A stretch of DNA of 64,000 nt from a virus (IMGVR_UViG_3300036766_001106:6984-70983); one strand, 5' to 3'. Positions 1-64,000 are shown, numbered from the stretch's first letter. Numbers and translations: made by a program. Notes: generated by a model not told the origin, from the letters alone.

Positions 1-82
1 GCTAACTGGCAAACCTTCAAAGATGCAGTTTTGGAGGGTATGGACTTGGCAAGACGAGATGGTTACTACCGGGGAGGCTACG

Positions 83-691
83 ATGACCAGACGCAAAATC
101 CCTGACGTTCTCCTGGCGGGGGAACAAGAGCTTATCCTGAAACAGTTCCTTGGGACCGACGAGGGGAACGGCCACCGCCGTGGCCGGCCCCTTAACCCCT
201 TCACCCGGCTCCGCAACCTCTGCCTGGTGCGCCTGATGCTTAACTCGGGGCTTCGTTGCTCGGAAGCCTTACACCTACGGTGCCGGGACCTGGAGCCTAC
301 CACCGGCAGGCTCAAGGTGCTGGGGAAGGGGAAGAAGGAGCGGATGCTTTGGCTCTGTGAGGCCGATGTCAACCTTCTCCTGGGATACTTCGACAATCAC
401 CCCGGGAACCCTGAGGACTTTATTTTTACTAACCTCAAGGGCGGGCCCTTGAAAGGTCGGTATGTTCGCTGGATGGTGGGTGAGGTGGCCCGGGCCGCCG
501 GGATCACCAAGAATATTCATCCCCACAGCTTGCGGCACACCTTCGCCACGGACCTGCTGCGGGCCACCAAGAACCTCAGGGTGGTCCAGAAGGCCCTGGG
601 GCATGAGAATATCGGGACCACGCAGATTTACACGCACATCGTGGATGAGGAATTGGAGGATGCAATGAAAAACTTTAGGAATGGAGGGTGA
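83..691 (+). CDS. Xer-like tyrosine recombinase/resolvase (catalytic domain only)
   Basis: GLRCSE, KGKKER, HPHSLRHTFAT, LGHENIGTTQIY motifs; SD GGGGAGG precedes ATG at 83. Confidence 0.92.
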   Translation: MTRRKIPDVLLAGEQELILKQFLGTDEGNGHRRGRPLNPFTRLRNLCLVRLMLNSGLRCSEALHLRCRDLEPTTGRLKVLGKGKKERMLWLCEADVNLLLGYFDNHPGNPEDFIFTNLKGGPLKGRYVRWMVGEVARAAGITKNIHPHSLRHTFATDLLRATKNLRVVQKALGHENIGTTQIYTHIVDEELEDAMKNFRNGG

Positions 692-692
692 G

Positions 693-926
693 ATGGGTAA
701 GGCACGCGTTAATGCACCAGCAGAAATATGTCCATGTTGCGGGAGAAGGATTCCTGGCTCTGCCAAGTCGAACAGGGATAAAAGGGACCTTGAAATCTTT
801 CGGCTCTACAAACATGGCCATTCCTATAGGTTTCTGATGGAAAAATTTAATCTTTCGGCGAGTGCGATTCGGTGGGCTATTCGCAGGGGGGAACGCAGGG
901 GGGAAGCCCTGGCGGCTACGGCTTAA
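693..926 (+). CDS. Small HTH regulator (Mor/C-like) with a CPCC motif
   Basis: RDLEIFRLY..GHSYRFLMEKFNLSASAIRWAI helix-turn-helix pattern; SD GGAGG. Confidence 0.6.
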   Translation: MGKARVNAPAEICPCCGRRIPGSAKSNRDKRDLEIFRLYKHGHSYRFLMEKFNLSASAIRWAIRRGERRGEALAATA

Positions 927-968
927 TGTGGCGCAAATCTTTTGCCGTAGCCGCCAGGTGCCGACTTC

Positions 969-1241
969 TTACTCCACCGCTTCCTTGAACGACTTCGCCG
1001 GCCTGAACTTCACCACTTTTCGCGCCGGGATCTTCACGGGGCCCCCGGTCTGAGGATTTCGGCCTACCCGAGCCGCCCGTTCCACCAGGGTGAAAACTCC
1101 GACGCCATCCATGGCGAACCGGCCGGTGTGCTGCACCTGGCTCACGATGATGTCCTTGATCCGGTTTACCGCGAGCTCGGCCGCCCACCTGGTGATGGAC
1201 GCTTCCTTTGCCACTTCACTGATCACTTCTGCTTTGGTCAT
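969..1241 (-). CDS. hup: HU/IHF-family histone-like DNA-binding protein
   Basis: MTKAEVI...GVGVFTLVERAARVGRNPQTG...IPARKVVKFRPAK; SD AAGGAG. Confidence 0.95.
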   Translation of the reverse strand: MTKAEVISEVAKEASITRWAAELAVNRIKDIIVSQVQHTGRFAMDGVGVFTLVERAARVGRNPQTGGPVKIPARKVVKFRPAKSFKEAVE

Positions 1242-1267
1242 GGTGGTCTCCTTTTAGATTATGGGGT

Positions 1268-1447
1268 CTATAACCCCTCTTTAATGCTCATAGCGGTTTT
1301 AGATACTTTCCCTTCTCGGTACTCCCGGCAGATGGGGTTGTCGATCAAGAGCCCTTCCTGGTAGTAGAAACAGAAAGCCGGGAAACCCTTCTCAAGCTCT
1401 TCGATCATATACTGCGGACAATTAACCTCGCGACAGGTCTGAGCCAT
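1268..1447 (-). CDS. Small Cys-containing hypothetical protein (59 aa, MAQTCREVNCPQ...)
   Basis: Read by hand, below the ORF-track cutoff; SD GAGGAGG; four Cys. Confidence 0.6.
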   Translation of the reverse strand: MAQTCREVNCPQYMIEELEKGFPAFCFYYQEGLLIDNPICREYREGKVSKTAMSIKEGL

Positions 1448-1524
1448 TGGACGCCTCCTCTGCTACTTTTGGTCATGGTGCTGGTCTCCTTTTGGTGGGG
1501 TCTTCGTTTTCTGCAAAAACCTGA

Positions 1525-1765
1525 TACCGGGTCGATGCGGTACAGTACCGCATGTTTTTCGCGATGCGGGACCACATAACTTGTTATAATAATAAGCGAA
1601 TAAAGCCAAAAGTACCGGGTACCGGGTAAAACGCAAAAATATGAACATGTGAAAAGTTTTTTGGAAGCGGTACCCGGTACCCGTCATGCTTGTTAGTCAG
1701 CACTGGTGCGGTCCCGCATCGATATCCGCGATGCGGGACGGTCCCGCATCGATCCGGGACCGGAA
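1525..1765. repeat. Putative replication origin: iteron-like direct and inverted repeats around an AT-rich core
   Basis: Several GATGCGG(G/T)AC and GTACC(G/C)G units in both orientations, directly downstream of the replicase genes. Confidence 0.7.
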
Positions 1766-1819
1766 AAAAGGGATAAAAACTTTTTTGTAAATTTTATTCA
1801 GCGCGTGCCCTGCACTTGG

Positions 1820-2875
1820 TTAAGAATCTTCACGCTCTCTTCCGTCCATTGTTTTCTTAAATACCATCTCTTTTATCTCTTCCGACATACCATCCAGGTT
1901 CATACACCAGGCGCGGACGTTCTGGCGGTTCCATTTAAACTGCTCCGGTTCATGCCCCAAGCTGGGTAGGAGGATGGTTAATTTCTTGATGGTTTTATAT
2001 CCGAGCATCCTGGCTTCCATAAACAGTTCGGAGACCCGGGAATATAATTTCGGCTTCTCGCCTTTGCGTTGCACGATAAAAAAGGCTACATGGTGAGGGA
2101 TGGACTGGTTTGACGAGAAATACGTCAAACCCCGGTAACGTTCTATATAGGTGTTCAGAAATTCCCGCAACTCACCAAGGGTGCTGGATTCCTGCCCCAC
2201 GTCCTGCTGGATGGACAGCCGGAATATTTGCCTGACGACTTCATGCCAGGCGCCGCCCCCCTTTGGTTCAGCGATTTTTTTGGGCACCAGCAGGCCGGCC
2301 TGGGCGAATCTTTTGATGAAGAGGCGTTGTTCGACGAGGTCCGCTGCCGTGATCATCACGCTGTCGTCTTCGCCCAGGGAAAATTCCAGGACGGAGTCAT
2401 CGCTCTGGGTGACCCGGATGTCGCTGATGGGCAGGCTCAGACGTTCACCTAAGCCCTGCAGGGCGGCCTGGCGCTGTTCTTCCCAGGATAGGGTATTGGG
2501 TTCGGATGTCGCCTTCCCTTCTTGCGCCCCGGTTTTGATCCGTTTTCGAGCCTCCATGCGGGCGACACTGGCAACACTAGCTTGGAGTTCTTTATCAGGC
2601 AGGGGTTCGGTGTTTTTTGTGTTCCAGGCCCGGAGCATTTCCAATACTCGGGGTTCTGGGTCGCCGCCGCCCAGGTAGAATCCTGCTAGTTTTGCGGCGA
2701 CGCTATTGCGTTCCCCTACAGGCACCCCCCTCCAGGCAACAGTCACCCAATCTTCATCAGGAGGGAGCAGGTCACCTTGAGCAAGCTCTACCAGGGCGAC
2801 TTCCCGTTCGATAAAATCCAGCATCCAGGGGGGAGGAACGGCTATATTTTCCTGGGCCATAAGTCCTCTAGTCAT
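1820..2875 (-). CDS. Primase C-terminal (PriCT-1) replication protein; downstream half of the split Prim-Pol
   Basis: IAVPPPWML, GVPVGERNSVAAKLAG, AWNTKNTEPLPDKEL; alternative start ATG at 2860. Confidence 0.8.
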   Translation of the reverse strand: MTRGLMAQENIAVPPPWMLDFIEREVALVELAQGDLLPPDEDWVTVAWRGVPVGERNSVAAKLAGFYLGGGDPEPRVLEMLRAWNTKNTEPLPDKELQASVASVARMEARKRIKTGAQEGKATSEPNTLSWEEQRQAALQGLGERLSLPISDIRVTQSDDSVLEFSLGEDDSVMITAADLVEQRLFIKRFAQAGLLVPKKIAEPKGGGAWHEVVRQIFRLSIQQDVGQESSTLGELREFLNTYIERYRGLTYFSSNQSIPHHVAFFIVQRKGEKPKLYSRVSELFMEARMLGYKTIKKLTILLPSLGHEPEQFKWNRQNVRAWCMNLDGMSEEIKEMVFKKTMDGREREDS

Positions 2876-3323
2876 CCAAGTTCATAAACTCGTTCCATTC
2901 ATAATCACCGCCTCTGGGATGTCTTGAAGGTGGTGCCACGACGTAGCCCCCATCGGCCTTGATGTCGGCACCGGGGATTTTCTTGAGGGAGTTCTTGATC
3001 TTGCCTCCCGGGTGCTTGAAATAAAGATGGTACTTTCCCCCACTGGTTTTTACCATGGGGGTTATCGGCAGATTATGGTTGTTTTGTTTCAGCCATGCCT
3101 CGAAGGTGGTGGGGTCGTCCACATCCAGCACGAAGATACCCGAGACTGCCCCGCAGACGATGGCGACTTGATCTAACAGCCCTTTATCTCGCCATTCTTT
3201 GACTTCATCCTGGGTGGGGCGGCGGGTTTGGTAAACGGCCCAAGCAAAGAGAGGCTTTTTGCTATTTTTGCGAAGCGGAAAGAAAGAAAACCCGTGTTTT
3301 TGGTATAGTTCAATGAGGTCCAT
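2868..3323 (-). CDS. Bifunctional DNA primase/polymerase, N-terminal domain
   Basis: FFPLRKNSKKP, VLDVDD, KTSGGKYHLYF, DIKADGGYVVAPPS, YEW. Confidence 0.92.
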   Translation of the reverse strand: MDLIELYQKHGFSFFPLRKNSKKPLFAWAVYQTRRPTQDEVKEWRDKGLLDQVAIVCGAVSGIFVLDVDDPTTFEAWLKQNNHNLPITPMVKTSGGKYHLYFKHPGGKIKNSLKKIPGADIKADGGYVVAPPSRHPRGGDYEWNEFMNLDD

Positions 3324-3372
3324 AATCTCTCCTAAGATGGGGGCTCCCCGACGAAGGGAGCCCCTCTTGGTG

Positions 3373-4077
3373 TTAATTCATCGGGAAATCTTCTTTGGTC
3401 ACGGAACGCCGCAAGAGGGGGCCCATGGCATGAGCATAATCCTCCATGGCCTTGGCTTGTGCAGGATCGAGCTTCCCGGCTAGGGTGAAAACGGCGGTGC
3501 TGTAGGCGATACCGTCGCTGCTCTTGGTTTTCTCCAGCGTGATTCTGGTTACCGCGGCCTGATATTTGAGGCCGTTGCTAGCCAGGCGCAGGAGATACCG
3601 AGTACCGGCTTTGAGAGAGGTGGGCGGCAGATTGACCACCAGGGGGAGCATGGAAGAGGGGCGCAGGACGAACAGACGCTTGATCTGTTTACACGCCTGG
3701 CCTTTGCCCCGGGAGTCACTGCCGAACTCGGCAAATTTGCAGAACTTACAGGTCCCGCCCGGATCGCCGACGCCGGTTACGTTGTCCTCGCTGACACAAT
3801 CCGGCGGATCGCCACCGCCGGTGAACTCCCCGGCCCAATAGGCCCGACAGTTCTGCACGCCGACAATGACGCCGACGATCTCCGGGATGTTCTCCTCGCC
3901 CTCCAGGGTGGGAACACACCAGGTAACACCACCACCGGCCGGGATCGAGACACGATCCAGGTCCATGGGGGACAGGGTTTCGCCTTCCAGATTGCTCTTG
4001 AGGGCCTCGATGGCGCCCTGAGCATTCGCCAGTACCATGAAGGTTGCTGTTTCTTTGACTGCCAGTTCTTTTGCCAT
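3373..4077 (-). CDS. Phage replication/recombination protein, possibly SSB-like, with Cys motifs
   Basis: RAYW, PPDCVS, CKFC, GKGQACK; replication-module context. Confidence 0.55.
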   Translation of the reverse strand: MAKELAVKETATFMVLANAQGAIEALKSNLEGETLSPMDLDRVSIPAGGGVTWCVPTLEGEENIPEIVGVIVGVQNCRAYWAGEFTGGGDPPDCVSEDNVTGVGDPGGTCKFCKFAEFGSDSRGKGQACKQIKRLFVLRPSSMLPLVVNLPPTSLKAGTRYLLRLASNGLKYQAAVTRITLEKTKSSDGIAYSTAVFTLAGKLDPAQAKAMEDYAHAMGPLLRRSVTKEDFPMN

Positions 4078-4105
4078 TGATCTTTGCTCCTTTATCTTTT
4101 ATCTT

Positions 4106-4525
4106 TCACGATCTGCTGGATCGTGTAACGCCGAGCTTGAATAGTTCAACGATCTGGATGGCTCCGGCTATCTCGGGGGGGATTTCGCCGCCCGCCGCGT
4201 CGATTTCCCGGACATAGGCAGAGAGCCTATTCGCGTTGACGGACTCCTTCACCATGTCGTCATAGCCGATGGCTCGGAACCCGCTATCCAGGTCGGCCTC
4301 GTGACCCGGGATACAACTGGCCCGGAGCTCGCGACGGGGGGAGATGGTGAACCTCCCTGTATCGGTTTCGACCTTGAGGCTGGCGATCCCCTCATCTCCC
4401 ATGCGCTCAAGCAAAGACCTTTCCATTTTGGCTTGTTCTGTGGTTAATTTCTTGACGGTAGCTTCTGCGTCACGCCTTTGGGCTACTAGGACCGCGTAGT
4501 TCCGTGCTTCTTCGGATAATGTCAT
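4106..4525 (-). CDS. Conserved phage replication-module protein
   Basis: SD AGGAGG; N-terminal coiled coil; gene context. Confidence 0.6.
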   Translation of the reverse strand: MTLSEEARNYAVLVAQRRDAEATVKKLTTEQAKMERSLLERMGDEGIASLKVETDTGRFTISPRRELRASCIPGHEADLDSGFRAIGYDDMVKESVNANRLSAYVREIDAAGGEIPPEIAGAIQIVELFKLGVTRSSRS

Positions 4526-4546
4526 ATATCCTCCTTTGGGCGGTCA

Positions 4547-4729
4547 TCAAGGAGCTTTTATCAAAGGTTGAGAATCTTGAGAGAGAAGTTCAGTTTTTGA
4601 GGCAAGGTCGCCAATAATTTCTCTTTCCCTTGCCTCAATCATTTCCACAAGGCAATTTAGGAAAATCTGATCCATTGCCGTGTGAGGCTTCAAAAGGATG
4701 CTCTCACTGTCCAGTTTTGTTAATTGCAT
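4547..4729 (-). CDS. Hypothetical protein
   Basis: SD AAGGAGG; operon context. Confidence 0.55.
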   Translation of the reverse strand: MQLTKLDSESILLKPHTAMDQIFLNCLVEMIEAREREIIGDLASKTELLSQDSQPLIKAP

Positions 4730-4743
4730 ATAATTCCTCCTTT

Positions 4744-5097
4744 TTATAACCCGTTTCCATCACCGCGCCGGACGGAGGCTCGCCGGGCCGCGGCCGCTTT
4801 CTTCTCCTGGTCTTCCCCCAGCGCCGGGGTGAACAATCCATATTCCAGGGACAGCTTGGCCCCGTCCATGAAAATCATCTGCCGGGTGGACAGCTTCATA
4901 GAGGCATGGGCCAGGCCATGGGTGCGTACCCACCGGGACCCCAGCCACCGAAACAAGAATACCCCCACCTCATCCACCAGGAGGCGAATATCCCCTTTTC
5001 CCCAGGTACTCCATCCCTGCCCCTCCCAACCACAACTATTTAGCAGGGCAACTAGCTTTCCCCGGGGATTCTTTTCGTAATTTTCGCTGTTGGGCAC
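4744..5097 (-). CDS. Hypothetical protein
   Basis: Fills the gap downstream of cro; start uncertain. Confidence 0.5.
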   Translation of the reverse strand: MPNSENYEKNPRGKLVALLNSCGWEGQGWSTWGKGDIRLLVDEVGVFLFRWLGSRWVRTHGLAHASMKLSTRQMIFMDGAKLSLEYGLFTPALGEDQEKKAAAARRASVRRGDGNGL

Positions 5098-5323
5098 GGC
5101 AGTTCCGGGAAATATGATGAATTAAATAGGGAATCAAGTCTTTGAGCCGGGGCTTCAGATCCAAAATGTCGATGGAGTAGCCCTCCTCTTCGAGGAGGTC
5201 CACGATCTTCATGGCCATACCATCCGGCAGCTTGCGTTTGCCATGGTTCCAACGAGAAACCAGGGACTTGTCGACTCCCAAGACCGGAGCGAATCGTACC
5301 GGAATTTTAAAGATGGGTTTCAT
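5036..5323 (-). CDS. Cro-like HTH repressor
   Basis: FAPVLGVDKSLVSRWNHGKRKLP HTH; divergent from cI. Confidence 0.8.
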   Translation of the reverse strand: MKPIFKIPVRFAPVLGVDKSLVSRWNHGKRKLPDGMAMKIVDLLEEEGYSIDILDLKPRLKDLIPYLIHHISRNCRAQQRKLRKESPGKASCPAK

Positions 5324-5330
5324 AATCTGG

Positions 5331-5359
5331 AAGGTATGACAAGCTGGCAACGATTGCAA
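5331..5359 (-). promoter_or_regulatory. Sigma70-type promoter for cro (TTGCAA-17-TACCTT) overlapping an operator
   Basis: -10 box lies 7 nt before the cro ATG; operator TGACA-AGC-TGGCA at 5337-5349. Confidence 0.6.
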
Positions 5360-5627
5360 GAAGTTTTTATTTCATTAAACGCTTTTTTTTGGTTGACTTT
5401 TTGGCACAGATGACTATAAGATGACTCCTAGGGATTTTCGGAAGCTATTTTTAGGGAATCCCTAATAGCAATTAAGGGGGATAATCATCTAAAATAGGAG
5501 GAAGGCGCATCGGCGCCCTCGGGAAAAAATGCTGGAAACTTTAATTTCATCAAAATCAACATCAAAATCAATTAAATCAAGGAATTATCTTGACAGGAGG
5601 TTGACTAATTGGCTTATAATTGGCGCT

Positions 5628-6245
5628 ATGATAAACGAGCGTATCCGAGCGTTAATGCGGGCGCGGGGCTGGAAGATCAAGGATCTGGCCGACGAAATCG
5701 AACGGCTGAGCCCTGCCCAAAAAATTCATCAATCTCAACTCTCCCGGATGCTTGCCGGCAAACGCCAGTGGCTCATGCCTCACTTGGAGATCGTGGCAAA
5801 AGCCCTTCGAGTACAAGTAGGGGATTTGGCTGACGAAACTGTCGCCATCCCCGTTGTTGCAGAAATTTCTGCTACCCAAAACTGTCTGTATCCTGATAGT
5901 ACTGAGGACAGAAATTTGGGGTACTTGCCACTACCACGCATCATTGCCGAAAAAAAGGACTGGCCAATGGCAGAAGAACTTTACGGGATAAGGATTAAGG
6001 ACGAGAGTTATGCCCCGGTAATCTCCAAAGGGGCGGAACTGATCGTCCAGCGCCACGGGGAGAAGAAGGAGGAGGACCTGGTAATCTATTGCGATACGAG
6101 CAACAGAATGTACCTTGGCCGCCTATTTTTTCACGAGGGCAACCTGCTGCTCCGTTCCCTCAACTCCAGCACCCAAAAAGATATGATTTTACCTCGGCGC
6201 CTGTTGTCGAACATGGACCGGGTAGTCGCCCAACTTTTCATCTAA
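5628..6245 (+). CDS. CI-like repressor (XRE HTH plus degenerate S24 domain)
   Basis: INERIRALM...IHQSQLSRMLAGKR; YGIRIKDESYAP..KGAELIV. Confidence 0.85.
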   Translation: MINERIRALMRARGWKIKDLADEIERLSPAQKIHQSQLSRMLAGKRQWLMPHLEIVAKALRVQVGDLADETVAIPVVAEISATQNCLYPDSTEDRNLGYLPLPRIIAEKKDWPMAEELYGIRIKDESYAPVISKGAELIVQRHGEKKEEDLVIYCDTSNRMYLGRLFFHEGNLLLRSLNSSTQKDMILPRRLLSNMDRVVAQLFI

Positions 6246-6261
6246 ACATAGTTTTTAACTA

Positions 6262-6310
6262 AGAAAATCGCCGCGCTGCATTTTTTTTCAAGCGCGGCGA
6301 TTTTTTTATT
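6262..6310 (+). terminator. Intrinsic terminator after cI, probably bidirectional
   Basis: AAAATCGCCGCGCT...AGCGCGGCGATTTTTTT. Confidence 0.8.
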
Positions 6311-6340
6311 GACTAAACCTTGACATAATGGCATAGTCAA
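6309..6340 (+). promoter_or_regulatory. Early rightward promoter with operator
   Basis: TTGACT-17-CATAGT; operator TGACA-TAA-TGGCA at 6321-6333. Confidence 0.6.
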
Positions 6341-6341
6341 A

Positions 6342-6608
6342 ATGCCTATGGGAACAGTCTATTTAATCCATTTTGATCGCCCTTACCACCACGCCCGGCA
6401 TTATTTGGGCTACACCGATGATCTACCGGCTCGTTTGGATCGGCACCTGGCCGGAAACGGCGGACGGCTGCTCCAGGTGGTCCGGGCCGCGGGCATCGGT
6501 TACCAGGTGGTACGAGCCTGGGAAGGGGACCGGGGCCTGGAACGAAAACTAAAAAAGCAGAAGGGGTCGCCCCGGCTGTGCCCTATCTGCAAGGGGCAGA
6601 AAACGTGA
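6342..6608 (+). CDS. Small GIY-YIG-family endonuclease
   Basis: GTVYLIHF...HYLGYTDDLPARLDRH...LERKLK...CPIC. Confidence 0.85.
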   Translation: MPMGTVYLIHFDRPYHHARHYLGYTDDLPARLDRHLAGNGGRLLQVVRAAGIGYQVVRAWEGDRGLERKLKKQKGSPRLCPICKGQKT

Positions 6609-6724
6609 TCTGGTGGAAATGGTTCAATCGCACCCCCTGGGGGAACGATCCCACCTTATTGGACATAGTTCTCGACGTCGGCCTGATTCTCTTCATGGCC
6701 GCTATTTTGTTGACCTGCTGCTAG
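6605..6724 (+). CDS. Small membrane peptide (39 aa, MIWWKWFNRTPWG...LLTCC)
   Basis: GTGA overlap with the upstream stop; one hydrophobic segment. Confidence 0.5.
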   Translation: MIWWKWFNRTPWGNDPTLLDIVLDVGLILFMAAILLTCC

Positions 6725-6737
6725 TATAAAAAACCGG

Positions 6738-6833
6738 GTCCGCTAAGGGGTCGGCCAACCTTGAGGCGGCGCAAGAATGAAAAAGACGGCATTCGGGTGC
6801 CCGAACACCTGGATGTCGTCTTTTTTATTGCCC
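6738..6833 (+). ncRNA. Candidate cis-regulatory RNA, copy 1 (CGGCCA-loop hairpin, GCAAGA, switchable terminator)
   Basis: Homologous, with compensatory changes, to 57315-57410 on the minus strand. Confidence 0.65.
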
Positions 6834-6845
6834 GAGTGGAGGGTT

Positions 6846-8219
6846 ATGGACCTTTGGTCCCATCAGGTTGAAGCAGTTCGATTCCTTGCTCCTCTCGGGG
6901 CCGGTGGTTGCTTCTTCGAGATGGGCTGCGGCAAGACCCGCGTGGCTTTGGAACTCCTGCGTCTCTGGGAAATGAACTTTGCCCTGGTGATAGCCCCGAA
7001 AACTGTGATGCAGGTCTGGGAGCGGGAAGCTAAGAAACACCTGGACGGTCATTTCTCGGTGACAGTCCTTAATGGCACCCTTCCGGCCCGAACTAAACAG
7101 GCCGAACAAGCTATGCGGCGCAAGGGGTCCCTCGTGGTGGTCAACTACGAGGCGGTTTGGTTGGAGCCCCTGGCGTCCTTGCTCAAGCGCGCTCTCCCTG
7201 GAGTGATAATCCTCGATGAGGCCCACCGGATCAAGGCTCCTGGGGGGAAGTCCTCCCGGTTTTTAAAAGACTTGGGTAAGCTGGCCCGGCACCGCCTGGC
7301 GCTCACCGGGACACCCATACCGCATTCCCCCCTAGATGCTTATGCCCTGTACCGTTTCCTTGATCCCAACATCTTCGGCTATTCCTTTACCCGCTTCCGG
7401 GCCCGGTATGCCGTCATGGGGGGTTATGGGGGGTATGAAGTAAAGGGCTGGCAGAACTTGGAAGAGCTTCACGAGAAGATGTACCGGATAGCCTGCCGGG
7501 TGCGCTCTGAGGACGTACTGGATCTCCCGGAGACCATGGATGAGGTTTTAACCTATAAGTTGAGCCCCAAGGCTACCAAGATTTACCGGGACTTGGAGAA
7601 ACATCTTATCGCCGACATCGAGACGGGCGAGGTCACCGCGGCGAACGCCATGGTCAAGCTGCTCCGCCTCCAACAGCTCACCGGAGGTTGGCTGAGGGCT
7701 GACGACAATGAGCACCCCGAACGGGTGGACACCGGCAAGGCCGATCTCCTGCAAGACCTCCTGGAGGGCATGACTTCTTCTGATGACCTATGGATAGACG
7801 TCACCAAAGAGCAGGTGGTCGTGTTCTGCCGGTTTCACCAGGACCTCGACTCAATCCTTGCTGCCTGTAAATCTCTGGGCATCATCTGTGCTGAACTCTC
7901 TGGCCGGCGCAGTGAATTGTCCCTCTGGGAAAGTCGGGACGCCCAGGTCCTGGCGGCGCAGTTGCAGAGCGGGGGTCTGGGGATTGACCTGACCGCGGCC
8001 CGGTACTGCATCTTCTACAGCCATGGCTTCTCCCTGGGCGACTATCAGCAGGCCCGGGCCCGGGTTCACCGGCCCGGACAGAGCCGTAAGGTCACCTATT
8101 ACCACCTCTGTGCAGCCGGGACAGTGGACGAGAAAATCATCAGGGCCTTGGAGAACCGGGCCGACCTGGTCAAGTTCGTGATTGATGATCTGAGATGGGT
8201 ATTCCTGAAGAAGAAATGA
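6846..8219 (+). CDS. SNF2-family helicase
   Basis: EMGCGKT, LDEAH, LTGTP, GGLGIDLT, QARARVHRPGQ; SD GGAGGG. Confidence 0.93.
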   Translation: MDLWSHQVEAVRFLAPLGAGGCFFEMGCGKTRVALELLRLWEMNFALVIAPKTVMQVWEREAKKHLDGHFSVTVLNGTLPARTKQAEQAMRRKGSLVVVNYEAVWLEPLASLLKRALPGVIILDEAHRIKAPGGKSSRFLKDLGKLARHRLALTGTPIPHSPLDAYALYRFLDPNIFGYSFTRFRARYAVMGGYGGYEVKGWQNLEELHEKMYRIACRVRSEDVLDLPETMDEVLTYKLSPKATKIYRDLEKHLIADIETGEVTAANAMVKLLRLQQLTGGWLRADDNEHPERVDTGKADLLQDLLEGMTSSDDLWIDVTKEQVVVFCRFHQDLDSILAACKSLGIICAELSGRRSELSLWESRDAQVLAAQLQSGGLGIDLTAARYCIFYSHGFSLGDYQQARARVHRPGQSRKVTYYHLCAAGTVDEKIIRALENRADLVKFVIDDLRWVFLKKK

Positions 8220-8225
8220 GGACCC

Positions 8226-8327
8226 ATGATGAAAGATCAAATTCTTGGTCTCACCCCGAATGTGTCAGAAAATATTCGGAAATCTGTAGGCAGAGAAGAG
8301 GGCAGCAAAAACAAGGAGTTTCACTGA
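8226..8327 (+). CDS. 33-aa ORF, possibly the frameshifted N-terminus of the UvrD helicase
   Basis: Ends KEFH-stop, 1 nt before VIGPPGTGKT. Confidence 0.4.
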   Translation: MMKDQILGLTPNVSENIRKSVGREEGSKNKEFH

Positions 8328-8328
8328 C

Positions 8329-11300
8329 GTGATTGGGCCTCCAGGGACAGGCAAAACCACTTACCTATCCCGCCAGGTGGAGCGGGCCGCGGAGAAGTAC
8401 GGGGCCGACGGCGTTATGGTGTGCTCATTCACCCGGGCGGCCGTGGCTGAGATGAACAGCCGGCAACTGCCCATCCCCAAGGAGCAGATCGGTACCCTCC
8501 ACGCTATGGCCTACCATGCCCTCGGGATGCCGAAGATAGCTGAGACCGCGCAATATTTGAAACAGTTTTCCGAGGAACACCCTGCCTATGAAATTGACGA
8601 CCCCACCCGGGACGGGATTGAGGATGGGTATTCTCAGGGGGGGAAGACTCCAGGGGCCAAATTCTTACAAGAATATTCCCGGCTCCGGTCGCTGATGCGC
8701 CCCCCCGACGCCTGGCCTGAGTCAGTCCAGGGTTTTGCCAGGGTGTGGGAGAAGTTCAAAGACGAGGTTCATGCCGTTGACTTCACCGATCTTATTTCGG
8801 TGTGCCTGAAAGAACAGATTATGCCGAAGTTTGAGGCGGCTATCGGCATGTTCGATGAGGCCCAGGACTTCACCCCTCTCGAATTGGCCTTAGTAAGACT
8901 GTGGGGAAAGGACTTGGAGAAATTAATCCTGGTGGGGGACGGAGATCAGTGCCAGCCATCCGGAACGCTTGTGGAAACTACGCAGGGGCAAGCTCTAATT
9001 GAAGACCTTGACCCCGAGATTCACACATTGCAAACCTTTGATCGCCCTGGCAGCACCATTATCAGGCTTAAACGTCCACCTTCTGCATCGCATAGCTTTG
9101 AAAAAGCATGTCGAATTTATGACGGCATATTGGTAATGATAGCGGCTGGCCCTGCTAAATCGGAATATACCGCAGATCATCAATGCTTGGTGAGGTGGAC
9201 CGAGGAAGCGAGAACAAAATGTGTCGTGTATTTAATGAAGCAGGGCCCTCGCTGGCGTATAGGCTGGTGCCAATTGTTCAAGGGAAGAGGGAAGCAACTT
9301 GGATTTCATTTAAGCGTGAGAGCCAGGCTAGAAAATGCTGATGCAGTGTGGATACTAAAAACTACTTCCAATAGACAAGATGCCTCATGGTGGGAGTCAT
9401 TCTATGCTGCTCACTTTGGGATACCTCAGATAACCTTTAATCCAATTCAAAGCAGTATCCATTTTACTAAAGATTTTCTAGATAGCTTGTGGGCTATGCA
9501 CGACATTAATTCTGATTTAACCAATAGAGCGTATGAATGTTTGGCATATTGCAATAAATCAATGCAGTATCCATTTTACAAGAAAAACAATAGAAACCAT
9601 TGGGGGGGCAAAGCATCATTAATGCTTGTCAGAGCAATTAATCTTGAACCTTATATTATGTCTGTTCCTGTCGATACGGGCGTCCTGGCCCCCACTTGGT
9701 ATCCAATTCAAAAATCAACGAGACATTATTTTGGAGAAGTCCATAGTTTAAATGTTAGGCCCCATCATTATTATATAGCTGACAAAATCATCACTCATAA
9801 CTGCATTTATTCGTTCAAAGGCGCCGTCCCCCGCCTTGGCCTTGACCCCAGCATTCCTATTATCATTCTCAAACAATCATACCGAGTCTCACAGGCCGTC
9901 CATGAGTTTTCCGAGCAAGTAATCAACCTTATCCCCCCGGAAGAGCGGTTGCAACGGGAATACCTGCCTACTGCCGAGCCGGGCGAGGTGTTGGAGCTTA
10001 ATGGAACCTATAAGCATCCGGAGGCGTGGTTTGACGTGGTGCAAAAGCACCTGGACCAATATCAAACCGTGATGATCCTGGCTTCCTGCTCCTATATGCT
10101 GACTCCAATCATTCAGTTTCTCAAACAGGAAGCTATTCCCTACAGCAATACCTACCGTCGTAAGCGGCGGGATTGGAACCCCCTGATCCACACGACCCGG
10201 CAGACCACCGCCGCCACTAGGGTGCGGGACTACTTTGCCGGTTGGCGCCGGAATCCCATGAACTGGACCGGCGGAGAGTTAGGTCGCTGGCTCCCCCTGG
10301 TGGCCAACGTTCTCAAGCGAGGGGGTAAGGAGAAGCTGGCCAATATTCTGTCAGATCAAGAAGCGCCCGTGGACTTGATCCATGAGGTTCTGCCAATGGA
10401 GCAGATGCAGGCGGCGGGGGCGGAGTGGATACTGGATCACCTTTCAGCGGCTCATCGTCCTGCTGAATACCATGTGCGGGTAGGGTTAAGGGCCTGGGAA
10501 GATTTGGAGATTGAACCGGCCTTGACCATAGGGACGGTGCATTGCTCGCCTTCAGATGAACTTATTCTAACAACAGACGGGTGGATACCCATTGGCAAAT
10601 TAGACCCATCTTTTCATAAAGTGGCTGGATATAATAAAAAAACAAATTCTTTACATTGGGGTGGAGACTGGAGAGGGAAGGAAAGAGATTGTTCAAACAA
10701 AAGGTATAACTTTAAAATTAGTAAAAATAAGCATGTTGGCCCCCTGGTTGTGCTTGACACAGATATATCTATGACAAGAGTTACGCCTAACCATCTCATT
10801 CCCACAAGATTTAATGATGATTTTATGGAAAAATATGTAGTTTATTTAATGAAACGAGCCAACTGGTGGAGGATTGGTATTTGCGTTTCCGCACATAGAC
10901 CATATAGAAGTGGTGGGGTGAATGGCAGACTTGCAACGGAACAGGCTGATTTTGGATGGATTTTAGGAGTGTATGAGACAAGGAAAGAAGCTGTTATAGC
11001 AGAAGAAATTTTTAGAGGGAAGTATGGGATTACTGGATTAACATTTCAAGCTGCTAAAGCAAGAGCATTGAATGATGATGATTTGCATCATATTCACGAT
11101 GAAATTAATGGAAGCATAGACAAAAGAGTAACAAAACTATTAGAAGATTGCCATTTAAACGAAGAATGGCCACTTTATTCCAGAGCCCCCCTTCGTGGAG
11201 ATGTAATTAAAAGGAATATGAGAGGTATTTTTGTAACAGAAGCAGCCAATTTAATAAAGCTATCTGGATATATAGACATGCTTGTTCCGCCAGAGGGGTT

Positions 11301-11649
11301 TGTTAGAAGCGACCCTGGTGGAAATAGCAAAAGAGGCTGCTGGACTCCTGCATTTATGAGAAGTGAAGTAACTATAGAAGATTACAATGGATATGTTTTT
11401 GGCATAGAGGTTCCACCTCATCATTATTATCTTTCGGGCGGGAATATTGTGCATAATTCAGTAAAAGGCGGGGAGGCCGACGCCGTGATCCTATTCGCTG
11501 ACCTCTCTCCGGAAGCTGCCAAAGCAGTCCGCCAAGGCGAGATCGGCCCAACGGCCAGGATGTTTTTTGTTGGGGCGACCCGGGCGCGGACTTCGCTTTA
11601 CTTGGGAAAAGCAGCTAACTCGGGGTTTGCGTTGAAGTGGCCAGGGTAA
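8329..11649 (+). CDS. UvrD/SF1-like helicase with two inteins (about 517-aa extein)
   Basis: GPPGTGKT, IGTLH, DEAQD, GDGDQ/CIYSFKGA, QSYR, TVH/SVKGGEAD, VGATRAR. Confidence 0.93.
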   Translation: MIGPPGTGKTTYLSRQVERAAEKYGADGVMVCSFTRAAVAEMNSRQLPIPKEQIGTLHAMAYHALGMPKIAETAQYLKQFSEEHPAYEIDDPTRDGIEDGYSQGGKTPGAKFLQEYSRLRSLMRPPDAWPESVQGFARVWEKFKDEVHAVDFTDLISVCLKEQIMPKFEAAIGMFDEAQDFTPLELALVRLWGKDLEKLILVGDGDQCQPSGTLVETTQGQALIEDLDPEIHTLQTFDRPGSTIIRLKRPPSASHSFEKACRIYDGILVMIAAGPAKSEYTADHQCLVRWTEEARTKCVVYLMKQGPRWRIGWCQLFKGRGKQLGFHLSVRARLENADAVWILKTTSNRQDASWWESFYAAHFGIPQITFNPIQSSIHFTKDFLDSLWAMHDINSDLTNRAYECLAYCNKSMQYPFYKKNNRNHWGGKASLMLVRAINLEPYIMSVPVDTGVLAPTWYPIQKSTRHYFGEVHSLNVRPHHYYIADKIITHNCIYSFKGAVPRLGLDPSIPIIILKQSYRVSQAVHEFSEQVINLIPPEERLQREYLPTAEPGEVLELNGTYKHPEAWFDVVQKHLDQYQTVMILASCSYMLTPIIQFLKQEAIPYSNTYRRKRRDWNPLIHTTRQTTAATRVRDYFAGWRRNPMNWTGGELGRWLPLVANVLKRGGKEKLANILSDQEAPVDLIHEVLPMEQMQAAGAEWILDHLSAAHRPAEYHVRVGLRAWEDLEIEPALTIGTVHCSPSDELILTTDGWIPIGKLDPSFHKVAGYNKKTNSLHWGGDWRGKERDCSNKRYNFKISKNKHVGPLVVLDTDISMTRVTPNHLIPTRFNDDFMEKYVVYLMKRANWWRIGICVSAHRPYRSGGVNGRLATEQADFGWILGVYETRKEAVIAEEIFRGKYGITGLTFQAAKARALNDDDLHHIHDEINGSIDKRVTKLLEDCHLNEEWPLYSRAPLRGDVIKRNMRGIFVTEAANLIKLSGYIDMLVPPEGFVRSDPGGNSKRGCWTPAFMRSEVTIEDYNGYVFGIEVPPHHYYLSGGNIVHNSVKGGEADAVILFADLSPEAAKAVRQGEIGPTARMFFVGATRARTSLYLGKAANSGFALKWPG
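8950..9801 (+). mobile_element. Intein 1 (284 aa) in helicase motif III
   Basis: CQPSGTLV...TADH...IITHN followed by Cys; AT-rich. Confidence 0.9.
10543..11457 (+). mobile_element. Intein 2 (305 aa) in helicase motif V
   Basis: CSPSDELILT...TPNH...NIVHN followed by Ser; AT-rich. Confidence 0.9.
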
Positions 11650-11942
11650 TGGAAATGACCAGCGAGAAATCCAGAATCGATGCCATCCGACGCTACCTCA
11701 AGAGCATCGGAGCCAAGACGCACAAGACCCATGGGGGACCATGCGGCCACGCGGGGGCTCCGGACATTCTTGGAGCCTATGCGGGCCGCCCTCTAGCTCT
11801 TGAGGTTAAAAAACCCGGGGGGCGGTTGACAAGATTGCAGATCAAAGAACTGGCTGAATGGGAGAAGGCCGGGGCCATATCCGGCCAGGTTGAATCGGTG
11901 CAAGATGTGAAAAACTTATTAAAAGGAGAGATCCATGGCTAA
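11649..11942 (+). CDS. VRR-NUC domain nuclease
   Basis: GAPDILG...LEVKKPGGRLTRLQ. Confidence 0.9.
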   Translation: MEMTSEKSRIDAIRRYLKSIGAKTHKTHGGPCGHAGAPDILGAYAGRPLALEVKKPGGRLTRLQIKELAEWEKAGAISGQVESVQDVKNLLKGEIHG

Positions 11943-12129
11943 AGATGAAGAGTATCGAGTGCAGGTCAATGCTGTTTTTATCATGAAGGGGAAAGACAAA
12001 ATGGACGCCTTGGGCAAGGTTACTCAGGCTATCAGCTTGCTCAGGCCGGCGGGTTGTGTGGACCGGGAAATCAAGTGGAGTGGGGTTGTTGAGCCGAAAG
12101 GAGCACCCCCGGCCCCGGAGAAGGTGTAG
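11935..12129 (+). CDS. Hypothetical protein
   Basis: SD AGGAG; operon context. Confidence 0.6.
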   Translation: MAKDEEYRVQVNAVFIMKGKDKMDALGKVTQAISLLRPAGCVDREIKWSGVVEPKGAPPAPEKV

Positions 12130-12160
12130 ATGGCGATTCCAACCGAAGGAGGTTTGAGAG

Positions 12161-12562
12161 ATGCAACACGCCCGTAAAGACTATGACCGGATTCAAGACG
12201 CGGCCTTCATCGTCACCACCATTCTTTGTCCCAATTCCCAACCGGGTTGTCCCGGTGACTGCCCTGGCTGTCTTAACGGGACCTTTGAGGATGGTGTTAT
12301 GGTTTTCCGGTGCAACGAGTGTGGCCAGGAGGCCGGTCGGGGAGCTTTCGAGTCAGAACGGGTCGGCGGTATCCCCAAAGACGAGCCGGTCTTCCTGCTT
12401 CGGGCCAAAGATAAGGTGGCTTCGATGGTGGTGGGCTATTGGGCCGCACAGGCGGCCCAGGCTGGGGCCGATCCCCGGATGGTGTGGGCCGCCCTCAACC
12501 ATGCCGAGGCTATGGCATCATGGCCAGCCAAGCAGGTCCCGGATATGCCAGAGGACGCCTGA
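12161..12562 (+). CDS. Phage protein (DEPVFLLRAKD type) with a Cys-rich insert
   Basis: SD AGGAGG; HARKDYDRIQD...IPKDEPVFLLRAKD. Confidence 0.7.
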   Translation: MQHARKDYDRIQDAAFIVTTILCPNSQPGCPGDCPGCLNGTFEDGVMVFRCNECGQEAGRGAFESERVGGIPKDEPVFLLRAKDKVASMVVGYWAAQAAQAGADPRMVWAALNHAEAMASWPAKQVPDMPEDA

Positions 12563-12732
12563 TGTCCAGCCTTAGCCGCACCTTCATCCGTCGGGCCGCC
12601 CGGGACCAGGGAAAGATGGGCCATTCTCCCGAGCCGCATAAGACCCGGAATAGCACCTACTTTTTAAAGGCCAAAGCCCGGCGGCGTCGTGCCTCCAAGA
12701 TCGCCCGCCTGGCCCGGAGAGTGCAGAGATGA
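12562..12732 (+). CDS. Small Arg-rich protein
   Basis: TGATG coupling; KARRRRASKIARLARR. Confidence 0.55.
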   Translation: MSSLSRTFIRRAARDQGKMGHSPEPHKTRNSTYFLKAKARRRRASKIARLARRVQR

Positions 12733-12971
12733 GCAAAAAGAATGCCCTCAACCACCAGACCGTCCAGACCATCATTAACGATTACCTGCAGGCCGTACGT
12801 TTGGTGCATGGCGACAACCGGACCGAGCAGACTGAGGTGACTTACCGGAAGGGTTGGTTTTATATCCGACACCCCTGGTACACCCCGGAGACCTTAAGTG
12901 TTCCCTACCGGCCCCATGAAATCAAAGAACTCACCGCGGAGCTCCGGATGAAGATTTCCGCAAAGGGCTGA
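12729..12971 (+). CDS. Hypothetical protein
   Basis: ATGA overlap with the upstream stop. Confidence 0.6.
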   Translation: MSKKNALNHQTVQTIINDYLQAVRLVHGDNRTEQTEVTYRKGWFYIRHPWYTPETLSVPYRPHEIKELTAELRMKISAKG

Positions 12972-12974
12972 CAG

Positions 12975-13206
12975 TGATGACGATGGAAACCCAGATTAAC
13001 TACCACAGGCCACCGCAATCCTCCAATGGCCCCCTGGGTCGGAACCAAGACGGGATGCTCACCAAGCCGGCCGCCCAGCACAGGCGCGGTGAGTTAAGGG
13101 TACGGAGCGGATTCTGGCCTTTCGGCATGACCGGCCTAATCTCGTCATCAGGCGTGAAGCCCCGGGACGTGACTCCGGGGCAGACTTTAAAAGGAGGATT
13201 TGGTGG
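12975..13206 (+). ncRNA. Candidate structured leader RNA with an anti-SD
   Basis: Nested stems; segment 13010-13024 is complementary to the SD/start region 13193-13206. Confidence 0.5.
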
Positions 13207-13850
13207 AAGATAATCTTACAACTCAGCTTTCCGAAAATGAAAAAGCGGAACTGAAAACCCTTGAAGGCATTATTCAACAGGAGATGGGATCCTTCATGGC
13301 TGTCGGCAATGCTTTGCTCACGATTCGAGACAACAAACTCTATAGGGAACAATATCAATCATTCAATGAATACAGCAAAGCAAAGTGGGGGATAGATAGG
13401 AGTTATGCGGGTAGGTTAATAAGGGGGTCCCAGGTGGCGGCCAATTTAGGTGGCCAAATGATACAAGAGAGCAAAGATGGTGCCCACGGGCACCAACTTT
13501 ATACCCCTTGTGAAATCCAGCCAATTCACGAACGCCAAATCCGCCCCCTTACCGTCCTTGAGCCAGACCAACAATGCGAGGTATGGGAGGAAGCCGTGAG
13601 GTCCGCGGATGGCAAGGTCGTCACATTTAAGCAGGTCAAGGCGTTGGTTGAGGCAAGAGTCGGTCCCCCTCCCCCCAAACCTGTCAAACCCAGAGACCCC
13701 TACGCCTACTCCGATGCCAATGCCTTCGTAACCATGGCCATAATCAATCTGGAAAGAATTAGGGATGATGATCCCTTGAGGGTTGACGCCCTGGGTCGAA
13801 TTTCAAAATGGATTCAAGAGAAACTAACCATTTGGACTAAAGGAGAATGA
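13203..13850 (+). CDS. Putative DNA-binding phage protein (DUF3102-like N-terminus)
   Basis: FMAVGNALLTIRDNKLYR..SFNEYSKAKWGIDRSYAGRLI; ERQIRPL; SD AGGAGG. Confidence 0.65.
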   Translation: MEDNLTTQLSENEKAELKTLEGIIQQEMGSFMAVGNALLTIRDNKLYREQYQSFNEYSKAKWGIDRSYAGRLIRGSQVAANLGGQMIQESKDGAHGHQLYTPCEIQPIHERQIRPLTVLEPDQQCEVWEEAVRSADGKVVTFKQVKALVEARVGPPPPKPVKPRDPYAYSDANAFVTMAIINLERIRDDDPLRVDALGRISKWIQEKLTIWTKGE

Positions 13851-13851
13851 C

Positions 13852-14658
13852 ATGGCAAAAGTTTTAGAAACAAACAATTATGGCAAGTTCGTATTGTCGC
13901 CGTTTAACCGGGAAGTAAAAAAGACATGGCGCCTTGAACAGTCCCTACTCAAGTATGGGTGGCTTGATGAATACCCAATGCCTGTTTTCAGACTACCTGA
14001 TGGCTTGCTACGGATAGAAGATGGCCACAACCGTTTCTATTCGGCCCGCAAACACGGCATCCCTGTCAAATATATCGAAACCAAGAGCCAGATAACCCAG
14101 GCCGAGAGGGATGGAACCCATACCACCTGGAGTCTCCAAGACTATCTGTGGTCTTTCGCCCAGAACAATTTTGAGGCTTATCAGGCCGTATTTGACTACC
14201 ACAGGAAAACCGGAATCAAGTTGAACGCCTGTATCTCCATGTTAAGTGGGTTGAGTGCCGGGTCAGGTAACTGGAGAAAGCAATTCAAAGAAGGTACTTA
14301 CCGTTTAGGTGATCCGGCCCATGCAAACCTTGTCGCGGACCTCGTGGCCCATTGCAGGAAACATGAATTCCTCTACTGGAACGATACGCCTTTTGTCAAT
14401 GCCCTCTCTAAAATCGCCTGGGCCGAAGTTTTTAATCCACATGTTTTGAAGAACAAGATAACCGCGTTCCCCGAGCAAATGAAGAAGCACGGGAAAAGAG
14501 AGGAATATGTCGATATGCTGGAGACGATTTACAACCGCTATAGCAAAGACCTGGTGCCTTTGGCTATTAAGGCAGAGGAAGCCGCCAGGAAAAGAGAGCT
14601 TGGAAGAGGAACGCCCAAAGCCAAAACCAACGCCCTGGCGTCCCAAGTGCACGTGTGA
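13852..14658 (+). CDS. ParB-like N-terminal domain protein
   Basis: FNREV...LRIEDGHNRFYSAR; SD AAGGAG. Confidence 0.7.
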   Translation: MAKVLETNNYGKFVLSPFNREVKKTWRLEQSLLKYGWLDEYPMPVFRLPDGLLRIEDGHNRFYSARKHGIPVKYIETKSQITQAERDGTHTTWSLQDYLWSFAQNNFEAYQAVFDYHRKTGIKLNACISMLSGLSAGSGNWRKQFKEGTYRLGDPAHANLVADLVAHCRKHEFLYWNDTPFVNALSKIAWAEVFNPHVLKNKITAFPEQMKKHGKREEYVDMLETIYNRYSKDLVPLAIKAEEAARKRELGRGTPKAKTNALASQVHV

Positions 14659-14873
14659 ACACAGGCGGAAAACCCTTAACCCCTATCCAGGCCCACCGCA
14701 AACGCTGTCTGGAGTGCGTCGGTGGCTCTTATCGGTCCGTCCGCCAATGCCAGCAAACTGAGTGCGAAAGCTACCCTTTTCGCCTGGGTAAAAATCCCCG
14801 TCGGGCCGGGGTAGGGGGTAACCCTACGCTCAAGGGGAAAGAGGCCCACCTTGACCCAAAACTCCCAACTTAA
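14655..14873 (+). CDS. Small Cys4 protein, candidate excisionase or regulator
   Basis: CLEC...C...C..YPFRLGKNP; immediately upstream of int. Confidence 0.55.
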   Translation: MNTGGKPLTPIQAHRKRCLECVGGSYRSVRQCQQTECESYPFRLGKNPRRAGVGGNPTLKGKEAHLDPKLPT

Positions 14874-14885
14874 GTTAGGAGTTTT
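14858..14885. terminator. Inverted repeat or terminator upstream of the int promoter
   Basis: AAAACTCCCAACTT/AAGTTAGGAGTTTT. Confidence 0.5.
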
Positions 14886-14933
14886 AACGAATAAAGGTTG
14901 CACTTGAACCAACTCCTTCAATATACTCTCTGC

Positions 14934-16112
14934 ATGGCAGGTCATATAAGAACCCTGCATAAATGCCCTTCCTGCGGGAAACCCTATCCGAAGGAACTGG
15001 TCTGCTGCAACACCCGGCCCACCCGGTATTTCATCGACCTCTGGTGGCAGGGCCGCCTCAAGATTTACACCGACCCCCAGGGCTACCCCCTGGACTCCTA
15101 CGCCCGGACGGAGCAACTTCTTTCCACCATCCGCCACCAGATCGGCGCCGGCAAGTTCGATCCCCGGGAGTACGTCAGGAAGGAAATCAAGGGGCTCCTG
15201 TTCGAGAATTACATCCAGACCTGGCTTGAGCGCCGGGATCTGGAGTTGGAGCGGGGCCATATCTCTAAGGCTTATATGAGAGAGGTCAGGCGATATATTC
15301 GCCTTTATTTCGTTCCCTTTTTTGAGCGTAAGAGCATCCGGGACATCCGGGAGGGGGACCTGGAGGATTTTAAAAATTCCCTGCCGACGAATCTAGCCAA
15401 CAAGACCATCAGAAATATCTTGGGGGTGCTCCATAAGATTTTTGCCGATGCCTTCCACAAGCGCCGGGACATTGCCTATCTGCCGAAGTTCCCCGAAGTC
15501 CCCAAAGACGATCCCCTGACGCAATGGCTCCCGCCCCGGGACCAGGAACGAGTCTTGCGGCGCATCAAGGAGCCCTACAAATCCTTTTTCATCTGCCTGA
15601 TGGAGTTGGGTTGCCGGCCCGGGGAACTCCGGGCCTTAAAATGGGGCCTGGTGGACCGGGAACGCCGCCTCATCACCATCGCGGCGGGCTTCGATTTGGA
15701 AACCTGGAAACCCTACACCAAGACCCGGCAGAACCGCACCATCCCCTATAATCAGAAGGTACAGGATTGCCTGGACCGGCAGCCCCGGAGCCTGACGGGG
15801 TTCGTGTTCGTGAACAGCAAGGGGAAGTACCTGTCGCACCGGCGCCTCGACACGGTATGGTTCCAGGCGGCCCGGGCCTGCGGCATCGAAGTCAATCTTT
15901 ACCAGGCCACCCGGCACAGTTTCGCCACTCAGAAGATCGCCGCGGGATTCAGCCGGGACAAGGTGGGCCAGATGATGGGCCACCGGACGGCCGCCATGAC
16001 CCAGAAATATGAGAAGGTGGTAGCGGAGAGCCTGCGGGACTTAGTGGCGGACTGTCCGTCTGGGACTGTCCGTAAACTGTCCGTGAACAAAAACGGACAA
16101 AATAAACCTTAG
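14934..16112 (+). CDS. int: Tyrosine integrase
   Basis: GCRPGELRALKW, TKT, YQATRHSFAT, MGH...TQKY; promoter TTGCAC-18-TATACT 6 nt before the ATG. Confidence 0.93.
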   Translation: MAGHIRTLHKCPSCGKPYPKELVCCNTRPTRYFIDLWWQGRLKIYTDPQGYPLDSYARTEQLLSTIRHQIGAGKFDPREYVRKEIKGLLFENYIQTWLERRDLELERGHISKAYMREVRRYIRLYFVPFFERKSIRDIREGDLEDFKNSLPTNLANKTIRNILGVLHKIFADAFHKRRDIAYLPKFPEVPKDDPLTQWLPPRDQERVLRRIKEPYKSFFICLMELGCRPGELRALKWGLVDRERRLITIAAGFDLETWKPYTKTRQNRTIPYNQKVQDCLDRQPRSLTGFVFVNSKGKYLSHRRLDTVWFQAARACGIEVNLYQATRHSFATQKIAAGFSRDKVGQMMGHRTAAMTQKYEKVVAESLRDLVADCPSGTVRKLSVNKNGQNKP

Positions 16113-16239
16113 TGTTCATGCGGGTTTCGGGGGTAGTTCTACGGGTTCAAGTCCCGTCGCTCACCCCAATGAAAACCTTGGGAAATCAGGATCTTTGCCA
16201 TATAGAAAGACATTGAAAGTGTGTCCGTAGACTGTCCGT
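16051..16239 (+). repeat. Integrase arm-type sites (A)CTGTCCGT flanking the att core
   Basis: Direct copies at 16051, 16065, 16076, 16222 (partial) and 16231; inverted partial copy at 16093. Confidence 0.75.
16141..16168 (+). other. attP core matching the 3' end of tRNA-His
   Basis: T-arm ACGGG-TTCAAGT-CCCGT, acceptor strand CGCTCAC, discriminator C, then CCA; no 5' half present. Confidence 0.85.
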
Positions 16240-16305
16240 GGATATAAAGGAGGAACCTAATACCTATCAAGAGGCGAAAACGGCTGCTCATGCTACTACG
16301 ATGAA

Positions 16306-16494
16306 TTAATTCCTCACCGGAATCCGGGCCCACTCCCCATCCCTCTGCGGAGAAATAAGCTCCCGCATCACCTTATTGGCGGTCAGGGCATCCAGGGCCA
16401 GAGGCTTATACCCCAAATCCCCCACCGGACGCTCTACCGCCAACTCCTTCACCCCGTCGAAGCGATGACGAATTGCGATCACGGGACGGTCCAT
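16306..16494 (-). CDS. Hypothetical protein
   Basis: SD GGAGGG. Confidence 0.5.
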   Translation of the reverse strand: MDRPVIAIRHRFDGVKELAVERPVGDLGYKPLALDALTANKVMRELISPQRDGEWARIPVRN

Positions 16495-16507
16495 GGCAGG
16501 CCCTCCA

Positions 16508-16606
16508 TTAACGCCACAGTTTACGTAGTTTCTCAATGGGCCATACAATCAGATACCAGAACAAGAGCATTGCCTTTAGCCACCAGGGAACATCACGAAA
16601 GGTCAT
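16508..16606 (-). CDS. Small membrane peptide (32 aa, MTFRDVPWWLKAMLLFWYLIVWP...)
   Basis: SD AGGAGG; read by hand. Confidence 0.5.
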   Translation of the reverse strand: MTFRDVPWWLKAMLLFWYLIVWPIEKLRKLWR

Positions 16607-16616
16607 GCTGGGCCTC

Positions 16617-16832
16617 CTACTTCCAGGTGTCTCTCACATTATGAACATGGCCGAAGAAGACCCCCAGATCCTCCGCGTCTCCCCGATTCATCCAGTAACC
16701 CTTTTCCCCGGTCTGATCGTTTTTGTCGGGGGCGAAGCTCTCCAACTTCGGAGGCGCCTGGAGAGGCGGCGGTACAAACTCAATTTGATGGGCGCACCCC
16801 GCCGCGGCGAATGAAGTCAGCAAGATCATCAT
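16617..16832 (-). CDS. o-spanin (Rz1-like lipoprotein)
   Basis: Lipobox AAGC, Pro-rich, overlaps the i-spanin gene. Confidence 0.75.
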   Translation of the reverse strand: MMILLTSFAAAGCAHQIEFVPPPLQAPPKLESFAPDKNDQTGEKGYWMNRGDAEDLGVFFGHVHNVRDTWK

Positions 16833-17043
16833 CAGACATTTGGTGAACCTTCTCTTTAACCTTTTGGTCTTCACGTTCCACCTCCAGGGTCTTTTCGGCG
16901 GTTTCGGCTTTCACCTCAGCCTTATGGCTGATGCAGCTTTTGATTTGACAGCCGGCATACAGCATCCCGGAAAGAAGGGCGGTGCCAACCGCTATTCCTA
17001 TACTTCTGCCTATGGCCGTTTTGAGCAACCACGCGAAAATCAT
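16780..17043 (-). CDS. i-spanin (Rz-like)
   Basis: N-terminal TM segment plus coiled coil, downstream of the holin. Confidence 0.7.
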   Translation of the reverse strand: MIFAWLLKTAIGRSIGIAVGTALLSGMLYAGCQIKSCISHKAEVKAETAEKTLEVEREDQKVKEKVHQMSDDDLADFIRRGGVRPSN

Positions 17044-17348
17044 CCTACCGGCCCTCCTTCTCCCGCAACCGTAGGTTTAACGGGAATTTCTGGGGGTTTA
17101 TCTGTTTTCGGGGGTGGGGGAGACGGCCCCCGGACTTTGTTGAGCAAGGTCAGCCCAGCCCCTCCCAAGGCCGCTAAGATAAAAACATGCGTGATGCTGG
17201 CCAGGTTCGGTGGAAGATCCCGACGGAACACAAGGGCATAGACCCCATAGACCACTACGGCCACCAGGAAGGCAAGGGTGGCCAAAACCGCCTTGGTGTC
17301 GATCTCTGAGTTGTCACCGGAGAAGAATTTACGGAGCCAGTTCATCAC
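17040..17348 (-). CDS. Holin
   Basis: Two TM segments, adjacent to the endolysin. Confidence 0.7.
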   Translation of the reverse strand: MMNWLRKFFSGDNSEIDTKAVLATLAFLVAVVVYGVYALVFRRDLPPNLASITHVFILAALGGAGLTLLNKVRGPSPPPPKTDKPPEIPVKPTVAGEGGPVG

Positions 17349-18088
17349 GCCGCCTCTAAATATTTCTCCGCCAGGGCCGCAATCTCATCCGCCTTGTCTA
17401 GGGCATTGATACAACGCCTGGCATTGTGGAAATCAGTTTCTTCGTCATTGATGTAGTCGGTGATCTTCTTCCCGGTGAAGGCCCCGGTGCGGAACCCGTC
17501 CACCAAAATAAACAAAGCATATTCTGGTTTCATGGCATCATCGGGATTTTTCACCAGGTCAATGGGGACCCCAAATCGCTGGGTCAATTTTGGAGAATAT
17601 TTGCGGTAATTGGATTCCCAGGTGAGTTGCACGAACCCCCGGCCGTAATAGGGGTAGTACCGGGCCAGGCTGCGCCGACGCCACTCCTCGTCCTTCCAGT
17701 AGGCTTCCTTGACCGGCTTGAAGGTGCGCCCGGTCTCCCATTCGGTGGTGGCCAGGACATAAGCAATCTGCGTCGCCAGGCCGAGGCCCTGCTTCTGACA
17801 CTCCGCCTTGATAGCCTCAATGGTGCCCTCCCGGGTGGAGAAATCGACGGATTCATCGACCGGCCTATCGACGGATTCATCGACCGAGCTAACCCTTTCC
17901 AGGGCCTCTTCCAGATATTGCCGGGCCACCCAACCGATGCTGTTGTCCTCCAGGAGGATAGGGAGCCAACCGGCGGTGTCGGGGGAGATGACTATATCTC
18001 CATCTGCCAGGACTCCGACGCTCTCATATTCGGCGCCCGGCCCGGAGCGGATATAGAGTCCCTTGGTCGCTGTTACCCTGAAGTTCAT
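17345..18088 (-). CDS. Endolysin (SH3b plus GH19/lysozyme-like domain)
   Basis: LYIRSGPG; AYVLATTEWET, YYGRGFVQLTWESNY, NARRCIN. Confidence 0.9.
   Translation of the reverse strand: MNFRVTATKGLYIRSGPGAEYESVGVLADGDIVISPDTAGWLPILLEDNSIGWVARQYLEEALERVSSVDESVDRPVDESVDFSTREGTIEAIKAECQKQGLGLATQIAYVLATTEWETGRTFKPVKEAYWKDEEWRRRSLARYYPYYGRGFVQLTWESNYRKYSPKLTQRFGVPIDLVKNPDDAMKPEYALFILVDGFRTGAFTGKKITDYINDEETDFHNARRCINALDKADEIAALAEKYLEAA
17843..17890. repeat. 4 x 12-bp tandem repeat in the endolysin linker
   Basis: ATCGACGGATTC/ATCGACCGGCCT units encoding VDES/VDRP. Confidence 0.85.
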
Positions 18089-18139
18089 CTCCCACCTCCC
18101 GGATCCCTTTTGTGGCGATTTAGGGCCACCATCCCACTA

Positions 18140-18336
18140 CTACCCGACCAGCCATTCCCAAAAACTCCTCCTGATGGGCAGGTTAAAAAGTTCATCCCGG
18201 ATGCAGCGCCGCACCAGCCGGCAACGCCGCCTGTCTGTGAGTTGGTGCCACACCGGGTCTTGCACCGCCTTTCGCATCCCCCGGCTGACGCACCCCCACA
18301 GAGCTACGATCTGCCATGGCCGAAAAAACTTTCCAT
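18140..18336 (-). pseudogene. Small gene apparently frameshifted just after its start
   Basis: The SD-led ATG frame stops after 10 codons; the -1 frame past TTTTTT is open to 18140. Confidence 0.35.
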
Positions 18337-18351
18337 GTTAGGGCCCCTCCC

Positions 18352-18690
18352 TTAGCCCGAGGCAGGGTGATACTTCTCAATGCGTTTGTGGACAATTTCC
18401 ACTTCTTTGTCGCACTTTTTCTCCAGGGCCTCCAGTTCCCGCCGCTTGACATATTTATCCGGCAGGTCCCTCTCCCGGAGGTCCTTCTGGCGGACCTCCA
18501 CCTCCCCCAGGGTTTCATCCAGATACCCGATCTTTTCATCCAGGCTTTTCCGACAGATTTTGCAGTTCTCCGCCATGTGGCCGATCTGCTGTTTATGTAG
18601 TCGGCCCATGACGTAGTAAGTCATGCCCGGGGTGCCGGCCGCCAAGATGATAGAAATAAGCTGGCCAATTTCTAAGAGGCTCACAGCCAT
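18352..18690 (-). CDS. Membrane-anchored coiled-coil protein (lysis accessory or holin-like)
   Basis: N-terminal TM segment; SD GGGGAG. Confidence 0.6.
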   Translation of the reverse strand: MAVSLLEIGQLISIILAAGTPGMTYYVMGRLHKQQIGHMAENCKICRKSLDEKIGYLDETLGEVEVRQKDLRERDLPDKYVKRRELEALEKKCDKEVEIVHKRIEKYHPASG

Positions 18691-18757
18691 GGTTCTCCCC
18701 CTTATCCTTTTTTCTTTTTGGCCGTAAGGGACGCGTTTAAGGCCAACCAAAATTCAT

Positions 18758-19156
18758 TCATAGTTCAAAGCTCCCCTGCTGGAGCACCCGGCCGATTTCC
18801 CTTTGCAAGTAGGTGGCCAAGGCCATAGCGTTAAAGGGCCGACATGAAGCCAGCACTACGTAAGTTTTCTCAAGTTCCGGCCAGGCATCCGCCACGACAA
18901 AGCTCTCCACCAAGGGTTGCACTATGGTTATGGGCCAATCCGGACTACTCAAGGGCTGGACCACGGTTTCCCCTATGCCACCCCGGCCATTCGGCAAGGG
19001 ATAGACCCAGACCATGGGCTTCATGCCGCCGGTATCCATTCCCAATAAGACGACTGTCTGCTGGAGGACATATTTCAGCCGTTCCACAGTTAGTCTGCCT
19101 GCCAGAGCAAACCCAGTCACATATAGGCAAGAACCCAGGACTTCGGTCTGTGCCAT
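18758..19156 (-). CDS. Divergent S-adenosylmethionine decarboxylase-like protein (SpeD/SpeH fold)
   Basis: G.T...LVES...AWPE...YVVLASCRPF. Confidence 0.65.
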   Translation of the reverse strand: MAQTEVLGSCLYVTGFALAGRLTVERLKYVLQQTVVLLGMDTGGMKPMVWVYPLPNGRGGIGETVVQPLSSPDWPITIVQPLVESFVVADAWPELEKTYVVLASCRPFNAMALATYLQREIGRVLQQGSFEL

Positions 19157-19202
19157 CCATAGATCCCTCCTTTATTGCCCCTATCTCCGGCATTGCCAAG
19201 CT

Positions 19203-19565
19203 TTACCCATCACGCCCTTTCAGGTAAACCACCACGGTCACGGTGTAGCCGCTCACCCCTGGGTCGCCCGAGATGGTGCATTTCAGGGTGTTTCTGCCGC
19301 TCAGGATGCGGCGGATGGTGACCCCGAACTCAAAGTCATAGTTAGCGTTATGGGCTTTGGCCGTGCCGTCAAACATCTGGAAGCCGTCTTCGTCCTCCAG
19401 GGTGAGTTGCGCCGTTCTGGAATTGGTGTTGGAACTATTGCGCTGGTGAATCCACAGCAGTTCCCCTTCCAGAGCCAGGACCAAACTCTGAATCAAACCG
19501 GCCTCGGCCGCGCCGCTGGCGAACTGGAAGACAACCTTTCTCCTAAGATAGCGTTCTGGTTTCAC
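19203..19565 (-). CDS. Hypothetical beta-rich protein, possibly a virion component
   Basis: SD GGAGGTG; GTGA overlap with the giant gene. Confidence 0.6.
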   Translation of the reverse strand: MKPERYLRRKVVFQFASGAAEAGLIQSLVLALEGELLWIHQRNSSNTNSRTAQLTLEDEDGFQMFDGTAKAHNANYDFEFGVTIRRILSGRNTLKCTISGDPGVSGYTVTVVVYLKGRDG

Positions 19566-22500
19566 AGACCCACCTCCTTTTCTTCCGGCTTCATTCGATA
19601 GCCGGTCATAAATCCAGGGCTGATTTTACGGAAACCCATTATATGCTGCCAGGCGGCCCGCTCCGCCCTTGTTGGTTTGTCCAGCAGGTTCGAGAATCGG
19701 TAAGGCTTCATCACGTCTTCCGGCTTCTTGAGAACAGGCTGGTAATCCTCCCGGGCCTGGCGGATGGTTTTGATCAGATACCGTTGGCGCTGAGCCTCGT
19801 CCATCCGCAGGAGGCGGGGGAGGTCTTTCTGGATGGAATCGTAGGCATCGCCCACGCTCTCAACGGTCATTTTATAATACTCATCTAAATCGACTGACTT
19901 GCGGGTGCCCGCCTCCGTCTTAAACCGGGGAGGCATCTGGAGGGCCTGGGCCACTTCCGGGTCCATCAAGGCTTGCCCCACCTTGGCCACCTGCACGATC
20001 TTTTCATCCAGGGCGTCCAGCTTGGTTCGTTTTTGTTCCGAAGTCAGGGTCTTGGAGAGGTAGATGGAATTCCTTTCCTTCTTGATTTTCCCCAACTCGT
20101 CTACCTTTTTGCGGGCGACCCGGGCGAACATGGCCTCGGGGTTGTCGGCCAGGAACTTATCCAGCTTATCCATGCTCCCGGAGTTCCACAGGAGCTTCCA
20201 GCCTTGGTCTGCCTGAATAGCTTTTTGGTAAGCCTCAAAGAAGTCGTTTACCGTCTTGGCCCGGTAGCCGGTGGGCGGTTTGGTGAAGAAAGCCCTCACC
20301 CCCCAGATTCTTTCGATGGTGTCTTTGGTGGGTTGGGGAATATCTTCCAGGGCCCCGGTTTTCCGCAAGAGCACGTCGATGCCTGGGAAGAAATAGTTGG
20401 CCCCCAGGCCGCCAGTCATGGACCGCACGAAGTGTTCCACCTTCACCGGGCTCAGTTCCATCATGGCGGGCGTATGGCGGCTAATGGCCTTGGCCAGTTC
20501 CGAAGTCCAGGGTTTGGCCCTCAGTTCTGCAGGGAGGTTCTGTAAGCTCGCATCCTCGATAGGGCGCCCTGTAAACCAGTTATAGTTGGCGCCACCTTCC
20601 ACGATGGGACGTACGATGGCGGGGATGAAGTCAGGGGTTAACGCCTGCCAAGCCGCCCCCAGAGCCGCTTTTACCCCGTTGATATTCTTATCGACGGCCC
20701 AATCCAGCATCCGCTCCGGTATGGACCCGAAGAGAATCCCAGCCTCGAAGGGTTTGGGGAGGCGGACCATGGGGCTGTTTTTCCCGCCCAGGGGGATGTG
20801 CCAAAAATAATTCTTCTCCCAATCCTCCAGTTCCTTGTAGCGGTCGTCTTGGTGGGCCAGGGTCCATAAAAGGATGGAGGCCGTGGTGAGCAGGGACATC
20901 CGGCGCATCACCGCCCATTTGTTAGGGCCAGAAAGCTCGGTGATCAGTTTGTCCGCTCCCTGAATGGAAGCGTTCCAGAAGGGGACGATCATATTGAGGT
21001 AGCGAACTATCGGATGCCCGCCGTGTCGAGCAAAATCCAAGGTAGTGCGCCGGGCCTCGTGAATCGCCTCGGCATGACTCAAACCCTTCTCCCGGGCCTG
21101 CTTGTAGATACTGAAGCGGGTCATATTCTCCAAGTAGGCAGAGGCATAACGCAGGGCCGCAAGCGGGTGAGCATGATAAACCATGCCTTTTTTCTTCCCC
21201 ATGATGGTCTCGCTGGTGATCTGTTCCGGATCCACAAAGGATTGAGCCAACGTCGCCAGAGGACCACCGCCGGCCTCCCACTCCCGACGATACCTCGCGG
21301 TATCTTCATCCTTGACCACCAAACTGTAAGCGTCCCTGAACCACTTGAGGGGGTTGAACCCGAACCGGCTGAAAAGATAGGCTTGAATGATGTCCCGGGC
21401 GGGGTTTCGAGCCAGGGCGAATTCCGGGGTCATTATAGCGCCAGCCCGCAACAGGTCAGCCGGCGCCTTGGCCACCTTCAGCAGAATCCCGATCTCCGAT
21501 GGCATCATGCTCTGGGTCGCCTGGAAAATGTCCGGGGGCACCTTGAGCCACAACTGCTTGCCGTCCCGGTAGTACGGAATGGTCCCAGGTTCCGGGGGGA
21601 GGGGGGACCGGGCCCAGACCCGATTCATCGCCTCCAACATCCCGGCCTGGTGAGAAAGTTTGAAGGTCAGGAGGGGCCTCAGCTTGTCGTTTTGCCGCAG
21701 ATAACCCTCAAACTTCGCCAGGGCGTTGGGAGCCAGGCGCTCCACCGACCTCTTGTCGATGATGTAGCGGCTGACAAACTCCGCCACCTGTTCCTCTTTT
21801 TTGCGAATATACCGTTTATAAGAACTGGAGGGGTTGTCGGCCCGTTGGTCGGCAATGCGGCGCAGTTCCCGCTTCATCTCCGGGGTGCCTTGCTCGATGA
21901 GCAGCTTCACCAGGCCGTAAGCGTCGTCGATCCCATGGCCCACCTCATGCGCCAGGGTCGCCTCGAAGGTGGCAAACCTCACCTGGATCTCTTTCGCCAC
22001 CTCCGACGTTATCCCGCCGGACTGAACCTCCTGGCTGAGCCATTTCTTGAACTGCCCCAGGCGCCGGCTGCGCATCGTGCCCATGACCTTAACGTCAATC
22101 CCCAGGGCCTTGGCCAGCTTGACCAGTTGGGGCCGCAACACCGCGTCGATCTCTTGCTTCTGCTTGAAATCAACCGGCAGGTACTTGGCTGCCACTTCCT
22201 TGATGTCCGGGTCGCCGTATTCGCCCAGCACCGCGATGTTTTGCACCACGTAATTCCGGGCGAAGGCGTAGTTGGCCTTGTAAGCCAGTTCGATCCACAT
22301 CTGCAACGGGTCCAGGATGACCCTCTCCGAACCTTCGATTTTTTGGATCACTCGGCCCTTGATTCCCAGGGCCGCGGCGTTGGCGTTGATGTAGTCGTCG
22401 ATGTCCTCCATCAGGCGCTTGAAGGGGATATAAAATTCATTTTTGGCTTTGATCTCATCATAACGGGCTTGGTCAATGAACCCCACCTGCAGGAGGGGTT

Positions 22501-25500
22501 GCAAGATGGTCTGGTCGCCCCATTCCCGGACGCTCCGGGCCGCAGCTTCCAGGGTTTTGAAGTCATCCCCATAGATGGACCTGAGGGCGTCCAAGGCCGC
22601 TCGGCTATCTTCCGGCCGGGTGCCCTTGATCTCCCCCGGGGCCCGGGAGCCGGTTTCTCCAGCCAGTTCCAGATCCCGTTGGGCCACCATCAGGCGGTTG
22701 AAGAGGTCGTGCATCACCTTGGGGACTTCTTCCCCCCGCTTGGCCGCCAGCTTCTTGATGGGCTCCAGGCGCTTATCCAGGCTGGCGCCCACTTCCTCGA
22801 TCTCGCCGGTGAACATCATCCGGCCGTTTTCATCCGCCTCCATGACGCTCTGATAGACATGATCCCCGGTTAAGGCCTGCCGTACTCGCCCTTCCTGGCC
22901 CCTCATGTAAGACAAGGCGTTGGTGACGCTCTGGCCGGGGCCCACAGTTATCCCCGCCTTCTTGAGTTTTTCTTCGGCCCGTTCCATGGGGGCGTAACGG
23001 TCCACCACCTCGGTATAGAATTTCTCCAAGAACCTCTTGGTGCTTCCCGGCGTCTTGGTCTTAACCGCCTTGATTTTCTCCCAGATAGTGCGCTTTCCCG
23101 ATGGCGCCAGCATCTTCCGGTCGTAGTCAGCCAAAACATTCTCGGCCTCGGCGGGGCTATAAGACGCCTGAGGTTCCCACATTGCCCGGGCCTCTTTCCC
23201 TGCCTGGCGACCTGACAACTGCCACAAGAATTCAGCCGATCCCCGGAGGTTTTCCCCACGTGAATTGATAACGTCCAACACCATCGAAGTCAGATTGATG
23301 TTATCCTGCGCCCCGGTTTCGATCTCCTGGGAGAGCATCTTGTTGACTACAGCCGTGTCCTCGGTGACGATCACCGTGCGATTAGCGTTAAAAGCCTTCA
23401 TTTCTTGCTTGAGGCTCTGTTTTACTTGCTTTACCGGCTTATCTAAGATGGTTTTATTATGGACGCTCCAGCCGTTGACCTCGTTGCCCGAAGTCAAATG
23501 GATCAGGACCACCTTGTCTTTGTCATATTTTATGGTGCTAATAAAAGCTGCCAGGTCGCTCGCATTTTTTATTATCATCCCCTTGGTATGGGCCTGTTGA
23601 AGCTCCGGCGACACCTTATAATTACCGTAATTAATGTGGTACCCCTGGCCTGGATATTCATACAGGTAGCTAAACTTCCCATGGTCGATAACCACAAACT
23701 CGCCCATGAGATTACCCAGGCCTTCGATTTCTTGGCCCTCACCAGTTTTCCCTACTACCCCGGTTGTCTCGCCTTTGGCTTCACTCAAGGACGTAAACCC
23801 ATCTCGTAGCACCCTGGCCATGGAACGGTCGGCCATGCTCATGTCGGGGCTACCGCTTGGGTGGTTGTGCAGGAGGTGAACCTTGTCAGCCCCCAATCGC
23901 TTCGCGGTTTCCTGTAGCCGGATGAGGTGTTGGGCAATATTCTTCGGTCGCACGGCATTGAGTTGACCGGAAGTGATGGCATTGTGGGCCACGATCTCCC
24001 CATTCTTTGTATAAATGGCGTGTAGAATCTCCATCTTGGGGTTACGAAAAACCTGGAAAAGCTCGGCTATTTGCTGGGCTTCTCTACCGGATTCGAGTTG
24101 GCGTCCAGACAGATCAATCCATCCCTGTTTAGAATACTCTTGAGCGATGCGGGAGCGATACCGGGCCAAAACCCCTGGCACTCCTGGGCTGGGTATTCCC
24201 TGGAGGTTTCGGTGGACTTTTTCGATCTGCCGGGCGGTTTCCTGGACAACCTGGTTTGCTGCTTTCTCGGAGCCATAGGCCAGTTTCACCTCTTCGGTGT
24301 GATGTTTGGGGGTCAGTTGGGTATAGGGCACGGTTTCTTCTGCAACTCCCGGGGCCCCGCCAAGGTTACTGCCGAAAATATTGTTGGCGGTGGTCCGGTC
24401 AGTAGAGAAAACCGTGCCGAGCTTGTAGAGGAGGCCAACGGCGGTGAGTGCATCTTCCCGGTTTTGAATGTCGCCAACCATCCGGCCCCGGGACCGATAA
24501 AATTCTCCGTTCCTGACGAGGGCCAAAAGCTCCTTGTTTAGAAAATATTTGCCCCCTTTGGCTTTCGAGGTTGGAACTTCCAGGCTATAACCCAAACCCA
24601 TTTTCCGCATGATGACTTCATAAGAGGAATCAGACATCCTCCCCTCACGCTTCAACAGGGTTTCCGCCTGCGATTGGCTTAACATCACCCTCTGCAATTC
24701 CGGGTGCTTGGACAGGTCGAAATTGAGAGGCATCAGGAAGCCGGTGGCCAGTTTGCCGTCATCCCGGGTGAAGAAGGTCATCTGTCCGGCGTCGATGGGG
24801 TTTCCCAGGAGGTTGCCAGTCACCAGGTAGCGGGTCTCGTAGGTCTGGTCAGGTAGTTTCTCGTCCCAGCTAGGGGATTGTGGAGAACCCTTCCCCCACC
24901 CATCCAAGGCTGACATTTTATATCTGGTGGTACCCGTGCTTATCCCGGCCATGGAGGTCTTGAAAATCCGCATGGTGGAGTCCACCGCCATGCTGATTTT
25001 GATGTTGCCGGGGGTGGCTGGGTTGCTCCCTGTGATTGGTTTATACTTGAGGTCGTAGATTACGCCGGCCATAGCCTGTAATTCATATTTGATCGCCGTG
25101 CCGATCTGGTACTCATCCAGGTGGCGTAAGGTGTAGGTCAGGGCCCCCCTGGCTCCCTGCTCGAATCGGTTTATCGTGTCCTGTGAGGTCCCCGCCCCCC
25201 TCATCAGGGCAATTTTTTCTGCGAGCCAAGGTTTAAATTCTTGCTGAATCTTCGTTTTTATTTCATCGGCCAGGTCTTGAGGCTGCCTGCCCTTGAGGTT
25301 GGCGTGCATCCGCTTTTCGATTTCCGCCATGGTCATGGGCTTTTTCTGGACCTTGGCTTCAACCGTCTCGAAATAGGTAGGACTGGAAAGTTCGCTTTTC
25401 CCCTGTTCGCTGCCGGCCACCAACACGGATTTACTCAGGGTCTTGGTTTGGAGGTCCAGGTGTTCGCTTTCCAGGCTGAACTCGCCGATCTGTTTTAGGT

Positions 25501-28500
25501 GCTCTACCAGGTCTTCATACTTGGCGTCGATGGCTGCCCACATTTCTTCCTGCACCGAGACCGGCTGCAAGGAGGTCCAGCCGGTGACCCGTTTGGTGAG
25601 CTTGCCGGTCTCCGCATATTGGGTAAGGATTTGGTGAATGCGGCCGTCTTTGTCGGCCTTGATAAAGTCATCATCAATGACGTTATCCAGCACCCCACTT
25701 AAACGGTCATTCAGGCTGGGATCGTCGGCGAACATCTCGGCGATCACCTGGTCGCCGTATTGATTGATGATGTCGTTCACATCCAGGGAGTAGGCGGACT
25801 CCCCCTTGGCGGAGACGTTGGCGAACAAAGAGGCCAGCTTCTTTTGGAGGATGGCCAGGGGGCGCTTCTCCCCCGGGAGGGAGCTAATTTTGATCATGTA
25901 GCTGGGTAGGTTGACCTGTCCGGTGCGGTGAATACGCCCTAGGAGCTGCACCGCCTCATTGATCTCGTTGCTCATCTGGGTCAGGATCATGTGCCGGGGG
26001 CGCTGGTCCTGGAACTTCTCGCCGGAATGAAGGGATATCCCGCTGCTCCCCGCACTGTTAATGATAAGGGCGTCATACTCCCCAGAATTGAACCTATTGA
26101 CGGGGGTATTCTTGTCGGATTTCTCCTTATCACTTCGCCTCCTGAGGATGTTTCCTTCCTGCTCCCAATCCAGGACGTGCCGTCGGCCGGTAATCTCCCC
26201 CACCTTGAACCCTTCTTTGATGAGGGCCTTGGCGATGTAGTCGATGGGCATGGCCGGCACGTCCGTCGTGGTGCTTTCAAGGAGATTTGTCAGGTTACGC
26301 CACATGGTTTGGAGGTGGGAGGGCATATCTTCAGGTCTTACGATCACTTTCTCTGGCGGAGCCCCCTGGCCATGGTCGATTCTGTAAACCAAGACGCTAT
26401 CCGCGGCCTTCCGGACCACCTGGGCGAAATTCATATTAAGCTCATCGCCCACCTTAATGGTGCCCGCCTCCAGCATATCCTTCACGAAGGCTTCCATGGT
26501 GTTGTAGCAGCCGATGGTCACTTTCTTGCCCTGCCTGAGGGCTGCCAAGGCCTCCTTGATGGTGGCGTCTGTCCGCAAGCAGAAAAGAAGCTGGGAAATC
26601 TTGTTGTGCATCACCGAAGCAAAATTGGTGTTCGAGATCCCACCCCGAAAACCCGGCTCCACTTGCTCGCCTTCCTCTTGGAAATCATCATTCAGGTCCG
26701 CTACCCATTCATTAAAGGCTTTGGAAAACCGAAGAATTTCCCGCAACCCTTGGGTCAGATCATCCGACCGTTGTCGGTCCCGGGTAATATTCTCCGTGTC
26801 CACCTCCACCGGGATGTCGATGCCGGAGAAGGAAAGTTCGTTGCGGATCATCTGGCCGCTCTGGGCCCATTGGTGGGCGATCCATTCTTGGAGGGGGACC
26901 CCGCCCATTACCAAGTTAGCAATGATGGTGTCGATGTCCACGTTGAGGTTGCCTAACTCGGTGCGATGGTACAGGGCCATGGTGTCGGGCCGTTTGGCGT
27001 AGGTGGCCGAAGAATAGATCACCCCCCGCGCCTGGTCCGTCATGTGAGCCCGGAGAAAGGCCCCGGTCTGGCTTTTGTCTCCGGCCCCCTTGTGGGACTC
27101 GTCCAGGATCAAGATGGACTGAGGCGCCAAAGCCCTTAACAGTTCCATCTTGCCGGTCATGGTCCGGCTATTTATTTGGTAATAGGTGGTGAAGATAGCA
27201 TCATAGCCAGCCGGTAGGCGGCGATTCCTGACCGCCTCCCTGATGGCGTTGAGGTCCAGGTTTCGGATCACATTACCGTTATTGTCCACGATGCGGGCCC
27301 GGTCCGGGTTGCTGGCCACGATGAGAGGATTGAGGTCGGCCTTGATGTCCGCCATATCTCGGTACATGTCTGAATACAGACCGTCGTTTTCCGTCAGGAA
27401 GATAGGGGTCAAGCCCTGGTTCTTGGCGTAACGCATGATGGCCGCTACCATGCGGCCCTTGCCCACGCCCGTCTGGTGGCCGATCACGAAGCCGCCGGTG
27501 CCGCGTTCGATGGCGTCGATAGCCAAAGCCACGCCCTCAATTTGTTCGGCCCCCAGGACCCCGAACATTTCGCCCTTGGTTTTGTAACCCAGGCGGCTCC
27601 GCACAAACTCGTCCAGGTCGCCAACCTCTTCCTGTAATTTTTTCAGGTAATTGCCGACGGCTTCGGCCATGTACCGGGGGGCCACGGTGTTCATGGCCTG
27701 TCCCTTGGAAGTGGGCTTGTAAGGCACCTGGAGGCTGGTTTCTCCGGCTGGTGTGGCCTTGGGGGGTGGAACCTTTTCTTCCTTGGCCGCAGGCGGTCCT
27801 TCCAGGATGTTTTTCACATTTGCGGGTTTGACGGTGGTGGCCCCTTCCGGCCCCTGGACGGTGAGCACCATCTTGTCGCCCCAGCCGCGCACCTTGGTAA
27901 CCTGGCCAGTTGCGCCGTCGTTGGTTTCAACCCACTGGTTCTTTTGGAAAACCTTGAGGCCCTGGCGGTCCTCATCGGAGAGCTTGACTTCTTTGCCGCT
28001 CTCGTCGATGACGCCCTGGATTTGGGAGATGGGGATTCGGCGTACGTTGCCGTCGGCATCCACAACTTCGACGGTCTGTTCGCCGTAGGGGGTTTGTCCT
28101 TGTTTGTAGGGGGCCTGCTCTTCCTTGATAGTGACGGTGGTCCCGTCAGGAAGAGTGATCTGAGTGCCGGAACCTATAGACTTAGGAGGAACTCGTCCAG
28201 GTTGAGGTCCTTCTGTTCCTGCAATTCCTCTTCCGGGCTGAGATGGTCTTCCTTCGGGTCCTGGGAGTAATGGTCCAGCAGGTCCTGCTTGTTCGCCGGG
28301 CTTGGGTCGCGGAGATACCCCAGGAGATACTCCTGCGCCCCTGTCTCCGGGGCCTGCCTGATCATATCTATTAACTCCTCCTGCTTCTCGTCCCCCGGGA
28401 GATACTGGTCCGCCACGTGGGGCCCCAGGCTGTCCAAGACCCGGTGCACTTCCTCGTCCCCCTCCTGCTTCGCCACCTTCTTCACCAGGTCTCGGACCTT

Positions 28501-31500
28501 CTCCTTCCAGACCTCCAGGTACTCCCACGCCTCCGGCCCCCTCTTCGCCACCTGGGGCAGGAGAAACACCCCCAGGCCGACCCGGGCCGGCCGGCTGTCC
28601 CTGAGAAAGTCCGGGAGCCACAATACCTTCTGCGCGGGCATCTATGTCTCCTTTTAATAACTTATAAACATCTTCAAAGGTCTTGGCAACCTCTATCTGT
28701 TCAATTTTGTAAGGCGCCGCTGCCTTATCGGGCTGAACCTTGCGGCCTTCGATGGTGATAAGGCGGATCGGAAACTTGGTGCCCATCCGCTCGTAAACCT
28801 TGCCGTCGATGTTGATGTGGTGGGTGACGTTATAGTGAGAGTAAAGATAGTTGAAAAACACCCGGTTAGCGTTGGTGAGCTTACCCATGATGCCGCCGAT
28901 AGGCGTGGCGAAGGAGTGGCCACCGATGATGAACGCTGCCCGGCCGTCATCGTCCATGGCCTGGAGAGCATCCAGGGCGATCAGGTGCTCTAGCTTGGAA
29001 ATTTTGTAGCCGTCAAAATCCACCGGGGTGTTCAGGCTGCCGAAAGGCGGGTTGGCGATCACCACGTCCACCGATTTCTCTTGCGGGCCGCCCTGCTTGC
29101 CTACCAAGCTCTGAGCGTCTTGGGAAACCACGTCGAACCCCTGGGACCGCAGATGTTCAGCCCGAAGTGGGTCGATCTCATTCGCCAAGGTCTGTTTCGG
29201 ATTCGCCCCGATCAGGAGCATACCGTTGCCCGCGGTGGGCTCGTAAACCCAAGAATCTTCGGTGATCCCAGTAACTTTATTCATCAGGTAGGCCAAGGGC
29301 ACCGGGGTGGAATAAGCCTGGTTCCTGATGGTGGTGGAGGTCCGGGAGGTGAGGGCCGGCTGCCGGTTATAGAGGTCAATCAGCTTGCGCAGAGTTCCGG
29401 CCACGTCTCCTTGGGTGTCCCCGGCCACGATGCTCCGGTTGGCATAGACCAAGGCCAGTTCTAGAGCTTCCTCGATCTGCTTGCGATAAGATGGCATTTG
29501 AAGCCACTCAGGAGGAATGTTGTGGCGTTTCTGAACCTGCTCCATCAAGTTACCGAGGCTGATGTTGCCGCGCAGGTCGGAAGTGTAGAACATCTTGGCC
29601 AGTTCCACCGTGTCGATCTTGGCGGGCCTGGGGGCAATCCCCGGGGGCAAAGGGGACTTGAGTTTGGGCGTCGGCTCCTGGTTGAACAGGCCCCCGGGTG
29701 TCCCTCCCAATCCCGGCAGGGTTCCCTGCTGCCCCTGGACCGCGGCCTTCTCCAAAAGCTGGCGCTGTTCCTCGGCGGACAGGTTCCCCCGGGCCACCTG
29801 GTCAAACATCTCCTGGTCGGCGCTCATGGCCGCAATCTGGAAATTCTCAGCCTTGGGGAAAGCCCGCAGCACCGTGGCGGCCCGTTCCCGGTCGATGTCG
29901 GGGTATTCGTCTTGGAGTTCGTTAAGGCGAGTTTCGAGCGCGGAAGCCTTGGGTTGGCCGCCGGTGAGGTCGAAGTGGGGGGTTACTTCTTCGGTTCCGG
30001 GACCGCCTTCGGTTTGAGTTGGTGCGGGCCCTGCGGCCGGAGGTGCGGGTTCTCCTCCGCGAACTTGTCCTCCAACGCCTGCGCCAGATCCAAAGGTACT
30101 TTCCCGATCTTTTTTGAGGGCTTCGGGGAGATTCTCATAAAATGCCTTCCTGATTTCCGATTTTACTGAAACATCACGCAGTTGTCCAGCATATTCCCGC
30201 AAGAGGGTATTGGTGGCCGATCCGCTTAACTTTGCAGCCTTATCGAAAAAGGCCAGGTTGGCCGCCGCCTGCTGGCTGATCATCTCGTTGGTGTCGAGGT
30301 CCAGGATGTTGCCGGCCTCGGTCAGGGTCCCAGCCTCCTTGCTAACCAGGCCGAAAAGCCGCTTATCCTTGTGCAGCTTGTCTTTGGCGTAGGTCACCAG
30401 GTCGGCGGTTTCCTCCAGAAGGTTGACCTGGAGCTCTTCTTCACCAAAGAGGTTGATCTGCTTGGTGGGCACGGTTTCGGCGGCCACGGCCAAGCGCACC
30501 ATTTCCAGGAGCTTCTTGGCGGAGATGGGCCTGGTTTCCTCCCGGTCCTTCACCATCCGATAGACGGCTTCCTGGGTTGGATGGTCCTGGGGGCCCGGCA
30601 ATTCCCGCCCCAACACCGCCGCCTTTTCCACCGGAAACTGCCCCATTGCCACCGCGGTGAAGATAGGGTCACTCAGGGCCGCCAGTTCCAATGCCTGCCG
30701 GGAGTGGCCCGGGGTCATGGACACCCCACGCTCACGCAGTTCCTCCGGAGTCAACCCCAGGTTCCGAATAGCCTTGGCCGAATCAACCGTGGTTCCGGTG
30801 CCCACCCGGATATTGGTCAGGGCCGCTTCTACCTGGGCCTGGGGGATGGAGTAATATTCGGAGTCGAAAATCTGCACCTTATGGGATTCCAACCCCACCC
30901 GGTCCCCGGCTTCCAGGCGCTGGTGGCCGTCAATGAGTTCGACCCGCCCGTCCGGGTAACGGTATAAGGAAATATCGCCGGCGCTGGCCGCTGACCATTG
31001 CCCCCTCTTGGTGATGTCTGTCAGGGCCAGCCCACCACCGGTCTTTTCCTTCGCCCCGAACTTGTGCTGCCAGAGCTCCGGGTTCAGATTGATAAGCTCC
31101 CGGGGAAAATTGGGATGATGAGATAGACCCGGTTGTTGCACCGAAGCCGTCTCACCCGAGATAAACCGTCCCGGCTGCGGGGCCCAGGCTTCACCCTGAC
31201 GGGTAGGTCTGGGCGCAATTCCCGGAGGCAGGTTGATAGGCTTCGGGGCGAAAACGGTTGGTGGAGCCGCAGGTTTCGGTCGGAGGGTTTCTGGTAGTTG
31301 AGCCTCCTGACCGCCCTCGTCGAGGTAACCCCGGACCCGAGAAATGTCGATGCGGTGCACGTTGCCGTCAGCGTCCACCACCTCAAAAGTCTGGCCACCA
31401 TAAGGAGCTTGTTCCTCTTTGACGGTAACAACAGACCCGTCCGCGAGGGTGACTTTGGTGCCTGAGCCTATGGCCGTGGGCTTGGGCGGGGCCGAAGGGG

Positions 31501-33631
31501 GACCAGGAGGAATGGTAACGATGGTTCCGTCATCGAGGACCAGCTTGCCCCCGGGTCGAAAAATCATGTCCGCGGTAGGGGTGGTCGGTCCCGAAGCGGC
31601 GGGAGGAATCTCCGGTGAAGGGGGAATACCGGGGGGTGGGGTTGCCGCCGCTTCCGGGGCCGGTGTAGGTTTCTTGGTAGCCGCCTCTGCCACTTCCGCC
31701 CCGGTGATTCCCATAGGGGCCTGGGGTAATCCGCTTCTCCCTGCAATCTCCTGGCGGGTGACACCGCTCAACACTTCCCGGTTGGCAGCCAGGAGGCCAT
31801 GCAACTCTTGGGCGGCTTTGGGGTCCCCGGTTTCCTCTACCTGGCGGATAAGGCTCTCCAGGCGGTTGGCAATGGGTTCCAGGCCGGGAATCTTTCTCTC
31901 CGGCACCCGGAAGAGGTCCCCAATACCTTTTTGGTTGGTGATGAGAAGCTGGTTCAATTCTTGGGCGGCGTTCGGATCCCCTGTCTCTTCCACTGCGGTA
32001 ACCAACTGGCTGACCCGCTCACCCAGGCTGGGGACACTCGGTTTTGGCCTGCCCGCCTCCATTACCTCAGCGCCGGCGACCCCCATAGGGGCCGGAGTGG
32101 TCGGTCTGGGGCCACCAAACGCGGGCGGGAGTATCAGCCTTTTGGGGGCAGGCCGGGGTGTTTCCGCGGTGATGGTTTCCCCCAGGGCGTCAAGTTCTCT
32201 CTGGTGGCGGTCAGCCCAGAGCTTTTCATCGGCGGTGCGTTCCCAGGCGGGCTTCGCTAAAATCTTCTGAAGCCGCACTTCCTCTTCGGTTGGTCGGATA
32301 GGTTTGCCAGTTTCACCATATAACACCGGGGTTCCTTCAGGGGCAGGACCGATCGGGCTTGGTCTAACTTCCGGGGGAACTTCTTCCGGCCCCGGCATCC
32401 CGGCATAGACCTCGCCCCGAAGAGCCCCCTCCTGAGCCGCCTGGAGGTCTATGTGTCCTTGTTGCTGGCGGGCCCATTCCTCTCGGGCCTTTACCGCCTT
32501 TTCATGAATCCGCTCCCGGTGATGCTCCACCGCACCCCCAAGCCCCCCCAGAACCGCACCCACCAAGGCGCTTTCCACCACTCCTTCAGTGAGCTTTTGA
32601 TCTGGATCGAACCCATACTTGGCAAAGGCGTTCTCCACGATGGATTGCGCCCCTTCCGTCAACCCTTCGGTGAGCACGCTGTCCAGGATCTTATGAATCA
32701 GGGCCGGGCCTCCCTTGCCCGAAAAGATGCGTTGCAGGGAGACAGCTTCCAGGCTGCCAGCCACCACCCCGGTCCCCAAGATAGCAATAACCCGGGTGGC
32801 CCAAGGGATGGGCTTGTCCGGGTTCTTCTCTTCATACCCCCGGACCTTTTCCTCCCCCTGGGCCGCTTCCTGGGCCATGGCCATGCCATAGCCGCCCATG
32901 GTGCCGATGCGGACCAACTTGCTGCCGATCTCGGCGATCTTGGCCTCGTCCCCTGCAACCTTGGCCACTTCCAGGGCCTTGCCGTATTTCAAAGCCGTGG
33001 CGCCCATCCGGGCCATCCAGTTGCCGAAGAAGTAGGGTACCATAGACATGGCCCCTTCTGGCAACTGCGAGGCCCAAAACCGGGGGTTGCTCATCTGGGC
33101 GGCAATCTGTTTGGATACCCCGCCGGGGTCCTGGATGATCCGGTCTAGGTCAACGGGTGTGCCCCCGGCTTCTTTGGAAGGCTTCCAGGTCGGGGAGGCG
33201 GCCGTCTCTTCCAGGCTCTCGATGATAGGCACCGTGGCCCGCTTGACCGTCTCGCTCCCCAGGACATCGGCCCCGACGATTTTGGCCAACTGCACCGGCA
33301 ACTTAGCGAGTCCCAGGGCCCCCCGGACCACAGAGGCGCCAACCTCTCCCGGCAGGCTCCGCTCTACCTCCACCGCCTCGGCTTCCTTCTGCCGGGCTAA
33401 GTGCTCCTGCCGAGCCGCTAAATAATCGAATTCCTCCACCGACATTAACTGAGAAGGTTCTCCTTCCGGCTTAACCTTACCCTTGTTAGCCCAAAAGCTG
33501 TCCCAACCCGGTGGTAGGTCAGGCGGTTCCGGAGTAGGAGACATGGGCGTAGTTGCAGGTGCAGGCGCTGGAGCCGCAGCTTCCTTCTTCTGCCAAAACT
33601 CATCCCAACCCGGCGGTAAATTTTCAGGCAT
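19562..33631 (-). CDS. Giant polyvalent (DarB-like) internal virion protein: ParB-like, N6-adenine MTase, Strawberry-notch-type SF2 helicase, RadC/JAB, zincin-like HExxH and LPD38-like domains
   Basis: IDGHQR; EPTAGNG and NPPF; GHQTGVGKGR, DESH, GRIHRTGQ; HNHPSG..S.AD; HEVGH; DWEKNYFW...RLPKPFE. Confidence 0.9.
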   Translation of the reverse strand: MPENLPPGWDEFWQKKEAAAPAPAPATTPMSPTPEPPDLPPGWDSFWANKGKVKPEGEPSQLMSVEEFDYLAARQEHLARQKEAEAVEVERSLPGEVGASVVRGALGLAKLPVQLAKIVGADVLGSETVKRATVPIIESLEETAASPTWKPSKEAGGTPVDLDRIIQDPGGVSKQIAAQMSNPRFWASQLPEGAMSMVPYFFGNWMARMGATALKYGKALEVAKVAGDEAKIAEIGSKLVRIGTMGGYGMAMAQEAAQGEEKVRGYEEKNPDKPIPWATRVIAILGTGVVAGSLEAVSLQRIFSGKGGPALIHKILDSVLTEGLTEGAQSIVENAFAKYGFDPDQKLTEGVVESALVGAVLGGLGGAVEHHRERIHEKAVKAREEWARQQQGHIDLQAAQEGALRGEVYAGMPGPEEVPPEVRPSPIGPAPEGTPVLYGETGKPIRPTEEEVRLQKILAKPAWERTADEKLWADRHQRELDALGETITAETPRPAPKRLILPPAFGGPRPTTPAPMGVAGAEVMEAGRPKPSVPSLGERVSQLVTAVEETGDPNAAQELNQLLITNQKGIGDLFRVPERKIPGLEPIANRLESLIRQVEETGDPKAAQELHGLLAANREVLSGVTRQEIAGRSGLPQAPMGITGAEVAEAATKKPTPAPEAAATPPPGIPPSPEIPPAASGPTTPTADMIFRPGGKLVLDDGTIVTIPPGPPSAPPKPTAIGSGTKVTLADGSVVTVKEEQAPYGGQTFEVVDADGNVHRIDISRVRGYLDEGGQEAQLPETLRPKPAAPPTVFAPKPINLPPGIAPRPTRQGEAWAPQPGRFISGETASVQQPGLSHHPNFPRELINLNPELWQHKFGAKEKTGGGLALTDITKRGQWSAASAGDISLYRYPDGRVELIDGHQRLEAGDRVGLESHKVQIFDSEYYSIPQAQVEAALTNIRVGTGTTVDSAKAIRNLGLTPEELRERGVSMTPGHSRQALELAALSDPIFTAVAMGQFPVEKAAVLGRELPGPQDHPTQEAVYRMVKDREETRPISAKKLLEMVRLAVAAETVPTKQINLFGEEELQVNLLEETADLVTYAKDKLHKDKRLFGLVSKEAGTLTEAGNILDLDTNEMISQQAAANLAFFDKAAKLSGSATNTLLREYAGQLRDVSVKSEIRKAFYENLPEALKKDRESTFGSGAGVGGQVRGGEPAPPAAGPAPTQTEGGPGTEEVTPHFDLTGGQPKASALETRLNELQDEYPDIDRERAATVLRAFPKAENFQIAAMSADQEMFDQVARGNLSAEEQRQLLEKAAVQGQQGTLPGLGGTPGGLFNQEPTPKLKSPLPPGIAPRPAKIDTVELAKMFYTSDLRGNISLGNLMEQVQKRHNIPPEWLQMPSYRKQIEEALELALVYANRSIVAGDTQGDVAGTLRKLIDLYNRQPALTSRTSTTIRNQAYSTPVPLAYLMNKVTGITEDSWVYEPTAGNGMLLIGANPKQTLANEIDPLRAEHLRSQGFDVVSQDAQSLVGKQGGPQEKSVDVVIANPPFGSLNTPVDFDGYKISKLEHLIALDALQAMDDDGRAAFIIGGHSFATPIGGIMGKLTNANRVFFNYLYSHYNVTHHINIDGKVYERMGTKFPIRLITIEGRKVQPDKAAAPYKIEQIEVAKTFEDVYKLLKGDIDARAEGIVAPGLSQGQPAGPGRPGGVSPAPGGEEGAGGVGVPGGLEGEGPRPGEEGGEAGGGRGSAPGLGQPGAPRGGPVSPGGREAGGVNRYDQAGPGDRGAGVSPGVSPRPKPGEQAGPAGPLLPGPEGRPSQPGRGIAGTEGPQPGRVPPKSIGSGTQITLPDGTTVTIKEEQAPYKQGQTPYGEQTVEVVDADGNVRRIPISQIQGVIDESGKEVKLSDEDRQGLKVFQKNQWVETNDGATGQVTKVRGWGDKMVLTVQGPEGATTVKPANVKNILEGPPAAKEEKVPPPKATPAGETSLQVPYKPTSKGQAMNTVAPRYMAEAVGNYLKKLQEEVGDLDEFVRSRLGYKTKGEMFGVLGAEQIEGVALAIDAIERGTGGFVIGHQTGVGKGRMVAAIMRYAKNQGLTPIFLTENDGLYSDMYRDMADIKADLNPLIVASNPDRARIVDNNGNVIRNLDLNAIREAVRNRRLPAGYDAIFTTYYQINSRTMTGKMELLRALAPQSILILDESHKGAGDKSQTGAFLRAHMTDQARGVIYSSATYAKRPDTMALYHRTELGNLNVDIDTIIANLVMGGVPLQEWIAHQWAQSGQMIRNELSFSGIDIPVEVDTENITRDRQRSDDLTQGLREILRFSKAFNEWVADLNDDFQEEGEQVEPGFRGGISNTNFASVMHNKISQLLFCLRTDATIKEALAALRQGKKVTIGCYNTMEAFVKDMLEAGTIKVGDELNMNFAQVVRKAADSVLVYRIDHGQGAPPEKVIVRPEDMPSHLQTMWRNLTNLLESTTTDVPAMPIDYIAKALIKEGFKVGEITGRRHVLDWEQEGNILRRRSDKEKSDKNTPVNRFNSGEYDALIINSAGSSGISLHSGEKFQDQRPRHMILTQMSNEINEAVQLLGRIHRTGQVNLPSYMIKISSLPGEKRPLAILQKKLASLFANVSAKGESAYSLDVNDIINQYGDQVIAEMFADDPSLNDRLSGVLDNVIDDDFIKADKDGRIHQILTQYAETGKLTKRVTGWTSLQPVSVQEEMWAAIDAKYEDLVEHLKQIGEFSLESEHLDLQTKTLSKSVLVAGSEQGKSELSSPTYFETVEAKVQKKPMTMAEIEKRMHANLKGRQPQDLADEIKTKIQQEFKPWLAEKIALMRGAGTSQDTINRFEQGARGALTYTLRHLDEYQIGTAIKYELQAMAGVIYDLKYKPITGSNPATPGNIKISMAVDSTMRIFKTSMAGISTGTTRYKMSALDGWGKGSPQSPSWDEKLPDQTYETRYLVTGNLLGNPIDAGQMTFFTRDDGKLATGFLMPLNFDLSKHPELQRVMLSQSQAETLLKREGRMSDSSYEVIMRKMGLGYSLEVPTSKAKGGKYFLNKELLALVRNGEFYRSRGRMVGDIQNREDALTAVGLLYKLGTVFSTDRTTANNIFGSNLGGAPGVAEETVPYTQLTPKHHTEEVKLAYGSEKAANQVVQETARQIEKVHRNLQGIPSPGVPGVLARYRSRIAQEYSKQGWIDLSGRQLESGREAQQIAELFQVFRNPKMEILHAIYTKNGEIVAHNAITSGQLNAVRPKNIAQHLIRLQETAKRLGADKVHLLHNHPSGSPDMSMADRSMARVLRDGFTSLSEAKGETTGVVGKTGEGQEIEGLGNLMGEFVVIDHGKFSYLYEYPGQGYHINYGNYKVSPELQQAHTKGMIIKNASDLAAFISTIKYDKDKVVLIHLTSGNEVNGWSVHNKTILDKPVKQVKQSLKQEMKAFNANRTVIVTEDTAVVNKMLSQEIETGAQDNINLTSMVLDVINSRGENLRGSAEFLWQLSGRQAGKEARAMWEPQASYSPAEAENVLADYDRKMLAPSGKRTIWEKIKAVKTKTPGSTKRFLEKFYTEVVDRYAPMERAEEKLKKAGITVGPGQSVTNALSYMRGQEGRVRQALTGDHVYQSVMEADENGRMMFTGEIEEVGASLDKRLEPIKKLAAKRGEEVPKVMHDLFNRLMVAQRDLELAGETGSRAPGEIKGTRPEDSRAALDALRSIYGDDFKTLEAAARSVREWGDQTILQPLLQVGFIDQARYDEIKAKNEFYIPFKRLMEDIDDYINANAAALGIKGRVIQKIEGSERVILDPLQMWIELAYKANYAFARNYVVQNIAVLGEYGDPDIKEVAAKYLPVDFKQKQEIDAVLRPQLVKLAKALGIDVKVMGTMRSRRLGQFKKWLSQEVQSGGITSEVAKEIQVRFATFEATLAHEVGHGIDDAYGLVKLLIEQGTPEMKRELRRIADQRADNPSSSYKRYIRKKEEQVAEFVSRYIIDKRSVERLAPNALAKFEGYLRQNDKLRPLLTFKLSHQAGMLEAMNRVWARSPLPPEPGTIPYYRDGKQLWLKVPPDIFQATQSMMPSEIGILLKVAKAPADLLRAGAIMTPEFALARNPARDIIQAYLFSRFGFNPLKWFRDAYSLVVKDEDTARYRREWEAGGGPLATLAQSFVDPEQITSETIMGKKKGMVYHAHPLAALRYASAYLENMTRFSIYKQAREKGLSHAEAIHEARRTTLDFARHGGHPIVRYLNMIVPFWNASIQGADKLITELSGPNKWAVMRRMSLLTTASILLWTLAHQDDRYKELEDWEKNYFWHIPLGGKNSPMVRLPKPFEAGILFGSIPERMLDWAVDKNINGVKAALGAAWQALTPDFIPAIVRPIVEGGANYNWFTGRPIEDASLQNLPAELRAKPWTSELAKAISRHTPAMMELSPVKVEHFVRSMTGGLGANYFFPGIDVLLRKTGALEDIPQPTKDTIERIWGVRAFFTKPPTGYRAKTVNDFFEAYQKAIQADQGWKLLWNSGSMDKLDKFLADNPEAMFARVARKKVDELGKIKKERNSIYLSKTLTSEQKRTKLDALDEKIVQVAKVGQALMDPEVAQALQMPPRFKTEAGTRKSVDLDEYYKMTVESVGDAYDSIQKDLPRLLRMDEAQRQRYLIKTIRQAREDYQPVLKKPEDVMKPYRFSNLLDKPTRAERAAWQHIMGFRKISPGFMTGYRMKPEEKEVGL
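24067..24276 (-). CDS. Candidate nested gene (+1 frame, 69 aa) at the start of the RadC/JAB region
   Basis: SD GAGGTG 10 nt before the ATG. Confidence 0.45.
   Translation of the reverse strand: MAPRKQQTRLSRKPPGRSKKSTETSREYPAQECQGFWPGIAPASLKSILNRDGLICLDANSNPVEKPSK
28174..28641 (-). CDS. Nested gene (+1 frame, 155 aa, acidic and helical) within the MTase-helicase linker
   Basis: SD AAGGAG-6nt-ATG; globular E/K/D/L composition while the host frame is G/P/R low-complexity. Confidence 0.75.
   Translation of the reverse strand: MPAQKVLWLPDFLRDSRPARVGLGVFLLPQVAKRGPEAWEYLEVWKEKVRDLVKKVAKQEGDEEVHRVLDSLGPHVADQYLPGDEKQEELIDMIRQAPETGAQEYLLGYLRDPSPANKQDLLDHYSQDPKEDHLSPEEELQEQKDLNLDEFLLSL
29983..30138 (-). 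CDS. Candidate nested gene (+1 frame, 51 aa, MRISPKPSKKIGKVPLDLAQALEDKFAEENPHL...) after the ParB-like domain
   Basis: SD-like AGGAAGG-6nt-ATG; coincides with a G/P-rich linker of the host frame. Confidence 0.55.
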   Translation of the reverse strand: MRISPKPSKKIGKVPLDLAQALEDKFAEENPHLRPQGPHQLKPKAVPEPKK

Positions 33632-33642
33632 CTTTGATCCTT

Positions 33643-34776
33643 TTATTTCCTCTGCTCCCAGCTTCGTTGCTCTTCCTGGTCCCGTTCATAGGCTTTCTGC
33701 CAATCTTCCGGGGTGCCAAAGATAGCTTTTCCGGTCTCCCGTAACAACGATGGTTGTTCCTCCACCTGACCAGTAAAACGGTTATACATTGTTCCAGTCA
33801 ACGGTTCAGTTCTCAATGGGCTTGGAGCCACGGTCCTGCCTGTAATTGCTGGGGTCGGACCTGCCGGACCTGCCGGGGCCTGGGGGGGTGACGTGACAAT
33901 GGCAAATTGTTTCTGGAACCACTCCGCATTGGATTTATCAATCGGAGCGGTCTTGATAAACTCCTGCATCTTAGAATCATTGGGGAACAGACTGGCCACC
34001 TTATTACGCAGCCCAATCGTTACCGGATTCTTGAGGTCATTATGTAAACTAATGAAACTCGACTTCTCCGCTTCCGGTTTGATCTGCTGCAGGATGCTTT
34101 CAACCTCTTCTTTGCTCTTCGGCTCATACTCCATGGCCAACTTCTGGATAGCGAGCGGCAAAACCAAACTCCCCTCCTTGACCTCCCCATACTTATTTAG
34201 TAACCGCTTATTCAGGGTCTTTTGGAACCCTGCTTCGGTGACAAGATTAGCCTGAGTTTGAAGATCGGGACGACGTTCTGCTAATAGACGAAGCGCGGGG
34301 CCTTGTGCGGGCTCATATCCCCCGAATTGTTCCGTAGCCTTACTCAAAGCCGCAAGTCGTTCTTTCTCTGGCAACAATTTGGTGGCACCCGTTGCTTCTC
34401 GCAAGCCCTCCCGATTGAAAGCCTGCTGGGCTTGCAGGGGCGTGGCGAACTCCGACAGTTGTGCCCCTCCTGCGTCCGTGGCGAAGGTCTGCCGCATCCC
34501 CCGGATCACCCCGATGGGGGCCGGAGCCCCGGCGCCGGCGTTGAAAGAAGTCGGCGCTCCCAATTCCTTCCCTGCCTCGGTCGCCAAATTGAGGCGCTGG
34601 TCTGCCACGCCGCCCACCTGGGCCGCCCCTGACCGGAAGCCGAAACTACGCCCCCCGGGATTTGGGGGAGCCGCTTGGCTAGCCGATTCTGCCCGGGCCG
34701 CGTTCGCTCGGTCCACCGTCGCCAGCCTTAAATTTCGCTCGTCCATGTCGTCGTAAATGTCCGTAGTCAAACCCAT
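33643..34776 (-). CDS. Putative ejection/internal virion protein
   Basis: SD GGAGGG; directly upstream of the giant gene. Confidence 0.6.
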   Translation of the reverse strand: MGLTTDIYDDMDERNLRLATVDRANAARAESASQAAPPNPGGRSFGFRSGAAQVGGVADQRLNLATEAGKELGAPTSFNAGAGAPAPIGVIRGMRQTFATDAGGAQLSEFATPLQAQQAFNREGLREATGATKLLPEKERLAALSKATEQFGGYEPAQGPALRLLAERRPDLQTQANLVTEAGFQKTLNKRLLNKYGEVKEGSLVLPLAIQKLAMEYEPKSKEEVESILQQIKPEAEKSSFISLHNDLKNPVTIGLRNKVASLFPNDSKMQEFIKTAPIDKSNAEWFQKQFAIVTSPPQAPAGPAGPTPAITGRTVAPSPLRTEPLTGTMYNRFTGQVEEQPSLLRETGKAIFGTPEDWQKAYERDQEEQRSWEQRK

Positions 34777-34787
34777 GGCTTACCCTC

Positions 34788-36131
34788 CTACCAGTTAAGA
34801 CCCTTGTTGTAGTACGTTATCGGGACTACCCGCCAAATCTCCTCATCGAAAGACCATAAATCAGAGTCTTTCCATAACTCGGAGTTCTTCGTGGTCGTTA
34901 CGTCCTTACAGATGGTCACGCGGTCGCCCACTTCATATCGGGCGAAATCGGTGGGGTAGGCCCATATTTCTTTTTCCCGCCACCGCACCTTGACTTTGCA
35001 ATATCCTTCCGCCGTTTCTTCCACGTCTATGACCTCGGCGCTGGTGATGAACACCGTGTCCATATACATGCCAGAAAAGAGGAACGGGTGGTACTCGGGG
35101 CTCCGCGTTGCCAGCGTCCACGGCAGATTGGGGAAGATACGGTTCCCCAAGCCGATAAATTCTCCTGGGTGGGGCCACTTCTGCGTTTCGATGCAGTTGA
35201 CCCGGAAGAACCAGTGGGGGCCTTCCGGCACTGGTTCGCTGGAGAGCCCTTCCACCAAACCTTCGGCGTTCTCCGACTCCAGCCAAAGATAATTGTGAAC
35301 GATTTTGTCTTCTTTGAATTTCTCATCGAAGAAATCATCCGGCACCGGCGGCACCGGCCCGTCTTCCCCCGGCTGGGCGGGGAATTCTTCCGTCCTGGTG
35401 GTAACTTCCCCCACCACCATCAACATCTCGCAGCAGCCGTATTGGAAACCGGCCAGGAAATCTATCCAGCCCAAGCACTTATAATTTGCCATAGGGAGGA
35501 TGGCTTCCTCATACACCGGGGTCTGCCCATACTTCGGCAATTCAAACCTGGCCAGGAAGAGGCGTTCTTGACCTTGGGCGCTCTCATCGCTGATGATGAC
35601 CGGCCTGATATTCAGGCGCTCGAACAGGGACTTGTCCAGACTGTTGCCCGCTTTTTGCAGGATGTCGTCCATCCCGTCTTCCCGGAAAGCGAACCAGGTG
35701 GGCCCCAGGTAAGGGGCCTTAATCCCCATCATGGCGTAAACATTCAACATCTCATGGATTAGAGAAGCCTCAATCGCCGCCCGTTCTATCAAATCCTTTT
35801 GCAGGGCATCATCCACCTCCCACACCTCTGCTCCCCCGCCCTCCTCTAGAGCTTTTGCTTCTTCCTTCAGGATCTTTTTAATTTCCGGCAAATAAGCCTC
35901 TGTCTTAATTTTCTCCTGGGTCTTCAAAAGCTCCCTGGTCTCTTTGGTAAGGCCATCCAGGAACGGCCCCTTGGTAAACCCGGACAGCCCCAAGGGAGGC
36001 TCGGGGACGGAGAGTCCCTTGTCCGAAGGCCCCTCGCCTGGCAAAGCAAAATCCGGTAGAGCAAAATCCGGCATAGAGAAATCCGGCATGGAGAAGTCAG
36101 GCATCTTAAAGAGGCTATCAAAATCGGTCAT
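34788..36131 (-). CDS. Virion protein with N-terminal (M/L)PDF(S/A) repeats and a possible C-terminal OB-fold
   Basis: TAATG coupling; 15-bp tandem repeats at about 36045-36105. Confidence 0.65.
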   Translation of the reverse strand: MTDFDSLFKMPDFSMPDFSMPDFALPDFALPGEGPSDKGLSVPEPPLGLSGFTKGPFLDGLTKETRELLKTQEKIKTEAYLPEIKKILKEEAKALEEGGGAEVWEVDDALQKDLIERAAIEASLIHEMLNVYAMMGIKAPYLGPTWFAFREDGMDDILQKAGNSLDKSLFERLNIRPVIISDESAQGQERLFLARFELPKYGQTPVYEEAILPMANYKCLGWIDFLAGFQYGCCEMLMVVGEVTTRTEEFPAQPGEDGPVPPVPDDFFDEKFKEDKIVHNYLWLESENAEGLVEGLSSEPVPEGPHWFFRVNCIETQKWPHPGEFIGLGNRIFPNLPWTLATRSPEYHPFLFSGMYMDTVFITSAEVIDVEETAEGYCKVKVRWREKEIWAYPTDFARYEVGDRVTICKDVTTTKNSELWKDSDLWSFDEEIWRVVPITYYNKGLNW

Positions 36132-37528
36132 TACAAATTCTCCGGGTCCACATAGCCCTGACTCTGGCATTCCGCCTTGGCCACGTCCTGGTCAATCAAA
36201 TCCACCACGGGCTCCTGGGAGGTTTGAACCACACCGCCCGGCGCCCCCGGGGCAGTAACCGCAAAAAATCCTTTGTGGATCCTCTGAGAGAATGTCCGTT
36301 TCTCGTATTCAAAATATTCCTTATACTTGCTGATTTTGCGATGGGCGGCGTTGATCAGTAGTTTAGCCCACTGAGCCACGCCTTCTTTCTCGGCGTCTCC
36401 GTGTTGTTTGAGCCAGGCCATCGCCACTTTTTTGTCAAAGAGGTTGTCCTGCTTCTCCAAGGCGCAATCGGTGATGCTCTGTCCGGCCCCCTTATACCCC
36501 GCGCCCTCCAGGGCCTCGTGAATCTCCTGGCGGTCCGCCTGGGAACGCCCCCCGGCTCTCATCTCCGGGATGGTGTTGTCGCCGTCCACCTTATCCTTCT
36601 CGAAAAAAAAGACCTCGGTTTCGGCCCGTTGCTGCGTCTTCTTCAGGTCCTCCAGTTCCTTCGCCGCCTCGGTCTGCTCTTCTACTTCCTGGCGGTACAG
36701 TTCTTCATAGGAGGCCCGCAGGTTTTCGATGGCGATCTTGTCGCCCCAGATGGCCAGCAGGTCGTCCAGCTTTTGTTGGATGAACTCGAACCCGGCCTCA
36801 ATCTCCGCGGTCTCCACCGCCAGTTTGATCTTGGCCAGGCCCCGCACCACGATGTCGGCAAAAATATGGGCGATGTCGGCAATGAGGGTGGCCTTCTCCG
36901 CCTGAATCATGGCGACTTCAAGCTCGGCCTGGACTACCTTGAGTTCGGCTTCTTCGGCCTCGATTCCCGCCATGACCGCCCGGACGTTGGCCTGCGCTAC
37001 CTGGAGCTTGGCCTTGGCGATGTCCACCTCCACCTGAGCCCGCTCCACGTACTCAAGCTGGATCTTACTCTTGACCTCTTCCAGGTGAGCTTCTTCCTTC
37101 TGAATATCCATCTGGGCCCGGTCCCGTTGCAGGGCGATTTGCTCCCGCTCCACTTCGGCTGCATACTCCTTGGCCGCCATAATGAAGGACTGGACGGCCA
37201 CGTCATACCGCTTCGCGGCTAACAGGGCTTCCTCTCCGGCCACTTTATAAGCCAGGACTTGCAGTTGGGTCTCGTATTTCTCTTTGGCGATGAAGCGGTG
37301 GGTCTCCACTTCCTCCAGGTCCAGTTGGTAGAGCTTATCCCGTTGCTCCGCCTGGAATTGAGCTGCCTCGTCTATAATTGCCAAAGGCATCCGCACCATA
37401 TCCCGGCTGACCCGGTTCACCAGGTCCTCCAGACCCGCAAGCCCCACGGCAATCCCAGCCACGTCCCAATTCTGCCAGAGGCCGGCGTTGCGGCTCAGGG
37501 TGCGTTCTTTCAAAGCGGTGGCGTCCAT
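36131..37528 (-). CDS. Coiled-coil protein, putative DNA-ejection protein
   Basis: A/E/K/Q-rich heptads. Confidence 0.65.
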   Translation of the reverse strand: MDATALKERTLSRNAGLWQNWDVAGIAVGLAGLEDLVNRVSRDMVRMPLAIIDEAAQFQAEQRDKLYQLDLEEVETHRFIAKEKYETQLQVLAYKVAGEEALLAAKRYDVAVQSFIMAAKEYAAEVEREQIALQRDRAQMDIQKEEAHLEEVKSKIQLEYVERAQVEVDIAKAKLQVAQANVRAVMAGIEAEEAELKVVQAELEVAMIQAEKATLIADIAHIFADIVVRGLAKIKLAVETAEIEAGFEFIQQKLDDLLAIWGDKIAIENLRASYEELYRQEVEEQTEAAKELEDLKKTQQRAETEVFFFEKDKVDGDNTIPEMRAGGRSQADRQEIHEALEGAGYKGAGQSITDCALEKQDNLFDKKVAMAWLKQHGDAEKEGVAQWAKLLINAAHRKISKYKEYFEYEKRTFSQRIHKGFFAVTAPGAPGGVVQTSQEPVVDLIDQDVAKAECQSQGYVDPENL

Positions 37529-37531
37529 GGA

Positions 37532-38749
37532 TTACCCCTTACTGATGTATTGGTCTACGTGAGCCGCGGAATGCCGGACGATAACCTGCGTCCCGCCGGT
37601 GTCCACGGTGTCGGCCGTATCCTTGGCAAGCTCCACCATTAGCTGCACCTGGCGATAGAAGTCCAGCAGGTAGATGGCCCGTTGCACCGTCATGGAATCA
37701 AATTCCTGGCTCCAGCCGTATCGTTCCCAAAAAGCCTTCTGATCAACCCTGAAGCGACGTTCTTCTTTCTCCAGGGCCTTTTTCATATGGATGAGCTTTT
37801 CTCTGACTTCCGCCTCATACTCCATCAAGAGCGTCCGGGCCTCGGCCTTGGTCAACTCCGTCAGCCGGTCGGCCCGCACAAACTCCAGCCGGGCCTCCTC
37901 GTAATCTTCTTCGGCCAGGCGGGCCTGATGGTCGGCTTCCTCCTGTTCCCGCTTCAACTCGATGCGCCGGTAGCCAAGTTCTTCAATCTGTTTCTTGTTC
38001 TCCGCCTCATCCTTCATGGCCTCCGCATCCAACAGACGGGCGCCGGCCTTCTGCTCATGGAGGGGGATCATGGTTTTCTTGACTTCGGTTAATTGCTTCT
38101 GCTTCTCGATGACCAGCTTCATAGTTTCGGCTCGGCGCTGTTCGGCGATAATGACAATCTGCTCGGCGGCGATGACCTCGTAGAGATAAGCGATAATCTT
38201 GAGTTTCTCTTCCGCGGTCTTCACCTTTTCCCGGATAAGCTGGACCTCGGCGTCCAGGGCGATCCCCTCGGCTTGGATGGCCAGCTTCTTCCAGTAGTTG
38301 ACCTCGTGCTCGATATTGGCCTTTTCCTCGATGATGTAAGCCTGGCGCCGCTCCACATCCGATTGGAGTTTCTGGATAGCGGCCTTCTGCTCGTCCAGGG
38401 TCATGTCGGCATAGGCTTTCGTCAGTTCGTGGGCGTTGTCGTAATCGGCTTTGAGGATCTCCAGGTCGAGTTTGGCCAGGCCGACGACCACCTTCTGGTC
38501 GGTCTCTTCCTCCTTGAGGCGCATCTCGGTGAAGTCCTGATAGACCTTGGCGTTGGCCTCGGTCGCCTTGACCTTGACCTGGAAGCCGGTGGCCACGATA
38601 AGCTCCAGCACCGGCCCCGGCGGGGCGGGGAAGCCGCGACCGGCCGCCTCCATGAGGGCGCCCCGGACATCCCCCTGGTATTTCCGGGAGATGCCGTCAA
38701 GCTCCTGGCCCCACTTGGCGGCCTCGTCGGCAGGATATTCCTTGCCCAT
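37532..38749 (-). CDS. Coiled-coil protein, putative DNA-ejection protein
   Basis: AAGRGFPAPPG motif followed by a long coiled coil. Confidence 0.65.
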   Translation of the reverse strand: MGKEYPADEAAKWGQELDGISRKYQGDVRGALMEAAGRGFPAPPGPVLELIVATGFQVKVKATEANAKVYQDFTEMRLKEEETDQKVVVGLAKLDLEILKADYDNAHELTKAYADMTLDEQKAAIQKLQSDVERRQAYIIEEKANIEHEVNYWKKLAIQAEGIALDAEVQLIREKVKTAEEKLKIIAYLYEVIAAEQIVIIAEQRRAETMKLVIEKQKQLTEVKKTMIPLHEQKAGARLLDAEAMKDEAENKKQIEELGYRRIELKREQEEADHQARLAEEDYEEARLEFVRADRLTELTKAEARTLLMEYEAEVREKLIHMKKALEKEERRFRVDQKAFWERYGWSQEFDSMTVQRAIYLLDFYRQVQLMVELAKDTADTVDTGGTQVIVRHSAAHVDQYISKG

Positions 38750-39108
38750 CAGTTTCTACCCCTATTCCGTGCTTTGTTCACGGCGTTCTTGAAATTCGCC
38801 AGCCAGGTCTCGTTGCCCTGCAAACCGGACCTTGGCAGACAACGTTTCGGCGTTCCCCTGGGTATCTGGAGGTCAATAATCTGCTCCCCAGCCCTGGTCT
38901 GACTTAAAACATGCTTGAACTCCCCTATCCACCGCTCGTTCCTCTCAGCATCAATCCGGGGAAGAATCTGCCGAGGCAACCGCTCCCGGATGACCCCCGG
39001 TATAATGACCGCTTCTTCGGCCCAGGCCCAGGCGATGACGCCCTTGGTCGCCAGGGCGAGAACCGTATGGCTGGCGATGACCCCTTTAGTAGCAAGGGTC
39101 AGGCTCAT
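38749..39108 (-). CDS. Hypothetical protein with internal duplications
   Basis: LATKGVIA twice; LPR...NE.W...FK twice. Confidence 0.6.
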   Translation of the reverse strand: MSLTLATKGVIASHTVLALATKGVIAWAWAEEAVIIPGVIRERLPRQILPRIDAERNERWIGEFKHVLSQTRAGEQIIDLQIPRGTPKRCLPRSGLQGNETWLANFKNAVNKARNRGRN

Positions 39109-39767
39109 TGCTTCGCCACCTGATAATTGGTCATCTCCGCCCCGGACCAGGCCCCGATAATCTGGTAGGTGGCGAGCACATCATCGTCGCTGCCCACCGA
39201 AGCCGGGTCCGTGTATGTCCTTATACGTCCAGAAACCAGGAAACCATCGGCGTTATAAACGGCCTCGTCCAGGCAGTAGTTCTCCTGCATGAGGCCCAGG
39301 GCACGCAGAATACCAGCCAATTCAGGGGTTAATTCCGTCCTGACCGCCTCGGCTATTTGCTCCGGCGTGGCCCCCCCGGACCCCTCCAGCAGGGCGGCGG
39401 ACACATCGGCCTCGTAACCGATGTTCACATAGGCCGTGGGGTATAGGGCCAGCATTGGGTCGCCATCTTCGTCCACGGCCACCAGATTGCCCCCGGAGAC
39501 GGTGCAATAGGTCCATGCGACCCTGGCCTCGAAAGCGACCTTGGCGTTATAGAGCCTGATGGTCAGGCCGGTATATCGTCCGACACCGATTTGGTCCTTG
39601 CCGACCCCCTCCACGATTTCAGGTTCATCCATGGCCTCAATGTCATCAGATATACTCCGAAGCGTGTCGTAAAGGTCTTGCAAAGACAGCGTATCAGAGG
39701 GGGCCGCCACCGTGATGACCCGTGGCGACGCACTCCAATCAATGCTGATGTCCCCTCTTATGGTCAT
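39105..39767 (-). CDS. Tail-associated structural protein
   Basis: Beta-rich; N-terminus resembles that of 39918-41516. Confidence 0.6.
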   Translation of the reverse strand: MTIRGDISIDWSASPRVITVAAPSDTLSLQDLYDTLRSISDDIEAMDEPEIVEGVGKDQIGVGRYTGLTIRLYNAKVAFEARVAWTYCTVSGGNLVAVDEDGDPMLALYPTAYVNIGYEADVSAALLEGSGGATPEQIAEAVRTELTPELAGILRALGLMQENYCLDEAVYNADGFLVSGRIRTYTDPASVGSDDDVLATYQIIGAWSGAEMTNYQVAKQ

Positions 39768-39918
39768 CGTTTAACCCTCGGCATTTGGTCTCAATTTCAT
39801 GGGCCAGGATGAGTAGTTCATCCGCCGTGAAGGTACCATGAAGCTCCACCCAAGCTTGGCCTCGATATAAGGAGCCAACCTTTGGTTTAAGATAGCGTTC
39901 CTCCAATTCGTCAGCCAT
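39739..39918 (-). CDS. Small hypothetical protein (59 aa, MADELEERYLKP...)
   Basis: TAATG coupling; fills the intergenic gap. Confidence 0.55.
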   Translation of the reverse strand: MADELEERYLKPKVGSLYRGQAWVELHGTFTADELLILAHEIETKCRGLNDDHKRGHQH

Positions 39919-41516
39919 TAGGTCGCCTGCGGGTCAGTCTGGAGAATCGGGGTGACTGCCACCCCAGCAGCACCAAAAGAGGTGTCCAGGGTAAAGTCCT
40001 TATACCCATATTTTCGCACTCTGGCCTTCACATCGAAGGCCGCAGTATAAATGATGTTGTCCGATTGTTCGGTCGCAGCATCAGCCAGGAGATCAAGAAG
40101 GGGTACATAGAGACTCCCGCTCTGGCCGGTCGGGTTCGGCGTTACCCCGGTAAAAGTCATGGCATTAAACCCGGTGTAAGCGAAAACAGTATCTCCCACT
40201 CGCAAAGACCCGGATTGCGGCACTTTGTTAGCGTTAATCGTAGCGGTAACAACAATGGTAGTAGTAGTCACGGAGTCGATGGTGTATTGATCCTTGATGA
40301 TATTCGCCCCGTTCCGTTCAGCGATGAGAATTCTGCATCCGGACAAGGAGGCGTGAGACACACTCGCCTTCTGCAAGCTCGGAGGAATCTGCTGGTCGCC
40401 GTCAGCGTCAATTAACTGGAAGGTGGCGGCGGCATAGTCCGTGACCCAAACACCCCTGGCACCGAAGAAGGTGCCACCAGCGAAGGTTCCGAAAGGCGCC
40501 TGCTTAACATCGACATAGGTGCCTTCCAGAGTCGACCGATATTCCTCACCTTCATCGGCATTGAGAGTTATTTCAGAATTATGCCTAGCAGCATATTTCA
40601 AGAACTGATAGACCTGTTGCATGGTACGCCCGGCGCAGTCGATTTCCACCTTGTAGGGTTGGAGACCATTACCATTATTCAAGTCTCGGTTAATGTCCCC
40701 GAAGGTGATGGTGATGTCATCATAGGCGGCGATGACTTCGGTAAAAGCGGTGCTGGCGTCGTTGGTGGTCGTGGTTCCGGTATCGCCTGTGGTGCGGCTG
40801 GTCCGTTCCTTGATGGTTTCGGAAACCTCGAATATCCCCTCCACTTGGCAGAGATAAAGTCTGCTATTGCCCGCATCAACATACTGAATGCGGCCACTCG
40901 CCAGAGAAGTATTGCCATAGGCATAATTCCCAGCATCGAAACCAGTTACCGAGGCCACATGCAAGTAAATGTCGCCGGTGAGCAGGTAGTTGAGGTCCTG
41001 AAAGGTATTGATACCTACCGGGTTCCGGCCACCGCCCGAAAGGTCCACGAAGTTGTGGTCATAGAGGCAATCGGAGTCTCGGGACATGGCCAAGGCGTTG
41101 CCGCTATCAATCAGCGAACCTCCGGTCTTGACCAGGATGAGGATGTCGATGTTCCCAGGACTCCACCAAGGCGTGACCTCAGCGTCACTCTGCACTATAT
41201 AAATCATGCTGGAGCGGTACTGGTCGCCAATGGAATACAGGTTGGCCCATAACTCCTGGGCATTGGAAGATTCAATGGACCCACCTTTCAAAAATTTAAA
41301 GTCAGTAGTGGGAGCACCAAATGCCCAGCCATTGATGAACCGGAAAACGGTCGGCGTATCAGACACGAAAGCATAGTCATCATCCATTTGTGCCTGGGCC
41401 GCAAACTTGGCAGCCAACCATTGGAAGAACGCCAGCACAGTAAAAACTTCCGTACCGCTTGTGTGGGTTACGGTTTTGGCCGTGTAATTAACGGTCCAGT
41501 CGGTTTCGAGTGACAT
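39918..41516 (-). CDS. Tail fibre/appendage structural protein
   Basis: T/G/S-rich beta protein; SD AGGAGG. Confidence 0.65.
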   Translation of the reverse strand: MSLETDWTVNYTAKTVTHTSGTEVFTVLAFFQWLAAKFAAQAQMDDDYAFVSDTPTVFRFINGWAFGAPTTDFKFLKGGSIESSNAQELWANLYSIGDQYRSSMIYIVQSDAEVTPWWSPGNIDILILVKTGGSLIDSGNALAMSRDSDCLYDHNFVDLSGGGRNPVGINTFQDLNYLLTGDIYLHVASVTGFDAGNYAYGNTSLASGRIQYVDAGNSRLYLCQVEGIFEVSETIKERTSRTTGDTGTTTTNDASTAFTEVIAAYDDITITFGDINRDLNNGNGLQPYKVEIDCAGRTMQQVYQFLKYAARHNSEITLNADEGEEYRSTLEGTYVDVKQAPFGTFAGGTFFGARGVWVTDYAAATFQLIDADGDQQIPPSLQKASVSHASLSGCRILIAERNGANIIKDQYTIDSVTTTTIVVTATINANKVPQSGSLRVGDTVFAYTGFNAMTFTGVTPNPTGQSGSLYVPLLDLLADAATEQSDNIIYTAAFDVKARVRKYGYKDFTLDTSFGAAGVAVTPILQTDPQAT

Positions 41517-41535
41517 CGCACCTTCCTCCTGTTAA

Positions 41536-43071
41536 TTAAGATTGTTGTGGGTCAACCACCAAAGTAACCGGAATCTGCAAGTTTGCAGACCCTATATCTA
41601 TAAGTTGTTTATAATTTTTATACCCATATTTTCTGACCCTCCACCGGGCACCTGATACTGCGGAACCCACGTATGAAGTAGAGATATAACCATTCCCATA
41701 AGTAGCGTCATAAGCTGTTACGCCATTCAAAATAAAAGGTGATTGGTCATCGTTATCAATATAAGCATACGCACCATTAATGCCATTACCGGCTTCATCT
41801 TTCACCAACATCGCTAATACGATAGATGCCTGGATTGTCGTTGTTCCTGGCGGAGTCCCGGTTTCTTCATGGGTTGAGGGATCGGACAAATTGGTTTTAT
41901 TGACAATGACTGCCGCACTATTCCCTGAGTTTCTAACATCCTTGGTGTTAGTATAAAACCGCATATTATCAAAAGTGTATGTCCCTGCGGCGGGGATATG
42001 AGTTGCAGCCGGATTGTTAATAAAGTTACAGTTTTTAACATTATGCGACTCCGATGAAATTCTTAAACCCCTGTCATCAGCCTGAACAACATTACAAAAT
42101 TGAACTACGCAAGTATCAGGGAGAACTTCGCCACATTGGTTAAAATTACAATTAAGAACCTCTCGCCCACTTGCATTAGGCGGCAAATAAACATCGCCAG
42201 CGTTATTGAAGGTACATCCATACAGTTTGAGAATATCAATATTCGTGTCATCCAAATCGAGTAAATATGGTTGGGTTCCCTTAAAAAATATGCCACCATA
42301 TCCTTGTGTCCCTGCCTTGTTTCCTAATGTAAAATTAGTAGTTCCAGTAGCATATCCTTCAATCTTAATCTTATAAAGAGTCGAAGCAACTTTGGGATTA
42401 TCAAAAAACATTACTAACTTATCTGCATCTATAAAATCAATATGTAACGCAGAACTGCCGAAGATTAACTCACCTTGAATATAATAAATCCCACCCCTTT
42501 TGGCGACTATGCCATATTTACCTGCTACATCTGCCGTATAAATATTTTCCCAGGTAATAGCATCCGCAGCCCCGGAAGTAATTCTAAGTCCAGACCCATA
42601 ATGCACAAAATCCCAAAAGCAATTAACAACTGTGGACTTTCCAACTGTATAAAAATTTACCCCAATATATCGATGAACAGACGGGTCGTAAGTACCGCTT
42701 GATGGGCCATCATTGGTTGCTTCCGCCGAACAACAAAATCTTTGCCACCCACCTGAATAGTTATCAGAACCACCAACATAGATGGTCTTATACGCCCCAT
42801 TCTTATCTTCTAAATAAATTCTTAATCCACCATTAACTTTTGTTTCTAAAACTGTAATAGATTGAAACCAGACAAAGAAATGCTGTCCTGACATATTTAC
42901 GCCATTCACACCACCTTGATCGAATTTAGCAACCGTGCCAAGAGCAGCACTAATTTTAAGGGCAAGGCAATATGTTCCTTCAAGCACAAAATCAGTATTA
43001 GTTGCCCCACTGCTCCAGGCAGCTTCGCAAGCACTAATTAAGATTAAGAGAGGAGTAAGGGTGATTGCCAC
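41536..43071 (-). CDS. Putative receptor-binding protein with a beta-helix-like region
   Basis: xxCxF/NCNF ladder repeats; AT-rich relative to its neighbours. Confidence 0.6.
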   Translation of the reverse strand: MAITLTPLLILISACEAAWSSGATNTDFVLEGTYCLALKISAALGTVAKFDQGGVNGVNMSGQHFFVWFQSITVLETKVNGGLRIYLEDKNGAYKTIYVGGSDNYSGGWQRFCCSAEATNDGPSSGTYDPSVHRYIGVNFYTVGKSTVVNCFWDFVHYGSGLRITSGAADAITWENIYTADVAGKYGIVAKRGGIYYIQGELIFGSSALHIDFIDADKLVMFFDNPKVASTLYKIKIEGYATGTTNFTLGNKAGTQGYGGIFFKGTQPYLLDLDDTNIDILKLYGCTFNNAGDVYLPPNASGREVLNCNFNQCGEVLPDTCVVQFCNVVQADDRGLRISSESHNVKNCNFINNPAATHIPAAGTYTFDNMRFYTNTKDVRNSGNSAAVIVNKTNLSDPSTHEETGTPPGTTTIQASIVLAMLVKDEAGNGINGAYAYIDNDDQSPFILNGVTAYDATYGNGYISTSYVGSAVSGARWRVRKYGYKNYKQLIDIGSANLQIPVTLVVDPQQS

Positions 43072-43073
43072 TT

Positions 43074-43550
43074 TTACCTCTTCATTAAATTATCAAAAAC
43101 CGTGATATAAGCCGCAGCATCAGTCCAAAGGTTATCAACTCCGGGAATCGTGACCCAGGTTTTATCCTCCCGGCCAGGGGTAATCTTGGGTCCGAAATCC
43201 CCCCCAAAGACATAGATCACGTTTTCTGGATGTTGAAATTGGAGGAGTGGTATCCCTACAACTCCAATCTCAGCTAAAGATTTATCATTCTCCAGGTAAA
43301 CAAATTGAGCATCCAGATAAGCCTGCTCTATTGCCTCCAGGTTATCGAAAGCCTCAAAGATAATCCCGGAGTCAGCGTTCTGGAAATACTGGAGGATGTG
43401 GAACCTCGTGCGATCCACCACGAGAATGTGGGTCACTCCAAGGTTACGGAGGTTAAAAATCCATCGGTCAAGGACGTTCTCAATGGCTCCCGTCCGTAAA
43501 GACATGGCGTTGGATACAGTATCATCGAGGAAGAAAATGACGCCTATCAT
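43074..43550 (-). CDS. Divergent SPOUT (SpoU/TrmH-like) methyltransferase-fold protein
   Basis: FQHPENVIYVFGGDFG...WVTIPGVDNLWTDAAAYITVFD. Confidence 0.55.
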   Translation of the reverse strand: MIGVIFFLDDTVSNAMSLRTGAIENVLDRWIFNLRNLGVTHILVVDRTRFHILQYFQNADSGIIFEAFDNLEAIEQAYLDAQFVYLENDKSLAEIGVVGIPLLQFQHPENVIYVFGGDFGPKITPGREDKTWVTIPGVDNLWTDAAAYITVFDNLMKR

Positions 43551-43804
43551 CGTTTTACCCTCAACCCGCCCATCGCCCGCCGCACCGCCGGGGTCATGTT
43601 GGCCCAATCCGCCGGGTATTTGACCCGCAGGGCCGGAGCCCGGCGGGGGGCCGGTTCGATAGTTAGAGCCGCCGGGCATTCATGGCAGGGAAACCCGGGG
43701 AGACAATAATCGCTTAACTGGTTCTCCAGGCAATGCCAAAGCCTCATTTCCATCCGATAGCCTTCGCAAAAGAACCAATCTTCGCAGCCTTCATGCCCGC
43801 TCAT
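43547..43804 (-). CDS. Small Cys-rich protein
   Basis: Six Cys; ATGA overlaps at both ends. Confidence 0.6.
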   Translation of the reverse strand: MSGHEGCEDWFFCEGYRMEMRLWHCLENQLSDYCLPGFPCHECPAALTIEPAPRRAPALRVKYPADWANMTPAVRRAMGGLRVKR

Positions 43805-46020
43805 CGTTTCACCCTCACCACCGGGATGATCTCAAAATGGCTTAGTTGCTCAAAATCCGATATTTCGATGGTCATCAAACGGTCCTGCAGGTCGGTGCTC
43901 ACATTGAAACGGTCCCTCTGGAGCTTAAAATAGCCCTCCCGACCCTTGGTCTCCGCCACCACATGGGCTTCCGGGACCCCGGCGTCTCCCGGGTAGATGG
44001 CCCGCACCCCCTTGAGGTTGTCCACTCCAAAATTAGCCGGGCCCAGGCGCAGGCCGGAATGGACCGTTTGCCCATCGTCGTCGTCCCCCTCCAGCACATA
44101 GATACCGTCATCTTTGGCGGCCAGAACTTCGCCGTTTCTGGTCGCATAGGAATTGAAGTTGAACCCGCTATACATGGAGGGCGAAAAGCTGAAGCCGGTG
44201 AGGACCCAGGTCTCATAAAGTTCTGCATCCTCAACGGTGGTGCCTTCCACCAGGACGCCGCCCATGATGTCGAACTCGGTAATCGGCGGCAACCAGAAGC
44301 CGAAGACGCAGGCCCCGCCAACCTTGACCCCACCCCGGCGCACCGTCCACTCATAGACCCCAGGCTCCGGAATGTCGAACTCCAGGGCCCCGGCCACATA
44401 AACGCTGCCGCCGGTGGTGAACTCGTAATAGACTTCATCCGCGTCGGGGGTGATGATCTCAATGGGCGGATACCGCCGTTCCCCCACCACCACGCCGCCG
44501 GACAGGGAGAACGTGGTGATGAGGTCTGCTGGTTCCACGAAGGAGAAATCCAGGGCCCCGCCGATGACCACGCCCTTGCTGGTGGTAAACTCGGTGATGA
44601 GGGTCGTGGTGGGGTCGTAAACCGTGATGGCCAGCTTGCCGCCCACGGCCACGCCGCCTTCCACCTCAATGACGGTAATCCAGGGCTCGGGGGTCTCGAT
44701 GTCGAGTTTGCCGCCGATGGCCACGCCGCCCGCGGTAGTGAAAACGAAAATGCCGGGGTCAACGATTTCAAACTCGAAGGCCCCTTCGACCACCACCCCG
44801 CCTTCGGTCTCCATGGCATATTCGGCGTACAGGTCAAACTTAGCCGCCGTGTTGTCGAAGGCAAAGGCAAGGCCGTCGGTGTCGATACACCAGAACGGCG
44901 GCGGGTCTCCCAGGGCGGTAAAATCCACGCAACCGTAGCCGCTTAAATAATCCCAACCCGGCACCGGCACCTTGTAAATGCCTTCCAGGAGTACCGTTAC
45001 CGGGATATTGCCGATATACTGGCGCACCGGACAAGAGTACCCTTCGGCGGTCGGGTCAACCACGACGGTGAGGTAGCCTACATAATGGCGGATGTTAAAA
45101 CAGGTGCCTTCTATGACTACAACGACCGGGATATTTCCCGTATAGATATATTGACCCGGCGGCTGGTAGAGATAGCCTTCCGCCGTGGGGTCCACGGTGA
45201 CGGTAACATCGCCCACCTTGGCGTAAATCGGGTCATAGCCCGCCGCCGTGGGGTCAACCGTAACGGTGATGTCACCCGCATATACAAATTGTCCTGGCGG
45301 GGTGGCCTCATATTCTACCTGGACGATATTTTGAGTGACCTTGACCTTGGGAGGAACCTCATATTCAGTCTGAGTAATATTCTGATAAACCTTGATGCGA
45401 TTCTGGAAGGTGAGGGCCTGGCTAAATTCTACCCAAGGGTTGTAATCCAGGGTGGAGGTCTCATCCTCCGGCAAATCCGAGGCGGCAGCGTCCCCGAAAC
45501 GATGACAGGCAAACATCATAGTGGAAATCGTGTTGAATGAACGGAACCCGATTTCAACGACTATGCGGTCGCCCGCCTGGGCATCAACGGATGTAAGAGC
45601 CTGAGAATTGGGATAAAAGCGGTTGGTAAGTGTGCTTAAGACGAACTCCGACTCCAGGGCCGCGGGGAAGTGGGCCAGCAGGACCCCCCGCAGCGTCAAG
45701 CCGTCGCCGGAAACCACCTTGATGACGATACCCCGGCAAAAATCGGCCAGGGCGTTATCTTCATAAACCCTGATTTGCCCCTTGACCGTCCCGGAGATTG
45801 TTTGGGCCGTAAGCGGGTCGCTGACATATTGCCGCACCAGGACATCGTAGGGCTGGGTATCGACGTTTTCATAAAAACTTGGGGTAGTGGTGAGGACGGT
45901 GCCCTGCTTTACCGGCCCCATCCAATGGCGTAGGGCACCAGTAGTTTTCTCCCAATCAGCCGCAAAAGCAGGACTGTTAGGAGCATTAATGGCTTCTGGT
46001 AAATAAAACCGCGTCGGCAC
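43801..46020 (-). CDS. Tail structural protein with two beta-strand repeat arrays
   Basis: YxGxIxVxVDPTA x5; GGVxxGG-like x8. Confidence 0.7.
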   Translation of the reverse strand: MPTRFYLPEAINAPNSPAFAADWEKTTGALRHWMGPVKQGTVLTTTPSFYENVDTQPYDVLVRQYVSDPLTAQTISGTVKGQIRVYEDNALADFCRGIVIKVVSGDGLTLRGVLLAHFPAALESEFVLSTLTNRFYPNSQALTSVDAQAGDRIVVEIGFRSFNTISTMMFACHRFGDAAASDLPEDETSTLDYNPWVEFSQALTFQNRIKVYQNITQTEYEVPPKVKVTQNIVQVEYEATPPGQFVYAGDITVTVDPTAAGYDPIYAKVGDVTVTVDPTAEGYLYQPPGQYIYTGNIPVVVVIEGTCFNIRHYVGYLTVVVDPTAEGYSCPVRQYIGNIPVTVLLEGIYKVPVPGWDYLSGYGCVDFTALGDPPPFWCIDTDGLAFAFDNTAAKFDLYAEYAMETEGGVVVEGAFEFEIVDPGIFVFTTAGGVAIGGKLDIETPEPWITVIEVEGGVAVGGKLAITVYDPTTTLITEFTTSKGVVIGGALDFSFVEPADLITTFSLSGGVVVGERRYPPIEIITPDADEVYYEFTTGGSVYVAGALEFDIPEPGVYEWTVRRGGVKVGGACVFGFWLPPITEFDIMGGVLVEGTTVEDAELYETWVLTGFSFSPSMYSGFNFNSYATRNGEVLAAKDDGIYVLEGDDDDGQTVHSGLRLGPANFGVDNLKGVRAIYPGDAGVPEAHVVAETKGREGYFKLQRDRFNVSTDLQDRLMTIEISDFEQLSHFEIIPVVRVKR

Positions 46021-46034
46021 TTCCGTCCCCTAAT

Positions 46035-47027
46035 TTAAGCCACAGCTTTATAGCCGAACTCTGCGGCGTTTACCCCGCTTGCCAGCCAAGCCGCCGCGGT
46101 GTTGGGGTCGGTTTCCCATATATTGAACAACCCTTTGGGGGCGGCTGCGGGAACCGCTTTATTGCCGCTAAAATAATCAGTTGCCCCGGAGCGCACCGCC
46201 AGTTGCAAGTTTTGGGGGGTAGGAGCGCCTTCTTTTACGCTGCGGGCATGGACCTGGACGCATTTGATAGATTCAATGGAGCCGACCAAATCACCGAAAC
46301 CGTGGGTATCCAGGATGGCGGCTGTATTGGTCTCCACATAATCGGCATCATCGGGCGGCACTTCGTCCACGCATTGAAAATTGGCTCCCGCGGAAGGCGT
46401 CCATTGGGCGGCGTTCCCTGCCGCCGTGGGTCTGATGCCCTGAATCTTGGTGTCGCCAATCCAGGCGGCGTCATCCACCACCAAGTCATCCCACCACCCG
46501 TGGGCATAAGCACTCCCCGTACCGGCAATTCTCAAAATGTCGAATTGCGTATTGGTCCCTGGTTTGGTGTCCCCGGAATAATCAATATCCAAAACGCCAT
46601 TAAGTTTTACCTGGATGATGCCGCCGGAGTCGGCCACTTTTACCCTTACTTCAATCAAATGGGTGGTAGAAAAACCCAAGGCCGTGGTGCCGGTAGCTAC
46701 CAAGGTGGTCTCAACGTAGGCTTCCAATTTATAACTTGTAGTATTTCTCCTTAATTGAAAAATGATGTTGGCCCCTTTATAGAGGAACATCACACGGTTC
46801 ATATAAGCGTTCTGGGTTAAAGTGTTAGTACGATATTTGAACGCAAAGTATTTCTCATCATCGGCCACCAGGGCATAATCAACAACCGAATCGGACGAAA
46901 TCGGTAAATTGAGGCAATAATCTCCACTCAGGTTTAAGCCGGTAGTAGAGACAAGTGCAGCGCTGCCCGATATGGCAGCCATCAAGGTAAGACCAGCTTC
47001 AAAGCCGTCAATGAGTTCCCTTGCCAT
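46035..47027 (-). CDS. Tail fibre protein, possible lectin/ConA-like domain
   Basis: DGFE...HLIEVRVK...IQVKLNG...WWDDLVV. Confidence 0.6.
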   Translation of the reverse strand: MARELIDGFEAGLTLMAAISGSAALVSTTGLNLSGDYCLNLPISSDSVVDYALVADDEKYFAFKYRTNTLTQNAYMNRVMFLYKGANIIFQLRRNTTSYKLEAYVETTLVATGTTALGFSTTHLIEVRVKVADSGGIIQVKLNGVLDIDYSGDTKPGTNTQFDILRIAGTGSAYAHGWWDDLVVDDAAWIGDTKIQGIRPTAAGNAAQWTPSAGANFQCVDEVPPDDADYVETNTAAILDTHGFGDLVGSIESIKCVQVHARSVKEGAPTPQNLQLAVRSGATDYFSGNKAVPAAAPKGLFNIWETDPNTAAAWLASGVNAAEFGYKAVA

Positions 47028-47042
47028 TGGATTTCCCCCCTC

Positions 47043-47513
47043 TTAGGAAACGGTCATTTTGGCTGTAACTTTTACCGCGCCACCATCTGGCACATTGTAA
47101 GGGCCGTCCGAAAACTGCTCCACGGCGATGAGCAATCCTGCCGTACCGGTAGCCACGGTACAGATGAAATAGCCGTAACAGTTGCCCCAGGCCGCCCCGG
47201 TGGCGCTAAAAGTTTTCTGCACCTGGGTGAAAACGCTCCCCGCCTTGGTCCAATCGGCAGGTGCCAGAGCAATTCGGGCATAAGTCCCCCCCGTAGGCTC
47301 AGTCAAACCTGTTAGGACAGCATCTTCCGCAGGTTCCGAAGTGGGGGCGGTATAGAGGCCCAGATAGAGATTGGCGTTTTGGGTGGTGTTCTTGAGGTAA
47401 ATATTCCCAATATCCCCTTCACCTTCATCTACGAGCTTCGCCATGAGAAAGAAGGGGACCAGGGCCAGCCCCCAAGCCAAGTTACCGAGGATATTCCAGA
47501 TGTGATCTAACAT
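47043..47513 (-). CDS. Small virion beta-sandwich protein (paralog A) with a 23-aa hydrophobic leader
   Basis: DEGE, YLGLY, LTEP.G..YAR, WGNCYGYFI; SD AAGGAG. Confidence 0.7.
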   Translation of the reverse strand: MLDHIWNILGNLAWGLALVPFFLMAKLVDEGEGDIGNIYLKNTTQNANLYLGLYTAPTSEPAEDAVLTGLTEPTGGTYARIALAPADWTKAGSVFTQVQKTFSATGAAWGNCYGYFICTVATGTAGLLIAVEQFSDGPYNVPDGGAVKVTAKMTVS

Positions 47514-47523
47514 CGCCTTCTCC

Positions 47524-47931
47524 TTATGAGCATTTAAGTTTGGGAATTATTTTGATGCCTTTGCCGTCCAGCACCGAATAGGCGGAGCCCAGGTGTTCCA
47601 ACCCCATAAGCTTCCCCCCGGTGCCGGTCAAGGTGGTGGTGATGAAGTAGCCGTAAATGTTTCCCCAATCCCCGCCTTGCGCCAAGAGGGTCTGCTCAGG
47701 GTAGGTGGCCTCATCTGCCGTGATAGTCCAGTTGGCCAGGCCCCGGGACAGGGGCTTGCGGGCGTAACCGAACCCGGACGGCTCGGTGAGATCGGAAACC
47801 TTGGCATCCTCTCCCGGCTCTACGCTGTTTTTGTAGAGGCCCAGATACCAAGCCCCATCCACCGGGGTATCCCCCAAGAGAATATTCAGAACCCGATTTT
47901 CCCCCTCATCGCACCAGATTGGAGTTCCCAT
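47524..47931 (-). CDS. Small virion beta-sandwich protein (paralog B)
   Basis: DEGE, YLGLY, LTEPSGFGYAR, WGNIYGYFI. Confidence 0.7.
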   Translation of the reverse strand: MGTPIWCDEGENRVLNILLGDTPVDGAWYLGLYKNSVEPGEDAKVSDLTEPSGFGYARKPLSRGLANWTITADEATYPEQTLLAQGGDWGNIYGYFITTTLTGTGGKLMGLEHLGSAYSVLDGKGIKIIPKLKCS

Positions 47932-47943
47932 GTCCTTTCCCCC

Positions 47944-49371
47944 TTACAGGTCTCTACAATGTTCCCGAATCCATTGGCGCATCTCGGTGTTGGTCATGGA
48001 CGGATACCAGGCTTTTAACAGGGCAGCCCCCGCCGCCACATGAGGGCAGGCGGCGCTGGTGCCGGAAGCGCACATATAGCGGTTGCCGGACCCTACCACG
48101 ACGTAATTATCGTAGGTGAAGCCGGCCCAGGCCCCGGCGATGTAGCGGCCAGGAGCAGAGACCTCCGTTTCCGGGCCCCGGGAGGAAAAATCGGCGATGC
48201 CCTCGTAGAAGTCCATCGCTGCCACTGCCATGACGCTGGCATACTTGCCGGGATAATTGACGGTGTTCTCCCCCGGCCCGGAGTTGCCCGCCGCTGCCAC
48301 TACCAGCAGACCTGCATACCAAGCACTATCACAGGCTTGTTGCAAGGAGGTGGTCCCGGAACTTCCGCCCAGGGACATCGAGATGATGTCCATGCCATTC
48401 GCCCTGGCCCAATCAATGCCGGCGGCTACATTCGCCATAGATCCCCAGCCTTTAGAATCCATCACCTTGCAGGCATAGAGGTCGATGTCCGGGGCGACGC
48501 CCCGGTAACTGCCCACGATGGCGTTATGTTGAGCGGCCACGATGGAGCAGCAGTAGGTGCCGTGGTCGTGATCATCTTCGGGGTTGGGGTTCCCCCCCAC
48601 GAAGTTGTAGCCGCCTTTGAAAACGCAGACGCCATCCTTCCAAAAGACTTCATGGGAGGACTTGATGCCAGTATCTATGACGCATACTTTAATGCGCCGG
48701 CCAGACATGGACTTCCCATAGTTGCCCTGGCCCCAGGCATATTGCGGGTTAATCCTCGTTACCCCCCAATCAGTGTTGACCCCGGAAGGGTTATAGGCCG
48801 GGATTTCGTTGGAGAGGATATGGGCCATCGGCTCAACCTCTACCCGCTCCACCAGGGGGCTTTTCCGAAGCTCCTCGATGGCCGCGTCCTCCAGGTCCGT
48901 GACGAACATGCGGTTATCGAACCCAAAGGTCCATTTCCGGCGCCCCCCGTGGTCCTTGGCCAGATTGTGGGACATTTTCATCAAATCTTTGGGGAGGCCG
49001 ACAATCTTCTCCGGCAGCTTCAAATAGACGGTCACGGTCCTCGTAAGATTTGGTTCCTCCGCGAAACCTTCATCGCATTTATAGGTCGCCGCCAGTTCCT
49101 GGGCCAGCTCTCGCAAGCCGTCCTTGACCGTCACCTCCGGACTCAAATTGACCGTCTCCCGACCTTTCTTGACGGCCACCAGGAATTTGAGCAATTTCGT
49201 ATAGAGGTCCGGCCTATGGACCCGCATATCCTGCATCATCGACTGCCAACGTTGCCGGGGCATCCGTTGGATTACAAATTGGTAAAGCTCCTCATCCACC
49301 TCTTTGAGACGTTGCAACACCCTTTGATAGTCCAGAATGCTTTTGCTCTCGAAAAATTCTTCCTCAAACAT
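47944..49371 (-). CDS. Subtilisin-like S8 serine protease with an I9-like propeptide
   Basis: VIDTG, HDHGTYC, AAAGNSG, SGTSAACPHVAA. Confidence 0.93.
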   Translation of the reverse strand: MFEEEFFESKSILDYQRVLQRLKEVDEELYQFVIQRMPRQRWQSMMQDMRVHRPDLYTKLLKFLVAVKKGRETVNLSPEVTVKDGLRELAQELAATYKCDEGFAEEPNLTRTVTVYLKLPEKIVGLPKDLMKMSHNLAKDHGGRRKWTFGFDNRMFVTDLEDAAIEELRKSPLVERVEVEPMAHILSNEIPAYNPSGVNTDWGVTRINPQYAWGQGNYGKSMSGRRIKVCVIDTGIKSSHEVFWKDGVCVFKGGYNFVGGNPNPEDDHDHGTYCCSIVAAQHNAIVGSYRGVAPDIDLYACKVMDSKGWGSMANVAAGIDWARANGMDIISMSLGGSSGTTSLQQACDSAWYAGLLVVAAAGNSGPGENTVNYPGKYASVMAVAAMDFYEGIADFSSRGPETEVSAPGRYIAGAWAGFTYDNYVVVGSGNRYMCASGTSAACPHVAAGAALLKAWYPSMTNTEMRQWIREHCRDL

Positions 49372-49375
49372 CGTC

Positions 49376-50434
49376 TTATCCTGCCGGGGTGTTAAGGGTG
49401 TTGGGGTCGGTGGCTTCCCGGTCCCAATCGTAAGTCCAGAACTCGGTGAGGATCCATTTGGGGGAATAGCCTGCGGCTATCCCCTTAAACCGGTCCATAA
49501 AGGTTTTGGTGAACTTCGATTGGATATGGGTGTCCACGTAGGGGTAACCGGTGAGTAATTCCTGCTGCATATTGACGAAATGCCCCCCCGATGTGCCATA
49601 GACCCGCTCTTTCGTTCTAGCGTTTTCCAGCCAAATTTCTTCTCGCTCCGGGGTCCAGATGCCAGCATTGACTACGACGTTTCCAGTGATGGGCCCCGGC
49701 ATCCCCACCGTATAAACGCCAATGATATAGGCCGCCGGTCCCACCACGATAAGCCAGTCTCCCAGGTAGTAAACCACCGTACCGTATTGCTGTTCCCGCA
49801 TCCCGAAGATATGCCGGGCCCGGTGCGGCAACTCGATGGGCTCCCCGGACGGCTCCACGAAAGGGTCGTCGATACCCGTTACCTCTTCCTGGATAGAGGC
49901 CCGGTAAAAAATGCTGTGCCAGGTGGTTTGAAACATAAACCAGTTAAGCCAACCCGGGGTCTCGCCAATCGGTGATATCGGCTTTTGGTAGGGCACCCGC
50001 CCCTCGCCGATGGCTCGATGCCATTGGATTCGGAAGACATCCAGGCACTTCCGGGGGGCCTTGGGGTCCTGGCCGTAGGTCTGCGGTTCATTGTGGCCGA
50101 TGATAGCGTAAGGCACGTCGCCGTCCATCATCACCTTCACCTTCTGGCCGGCCCGGAACCCCCAGGCTGCATGATTGAGAGCCTTGTTCTCCCGTTTGGT
50201 GGCCACCTGGTCGTCGTAGTAGCCCCGGCGACAATGGTAGAAGATAGGCACCCCCGGATAAGCGCCGCCGTCCACCTCCACGGTGCAGGTGTCGTCCAGC
50301 GTCAGGGGATTGGTGGAGGACAGACCGAAATCCTTTATAATCCCCTCTTTATAGTGGACCTGATAGACCTCGCCGAAATTCTCATGGTCCAGGCGGTGCT
50401 CCAGGTCACTTTTACTGGCGGCGCTCGGGGTCAT
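49376..50434 (-). CDS. Virion protein, possible N-terminal OB-fold
   Basis: DTCTVEVDG..VPIFYHC...FRAGQKVKV. Confidence 0.55.
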   Translation of the reverse strand: MTPSAASKSDLEHRLDHENFGEVYQVHYKEGIIKDFGLSSTNPLTLDDTCTVEVDGGAYPGVPIFYHCRRGYYDDQVATKRENKALNHAAWGFRAGQKVKVMMDGDVPYAIIGHNEPQTYGQDPKAPRKCLDVFRIQWHRAIGEGRVPYQKPISPIGETPGWLNWFMFQTTWHSIFYRASIQEEVTGIDDPFVEPSGEPIELPHRARHIFGMREQQYGTVVYYLGDWLIVVGPAAYIIGVYTVGMPGPITGNVVVNAGIWTPEREEIWLENARTKERVYGTSGGHFVNMQQELLTGYPYVDTHIQSKFTKTFMDRFKGIAAGYSPKWILTEFWTYDWDREATDPNTLNTPAG

Positions 50435-50437
50435 GGC

Positions 50438-51136
50438 TTATTGGGTGCTCAGTGACCATTTCACGTTGCACCGGATCTTCTGCCCGGCGGTGTCGATCAG
50501 CTTGGCCTCCGGCAGTTCCTCCAGGAAGACCAGCTTCTTGTGGGCGTCCCCGGCGAACAGGGTGCCGGTGTTGCTGACGGCCCACTTTACCCCGCCAACC
50601 CAAATTTCCTCGTCATTCTGGAAGGTGCCGGTCTTGGTTTTGATGAACAGATACCCGGCGGCATCGTCAGTGGCCCAGGCCCCGGACGTAACCACCACGC
50701 CGGTCACGATGCCCGTAGCGGCAGAGGTGTGGCCGGTGACGGTATCGCCTACCTTGATGGGCCCCTCACTCTGCCCGGCGTCAAAAGGCACGACATAGCA
50801 GAAGGCGAACACCCCCCGGACGGTATTGACGTCAGCTACATCCGCCGCGGCAAATTCCCATTCCAGGTAGGTATTGTGATAGGCGCCTTCGGCCTTCCCG
50901 GCGGCGTTCAGAGACAGATACCACTTGTTGGCGGCCAGGGCAGCAGCGAACTCCTGGGTGAGAACCTTCTGAGCATAGGTCCTGCCACCGCCGGTAGGCA
51001 TCTCCTCAAGCTGGAGCATGGTCATGGAGCCGTCAGGCGAAACCACGTTCTTGTAAAGCCCCATAATCCACGCCTGAATTGCGAGGATTGCCCGCATCAT
51101 TTCGATTTCAGATTCGTTTGGCACATAAAGGCTCAT
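50438..51136 (-). CDS. Virion protein (distant paralog of A and B with an inserted beta module)
   Basis: NESE, MGLYKN, GRTYAQK; VGDTVTGHTSAATG insert. Confidence 0.6.
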   Translation of the reverse strand: MSLYVPNESEIEMMRAILAIQAWIMGLYKNVVSPDGSMTMLQLEEMPTGGGRTYAQKVLTQEFAAALAANKWYLSLNAAGKAEGAYHNTYLEWEFAAADVADVNTVRGVFAFCYVVPFDAGQSEGPIKVGDTVTGHTSAATGIVTGVVVTSGAWATDDAAGYLFIKTKTGTFQNDEEIWVGGVKWAVSNTGTLFAGDAHKKLVFLEELPEAKLIDTAGQKIRCNVKWSLSTQ

Positions 51137-52449
51137 AGGTACTCTCCTTCGCCACCGATGATTACGCCGCCGTAAACCTGGTGTTCCAGGGGGGCGGGTA
51201 TGTAAATGCGTCCACGTTCAAAAATGTCGTGGAGGTCTGCATCAAAATCCCCCTTGGCGGAGCCAGAGAGGGAGATAACCGTTTGCGGGATGACGCCCTG
51301 CAGGAGCCGGTGAAACCCTGCTCCCCGGCTCAAGGCGTTTATCTTCAGCCGGTTTTCCGTGATATGGATGAGGTGCCCGTTATGTTTGCCGATGATGGCG
51401 CCTTGGGGAGACATCCACACCGGGCAAAGGGTGCGGGACTGTTTCGGCTCGTAGGCCCCGCCTTCCATCATGGTCCAGGTCAGAGTGCCGGGGATGGCGC
51501 CGCCGCCCACTTCCTCCAGGGTCATCTTGGCCGGGACCGTCCCCTTCAGAAACCAGGTATTGGCAAGAGAACTGATGAACAGGCCCTCGTTGACGGGGGC
51601 AATCAGGGTGATGTCCTCCAGGAAGGGGAAATAACCCCCGGCCCGGAAGTTCTCGTACATGAACTCATCGCTGTAACAAACCTTCTTGCCGGAGGCCCCC
51701 CAAACCCGCCCATGGGCGAAAGCCAGTGAGGTCAAGGGAGGCGGCGGCTCCACTCCGAAGGTCGGAAGCGGTTGGGTGTAGTAGGGGGTTGTGATTTTAC
51801 CGGCTACGACCAGGGCCAGATAGAACTCGGCCCCATTGGGCTGGGTGATCCAGACCAGGACATCATCCGGCAAATCGGTGAGTTGAATCCCGGCGGTGCC
51901 ACCCGCCCAGGAGATTTCGGCTACGGGACCGTTTCCCCCCACGCGGTTCAGGGCCTCGAACCTAGTGTAGCAGAGCTTATAGATGCCCGGCGGCAAGTCA
52001 CCTTCGACCTGGGTAATGTCCGGCGCCAGGGGTAAGGACAGGCCCCACCCATGCACCAGGTCCTGGCCCAGGTCATAGACTCCCTGCCAATAGCCGTTGG
52101 CGGCATAGACGCGGCCGTCAACTTCCACGAAGTCCATCCGGGCCCGGGCCGGCCCCGAGACCTGACAAAGCTCCCGGGCCGAAACCGCCTCAACTCTGAA
52201 CAGGGAAGGGGAGCCGGCGGCACCCGTGGCGACACACAGGTTGACCGATTCGCCCCATAGAGAATGAGCCCCCGGCAAGCTGATGAGCTTCCGATAGCAT
52301 CCCCGCAGGGCCACCACGCCGTCATCAAAAACATCGGCATTCAAGACCACCTGGGGCGTCGCCCGCTTGGTGTCGTCAAGGAAGTAGCCTGGCGACTTCT
52401 TCAGGTTGGACATCCCATTGAAGCCGTAGGCCACTAACTGTTTCGCCAT
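51133..52449 (-). CDS. Tail nozzle/stabilisation protein (tubular protein B-like)
   Basis: FNGMSN...NADVFDDG..LR; HGRVWGA...YSD; follows the adaptor gene. Confidence 0.65.
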   Translation of the reverse strand: MAKQLVAYGFNGMSNLKKSPGYFLDDTKRATPQVVLNADVFDDGVVALRGCYRKLISLPGAHSLWGESVNLCVATGAAGSPSLFRVEAVSARELCQVSGPARARMDFVEVDGRVYAANGYWQGVYDLGQDLVHGWGLSLPLAPDITQVEGDLPPGIYKLCYTRFEALNRVGGNGPVAEISWAGGTAGIQLTDLPDDVLVWITQPNGAEFYLALVVAGKITTPYYTQPLPTFGVEPPPPLTSLAFAHGRVWGASGKKVCYSDEFMYENFRAGGYFPFLEDITLIAPVNEGLFISSLANTWFLKGTVPAKMTLEEVGGGAIPGTLTWTMMEGGAYEPKQSRTLCPVWMSPQGAIIGKHNGHLIHITENRLKINALSRGAGFHRLLQGVIPQTVISLSGSAKGDFDADLHDIFERGRIYIPAPLEHQVYGGVIIGGEGEYL

Positions 52450-52461
52450 GTCGTCCCCTCG

Positions 52462-53124
52462 TTAAGGCAACGGCTGGCGGCCGCCGTGTCGCCGGACACC
52501 TCTTTGCGCCACCAGCCAGGGCACCATGCCAACCTCCCCCCTCGGGCTTCCGTAAAGGCCATTAGAGTATTCCCCCTGCCAGTACGTCAGGGATCTGTGG
52601 GGCATGTCCACGCCCATGTCCATAATCACCGGGAAGGCGATGATGGCGACCTTGGGGATAATCACCCGGCGCTGGAACTGCGGCGGGATGCACACCACGG
52701 GGTCGTTGGGCACGTCCAGAACTTCGGGTTTATCGCAGAACCAGAGCCGGGCCGTATCGTTGGCCTTGGGGTAGATTCCCAGCTTGCGGTCTTTCACGGC
52801 CACATGGGTGATCGCCTCTCCGGTTTCGTCATGGTCAATGTCCCTAGTATCAAGGTCGCTGAGGTCCCGCAGGATGGTGACGGGCTGCCAGTCCTTGTTG
52901 CGACACTTAACAAGGCCCTTGAGATAGACCTCCGGCAGGTCGTAAAGCCAGGCCGCGGTGGTCACCGGCAGGTTGAACGGCTCGCTGCGCTCCAGGGCAG
53001 GTAGGTGATTCTCCGTCGCGATGACCAGGATGGCCTCATTAATCCAGGCCTTGAAGAAATTCACCTTGAGATAGTCATCCCTGACATGCAAATAAATTTC
53101 GTTTTCCAATTCCTGGAGAGTCAT
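52462..53124 (-). CDS. Head-tail adaptor (tubular protein A-like)
   Basis: MTLQEL...WINEA...YDLP...IYPK...IPPQF. Confidence 0.7.
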   Translation of the reverse strand: MTLQELENEIYLHVRDDYLKVNFFKAWINEAILVIATENHLPALERSEPFNLPVTTAAWLYDLPEVYLKGLVKCRNKDWQPVTILRDLSDLDTRDIDHDETGEAITHVAVKDRKLGIYPKANDTARLWFCDKPEVLDVPNDPVVCIPPQFQRRVIIPKVAIIAFPVIMDMGVDMPHRSLTYWQGEYSNGLYGSPRGEVGMVPWLVAQRGVRRHGGRQPLP

Positions 53125-53136
53125 GGCCTTCCCGAC

Positions 53137-53421
53137 CTATCGCTTCTTGGACTCATGCACTTCCTGCATGAGCTCTTTGCTGGTGTAAGTTTTTCCCTTC
53201 CCGGGAACTTTGAGGGTGATCTTCTCCATCTGCAAAGAGAAGCTGGAGGTGTCCGCATCTTGCCGGATGCTGGAAACCTTGCCGGTGACCACCACGGTAA
53301 TCTCGTCGTCCACCGACAGGTCCCCGAAACCATCCGGCTGCTTCATACCACCCTCACCGAATTCAAAGGAGACCCGTTCACGCCACTCTTTATCAATCGC
53401 AGGGACATCCTTACTCATCAT
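53137..53421 (-). CDS. Hypothetical protein
   Basis: SD AAGGAG. Confidence 0.6.
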   Translation of the reverse strand: MMSKDVPAIDKEWRERVSFEFGEGGMKQPDGFGDLSVDDEITVVVTGKVSSIRQDADTSSFSLQMEKITLKVPGKGKTYTSKELMQEVHESKKR

Positions 53422-53566
53422 CGTCTCCTTGACCTGGCCGCTTCCGCCCCCACTCCGTGCCGCACCGGGGACACTTAATGTCCGCGTCCTTGTAAATCCG
53501 CGGGTCCGGGTCCGTCACCAGGCGGCAATTCGGGTTGGGGCAAATACGCACCTTGCCTTCGGTCAT
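53411..53566 (-). CDS. Zinc-ribbon mini-protein (51 aa, CPNPNC...IKCPRCG; Com-like)
   Basis: Read by hand; fills the gap exactly; four Cys. Confidence 0.65.
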   Translation of the reverse strand: MTEGKVRICPNPNCRLVTDPDPRIYKDADIKCPRCGTEWGRKRPGQGDDDE

Positions 53567-53569
53567 GGC

Positions 53570-54085
53570 CTACACCGTGGCCGCCGCCGTTTCCTGAGCG
53601 GGAGGCGGGGCCGCAGGCCGCGCCGGGGGTTTCCGCGCCGGCTGTTTCGCTCCCGGTTTTTTCGCCGCCTGCTTGGCTCCGGCCTTCTTGGTTTGAGGCT
53701 TCTCCGTCTTTTCCTGGGCGATATGCCGCTTGGTGAACCACAGCAACGCCGCATCCAGCATCGGCCCCGGTTTCAGGGACTGAGTCAACTGCGAAGTGTT
53801 GATGATGGGGGACCCGTCCTCGAAGACACAGGAGCCATCGGGTTCCACCAGCACCCGCAGGGGCGGGGTCCCTTCCCTCTCATGGCGGTGGCGGAACCAG
53901 TCCAAGGCATCTGCCAAGAATTCTACCGGGACGGCCTTGCGTAATTCCGCCTCGTTCTTCACCGGCAGGCCGGAAATATGCACATAGGCCCCGTTGGTGC
54001 ACAGCGCGATATGGTAGGGCGGCTCGTGAAAAGACTGCTCCACCTCCAGGGTGCCGAATTGCTTGGTGGTAATGAGTTGACCCAT
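53570..54085 (-). CDS. Hypothetical protein with a K/A/P-rich tail
   Basis: SD GAGGA. Confidence 0.65.
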   Translation of the reverse strand: MGQLITTKQFGTLEVEQSFHEPPYHIALCTNGAYVHISGLPVKNEAELRKAVPVEFLADALDWFRHRHEREGTPPLRVLVEPDGSCVFEDGSPIINTSQLTQSLKPGPMLDAALLWFTKRHIAQEKTEKPQTKKAGAKQAAKKPGAKQPARKPPARPAAPPPAQETAAATV

Positions 54086-54103
54086 AAGATTCCTCTTTCC
54101 GGC

Positions 54104-54697
54104 CTACTGGCCGATTACTTCCAGTTCAAGAACTGTGGCAGGCACTACCACATTGCCGAGTTCCACCAAGGCCGCAGCAGCCACCGCGGTGCCAGTGAGA
54201 GTAGCGGTAAGGCCGGTCTTGGCTACCACACCGCCCTTGGTGGCGCTATCGGCCCCAACAATGGTCCGGTCCGTCGCCGCCAGTTTGCCCAGGGTGGGAC
54301 CAGAAGCCAATACCCCCACATCTTCATCCGCAGTGATTTCGCCGATGACTTTCATGTCGTGGGTATGGTCGGCAACCGCTATCGACCCCGCAGGCGTAAA
54401 CCCGGCACTCCCAAAAATCCGGATGGTGCCGTAGGGCGCCACCGGGGTTGCAACCCTGGGAGTCTTGTCATACCGGTACTCATAGCCGTCGGGGGGCTGT
54501 TCAATGCGAAGGCGTTTGACCACCTTTTTCATCCCGAATTTCTTAAAATCTGGAACCGGGATGCCGTAGGTGTCGTATTTCAAGCTCCCGCCGCCAAAGG
54601 CGATGGTCGGGAAACTTTTCACCCTGCCTTGCTGTGAATAATCCATATCCTGTAACGATATGGTCGTGACCACATCAGTTATTGCGATTTCAGCCAT
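54104..54697 (-). CDS. Putative head decoration or fibre protein
   Basis: SD AGGAG; downstream of the capsid gene. Confidence 0.55.
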   Translation of the reverse strand: MAEIAITDVVTTISLQDMDYSQQGRVKSFPTIAFGGGSLKYDTYGIPVPDFKKFGMKKVVKRLRIEQPPDGYEYRYDKTPRVATPVAPYGTIRIFGSAGFTPAGSIAVADHTHDMKVIGEITADEDVGVLASGPTLGKLAATDRTIVGADSATKGGVVAKTGLTATLTGTAVAAAALVELGNVVVPATVLELEVIGQ

Positions 54698-54711
54698 AGC
54701 CTTTCTCCTTC

Positions 54712-54741
54712 AAAAAGGGGCCCCAAGGATCCCTGGGGCCC
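54712..54741 (-). terminator. Intrinsic terminator after the capsid and decoration genes
   Basis: GGGCCCCAGG-GAT-CCTTGGGGCCC followed by CTTTTT. Confidence 0.75.
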
Positions 54742-54755
54742 GTCTGAGATTGCCG

Positions 54756-55250
54756 TTACGGGGTGCGGTTCACCAGTTGCCCCTGGTTGGGGATGTTCTC
54801 GCCCCGGTCAGAGACCCAGATGATGGGCTGGAATTCACCCGTCTCGGTACCGCCGACCGCCTGGGTGCTGATCCACACCGCCAGGGCGTCCCCTGCCTCG
54901 TAATTGGCAGGCGGCTGCGAGGGCGGCGTTGTCAGCGCCGGGGTGTTGGATACCCCGGTGAAGTAAATCTTCCCGGCCACGTCGCCCTGCTCCAGGTTGA
55001 TGGTGCCCAGGGCCACCTTGTTGTTCGCCACCCCAGCGGGATACTTGTAAAGGGTCAAAACCCCCTTGGTCACCAAGGTGTCGTAGTTAAAGGCCACCGT
55101 AGGCCGGAAACCGAAAGCCCGCGCAAAACCCGGGGTGTTCATGATTTTGGTAAGGATCTCTCCAGCCGCAGCTTCCAGGGCAATGTGGGTGGCCAGGGAA
55201 GCATCACCAATGGCCGCGTCAATTTCTTTAATTCCTTCGCCGTACAACAT
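54756..55250 (-). CDS. Putative capsid decoration protein
   Basis: SD GGAGGT/AAGGA; directly follows the major capsid gene. Confidence 0.6.
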   Translation of the reverse strand: MLYGEGIKEIDAAIGDASLATHIALEAAAGEILTKIMNTPGFARAFGFRPTVAFNYDTLVTKGVLTLYKYPAGVANNKVALGTINLEQGDVAGKIYFTGVSNTPALTTPPSQPPANYEAGDALAVWISTQAVGGTETGEFQPIIWVSDRGENIPNQGQLVNRTP

Positions 55251-55305
55251 ATTCCTTACCTCCTGAGGGGGAGGCGGTTAACCGTCCCCCATCATGGTTT
55301 GCGGT

Positions 55306-56274
55306 TTACGTGCTATCGAGCCGGATGATCTTGGCTTTGCCGTCGTCGGGCAGGTTCCAGATCGACCCAAACGCGATGACGCCCCACCAGGCCATGGCCT
55401 GCACGGTGCCGAAATTGCCCTGGAAGTTGGGGTTCATCCGCAGATGCGGTGCCACCGCTTCCAGATAAGCCACCCCTTCCTTGCCGAAGACCACGCCTTC
55501 GCCAAAGACCGAAGAGGTGCCGGCCACGTTAGAGAAAGCCGCGGCGCGGTTGACCTCAATCCAACGAATCTTGTGGGTCATCCCCATTTCGTTGTTGAAG
55601 AGGAGGTCGCCTTTGCCGAGGTACTGGTGCCACTGGATCAGGCCCCGGTCATCCATCAGGGACTCGATGTTTTTGTTGCAGGTGAGCCCGATGAAGTAGT
55701 TCTTGGTGTAGAAGGGGACGTGGATGGTGTCCCGCATATACGCAGAGATGAGTTTGCAGTGGTCCAGGGTCAGGGGGGCAACAGCCAAGGCCCCCGGCGT
55801 GCCGCTCGTCGCCCAGACCCCGCCGGTCAGGGAGGTGGGAGAGAACACGACCTTCACCGCGGCGGCTTCCTGAAAGGCGTTCGCCGCCATGGTATCCATC
55901 ACCCGGGTCATCTGGTCCTGCAGCTTCTCTTTCAGGACATCGCTGGGTTTGAACACCGACAGGTTTTCCGCCAGTTCGGTGAATTTCACCCCCCGGCCAT
56001 AAGCCTTGAGGGTTATGGCCCGGTTCCCGAAGGTCAGCTTATCGGTGGGGATCTGGCCGTCCTCTTCCGTCTCGGCGGAATCCGGATCGGGCAGTTCGTT
56101 GACGTGCATCAGGTTGACCGTTTCACCGGCGTTCCGCTTGAAGCCGATGCCCTGGTCATTGGTAAAAGGGAAAACCACGCAGTCCCCCAGCACCACCTTG
56201 TAGAGCTTTTTGCTCAACTGGTGGTTGCCGAGAATCCCTGTTTTCCCAATTTCACTCCAGGTGTGAGCATCCAT
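55306..56274 (-). CDS. Major capsid protein (HK97 fold, N4-gp56-like)
   Basis: KRNAGETV, ITLKAYGRGVKFT, NFGTVQAMAWW; follows the scaffold gene; SD GGAGGT. Confidence 0.85.
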   Translation of the reverse strand: MDAHTWSEIGKTGILGNHQLSKKLYKVVLGDCVVFPFTNDQGIGFKRNAGETVNLMHVNELPDPDSAETEEDGQIPTDKLTFGNRAITLKAYGRGVKFTELAENLSVFKPSDVLKEKLQDQMTRVMDTMAANAFQEAAAVKVVFSPTSLTGGVWATSGTPGALAVAPLTLDHCKLISAYMRDTIHVPFYTKNYFIGLTCNKNIESLMDDRGLIQWHQYLGKGDLLFNNEMGMTHKIRWIEVNRAAAFSNVAGTSSVFGEGVVFGKEGVAYLEAVAPHLRMNPNFQGNFGTVQAMAWWGVIAFGSIWNLPDDGKAKIIRLDST

Positions 56275-56285
56275 CTTTCAACCTC

Positions 56286-57269
56286 CTATCCTTGTATCCG
56301 CCGTCCTTCCTGGACTTCCCGTAAGATGCCGGCGGAGGTGTAAGGTTCATTGTCGGTGTCAGTTTTCTTGGCAGGCGGGGGGCGGTTGTTGCCCCTCTCC
56401 AGCACCACGTTCCTGGCCTGAGTTTGGCGAGCCTTTTCTCGTTCCTCGTCCGTCATTTGCACCACTTTGCCGGTGCGTTTCCGGACCTCAGCCACCACCC
56501 AATCCACTTGCTCCTGAAGGGGTTTGGTGTCGTATTCCTCCGGGAGCTTTTTCCTCATGTGCTCAAATTGGACGGAGTCCACCGAGTCTGAATCAGCCAT
56601 ATCCAAGCCAGATTTGGCCGCCAGGTCGAAAGCCTGTTCCAAAATGCTCGGCGGCCTGGGTTGCCGGGCCTTTAACTGCTCTTCCACCCGGCGATCGATG
56701 ATCTCGTCCAAAGCCTTTGGGTCCGGAGCAGGTTGTCCCGCTCCACCGAGACCGGCCTTGCGCCAGGCCCGAGCCACCTTCTTCTTATATTCCGGGTCGA
56801 ACTCGTCCAGTTCGTTGATCTCATCCAGGGCGGCCTCGATCCGGCCCTCCTGTTCAGCCTCCAATTCCTCGGCAGACTTGGCCGGGGCCACCGGCTTCGG
56901 AGGCGCTGCCTCCAGCTTTTGTTTGAGATCGTCCCGTTCGCGTTCGGCTGCTTCCAGGGCCTCGCGGTCCCGCTTGGCCTCTTCCGCTTTCTCCGTGGCG
57001 AAACGCTGGTGCTCCCGGGCCCCTTCCTCCGCCTCTTCCCACGATTTGTATTTCTTCTCCGGGGGTTTGGGCGGCTCCGGAGGTTCATCCCCGGCCGGTG
57101 GGGTTTCCGGTGGGGTTTCCGGTGGGGTTTCTTCGGTGTCTGGTTCGGCTTCCGCCTCCCGGGTCACGATGGACTCGCCATCAAAAACCTGTTGGGGAAG
57201 CCCTGCCATCAGGTCAGCCGAAGAGTAGCCAACCTTCTCGATTTCGCCTTCTGCGGGTTTGTCTGCCAC
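56286..57269 (-). CDS. Scaffolding protein
   Basis: Acidic Pro-rich N-terminus, KYKSWEEAEEG, coiled coil; SD GGGAG before GTG; ETPP x3 repeat at 57095-57131. Confidence 0.75.
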   Translation of the reverse strand: MADKPAEGEIEKVGYSSADLMAGLPQQVFDGESIVTREAEAEPDTEETPPETPPETPPAGDEPPEPPKPPEKKYKSWEEAEEGAREHQRFATEKAEEAKRDREALEAAERERDDLKQKLEAAPPKPVAPAKSAEELEAEQEGRIEAALDEINELDEFDPEYKKKVARAWRKAGLGGAGQPAPDPKALDEIIDRRVEEQLKARQPRPPSILEQAFDLAAKSGLDMADSDSVDSVQFEHMRKKLPEEYDTKPLQEQVDWVVAEVRKRTGKVVQMTDEEREKARQTQARNVVLERGNNRPPPAKKTDTDNEPYTSAGILREVQEGRRIQG

Positions 57270-57314
57270 GGTGTCTCCCTTTTCTGCTGCGGGAATCCTT
57301 GCGGGCCGCAGCCG

Positions 57315-57410
57315 GGGCAACAAAAAAGACGGCAATCAAGTGATCAGGCACCTGATTGCCGTCTTCTTTGCTCTTGCGTCCTTCAGTCGTTGGCCGACGA
57401 CCGAAAGAAC
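57315..57410 (-). ncRNA. Candidate cis-regulatory RNA, copy 2
   Basis: Same architecture as 6738-6833, with covariation. Confidence 0.65.
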
Positions 57411-57429
57411 CCCAATTTTATTTTACTGC

Positions 57430-57810
57430 TCAGGCCGGAATCTCTTCCGAGGCGGCCTGTGGTTCTCTCATTAAGCTATTCAAAGGTCCCAAAGCATGAC
57501 GGGCCAGTTGCTCCGCCACCGCCGGGATAGGATCTATCTTATTCCGCCAACCAATGATGATTTTCTTGAAAGCCTGACATTGGGGGTCTGCCGCCGCCAA
57601 TTCCACCAGCCGGGTTTTTAGGGCCTCCACCACCAAGACCAAGCCGGGGTTGTCTCGTAAATCTGCTATGAGATTGATGGCCTCTACGGTAGCCTGCTGT
57701 TTCTTTAGGGCCGCCTCATTCTGGCGTTGTTCCAGGGTTTTGACTTCCCGGGGTTTCCCGGTGCCAATCTCTACGTCTATCCCGCCGGCGCCCATGGGTT
57801 GATGGGACAT
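57430..57810 (-). CDS. Hypothetical head-module protein
   Basis: TAATG coupling to the portal gene. Confidence 0.65.
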   Translation of the reverse strand: MSHQPMGAGGIDVEIGTGKPREVKTLEQRQNEAALKKQQATVEAINLIADLRDNPGLVLVVEALKTRLVELAAADPQCQAFKKIIIGWRNKIDPIPAVAEQLARHALGPLNSLMREPQAASEEIPA

Positions 57811-59975
57811 TACTTAGCACCTCCCGGATTAGACGCCGGGGCGGGCGGGGGCCGTAACGCAGCTTTGGCTTGCGCCAAGGCCAGTTTGGCTTGAGCGAGG
57901 ATTAATTGCACCTTGGCCGCCTCTGTATCTGCCTGACGCTGGGTAAGTTCAGCCTGGGCCAGGGTCAGGTCTGGCTTAAACTCATCCTCGACCCCGGTAG
58001 CACCCGTTCCCGGCTCAGGCCTTCCCTCGACCTCAGCCTTTGCCAAGGCCAGGGCCGCCTTGCCCTCGTGTTCTTTCGCCTTGGCCAAATTCATCTCAGC
58101 CTTGGCCTGCTCCGATTGAGCCTTCATTTCGGCCAGGGCCGCTTCCGCCGCCGCCGCTGCCTGCTGCGCCTTAATTGCCGCTTCCTGCTGGACCTGTTGG
58201 GCGGTATCAACCCGGTCTGCCGTATCCTGGTCCACAAAAACATTTTCATTTTGCAGTTGGAGGCGCTTTTCGGTGGAAAGGCAGATTGAATATGGCTTGA
58301 GATACGGTTGAAAGAGGGGATTTTCGCTCATGGGCAAGATCACGTCCCGAATATTTCGCCAAATCTCTGCGTCCTTCATTAGGGCCGAAATCCCGGCGAC
58401 CCGGAAATTGCCGGTGGTCAACTGGGGTAAATTCAAGCCGGTAGGAAATTCCGGGGAAACTGGCACCCGGTACTGATCGGCCACCTCCGGCCCCATCAAC
58501 ATCGCCAGTTCCTCATAAGTGATGTTGATGGCCACCGTCTCGGCCCCGGCCAAAATTGCATTCAGGGCCCCATCCTCCAGGTTCTTCCCCATAGACCCCA
58601 CGATGGTCATGGACTGGTCCAAGTTCTGGGCGGCTTCCCGAGCCGTCACTTCGGCCCGATAGCCCGGAGCACCCATGGCGGAGTAATCCATCAGGCCGCC
58701 GTCCTGGTGTCTCTGGTCGTAAAAATTCAAAATAGCAATGGCCTCGCCTACCTGGGACTTAATATCGGTTGCCCGCACCACCTGTTGACCCTGGGCTGAA
58801 CCATGGGTCTGCCAGATTTTCCCGGGATAAACATCAACGTCCCTTTGGTCCACTAAAGACTGAACATCGACCTCTATCATCGGGTTGACCATCCAGTTCA
58901 GGTGGTCAGCGTGGAGGCTCATAAGGTTGCACATCAGATACCAAAGGCTTTTGATCCCCTGGATCAGGCCCCTTCCATCAAATCTAAGAAGGTGCGGCAG
59001 GGCGCTGAAACCGATACCTGGCCACCTCAGGGTAGGATAAGGACTGACCTTGGGGAGACCGATAACCCGACCCCCCGCGGTGGTAAAAGAGGCGTTGGGT
59101 AGCAACATCTCTCCCCTTCGGTCCAAAACCGTGCCCCAAAACTCCGAAGTCAACGCCGCCTTTTGGTAGGTGGATTTGCTCCACACCATGGCCTTGCGTC
59201 GGGCGATTTCCGTTTCCGACAGGTTGGGGTCTTGGCTTTGGCCCCAGCTCCCGGCCGGGCCGAAGTCTCCGATATTGACAAAACGCCCCTCCCGCTCCCA
59301 TTCTTTCAGGAGGTGATAGGGCATATATTCCTGGTGTATCCAATACATCCCCGATTGCGGCTGCCGGGAAACTGCGTCCGGATCCCGGTGAATCTTCCAG
59401 GGTTCCACCAAGATGTAGCGTAACCCCTTGCCCGGGCGCCACACCGGGATCATCTCCATAGACTGCCCCACCGCCAAGCTCATGCCGGTAGCGTCCACGA
59501 AATTGATGGGGAAATTGGCATAGTTCCGGGTTAACATAGTCCCCATCAACTTCTTCCAGAATTCCACTGCCTTGTCGTCCCTCTCGTTCTCGATGGACAA
59601 AAACTCTACATCGAAGGCCTTGCGGACGATGGACATACCGAACTGCACCAATTTGAAGGGCTTGGGGTAAATTACCCGAGACTGCCACGTCTCTTTATGC
59701 GCGTAGTTGTAAGGCTCTTCTTCGTTGTAAACCCGCCAGCATTCATCTTGCGCCTGCCGGATGTCGGTCATGGCCTGCACCGAGGTCCGGACGCAATCAT
59801 CCAAAAAGCTGACGAAGTGCGGCTCATCCTCTCGACCGTAAGCCTGGGCAGCCTCTCCCCTTTCCCGTAACTCTTGGGCGTCCATCTCCGGCCGGTCAGG
59901 ACCGCCCCGACTGGCCTGAAAAATGGCCCGCTTCATTGCGGCTTCTTGGTTTTCGCTGGGCAGGTAAACAGCCAT
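57810..59975 (-). CDS. Portal protein (P22/podovirus-like)
   Basis: 721 aa after TerL; VEPWKIHRDPDA, VYPGKIW, TAREA; Ala/Gln-rich C-terminal barrel. Confidence 0.85.
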   Translation of the reverse strand: MAVYLPSENQEAAMKRAIFQASRGGPDRPEMDAQELRERGEAAQAYGREDEPHFVSFLDDCVRTSVQAMTDIRQAQDECWRVYNEEEPYNYAHKETWQSRVIYPKPFKLVQFGMSIVRKAFDVEFLSIENERDDKAVEFWKKLMGTMLTRNYANFPINFVDATGMSLAVGQSMEMIPVWRPGKGLRYILVEPWKIHRDPDAVSRQPQSGMYWIHQEYMPYHLLKEWEREGRFVNIGDFGPAGSWGQSQDPNLSETEIARRKAMVWSKSTYQKAALTSEFWGTVLDRRGEMLLPNASFTTAGGRVIGLPKVSPYPTLRWPGIGFSALPHLLRFDGRGLIQGIKSLWYLMCNLMSLHADHLNWMVNPMIEVDVQSLVDQRDVDVYPGKIWQTHGSAQGQQVVRATDIKSQVGEAIAILNFYDQRHQDGGLMDYSAMGAPGYRAEVTAREAAQNLDQSMTIVGSMGKNLEDGALNAILAGAETVAINITYEELAMLMGPEVADQYRVPVSPEFPTGLNLPQLTTGNFRVAGISALMKDAEIWRNIRDVILPMSENPLFQPYLKPYSICLSTEKRLQLQNENVFVDQDTADRVDTAQQVQQEAAIKAQQAAAAAEAALAEMKAQSEQAKAEMNLAKAKEHEGKAALALAKAEVEGRPEPGTGATGVEDEFKPDLTLAQAELTQRQADTEAAKVQLILAQAKLALAQAKAALRPPPAPASNPGGAK

Positions 59976-59981
59976 TGGTCC

Positions 59982-60227
59982 CTATCTCTTAGGAAAAGGC
60001 ATTTTCTGGACGTGCTCCCCCACCATCTTCACCGGGATCCGACGCTTTTTCGGGACTCGGTTCGGCAACCCCTTCTCCGGGGTGGTGGCAAATTCCTGTA
60101 GATCACTCGGCTTCATGCTCTTAGCCATTTCCGCCGAGGGTGTCCCGGGTTTGGGCTGCATCTTGCCTTCCTGGATGGCCGTAGCCATCCCTGCCGCCCT
60201 GCGCTGCTTCTTACTCTCTGCGGGCAT
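59982..60227 (-). CDS. DUF3008-like small basic protein
   Basis: MPAESKKQRRAAGMA...SMKPSDLQEFATT..KGLP; SD GGAGGG. Confidence 0.7.
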   Translation of the reverse strand: MPAESKKQRRAAGMATAIQEGKMQPKPGTPSAEMAKSMKPSDLQEFATTPEKGLPNRVPKKRRIPVKMVGEHVQKMPFPKR

Positions 60228-60229
60228 CT

Positions 60230-60466
60230 TCAAACCCTCCATTTGATTAACGAATAGTTCTGCCGGAACTTGTCCGAGGGGGTGTGCCGGCAAGAGGCCA
60301 GGTCGCCCGTGGGGGCTGGCGGTTCGCCGTTCCACCCGTTCTCCGGGGTGAAGATTTTCCCGTCCACCACGCTCTTGAAACATTCCCGGCCCTGCGGCTC
60401 CCCGTCGGGCCCCGTGCCCGTAAACACCTTCATGGGCCACCAACCCCTGTAACCACTGGTGTCCAT
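60230..60466 (-). CDS. Hypothetical protein
   Basis: TAATG coupling to TerL. Confidence 0.6.
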   Translation of the reverse strand: MDTSGYRGWWPMKVFTGTGPDGEPQGRECFKSVVDGKIFTPENGWNGEPPAPTGDLASCRHTPSDKFRQNYSLIKWRV

Positions 60467-61944
60467 TAGGCTCTGTGCCCTCCCGTCGCATAACTTTGGA
60501 TTCTCTGTTTGACCTTGACCGCCACCTTGCGGTATTCCCCCAGGTGAACCCGGCGGTCCAGGGCCGGTAGCAACACCCCGACTGCATTGGCCCAGGCATC
60601 ACAGGGATGGCTATGAATGTCCTTATCCGGCTTGACATTCTTGAGAACATTGCCGGAATTGTCCGTCCTGTAGTGCCAGGCCCCCCGCAACCCTTTATCG
60701 AGAAGCCGGTTATCGTTGGAAAGCAGCACCAGGGAGTCGCCGCGATGGTCGCCGTCCTGGAGGGCCCGGGCGATGTGCCGCTTCATGGTGTCCCACTTGG
60801 AGGGGCCGATCTCGAAGAAGATCCCCGGCAACTTCAGAAACTTGCGGAAGGCTTCTTCTACGACCCTGGCCGCCGATTCACTCCGGTTGCTCTGGTCCGG
60901 CTGCTTCATGGTGAAGTCACCGCCGATCCGCCAGGAATTGGGTTTTCCCTTCCATTTGGGAGAATTAAGCAGGGGGATTACCTGGGTATGGATTAGGGTG
61001 CGGATGTCCGAATTCTGAAGACGCAGGGTGTCGATGAAAGTCAGGCGGCCAGTGGAAGTGATTTGCCCCAGGACGCAAGCCGGGTTGTGCCAGGAGTCGA
61101 AGAAGGCGAAAGAGACCAGCCCGGGGGCCGGGACCAAGATGTCCGGGCAGAGATGCCGTTCCCGCTTATACTGCGGCGTTACCTTCTCGCCCCGGTACAC
61201 CGCAGCAAACTCGCCTTTGACGTACCGGGCGTAGGCAGACTCATCGTTCTCGTACATCTTCTTGGCCATCTGGCGAGACTCTTCCTTGAGATGCTGATTC
61301 TCGCCATAAGGCACATTCCAAACCTGTTTCTGCACCAGGGGGAAGTTGGGGTCGAAATCCTCTTCCTCGATGAAGCGGCGGTGCGTCCAATGCTCCTCGT
61401 CCGCCGGGTTCATGTCCACAATCAGCCGGCCAGGGGTGGCCTTGCGCCGGACGGCCCGGATGCCCGCCACGTTATAGACTTCTTCCGACAGTCCGGCATT
61501 GGCCTTGTCGGCGATGGGGGCGGGCTCATTCAGCCAGATCAGGGAGTAAGCCGATGAGCCTTGCAGTTTCCCTAGACTGGCCGGGTCATCAATACCGAAC
61601 AAGTCCACTTCGATGCGGGGGTTGATGTAGAGGGTTAGTTCCTTGTATTCATTTTTAAAGCGGTAGAGTTTGGTGTGGTCATCTGGAAAAAATTCCTGGA
61701 AGAACTCCTCCACGGAAGGGACGATGCTCAACTTGATGTTTTCTAAGGTATCCCTAACAATGGCGCACCTTATAGGCTGGCCGCAACGTATCGCCGCGTG
61801 GTATATCATGGTGGCGATACAACCGAAGGTTTTGCCTTCTCCTAAAGGCGCCACCAGAATGGTGATCGTTTTCTCTGATTCAATGAAGTCCTGGATAGTA
61901 GGAGAAAACTTATCCAGTAAATGAAACTGGTCAAGCTGGTCCAT
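60466..61944 (-). CDS. terL: Terminase large subunit
   Basis: APLGEGKT, IVRDTLENIK, WLNE, DMNP, HSHPCDA. Confidence 0.9.
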   Translation of the reverse strand: MDQLDQFHLLDKFSPTIQDFIESEKTITILVAPLGEGKTFGCIATMIYHAAIRCGQPIRCAIVRDTLENIKLSIVPSVEEFFQEFFPDDHTKLYRFKNEYKELTLYINPRIEVDLFGIDDPASLGKLQGSSAYSLIWLNEPAPIADKANAGLSEEVYNVAGIRAVRRKATPGRLIVDMNPADEEHWTHRRFIEEEDFDPNFPLVQKQVWNVPYGENQHLKEESRQMAKKMYENDESAYARYVKGEFAAVYRGEKVTPQYKRERHLCPDILVPAPGLVSFAFFDSWHNPACVLGQITSTGRLTFIDTLRLQNSDIRTLIHTQVIPLLNSPKWKGKPNSWRIGGDFTMKQPDQSNRSESAARVVEEAFRKFLKLPGIFFEIGPSKWDTMKRHIARALQDGDHRGDSLVLLSNDNRLLDKGLRGAWHYRTDNSGNVLKNVKPDKDIHSHPCDAWANAVGVLLPALDRRVHLGEYRKVAVKVKQRIQSYATGGHRA

Positions 61945-62055
61945 ATTAAAGCGATAGCATTATAAAAGGAAAAAACAAGGGTGGAATCTACCCTTGACAA
62001 AGAATATTTTCTTTAGTATTTGGTGTTTATCTTAAAGAGATAGGAGCTATTTCTT

Positions 62056-62250
62056 ATGAAAAAGGTAAACGTGCGGGGGGCGGGTCAGTTGAAGCCAACA
62101 ACGGTGAAGAAAGTGCGTAATTTTGGGGGGTCATACTATATTCTGTTACCAAAACCCTTCTGCAAGAAGCATGATATTAAGGCCGGAACTGAAATGGCCT
62201 TAATAATGGGGCACGAATTACGGGTTACGCCGATAAATAAAGGGGAATAG
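62056..62250 (+). CDS. AbrB/MazE/SpoVT-family DNA-binding protein
   Basis: KKVRNFGGSYYILLPK..KHDIKAG; SD AGGAG. Confidence 0.8.
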   Translation: MKKVNVRGAGQLKPTTVKKVRNFGGSYYILLPKPFCKKHDIKAGTEMALIMGHELRVTPINKGE

Positions 62251-62252
62251 GG

Positions 62253-64000
62253 CTATTCCCCCATAATCTCGATCATTGAACACTGCCTCATATCAATCTC
62301 CGCCAGCATCCCCAATTCCTTTTTCAGGCGCGTCGTCGCCATCCGGCAGTATTCGGGATTCAGTTCAATGAGCACCGCCTCCCGCCCCAGCTTGGCGGCC
62401 ACTACCCCGGTGGTCCCGGCCCCGGCGAAGGGGTCAAGGATGGTGCAGGGGATCGGTTCGCCGGCGTTGCAGGTGCAGGTAGGCACCCAGCCGGTCGTGG
62501 TGGCCTGCTGAGTGTCATTCATGGGACTCATACTTTGCCCACGCTTATAGCCACCCTCACCCTGGAGTTCTCCGGGGATACCCTTGGATTTCATTTTGTC
62601 GTTATGCCAGTCTCGGCCTCCGCTTTTCTCCACCACCCTTCTCCACGGCGCCAGGCAACGGGGGCAGCACCCCTTCTCGCTCGTCCCCGCCTTGATGCAC
62701 CGCTCCGGGATCGCCGGGGGGAAGGTGTTGCCCGTAATGAAAGTGCGGCCCTTGCGCCGGGCTATCCAGAAGGTGCTTTCGACAGATGGACACCAAATAA
62801 TACCCTTGTAATGCTCACGGCCTACTGGAGCATGAACGCCGTTCGTGCCCCGCAAGGTGAGCCAGTCGCCCTCCGTGATATAGAGAGTGAAACCGCCTTC
62901 CTTCCGGGGGCTTATGATTGTCCGCAACCCCAAACGTAAAGCCAGCATTTGAGCAGCATCGAGAAACCCCCGGTCTTTCTGGACAATACAGGAGCGGCCA
63001 TCTTTGCGGCGATGCCCGTCCCCGTCAATCATAGCGTTAAGCAAAGCCCGAATGTCAGGAAGGGGCCAATTTATCCAGGACAGATCAATCTTTTTGTCGG
63101 GAGACTCACGATGTAGCCGTTCGGCCACTTCGCCTTTGACAGAGAAGATATTCTCAATGCTTGGCCGTCCTCGATACTCCCTCTCTCGTATTCTTTCGCT
63201 AAAATCGGCGTTAAGATTTTTAAGTAATTCCCTGATCCTGTCCACCTTCTCGGGATTGGCGCTCAGGGATTGATTAATTCTGATGATATGGTGACGTTTC
63301 AATTCTCCCTCAGTCAGATACCATCCAAATAGAGCCGCAAAATCTTCCCCTGGACCTTCCGTTTCAGTTACCAGGAGGGGTGCAGCGATTGGAATTTCCA
63401 TACCCGGCTTCAAATCGGCGGCCAAAACCACGGCCTCTCCACCAATTCTTCGCCGCACAAGGCACCGATGGTTCTCTGTAAGCCTTTGGCTGCTATCCCG
63501 CTTCTCTATTACAACGAGTTCACAGTTGACTTGATATGCCCAAAACTCGGCCGACTGCCAGGAAAGGACATGGCTCTCCTGGTCATAGCCGGCGATGAGA
63601 TCGCCATTGGATAATTGGTCGTGGGTTTTCCAACCGAACGGGGTCAATGCCTCAGTTTCAGCATCTACACAGGCAAAGTGAGCCTCGGGGAAAGGTGCGG
63701 TGGCGATGGTCCAGACTGATCTTAAATTCCGGCCACCGCCGCCGTAATCATTCCCTTTAGCCTGCAAAAAATCGGGCTTCCCTGCCCTGTTATTCCTCTT
63801 CGCCTTACCATCGGTTAATTCGTATCGACCGTATTCAGCACGTTTCTGGCTGGCCTCACTCGCTTGGGTTTCTTCCCGCACCGCCTCCGCATCATAAAAA
63901 TAATCATGGCCGCGCCAGAGGTTACGCCGCTTCCCGTCAATAATCACATAATCCGGCTTCGGCTTGGTGCGCTGGCCGGGCTTTGTAGGGTGTGTCCAGA
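62253..64000 (-). CDS. N4/N6 DNA methyltransferase with an intein (5' end outside the window)
   Basis: RNLRSVWTI, HFA/TFP, ILDPFAGAGTT, IELNPEY. Confidence 0.9.
   Translation of the reverse strand, partial: WTHPTKPGQRTKPKPDYVIIDGKRRNLWRGHDYFYDAEAVREETQASEASQKRAEYGRYELTDGKAKRNNRAGKPDFLQAKGNDYGGGGRNLRSVWTIATAPFPEAHFACVDAETEALTPFGWKTHDQLSNGDLIAGYDQESHVLSWQSAEFWAYQVNCELVVIEKRDSSQRLTENHRCLVRRRIGGEAVVLAADLKPGMEIPIAAPLLVTETEGPGEDFAALFGWYLTEGELKRHHIIRINQSLSANPEKVDRIRELLKNLNADFSERIREREYRGRPSIENIFSVKGEVAERLHRESPDKKIDLSWINWPLPDIRALLNAMIDGDGHRRKDGRSCIVQKDRGFLDAAQMLALRLGLRTIISPRKEGGFTLYITEGDWLTLRGTNGVHAPVGREHYKGIIWCPSVESTFWIARRKGRTFITGNTFPPAIPERCIKAGTSEKGCCPRCLAPWRRVVEKSGGRDWHNDKMKSKGIPGELQGEGGYKRGQSMSPMNDTQQATTTGWVPTCTCNAGEPIPCTILDPFAGAGTTGVVAAKLGREAVLIELNPEYCRMATTRLKKELGMLAEIDMRQCSMIEIMGE
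62727..63671 (-). mobile_element. Intein (315 aa) with a LAGLIDADG homing endonuclease
   Basis: CVDAETEALT, TENH, LFGWYLTEG, LLNAMIDGDG, ITGN followed by Thr. Confidence 0.9.

Follow-up and report, generated by a model that had tools for sequence, protein, structure and literature searches.

A covarying three-way-junction RNA with an embedded predicted terminator in phages of Thermodesulfobacteriota

Several described systems come close to the element reported here: (i) the lambda sib/tI region; (ii) intrinsic terminators; (iii) attenuators and riboswitch platforms; (iv) the put sites of phage HK022; (v) the insulating terminators of Tn916 and pLS20; and (vi) unnamed covarying motifs from viral metagenomes. 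In lambda sib/tI, the terminated and the read-through transcripts differ in structure, sib being a single extended hairpin; to our knowledge, it has no three-way junction, conserved loops or alternative apex pairings. Regarding intrinsic terminators, PMC10325885 gives 7-9 bp as the typical stem length, states that a 15-bp stem, as in TerR of pLS20, is sufficient for resistance to processive antitermination, and points out that the G:C pairs at the apex matter for terminator strength. The put sites are described in PMC9378689 as RNAs of about 70 nt with two stem-loops and no U-run, which lie just downstream of an early promoter and suppress termination. In Tn916 (T1/canT) and pLS20 (conAn), operon terminators are described as suppressing untimely expression and having a dedicated bypass (PMC11658703, PMC8191782). 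Finally, 8,495 covarying motifs without a name came out of a 2023 survey of IMG/VR, and Rho-independent terminators are predicted for 1,241 of these (Fremin et al., PMC10690425).

The DNA analysed here (the window) is a stretch of 64,000 nt, namely bases 6984-70983 of a 70,983-nt IMG/VR phage record (IMGVR_UViG_3300036766_001106) with terminal repeats. From its gene content (a CI-like repressor and two integrase-family genes), the phage looks temperate, and its virion module, which includes an SU10-type adaptor, is podovirus-like. The relevant genes are the following:

5529-6245: CI-like repressor with HTH and S24 peptidase domains
23-691 and 14898-16112: two integrase-family genes
60466-61944: terminase
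57810-59975: portal
55306-56274: capsid

The virion gene block also holds an ORF of 4,689 aa (19562-33631, minus strand) that encodes a giant polyvalent protein with LPD38, Strawberry-notch-type helicase (AAA_34, Helicase_C_4) and RadC-like JAB domains. An N4-type hairpin promoter was discarded as an identity for the element, since this protein is polyvalent (LPD38, Sno-type helicase, RadC) and is not a virion RNA polymerase.

The initial annotation of this DNA had pointed to a set of hairpins upstream of the helicase gene and to a twin some 50 kb away. All the sequence features that it listed for both copies are present, and the twin does exist, but its inversion had gone unmentioned: copy 2 is on the minus strand and hence inverted relative to copy 1, each copy being co-oriented with its own neighbouring genes. 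The element copies are of 107 nt each and comprise the following parts:

6732-6838, plus strand: copy 1, full covariance-model match (111.1 and 97.3 bits in two model searches)
6733-6739, plus strand: copy 1, 5' strand of P1, ACCGGGU, partner 6830-6837 (minimum-energy fold and covariation)
6740-6769, plus strand: copy 1, P2, hairpin with an internal loop and the apical loop CGGCCA at 6752-6757 (fold and covariation)
6770-6775, plus strand: copy 1, junction strand J2/3, CGCAAG (of the form C-GNRA-G)
6776-6829, plus strand: copy 1, P3, 24-bp hairpin and predicted intrinsic terminator with a U-run at 6821-6826; in order, its segments are an A-rich 5' base, GACGGCA, X (UUCGG, 6792-6796), GUGC (6797-6800), X' (CCGAA, 6801-6805), CAC (6806-6808), X'' (6809-6814), UGUCGUC and the U-run
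6830-6837, plus strand: copy 1, 3' strand of P1, GCCCGAGU, downstream of the U-run
57310-57416, minus strand: copy 2, full covariance-model match (117.9 and 113.8 bits in two model searches)
57409-57415, minus strand: copy 2, 5' strand of P1, UUGGGGU (fold and covariation)
57379-57408, minus strand: copy 2, P2, 12-bp hairpin with the loop CGGCCA at 57391-57396
57373-57378, minus strand: copy 2, J2/3, CGCAAG
57319-57372, minus strand: copy 2, P3, predicted terminator hairpin with a U-run at 57322-57327; X is AUCAG (57352-57356), followed by GUGC (57348-57351) and X' (CUGAU, 57343-57347)
57312-57318, minus strand: copy 2, 3' strand of P1, GCCCCGG, partner 57409-57415

Copy 1 follows a 48-aa ORF that ends at 6724 and sits 8 nt ahead of the Shine-Dalgarno sequence (SD) and ATG (6846) of an SNF2 helicase gene, whose PHROG match begins at residue 1 of that start. 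The helicase SD (GGAGGG) comes directly after the 3' strand of P1, an A-rich lead-in precedes P2, and TTGCCC is found at 6828-6833. The neighbours of copy 2 are a 126-aa ORF (57430-57810), which comes after the portal gene, on one side and a scaffold-like gene, whose GTG start is at 57269, on the other. The two copies have 83% identity over 107 aligned columns and, when they are aligned, their stem differences prove to be compensatory in both hairpins, as had been annotated. Chance would give 0.01 occurrences of the core pattern, which has 2 sites (4 strand matches); the full 70,983-nt record contains no others. The sense strands fold at -55.2 and -60.9 kcal/mol (z = -5.5 and -8.2; 0 of 200 shuffles equalled them), and the reverse strands give z-scores of -0.86 and -4.5.

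At minimum energy, both copies fold as a three-way junction composed of (i) P1, formed by GGGU/GCCC plus 1-4 more pairs; (ii) P2, a 12-pair hairpin closed by the loop CGGCCA in the folds of both copies; (iii) the junction strand J2/3; and (iv) P3, with 24 pairs, the lower part of which is an A-run/U-run and the middle part GACGGCA/UGCCGUC. P3 and P1 stack with zero unpaired bases between them. Since the 3' strand of P1 starts right after the U-run, P1 could be closed only in read-through RNA; it would be, in consequence, the type of helix expected of sib, one that exists only when the polymerase has passed the terminator.

The claim of a conserved, covarying RNA structure was borne out, as the covariance model built from the two copies found homologues with covarying pairs, the first of them being full-length matches in related IMG/VR contigs, where they lie downstream of the portal gene by 400-600 nt. 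In an alignment of 42 distinct members, 94.9% of the 1,693 pair cells of the main fold are standard, a figure to be read with the proviso that alignments built with a covariance model are fitted to the modelled structure and lean toward it; when the partners are slid by 1-3 columns in the same alignment, pairing falls to 42-51%. Both-side changes are found in 36 of the 41 pairs, and cells with such changes amount to 393, against 117 +/- 10 after shuffling (0 of 500 shuffles attained the observed value). The picture was alike in an earlier set of 22 sequences. Besides, 67 of the 68 distinct members known form the P2 and P3 architecture independently. The fifth pair of P1 (G-C in 21 members, C-G in 13, A-U in 3 and other in 5) covaries, which indicates that P1 is a real helix; a script for P1 length gave a mean of 4.4 pairs against 3.8 +/- 0.1 with shuffled partners, but it misregistered about 15 of 66 rows and is not relied on here.

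The unpaired parts are conserved as well: the loop CGGCCA is present in 40 of the 42 aligned rows, and J2/3 reads CGCAAG in 48, CGUAAG in 11 and CGAAAG in 5 of the 68 members, that is to say, it has the form C-GNRA-G in 64. Both sites are candidates for sensor sites, to judge from their near-invariance. Pairing of the loop with the 3' arm of the terminator or with the 3' tail was also inspected and set aside, as it displayed no covariation. On the other hand, G·U and U·G cells (220) far exceed A·C and C·A cells (12) among the 42 members, an excess which argues for selection on the fold in RNA form, or at any rate on the strand of the genes, rather than as a DNA palindrome; covariance-model scores are 70-118 bits on the forward strand and 17-41 bits on the reverse strand. 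The same G·U bias argues against a pac or cos DNA site, an identity that was dropped. Taken at the level of aligned sequences, these data establish a strand-specific, covarying RNA fold with a predicted terminator, decoys within its loop and a predicted closing helix for read-through RNA.

On the transcribed strand, P3 consists of a stable, GC-rich hairpin followed at once by a U-tract, as is the case in intrinsic terminators such as TerR, and the A-tract upstream gives it the bidirectional look that intrinsic terminators may have. The longest U-run varies from 3 to 8 nt among the 42 members (median 6), and the median number of U in the 9 nt counted from its start is 8. The A:U-rich base of P3 is strongly polarised, since A is on the 5' side and U on the 3' side in 230 cells and the reverse holds in 11; this polarity goes beyond what helix stability would demand, and a U-tract requirement would impose precisely such a polarity. 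Going by these features, P3 would be a genuine intrinsic terminator with an unusually long stem, of 24 bp, in comparison with the 15 bp of TerR and the usual 7-9 bp quoted in PMC10325885. It differs from other intrinsic terminators in further aspects: (i) its hairpin is one arm of a covarying three-way junction; (ii) the sequence past its U-run pairs back as P1; (iii) its loop holds two conserved decoys for its own 5' arm; and (iv) its loop and junction sequences are conserved across unrelated phages. No consensus sigma-70 promoter was detected within or just after either copy, and no promoter-like site was seen between the element and the downstream start codons. A sigma-54-like motif noticed by eye on the reverse strand (GGCAC-N4-TTGC) was rejected, as its spacing is wrong and its positions vary.

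The location of P1 brings in a processing or stability role of the lambda sib/tI kind, in which the shape of the element would be set by the fate of the transcript. We consider this reading unlikely. Under it, terminated RNA would end in a protective hairpin, whereas in read-through RNA P1 and the base of P3 would form a coaxial helix of about 30 bp which, once cut by RNase III or another nuclease, would part the flanking messages and make their half-lives differ. As in sib/tI, the terminated and the read-through structures of the element differ and sequence past the terminator pairs back. The 3' strand of P1 lies beyond the U-run, P1 covaries and stacks on P3 without unpaired bases, and the element is found mostly right before highly expressed genes (capsid, scaffold), where a stable 5' structure would help; moreover, lambda int is described as retroregulated from a downstream site (PMC5300877). 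The covariation of P1 shows that selection acts on the read-through form, and a role in processing or stability accounts for this no worse than conditional termination does. Against such a role, the A-U polarity of the P3 base (230 to 11) is a need of terminators and not of nuclease sites, and the CGGCCA loop, the GNRA strand and both alternative hairpins would be left unexplained.

These alternative hairpins are of two types: (i) alt-A, in which five or six bases of X in the 5' arm of P3 pair with X' in the loop, around a GNRC tetraloop (UUCGG/CCGAA in copy 1 and AUCAG/CUGAU in copy 2); and (ii) alt-B, in which GGCA, the four bases just 5' of X, pairs with UGCC at the apex. The tetraloops of alt-A are GUGC (39), GAGC (12), GGGC (8) and GGAC (2). 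Alt-A has at least 5 bp in 42 of 42 aligned and 64 of 68 distinct members, nearly always Watson-Crick. In 22 sequences its pairing is 95.5%, with 37 both-side cells against 9.4 +/- 3.3; in 42 sequences the pairing is 86.3%, a lower value that is due to insertion columns, with 60 both-side cells against 17.4 +/- 3.7 and slid controls of 22-46%. Since alt-A is absent from the covariance model, its covariation constitutes independent evidence. Alt-B is fully paired (4/4) in 40 of 42 aligned and 62 of 68 distinct members and its variants covary (GGCU/AGCC, GGCC/GGCC, GGUC/GACC), its column support being weaker than that of alt-A: one varying pair, and 8 both-side cells against 2.0 +/- 1.1.

The hairpin with the GUGC loop, which had been described as mutually exclusive with the long terminator stem, is thus real and covarying, but it excludes only the upper third of that stem. 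When alt-A is forced, the lower 16 pairs of P3 beside the U-run persist, and the fold is weaker by 3.5-15.9 kcal/mol (mean 9.3) among family members and, in the window, by 10.7 (copy 2) and 11.5 (copy 1) kcal/mol; alt-B takes just the top four bases of P3, GGCA. When prefixes of the two window copies were folded, alt-A in no case came out as the minimum-energy state, and alt-B did so in one copy. In consequence, the alternatives would be at most transient intermediates or factor-stabilised states, and not an equal-energy antiterminator. A plain toggle between terminator and antiterminator, as had been suggested, does not follow from a hairpin that spares the U-proximal stem and is some 9 kcal/mol weaker. 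In other words, the element resembles attenuators and riboswitch platforms in that mutually exclusive helices share one strand and both are kept by covariation; it departs from them in that the competition from its alternatives reaches no further than the upper and middle 5' arm, neither of them sequestering a strand of the U-proximal stem, and in that no sensor domain or leader peptide is evident.

A small-molecule riboswitch with the three-way junction as its aptamer is, in our opinion, barely plausible. A junction with conserved loop and junction bases and an embedded terminator is what such a riboswitch would look like, but the neighbouring genes are structural and not metabolic or transport genes, P1 would close only after the terminator, and the alternative folds leave the U-proximal stem unfreed. 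Other identities considered and dropped were a retron non-coding RNA (there is no reverse transcriptase), a tRNA-like substrate of RNase P, and hammerhead or twister ribozymes, whose junction sequences, as we understand them, do not fit.

As for the distribution of the element, 13 of 36 related records searched in their entirety contain it. The rebuilt covariance model gave 12 further strong matches among 96 metagenome or metagenome-assembled genome (MAG) loci, the MAG titles naming Thermodesulfobacteriota, Desulfobacterales and Syntrophobacterales; among sampled Thermodesulfobacteriota genomes, 4 of 151 had one match each, and the three new ones adjoin head or packaging genes. A first, loose DNA pattern returned mostly chance matches (true members at 5 of 80 loci), and two stricter patterns returned loci that were confirmed as members in 14 of 14 and 59 of 62 cases. 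In total, the family has 68 distinct sequences, which come from uncultivated phage contigs and Thermodesulfobacteriota MAGs. Neither copy had a blastn match among GenBank phages (50,697 records).

The initial annotation had not recognised a named family, in agreement with a cmscan-type check against Rfam 15 in which the whole window gave 0 matches at gathering thresholds; at E-values up to 10, only chance-level hairpins of miRNAs and small RNAs appeared, the best of them with 10-23 bits. A search of literature full texts found no description of the element, which may sit unnamed among the motifs of PMC10690425: like those candidates, it comes from the IMG/VR collection, covaries and bears a terminator. 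The six supplementary files of that survey that were searched, among which its alignment files do not figure, contain no match. The element is, apparently, an RNA family without a name.

Records and MAGs have mostly one copy, two being the maximum seen, in this phage, its close relative and one other contig. In the latter (G201, the record of locus L337), the copies are at 4490-4591 and 11996-12105, in the same orientation and 7.5 kb apart, and one of them is just upstream of the major capsid gene. The helicase-side copy was found only in this phage and in one near-identical relative, which was also the only phage matched in a search with the helicase protein. In a quick tree (107-column alignment, moderate support), copy 1 groups with the terminase-portal elements of other phages (SH-aLRT 90) and copy 2 falls in the portal-scaffold group (SH-aLRT 80), a placement which suggests that they are not recent duplicates of each other. 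To state that the element gates both replication and capsid genes was an overstatement, as the helicase side concerns two phages only and the usual home is the virion/packaging operon.

A survey of gene context covered 49 loci outside the portal-scaffold site. The downstream gene is labelled as capsid, portal, large terminase, scaffold, protease or major tail at 22 of them and as "HNH endonuclease" or "protease, other" at three, the remainder being unlabelled. The upstream stop codon lies 0-55 nt away at 47 loci and 149 nt away at the other two, and the next ribosome-binding site is often within about 5-25 nt of the element. At 37 loci there is a PHROG-matched flanking ORF on the strand of the element (the scan covered mostly the ORFs of that strand), and wherever flanking genes were identified the element is on the gene strand. 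Altogether, it occurs in at least 10 gene contexts and, since the flanking terminase, portal and capsid families vary by locus, in unrelated head modules. Element-free syntenic relatives have 31-88 nt between the small ORF and the scaffold gene in 7 of 10 cases, and other inserts in the other three. At the level of gene order, therefore, the element is demonstrably optional and modular. At three of 26 newly surveyed loci (L390, L389 and L397), the immediate neighbour of the element is an HNH or homing endonuclease gene.

Such a distribution would also be that of a functionless, selfish or recombination-prone cassette that passes between phages with common hosts and is tolerated, late transcription being indifferent to terminators. 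Its presence varies among syntenic relatives, the phages that carry it in at least 10 gene contexts have terminase, portal and capsid genes of unrelated families, and copy 1 groups with terminase-portal elements from elsewhere (SH-aLRT 90). This explanation is nonetheless very unlikely: the near-invariant loops and the stems that covary with a G·U bias point to purifying selection on the RNA fold, the element is always on the gene strand where flanking genes are identified, there are only 1-2 copies per genome, no transposase is present, and there is no target duplication. A target-site duplication had been considered for copy 2 and was discarded, as the hairpins that flank this copy already exist in element-free relatives. 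By the same criteria (1-2 copies per record or MAG and no target duplication), the element is not a MITE-like mobile repeat either.

Two other readings rest on the arrangement and context of the copies. The first of them is a cis-acting processive antiterminator RNA of the kind of HK022 put or Tn916 canT, with P3 as a part of a fold that binds RNA polymerase. Like putL and putR (PMC9378689), the two copies are related folded RNAs in one phage, on the gene strand, in opposite orientation and with compensatory stems, and there are further terminator-like sites in the late operon (61976-61996 and 54718-54741). However, the element is a three-way junction with a canonical terminator, located at varied positions deep in late operons, in contrast to put as described in PMC9378689, so that it does not qualify as a put site; moreover, the majority of genomes contain a single copy, which is often close to where the head gene block ends. 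We hold this reading to be quite improbable.

The second reading starts from the position of the element directly after a stop codon. A hairpin, a single strand and a Rho-independent terminator with a long U tail after a stop codon make up the known architecture of small RNAs derived from 3'-UTRs, and the element shares it. Processing upstream of P1/P2 and termination at P3 would release an RNA of about 100 nt, which would use its CGGCCA loop and CGCAAG strand either for base-pairing with a conserved target of the host or the phage or for binding and titrating a protein. The loop and the junction strand are nearly invariant even though the phages have unrelated head genes, which suggests a shared partner on the host side. 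On the contrary, P1 requires sequence past the terminator, and the tight spacing to the next ribosome-binding site suggests action in cis; a small RNA is thus improbable.

The best explanation of the element would be a cis-acting structured RNA of about 107 nt in polycistronic mRNAs of phages whose hosts, the Thermodesulfobacteriota, are bacteria of the sulfate-reducer type; it probably controls the amount of transcription or of message passing into the next gene. Going one step further, we tentatively favour, with a confidence somewhat short of even, a conditional, bypassable terminator or insulator module; that termination is conditional, and what would set the condition, is what we infer. 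According to this model, host RNA polymerase leaving the upstream gene would meet a strong stop right before a virion or packaging gene (here, a helicase gene too), and the downstream genes would be insulated or attenuated unless the polymerase were termination-resistant or the folding of the hairpin delayed. As RNA emerges, alt-B and alt-A, being small conserved hairpins, would fold first, and the true 3' arm would have to displace them, a fact that would provide a kinetic or factor-stabilisable handle on the speed of terminator nucleation. During productive infection the element would be bypassed, and in read-through transcripts the closing of P1 and of the A:U base of P3 would yield a compact junction directly before the next ribosome-binding site.

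By analogy, the insulating terminators with a dedicated bypass found in other mobile elements follow a logic that matches a conditional terminator, the element being likewise a predicted terminator inside the operon of a mobile element. In Tn916 and pLS20, however, terminator and antiterminator are separate and here none was found: a search of the window for an antiterminator yielded only a sub-threshold, Mor-like activator. It is also counter-intuitive for a conditional terminator that a strong stop should precede capsid and scaffold genes, which need the highest expression. A more specific version of the conditional terminator, which we regard as doubtful, is a horizontally exchanged "conditional stop" cassette whose junction (CGGCCA loop and GNRA strand) docks a host or phage factor, or contacts RNA polymerase, and in which staged strand exchanges (alt-B first, then alt-A, then the long stem) set the moment of terminator nucleation. 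If this were true, the same 107 nt would stop an unmodified polymerase and let a late-phase polymerase pass, and the element would represent a new class of late-gene checkpoint RNA specific to Thermodesulfobacteriota phages.

In any case, the interest of the element lies in the following aspects: (i) it is an RNA family from phages of poorly studied, uncultivated hosts, with 68 sequences, three covarying helices and two covarying alternatives; (ii) its anatomy is unusual, with a terminator placed within a three-way junction, decoys in the loop for its own 5' arm and a closing helix past the U-run; (iii) it offers a compact test bed for the tuning of termination by co-transcriptional folding; and (iv) its optional presence at varied gene junctions provides natural comparisons with and without it, and suggests that unrelated phages with common hosts exchange regulatory cassettes.

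Several minor observations deserve mention. The Mor-like protein referred to above is encoded by an 81-aa ORF (681-926, plus strand) that matches the Mor transcription activator family with 24.0 bits, just below the cut-off of 24.9, and is a candidate late-gene activator on the basis of this match. The minus-strand late region contains further intergenic hairpins that resemble intrinsic terminators, at 54718-54741, 61976-61996 and 62241-62262 (all on the minus strand), the first of which brackets the scaffold-capsid block together with copy 2. The DNA methyltransferase gene (N6_N4_Mtase; 62253-63947, minus strand) has a LAGLIDADG_3 domain mid-gene, which may be an intein or a homing-endonuclease insertion.

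Copy 2 is flanked by two tandem hairpins with covarying stems (57286-57312 and 57432-57458, both on the minus strand), one within the final codons of the small ORF, the other just ahead of the scaffold SD. They have a common conserved loop of 13-15 nt, CCCGCAAGGAUWC-like, with a CC-GNRA-GG core plus GGA, are also found at loci L131, L145, L132, L133, L171, L189 and L202, and persist in relatives irrespective of whether these have the 107-nt element. We presume that they may be a protein-binding operator for scaffold translation, either through a CsrA-like GGA motif or through scaffold autoregulation.

Finally, a tandem 12-nt repeat (GGGGTTTCCGGT-like; 57100-57135, plus strand) within the scaffold-like gene repeatedly encodes PETP units, and a 36-nt inverted repeat with 81% complementarity joins 11902-11937 and 28639-28674, separated by 16.7 kb and including an SD-ATG-like end.
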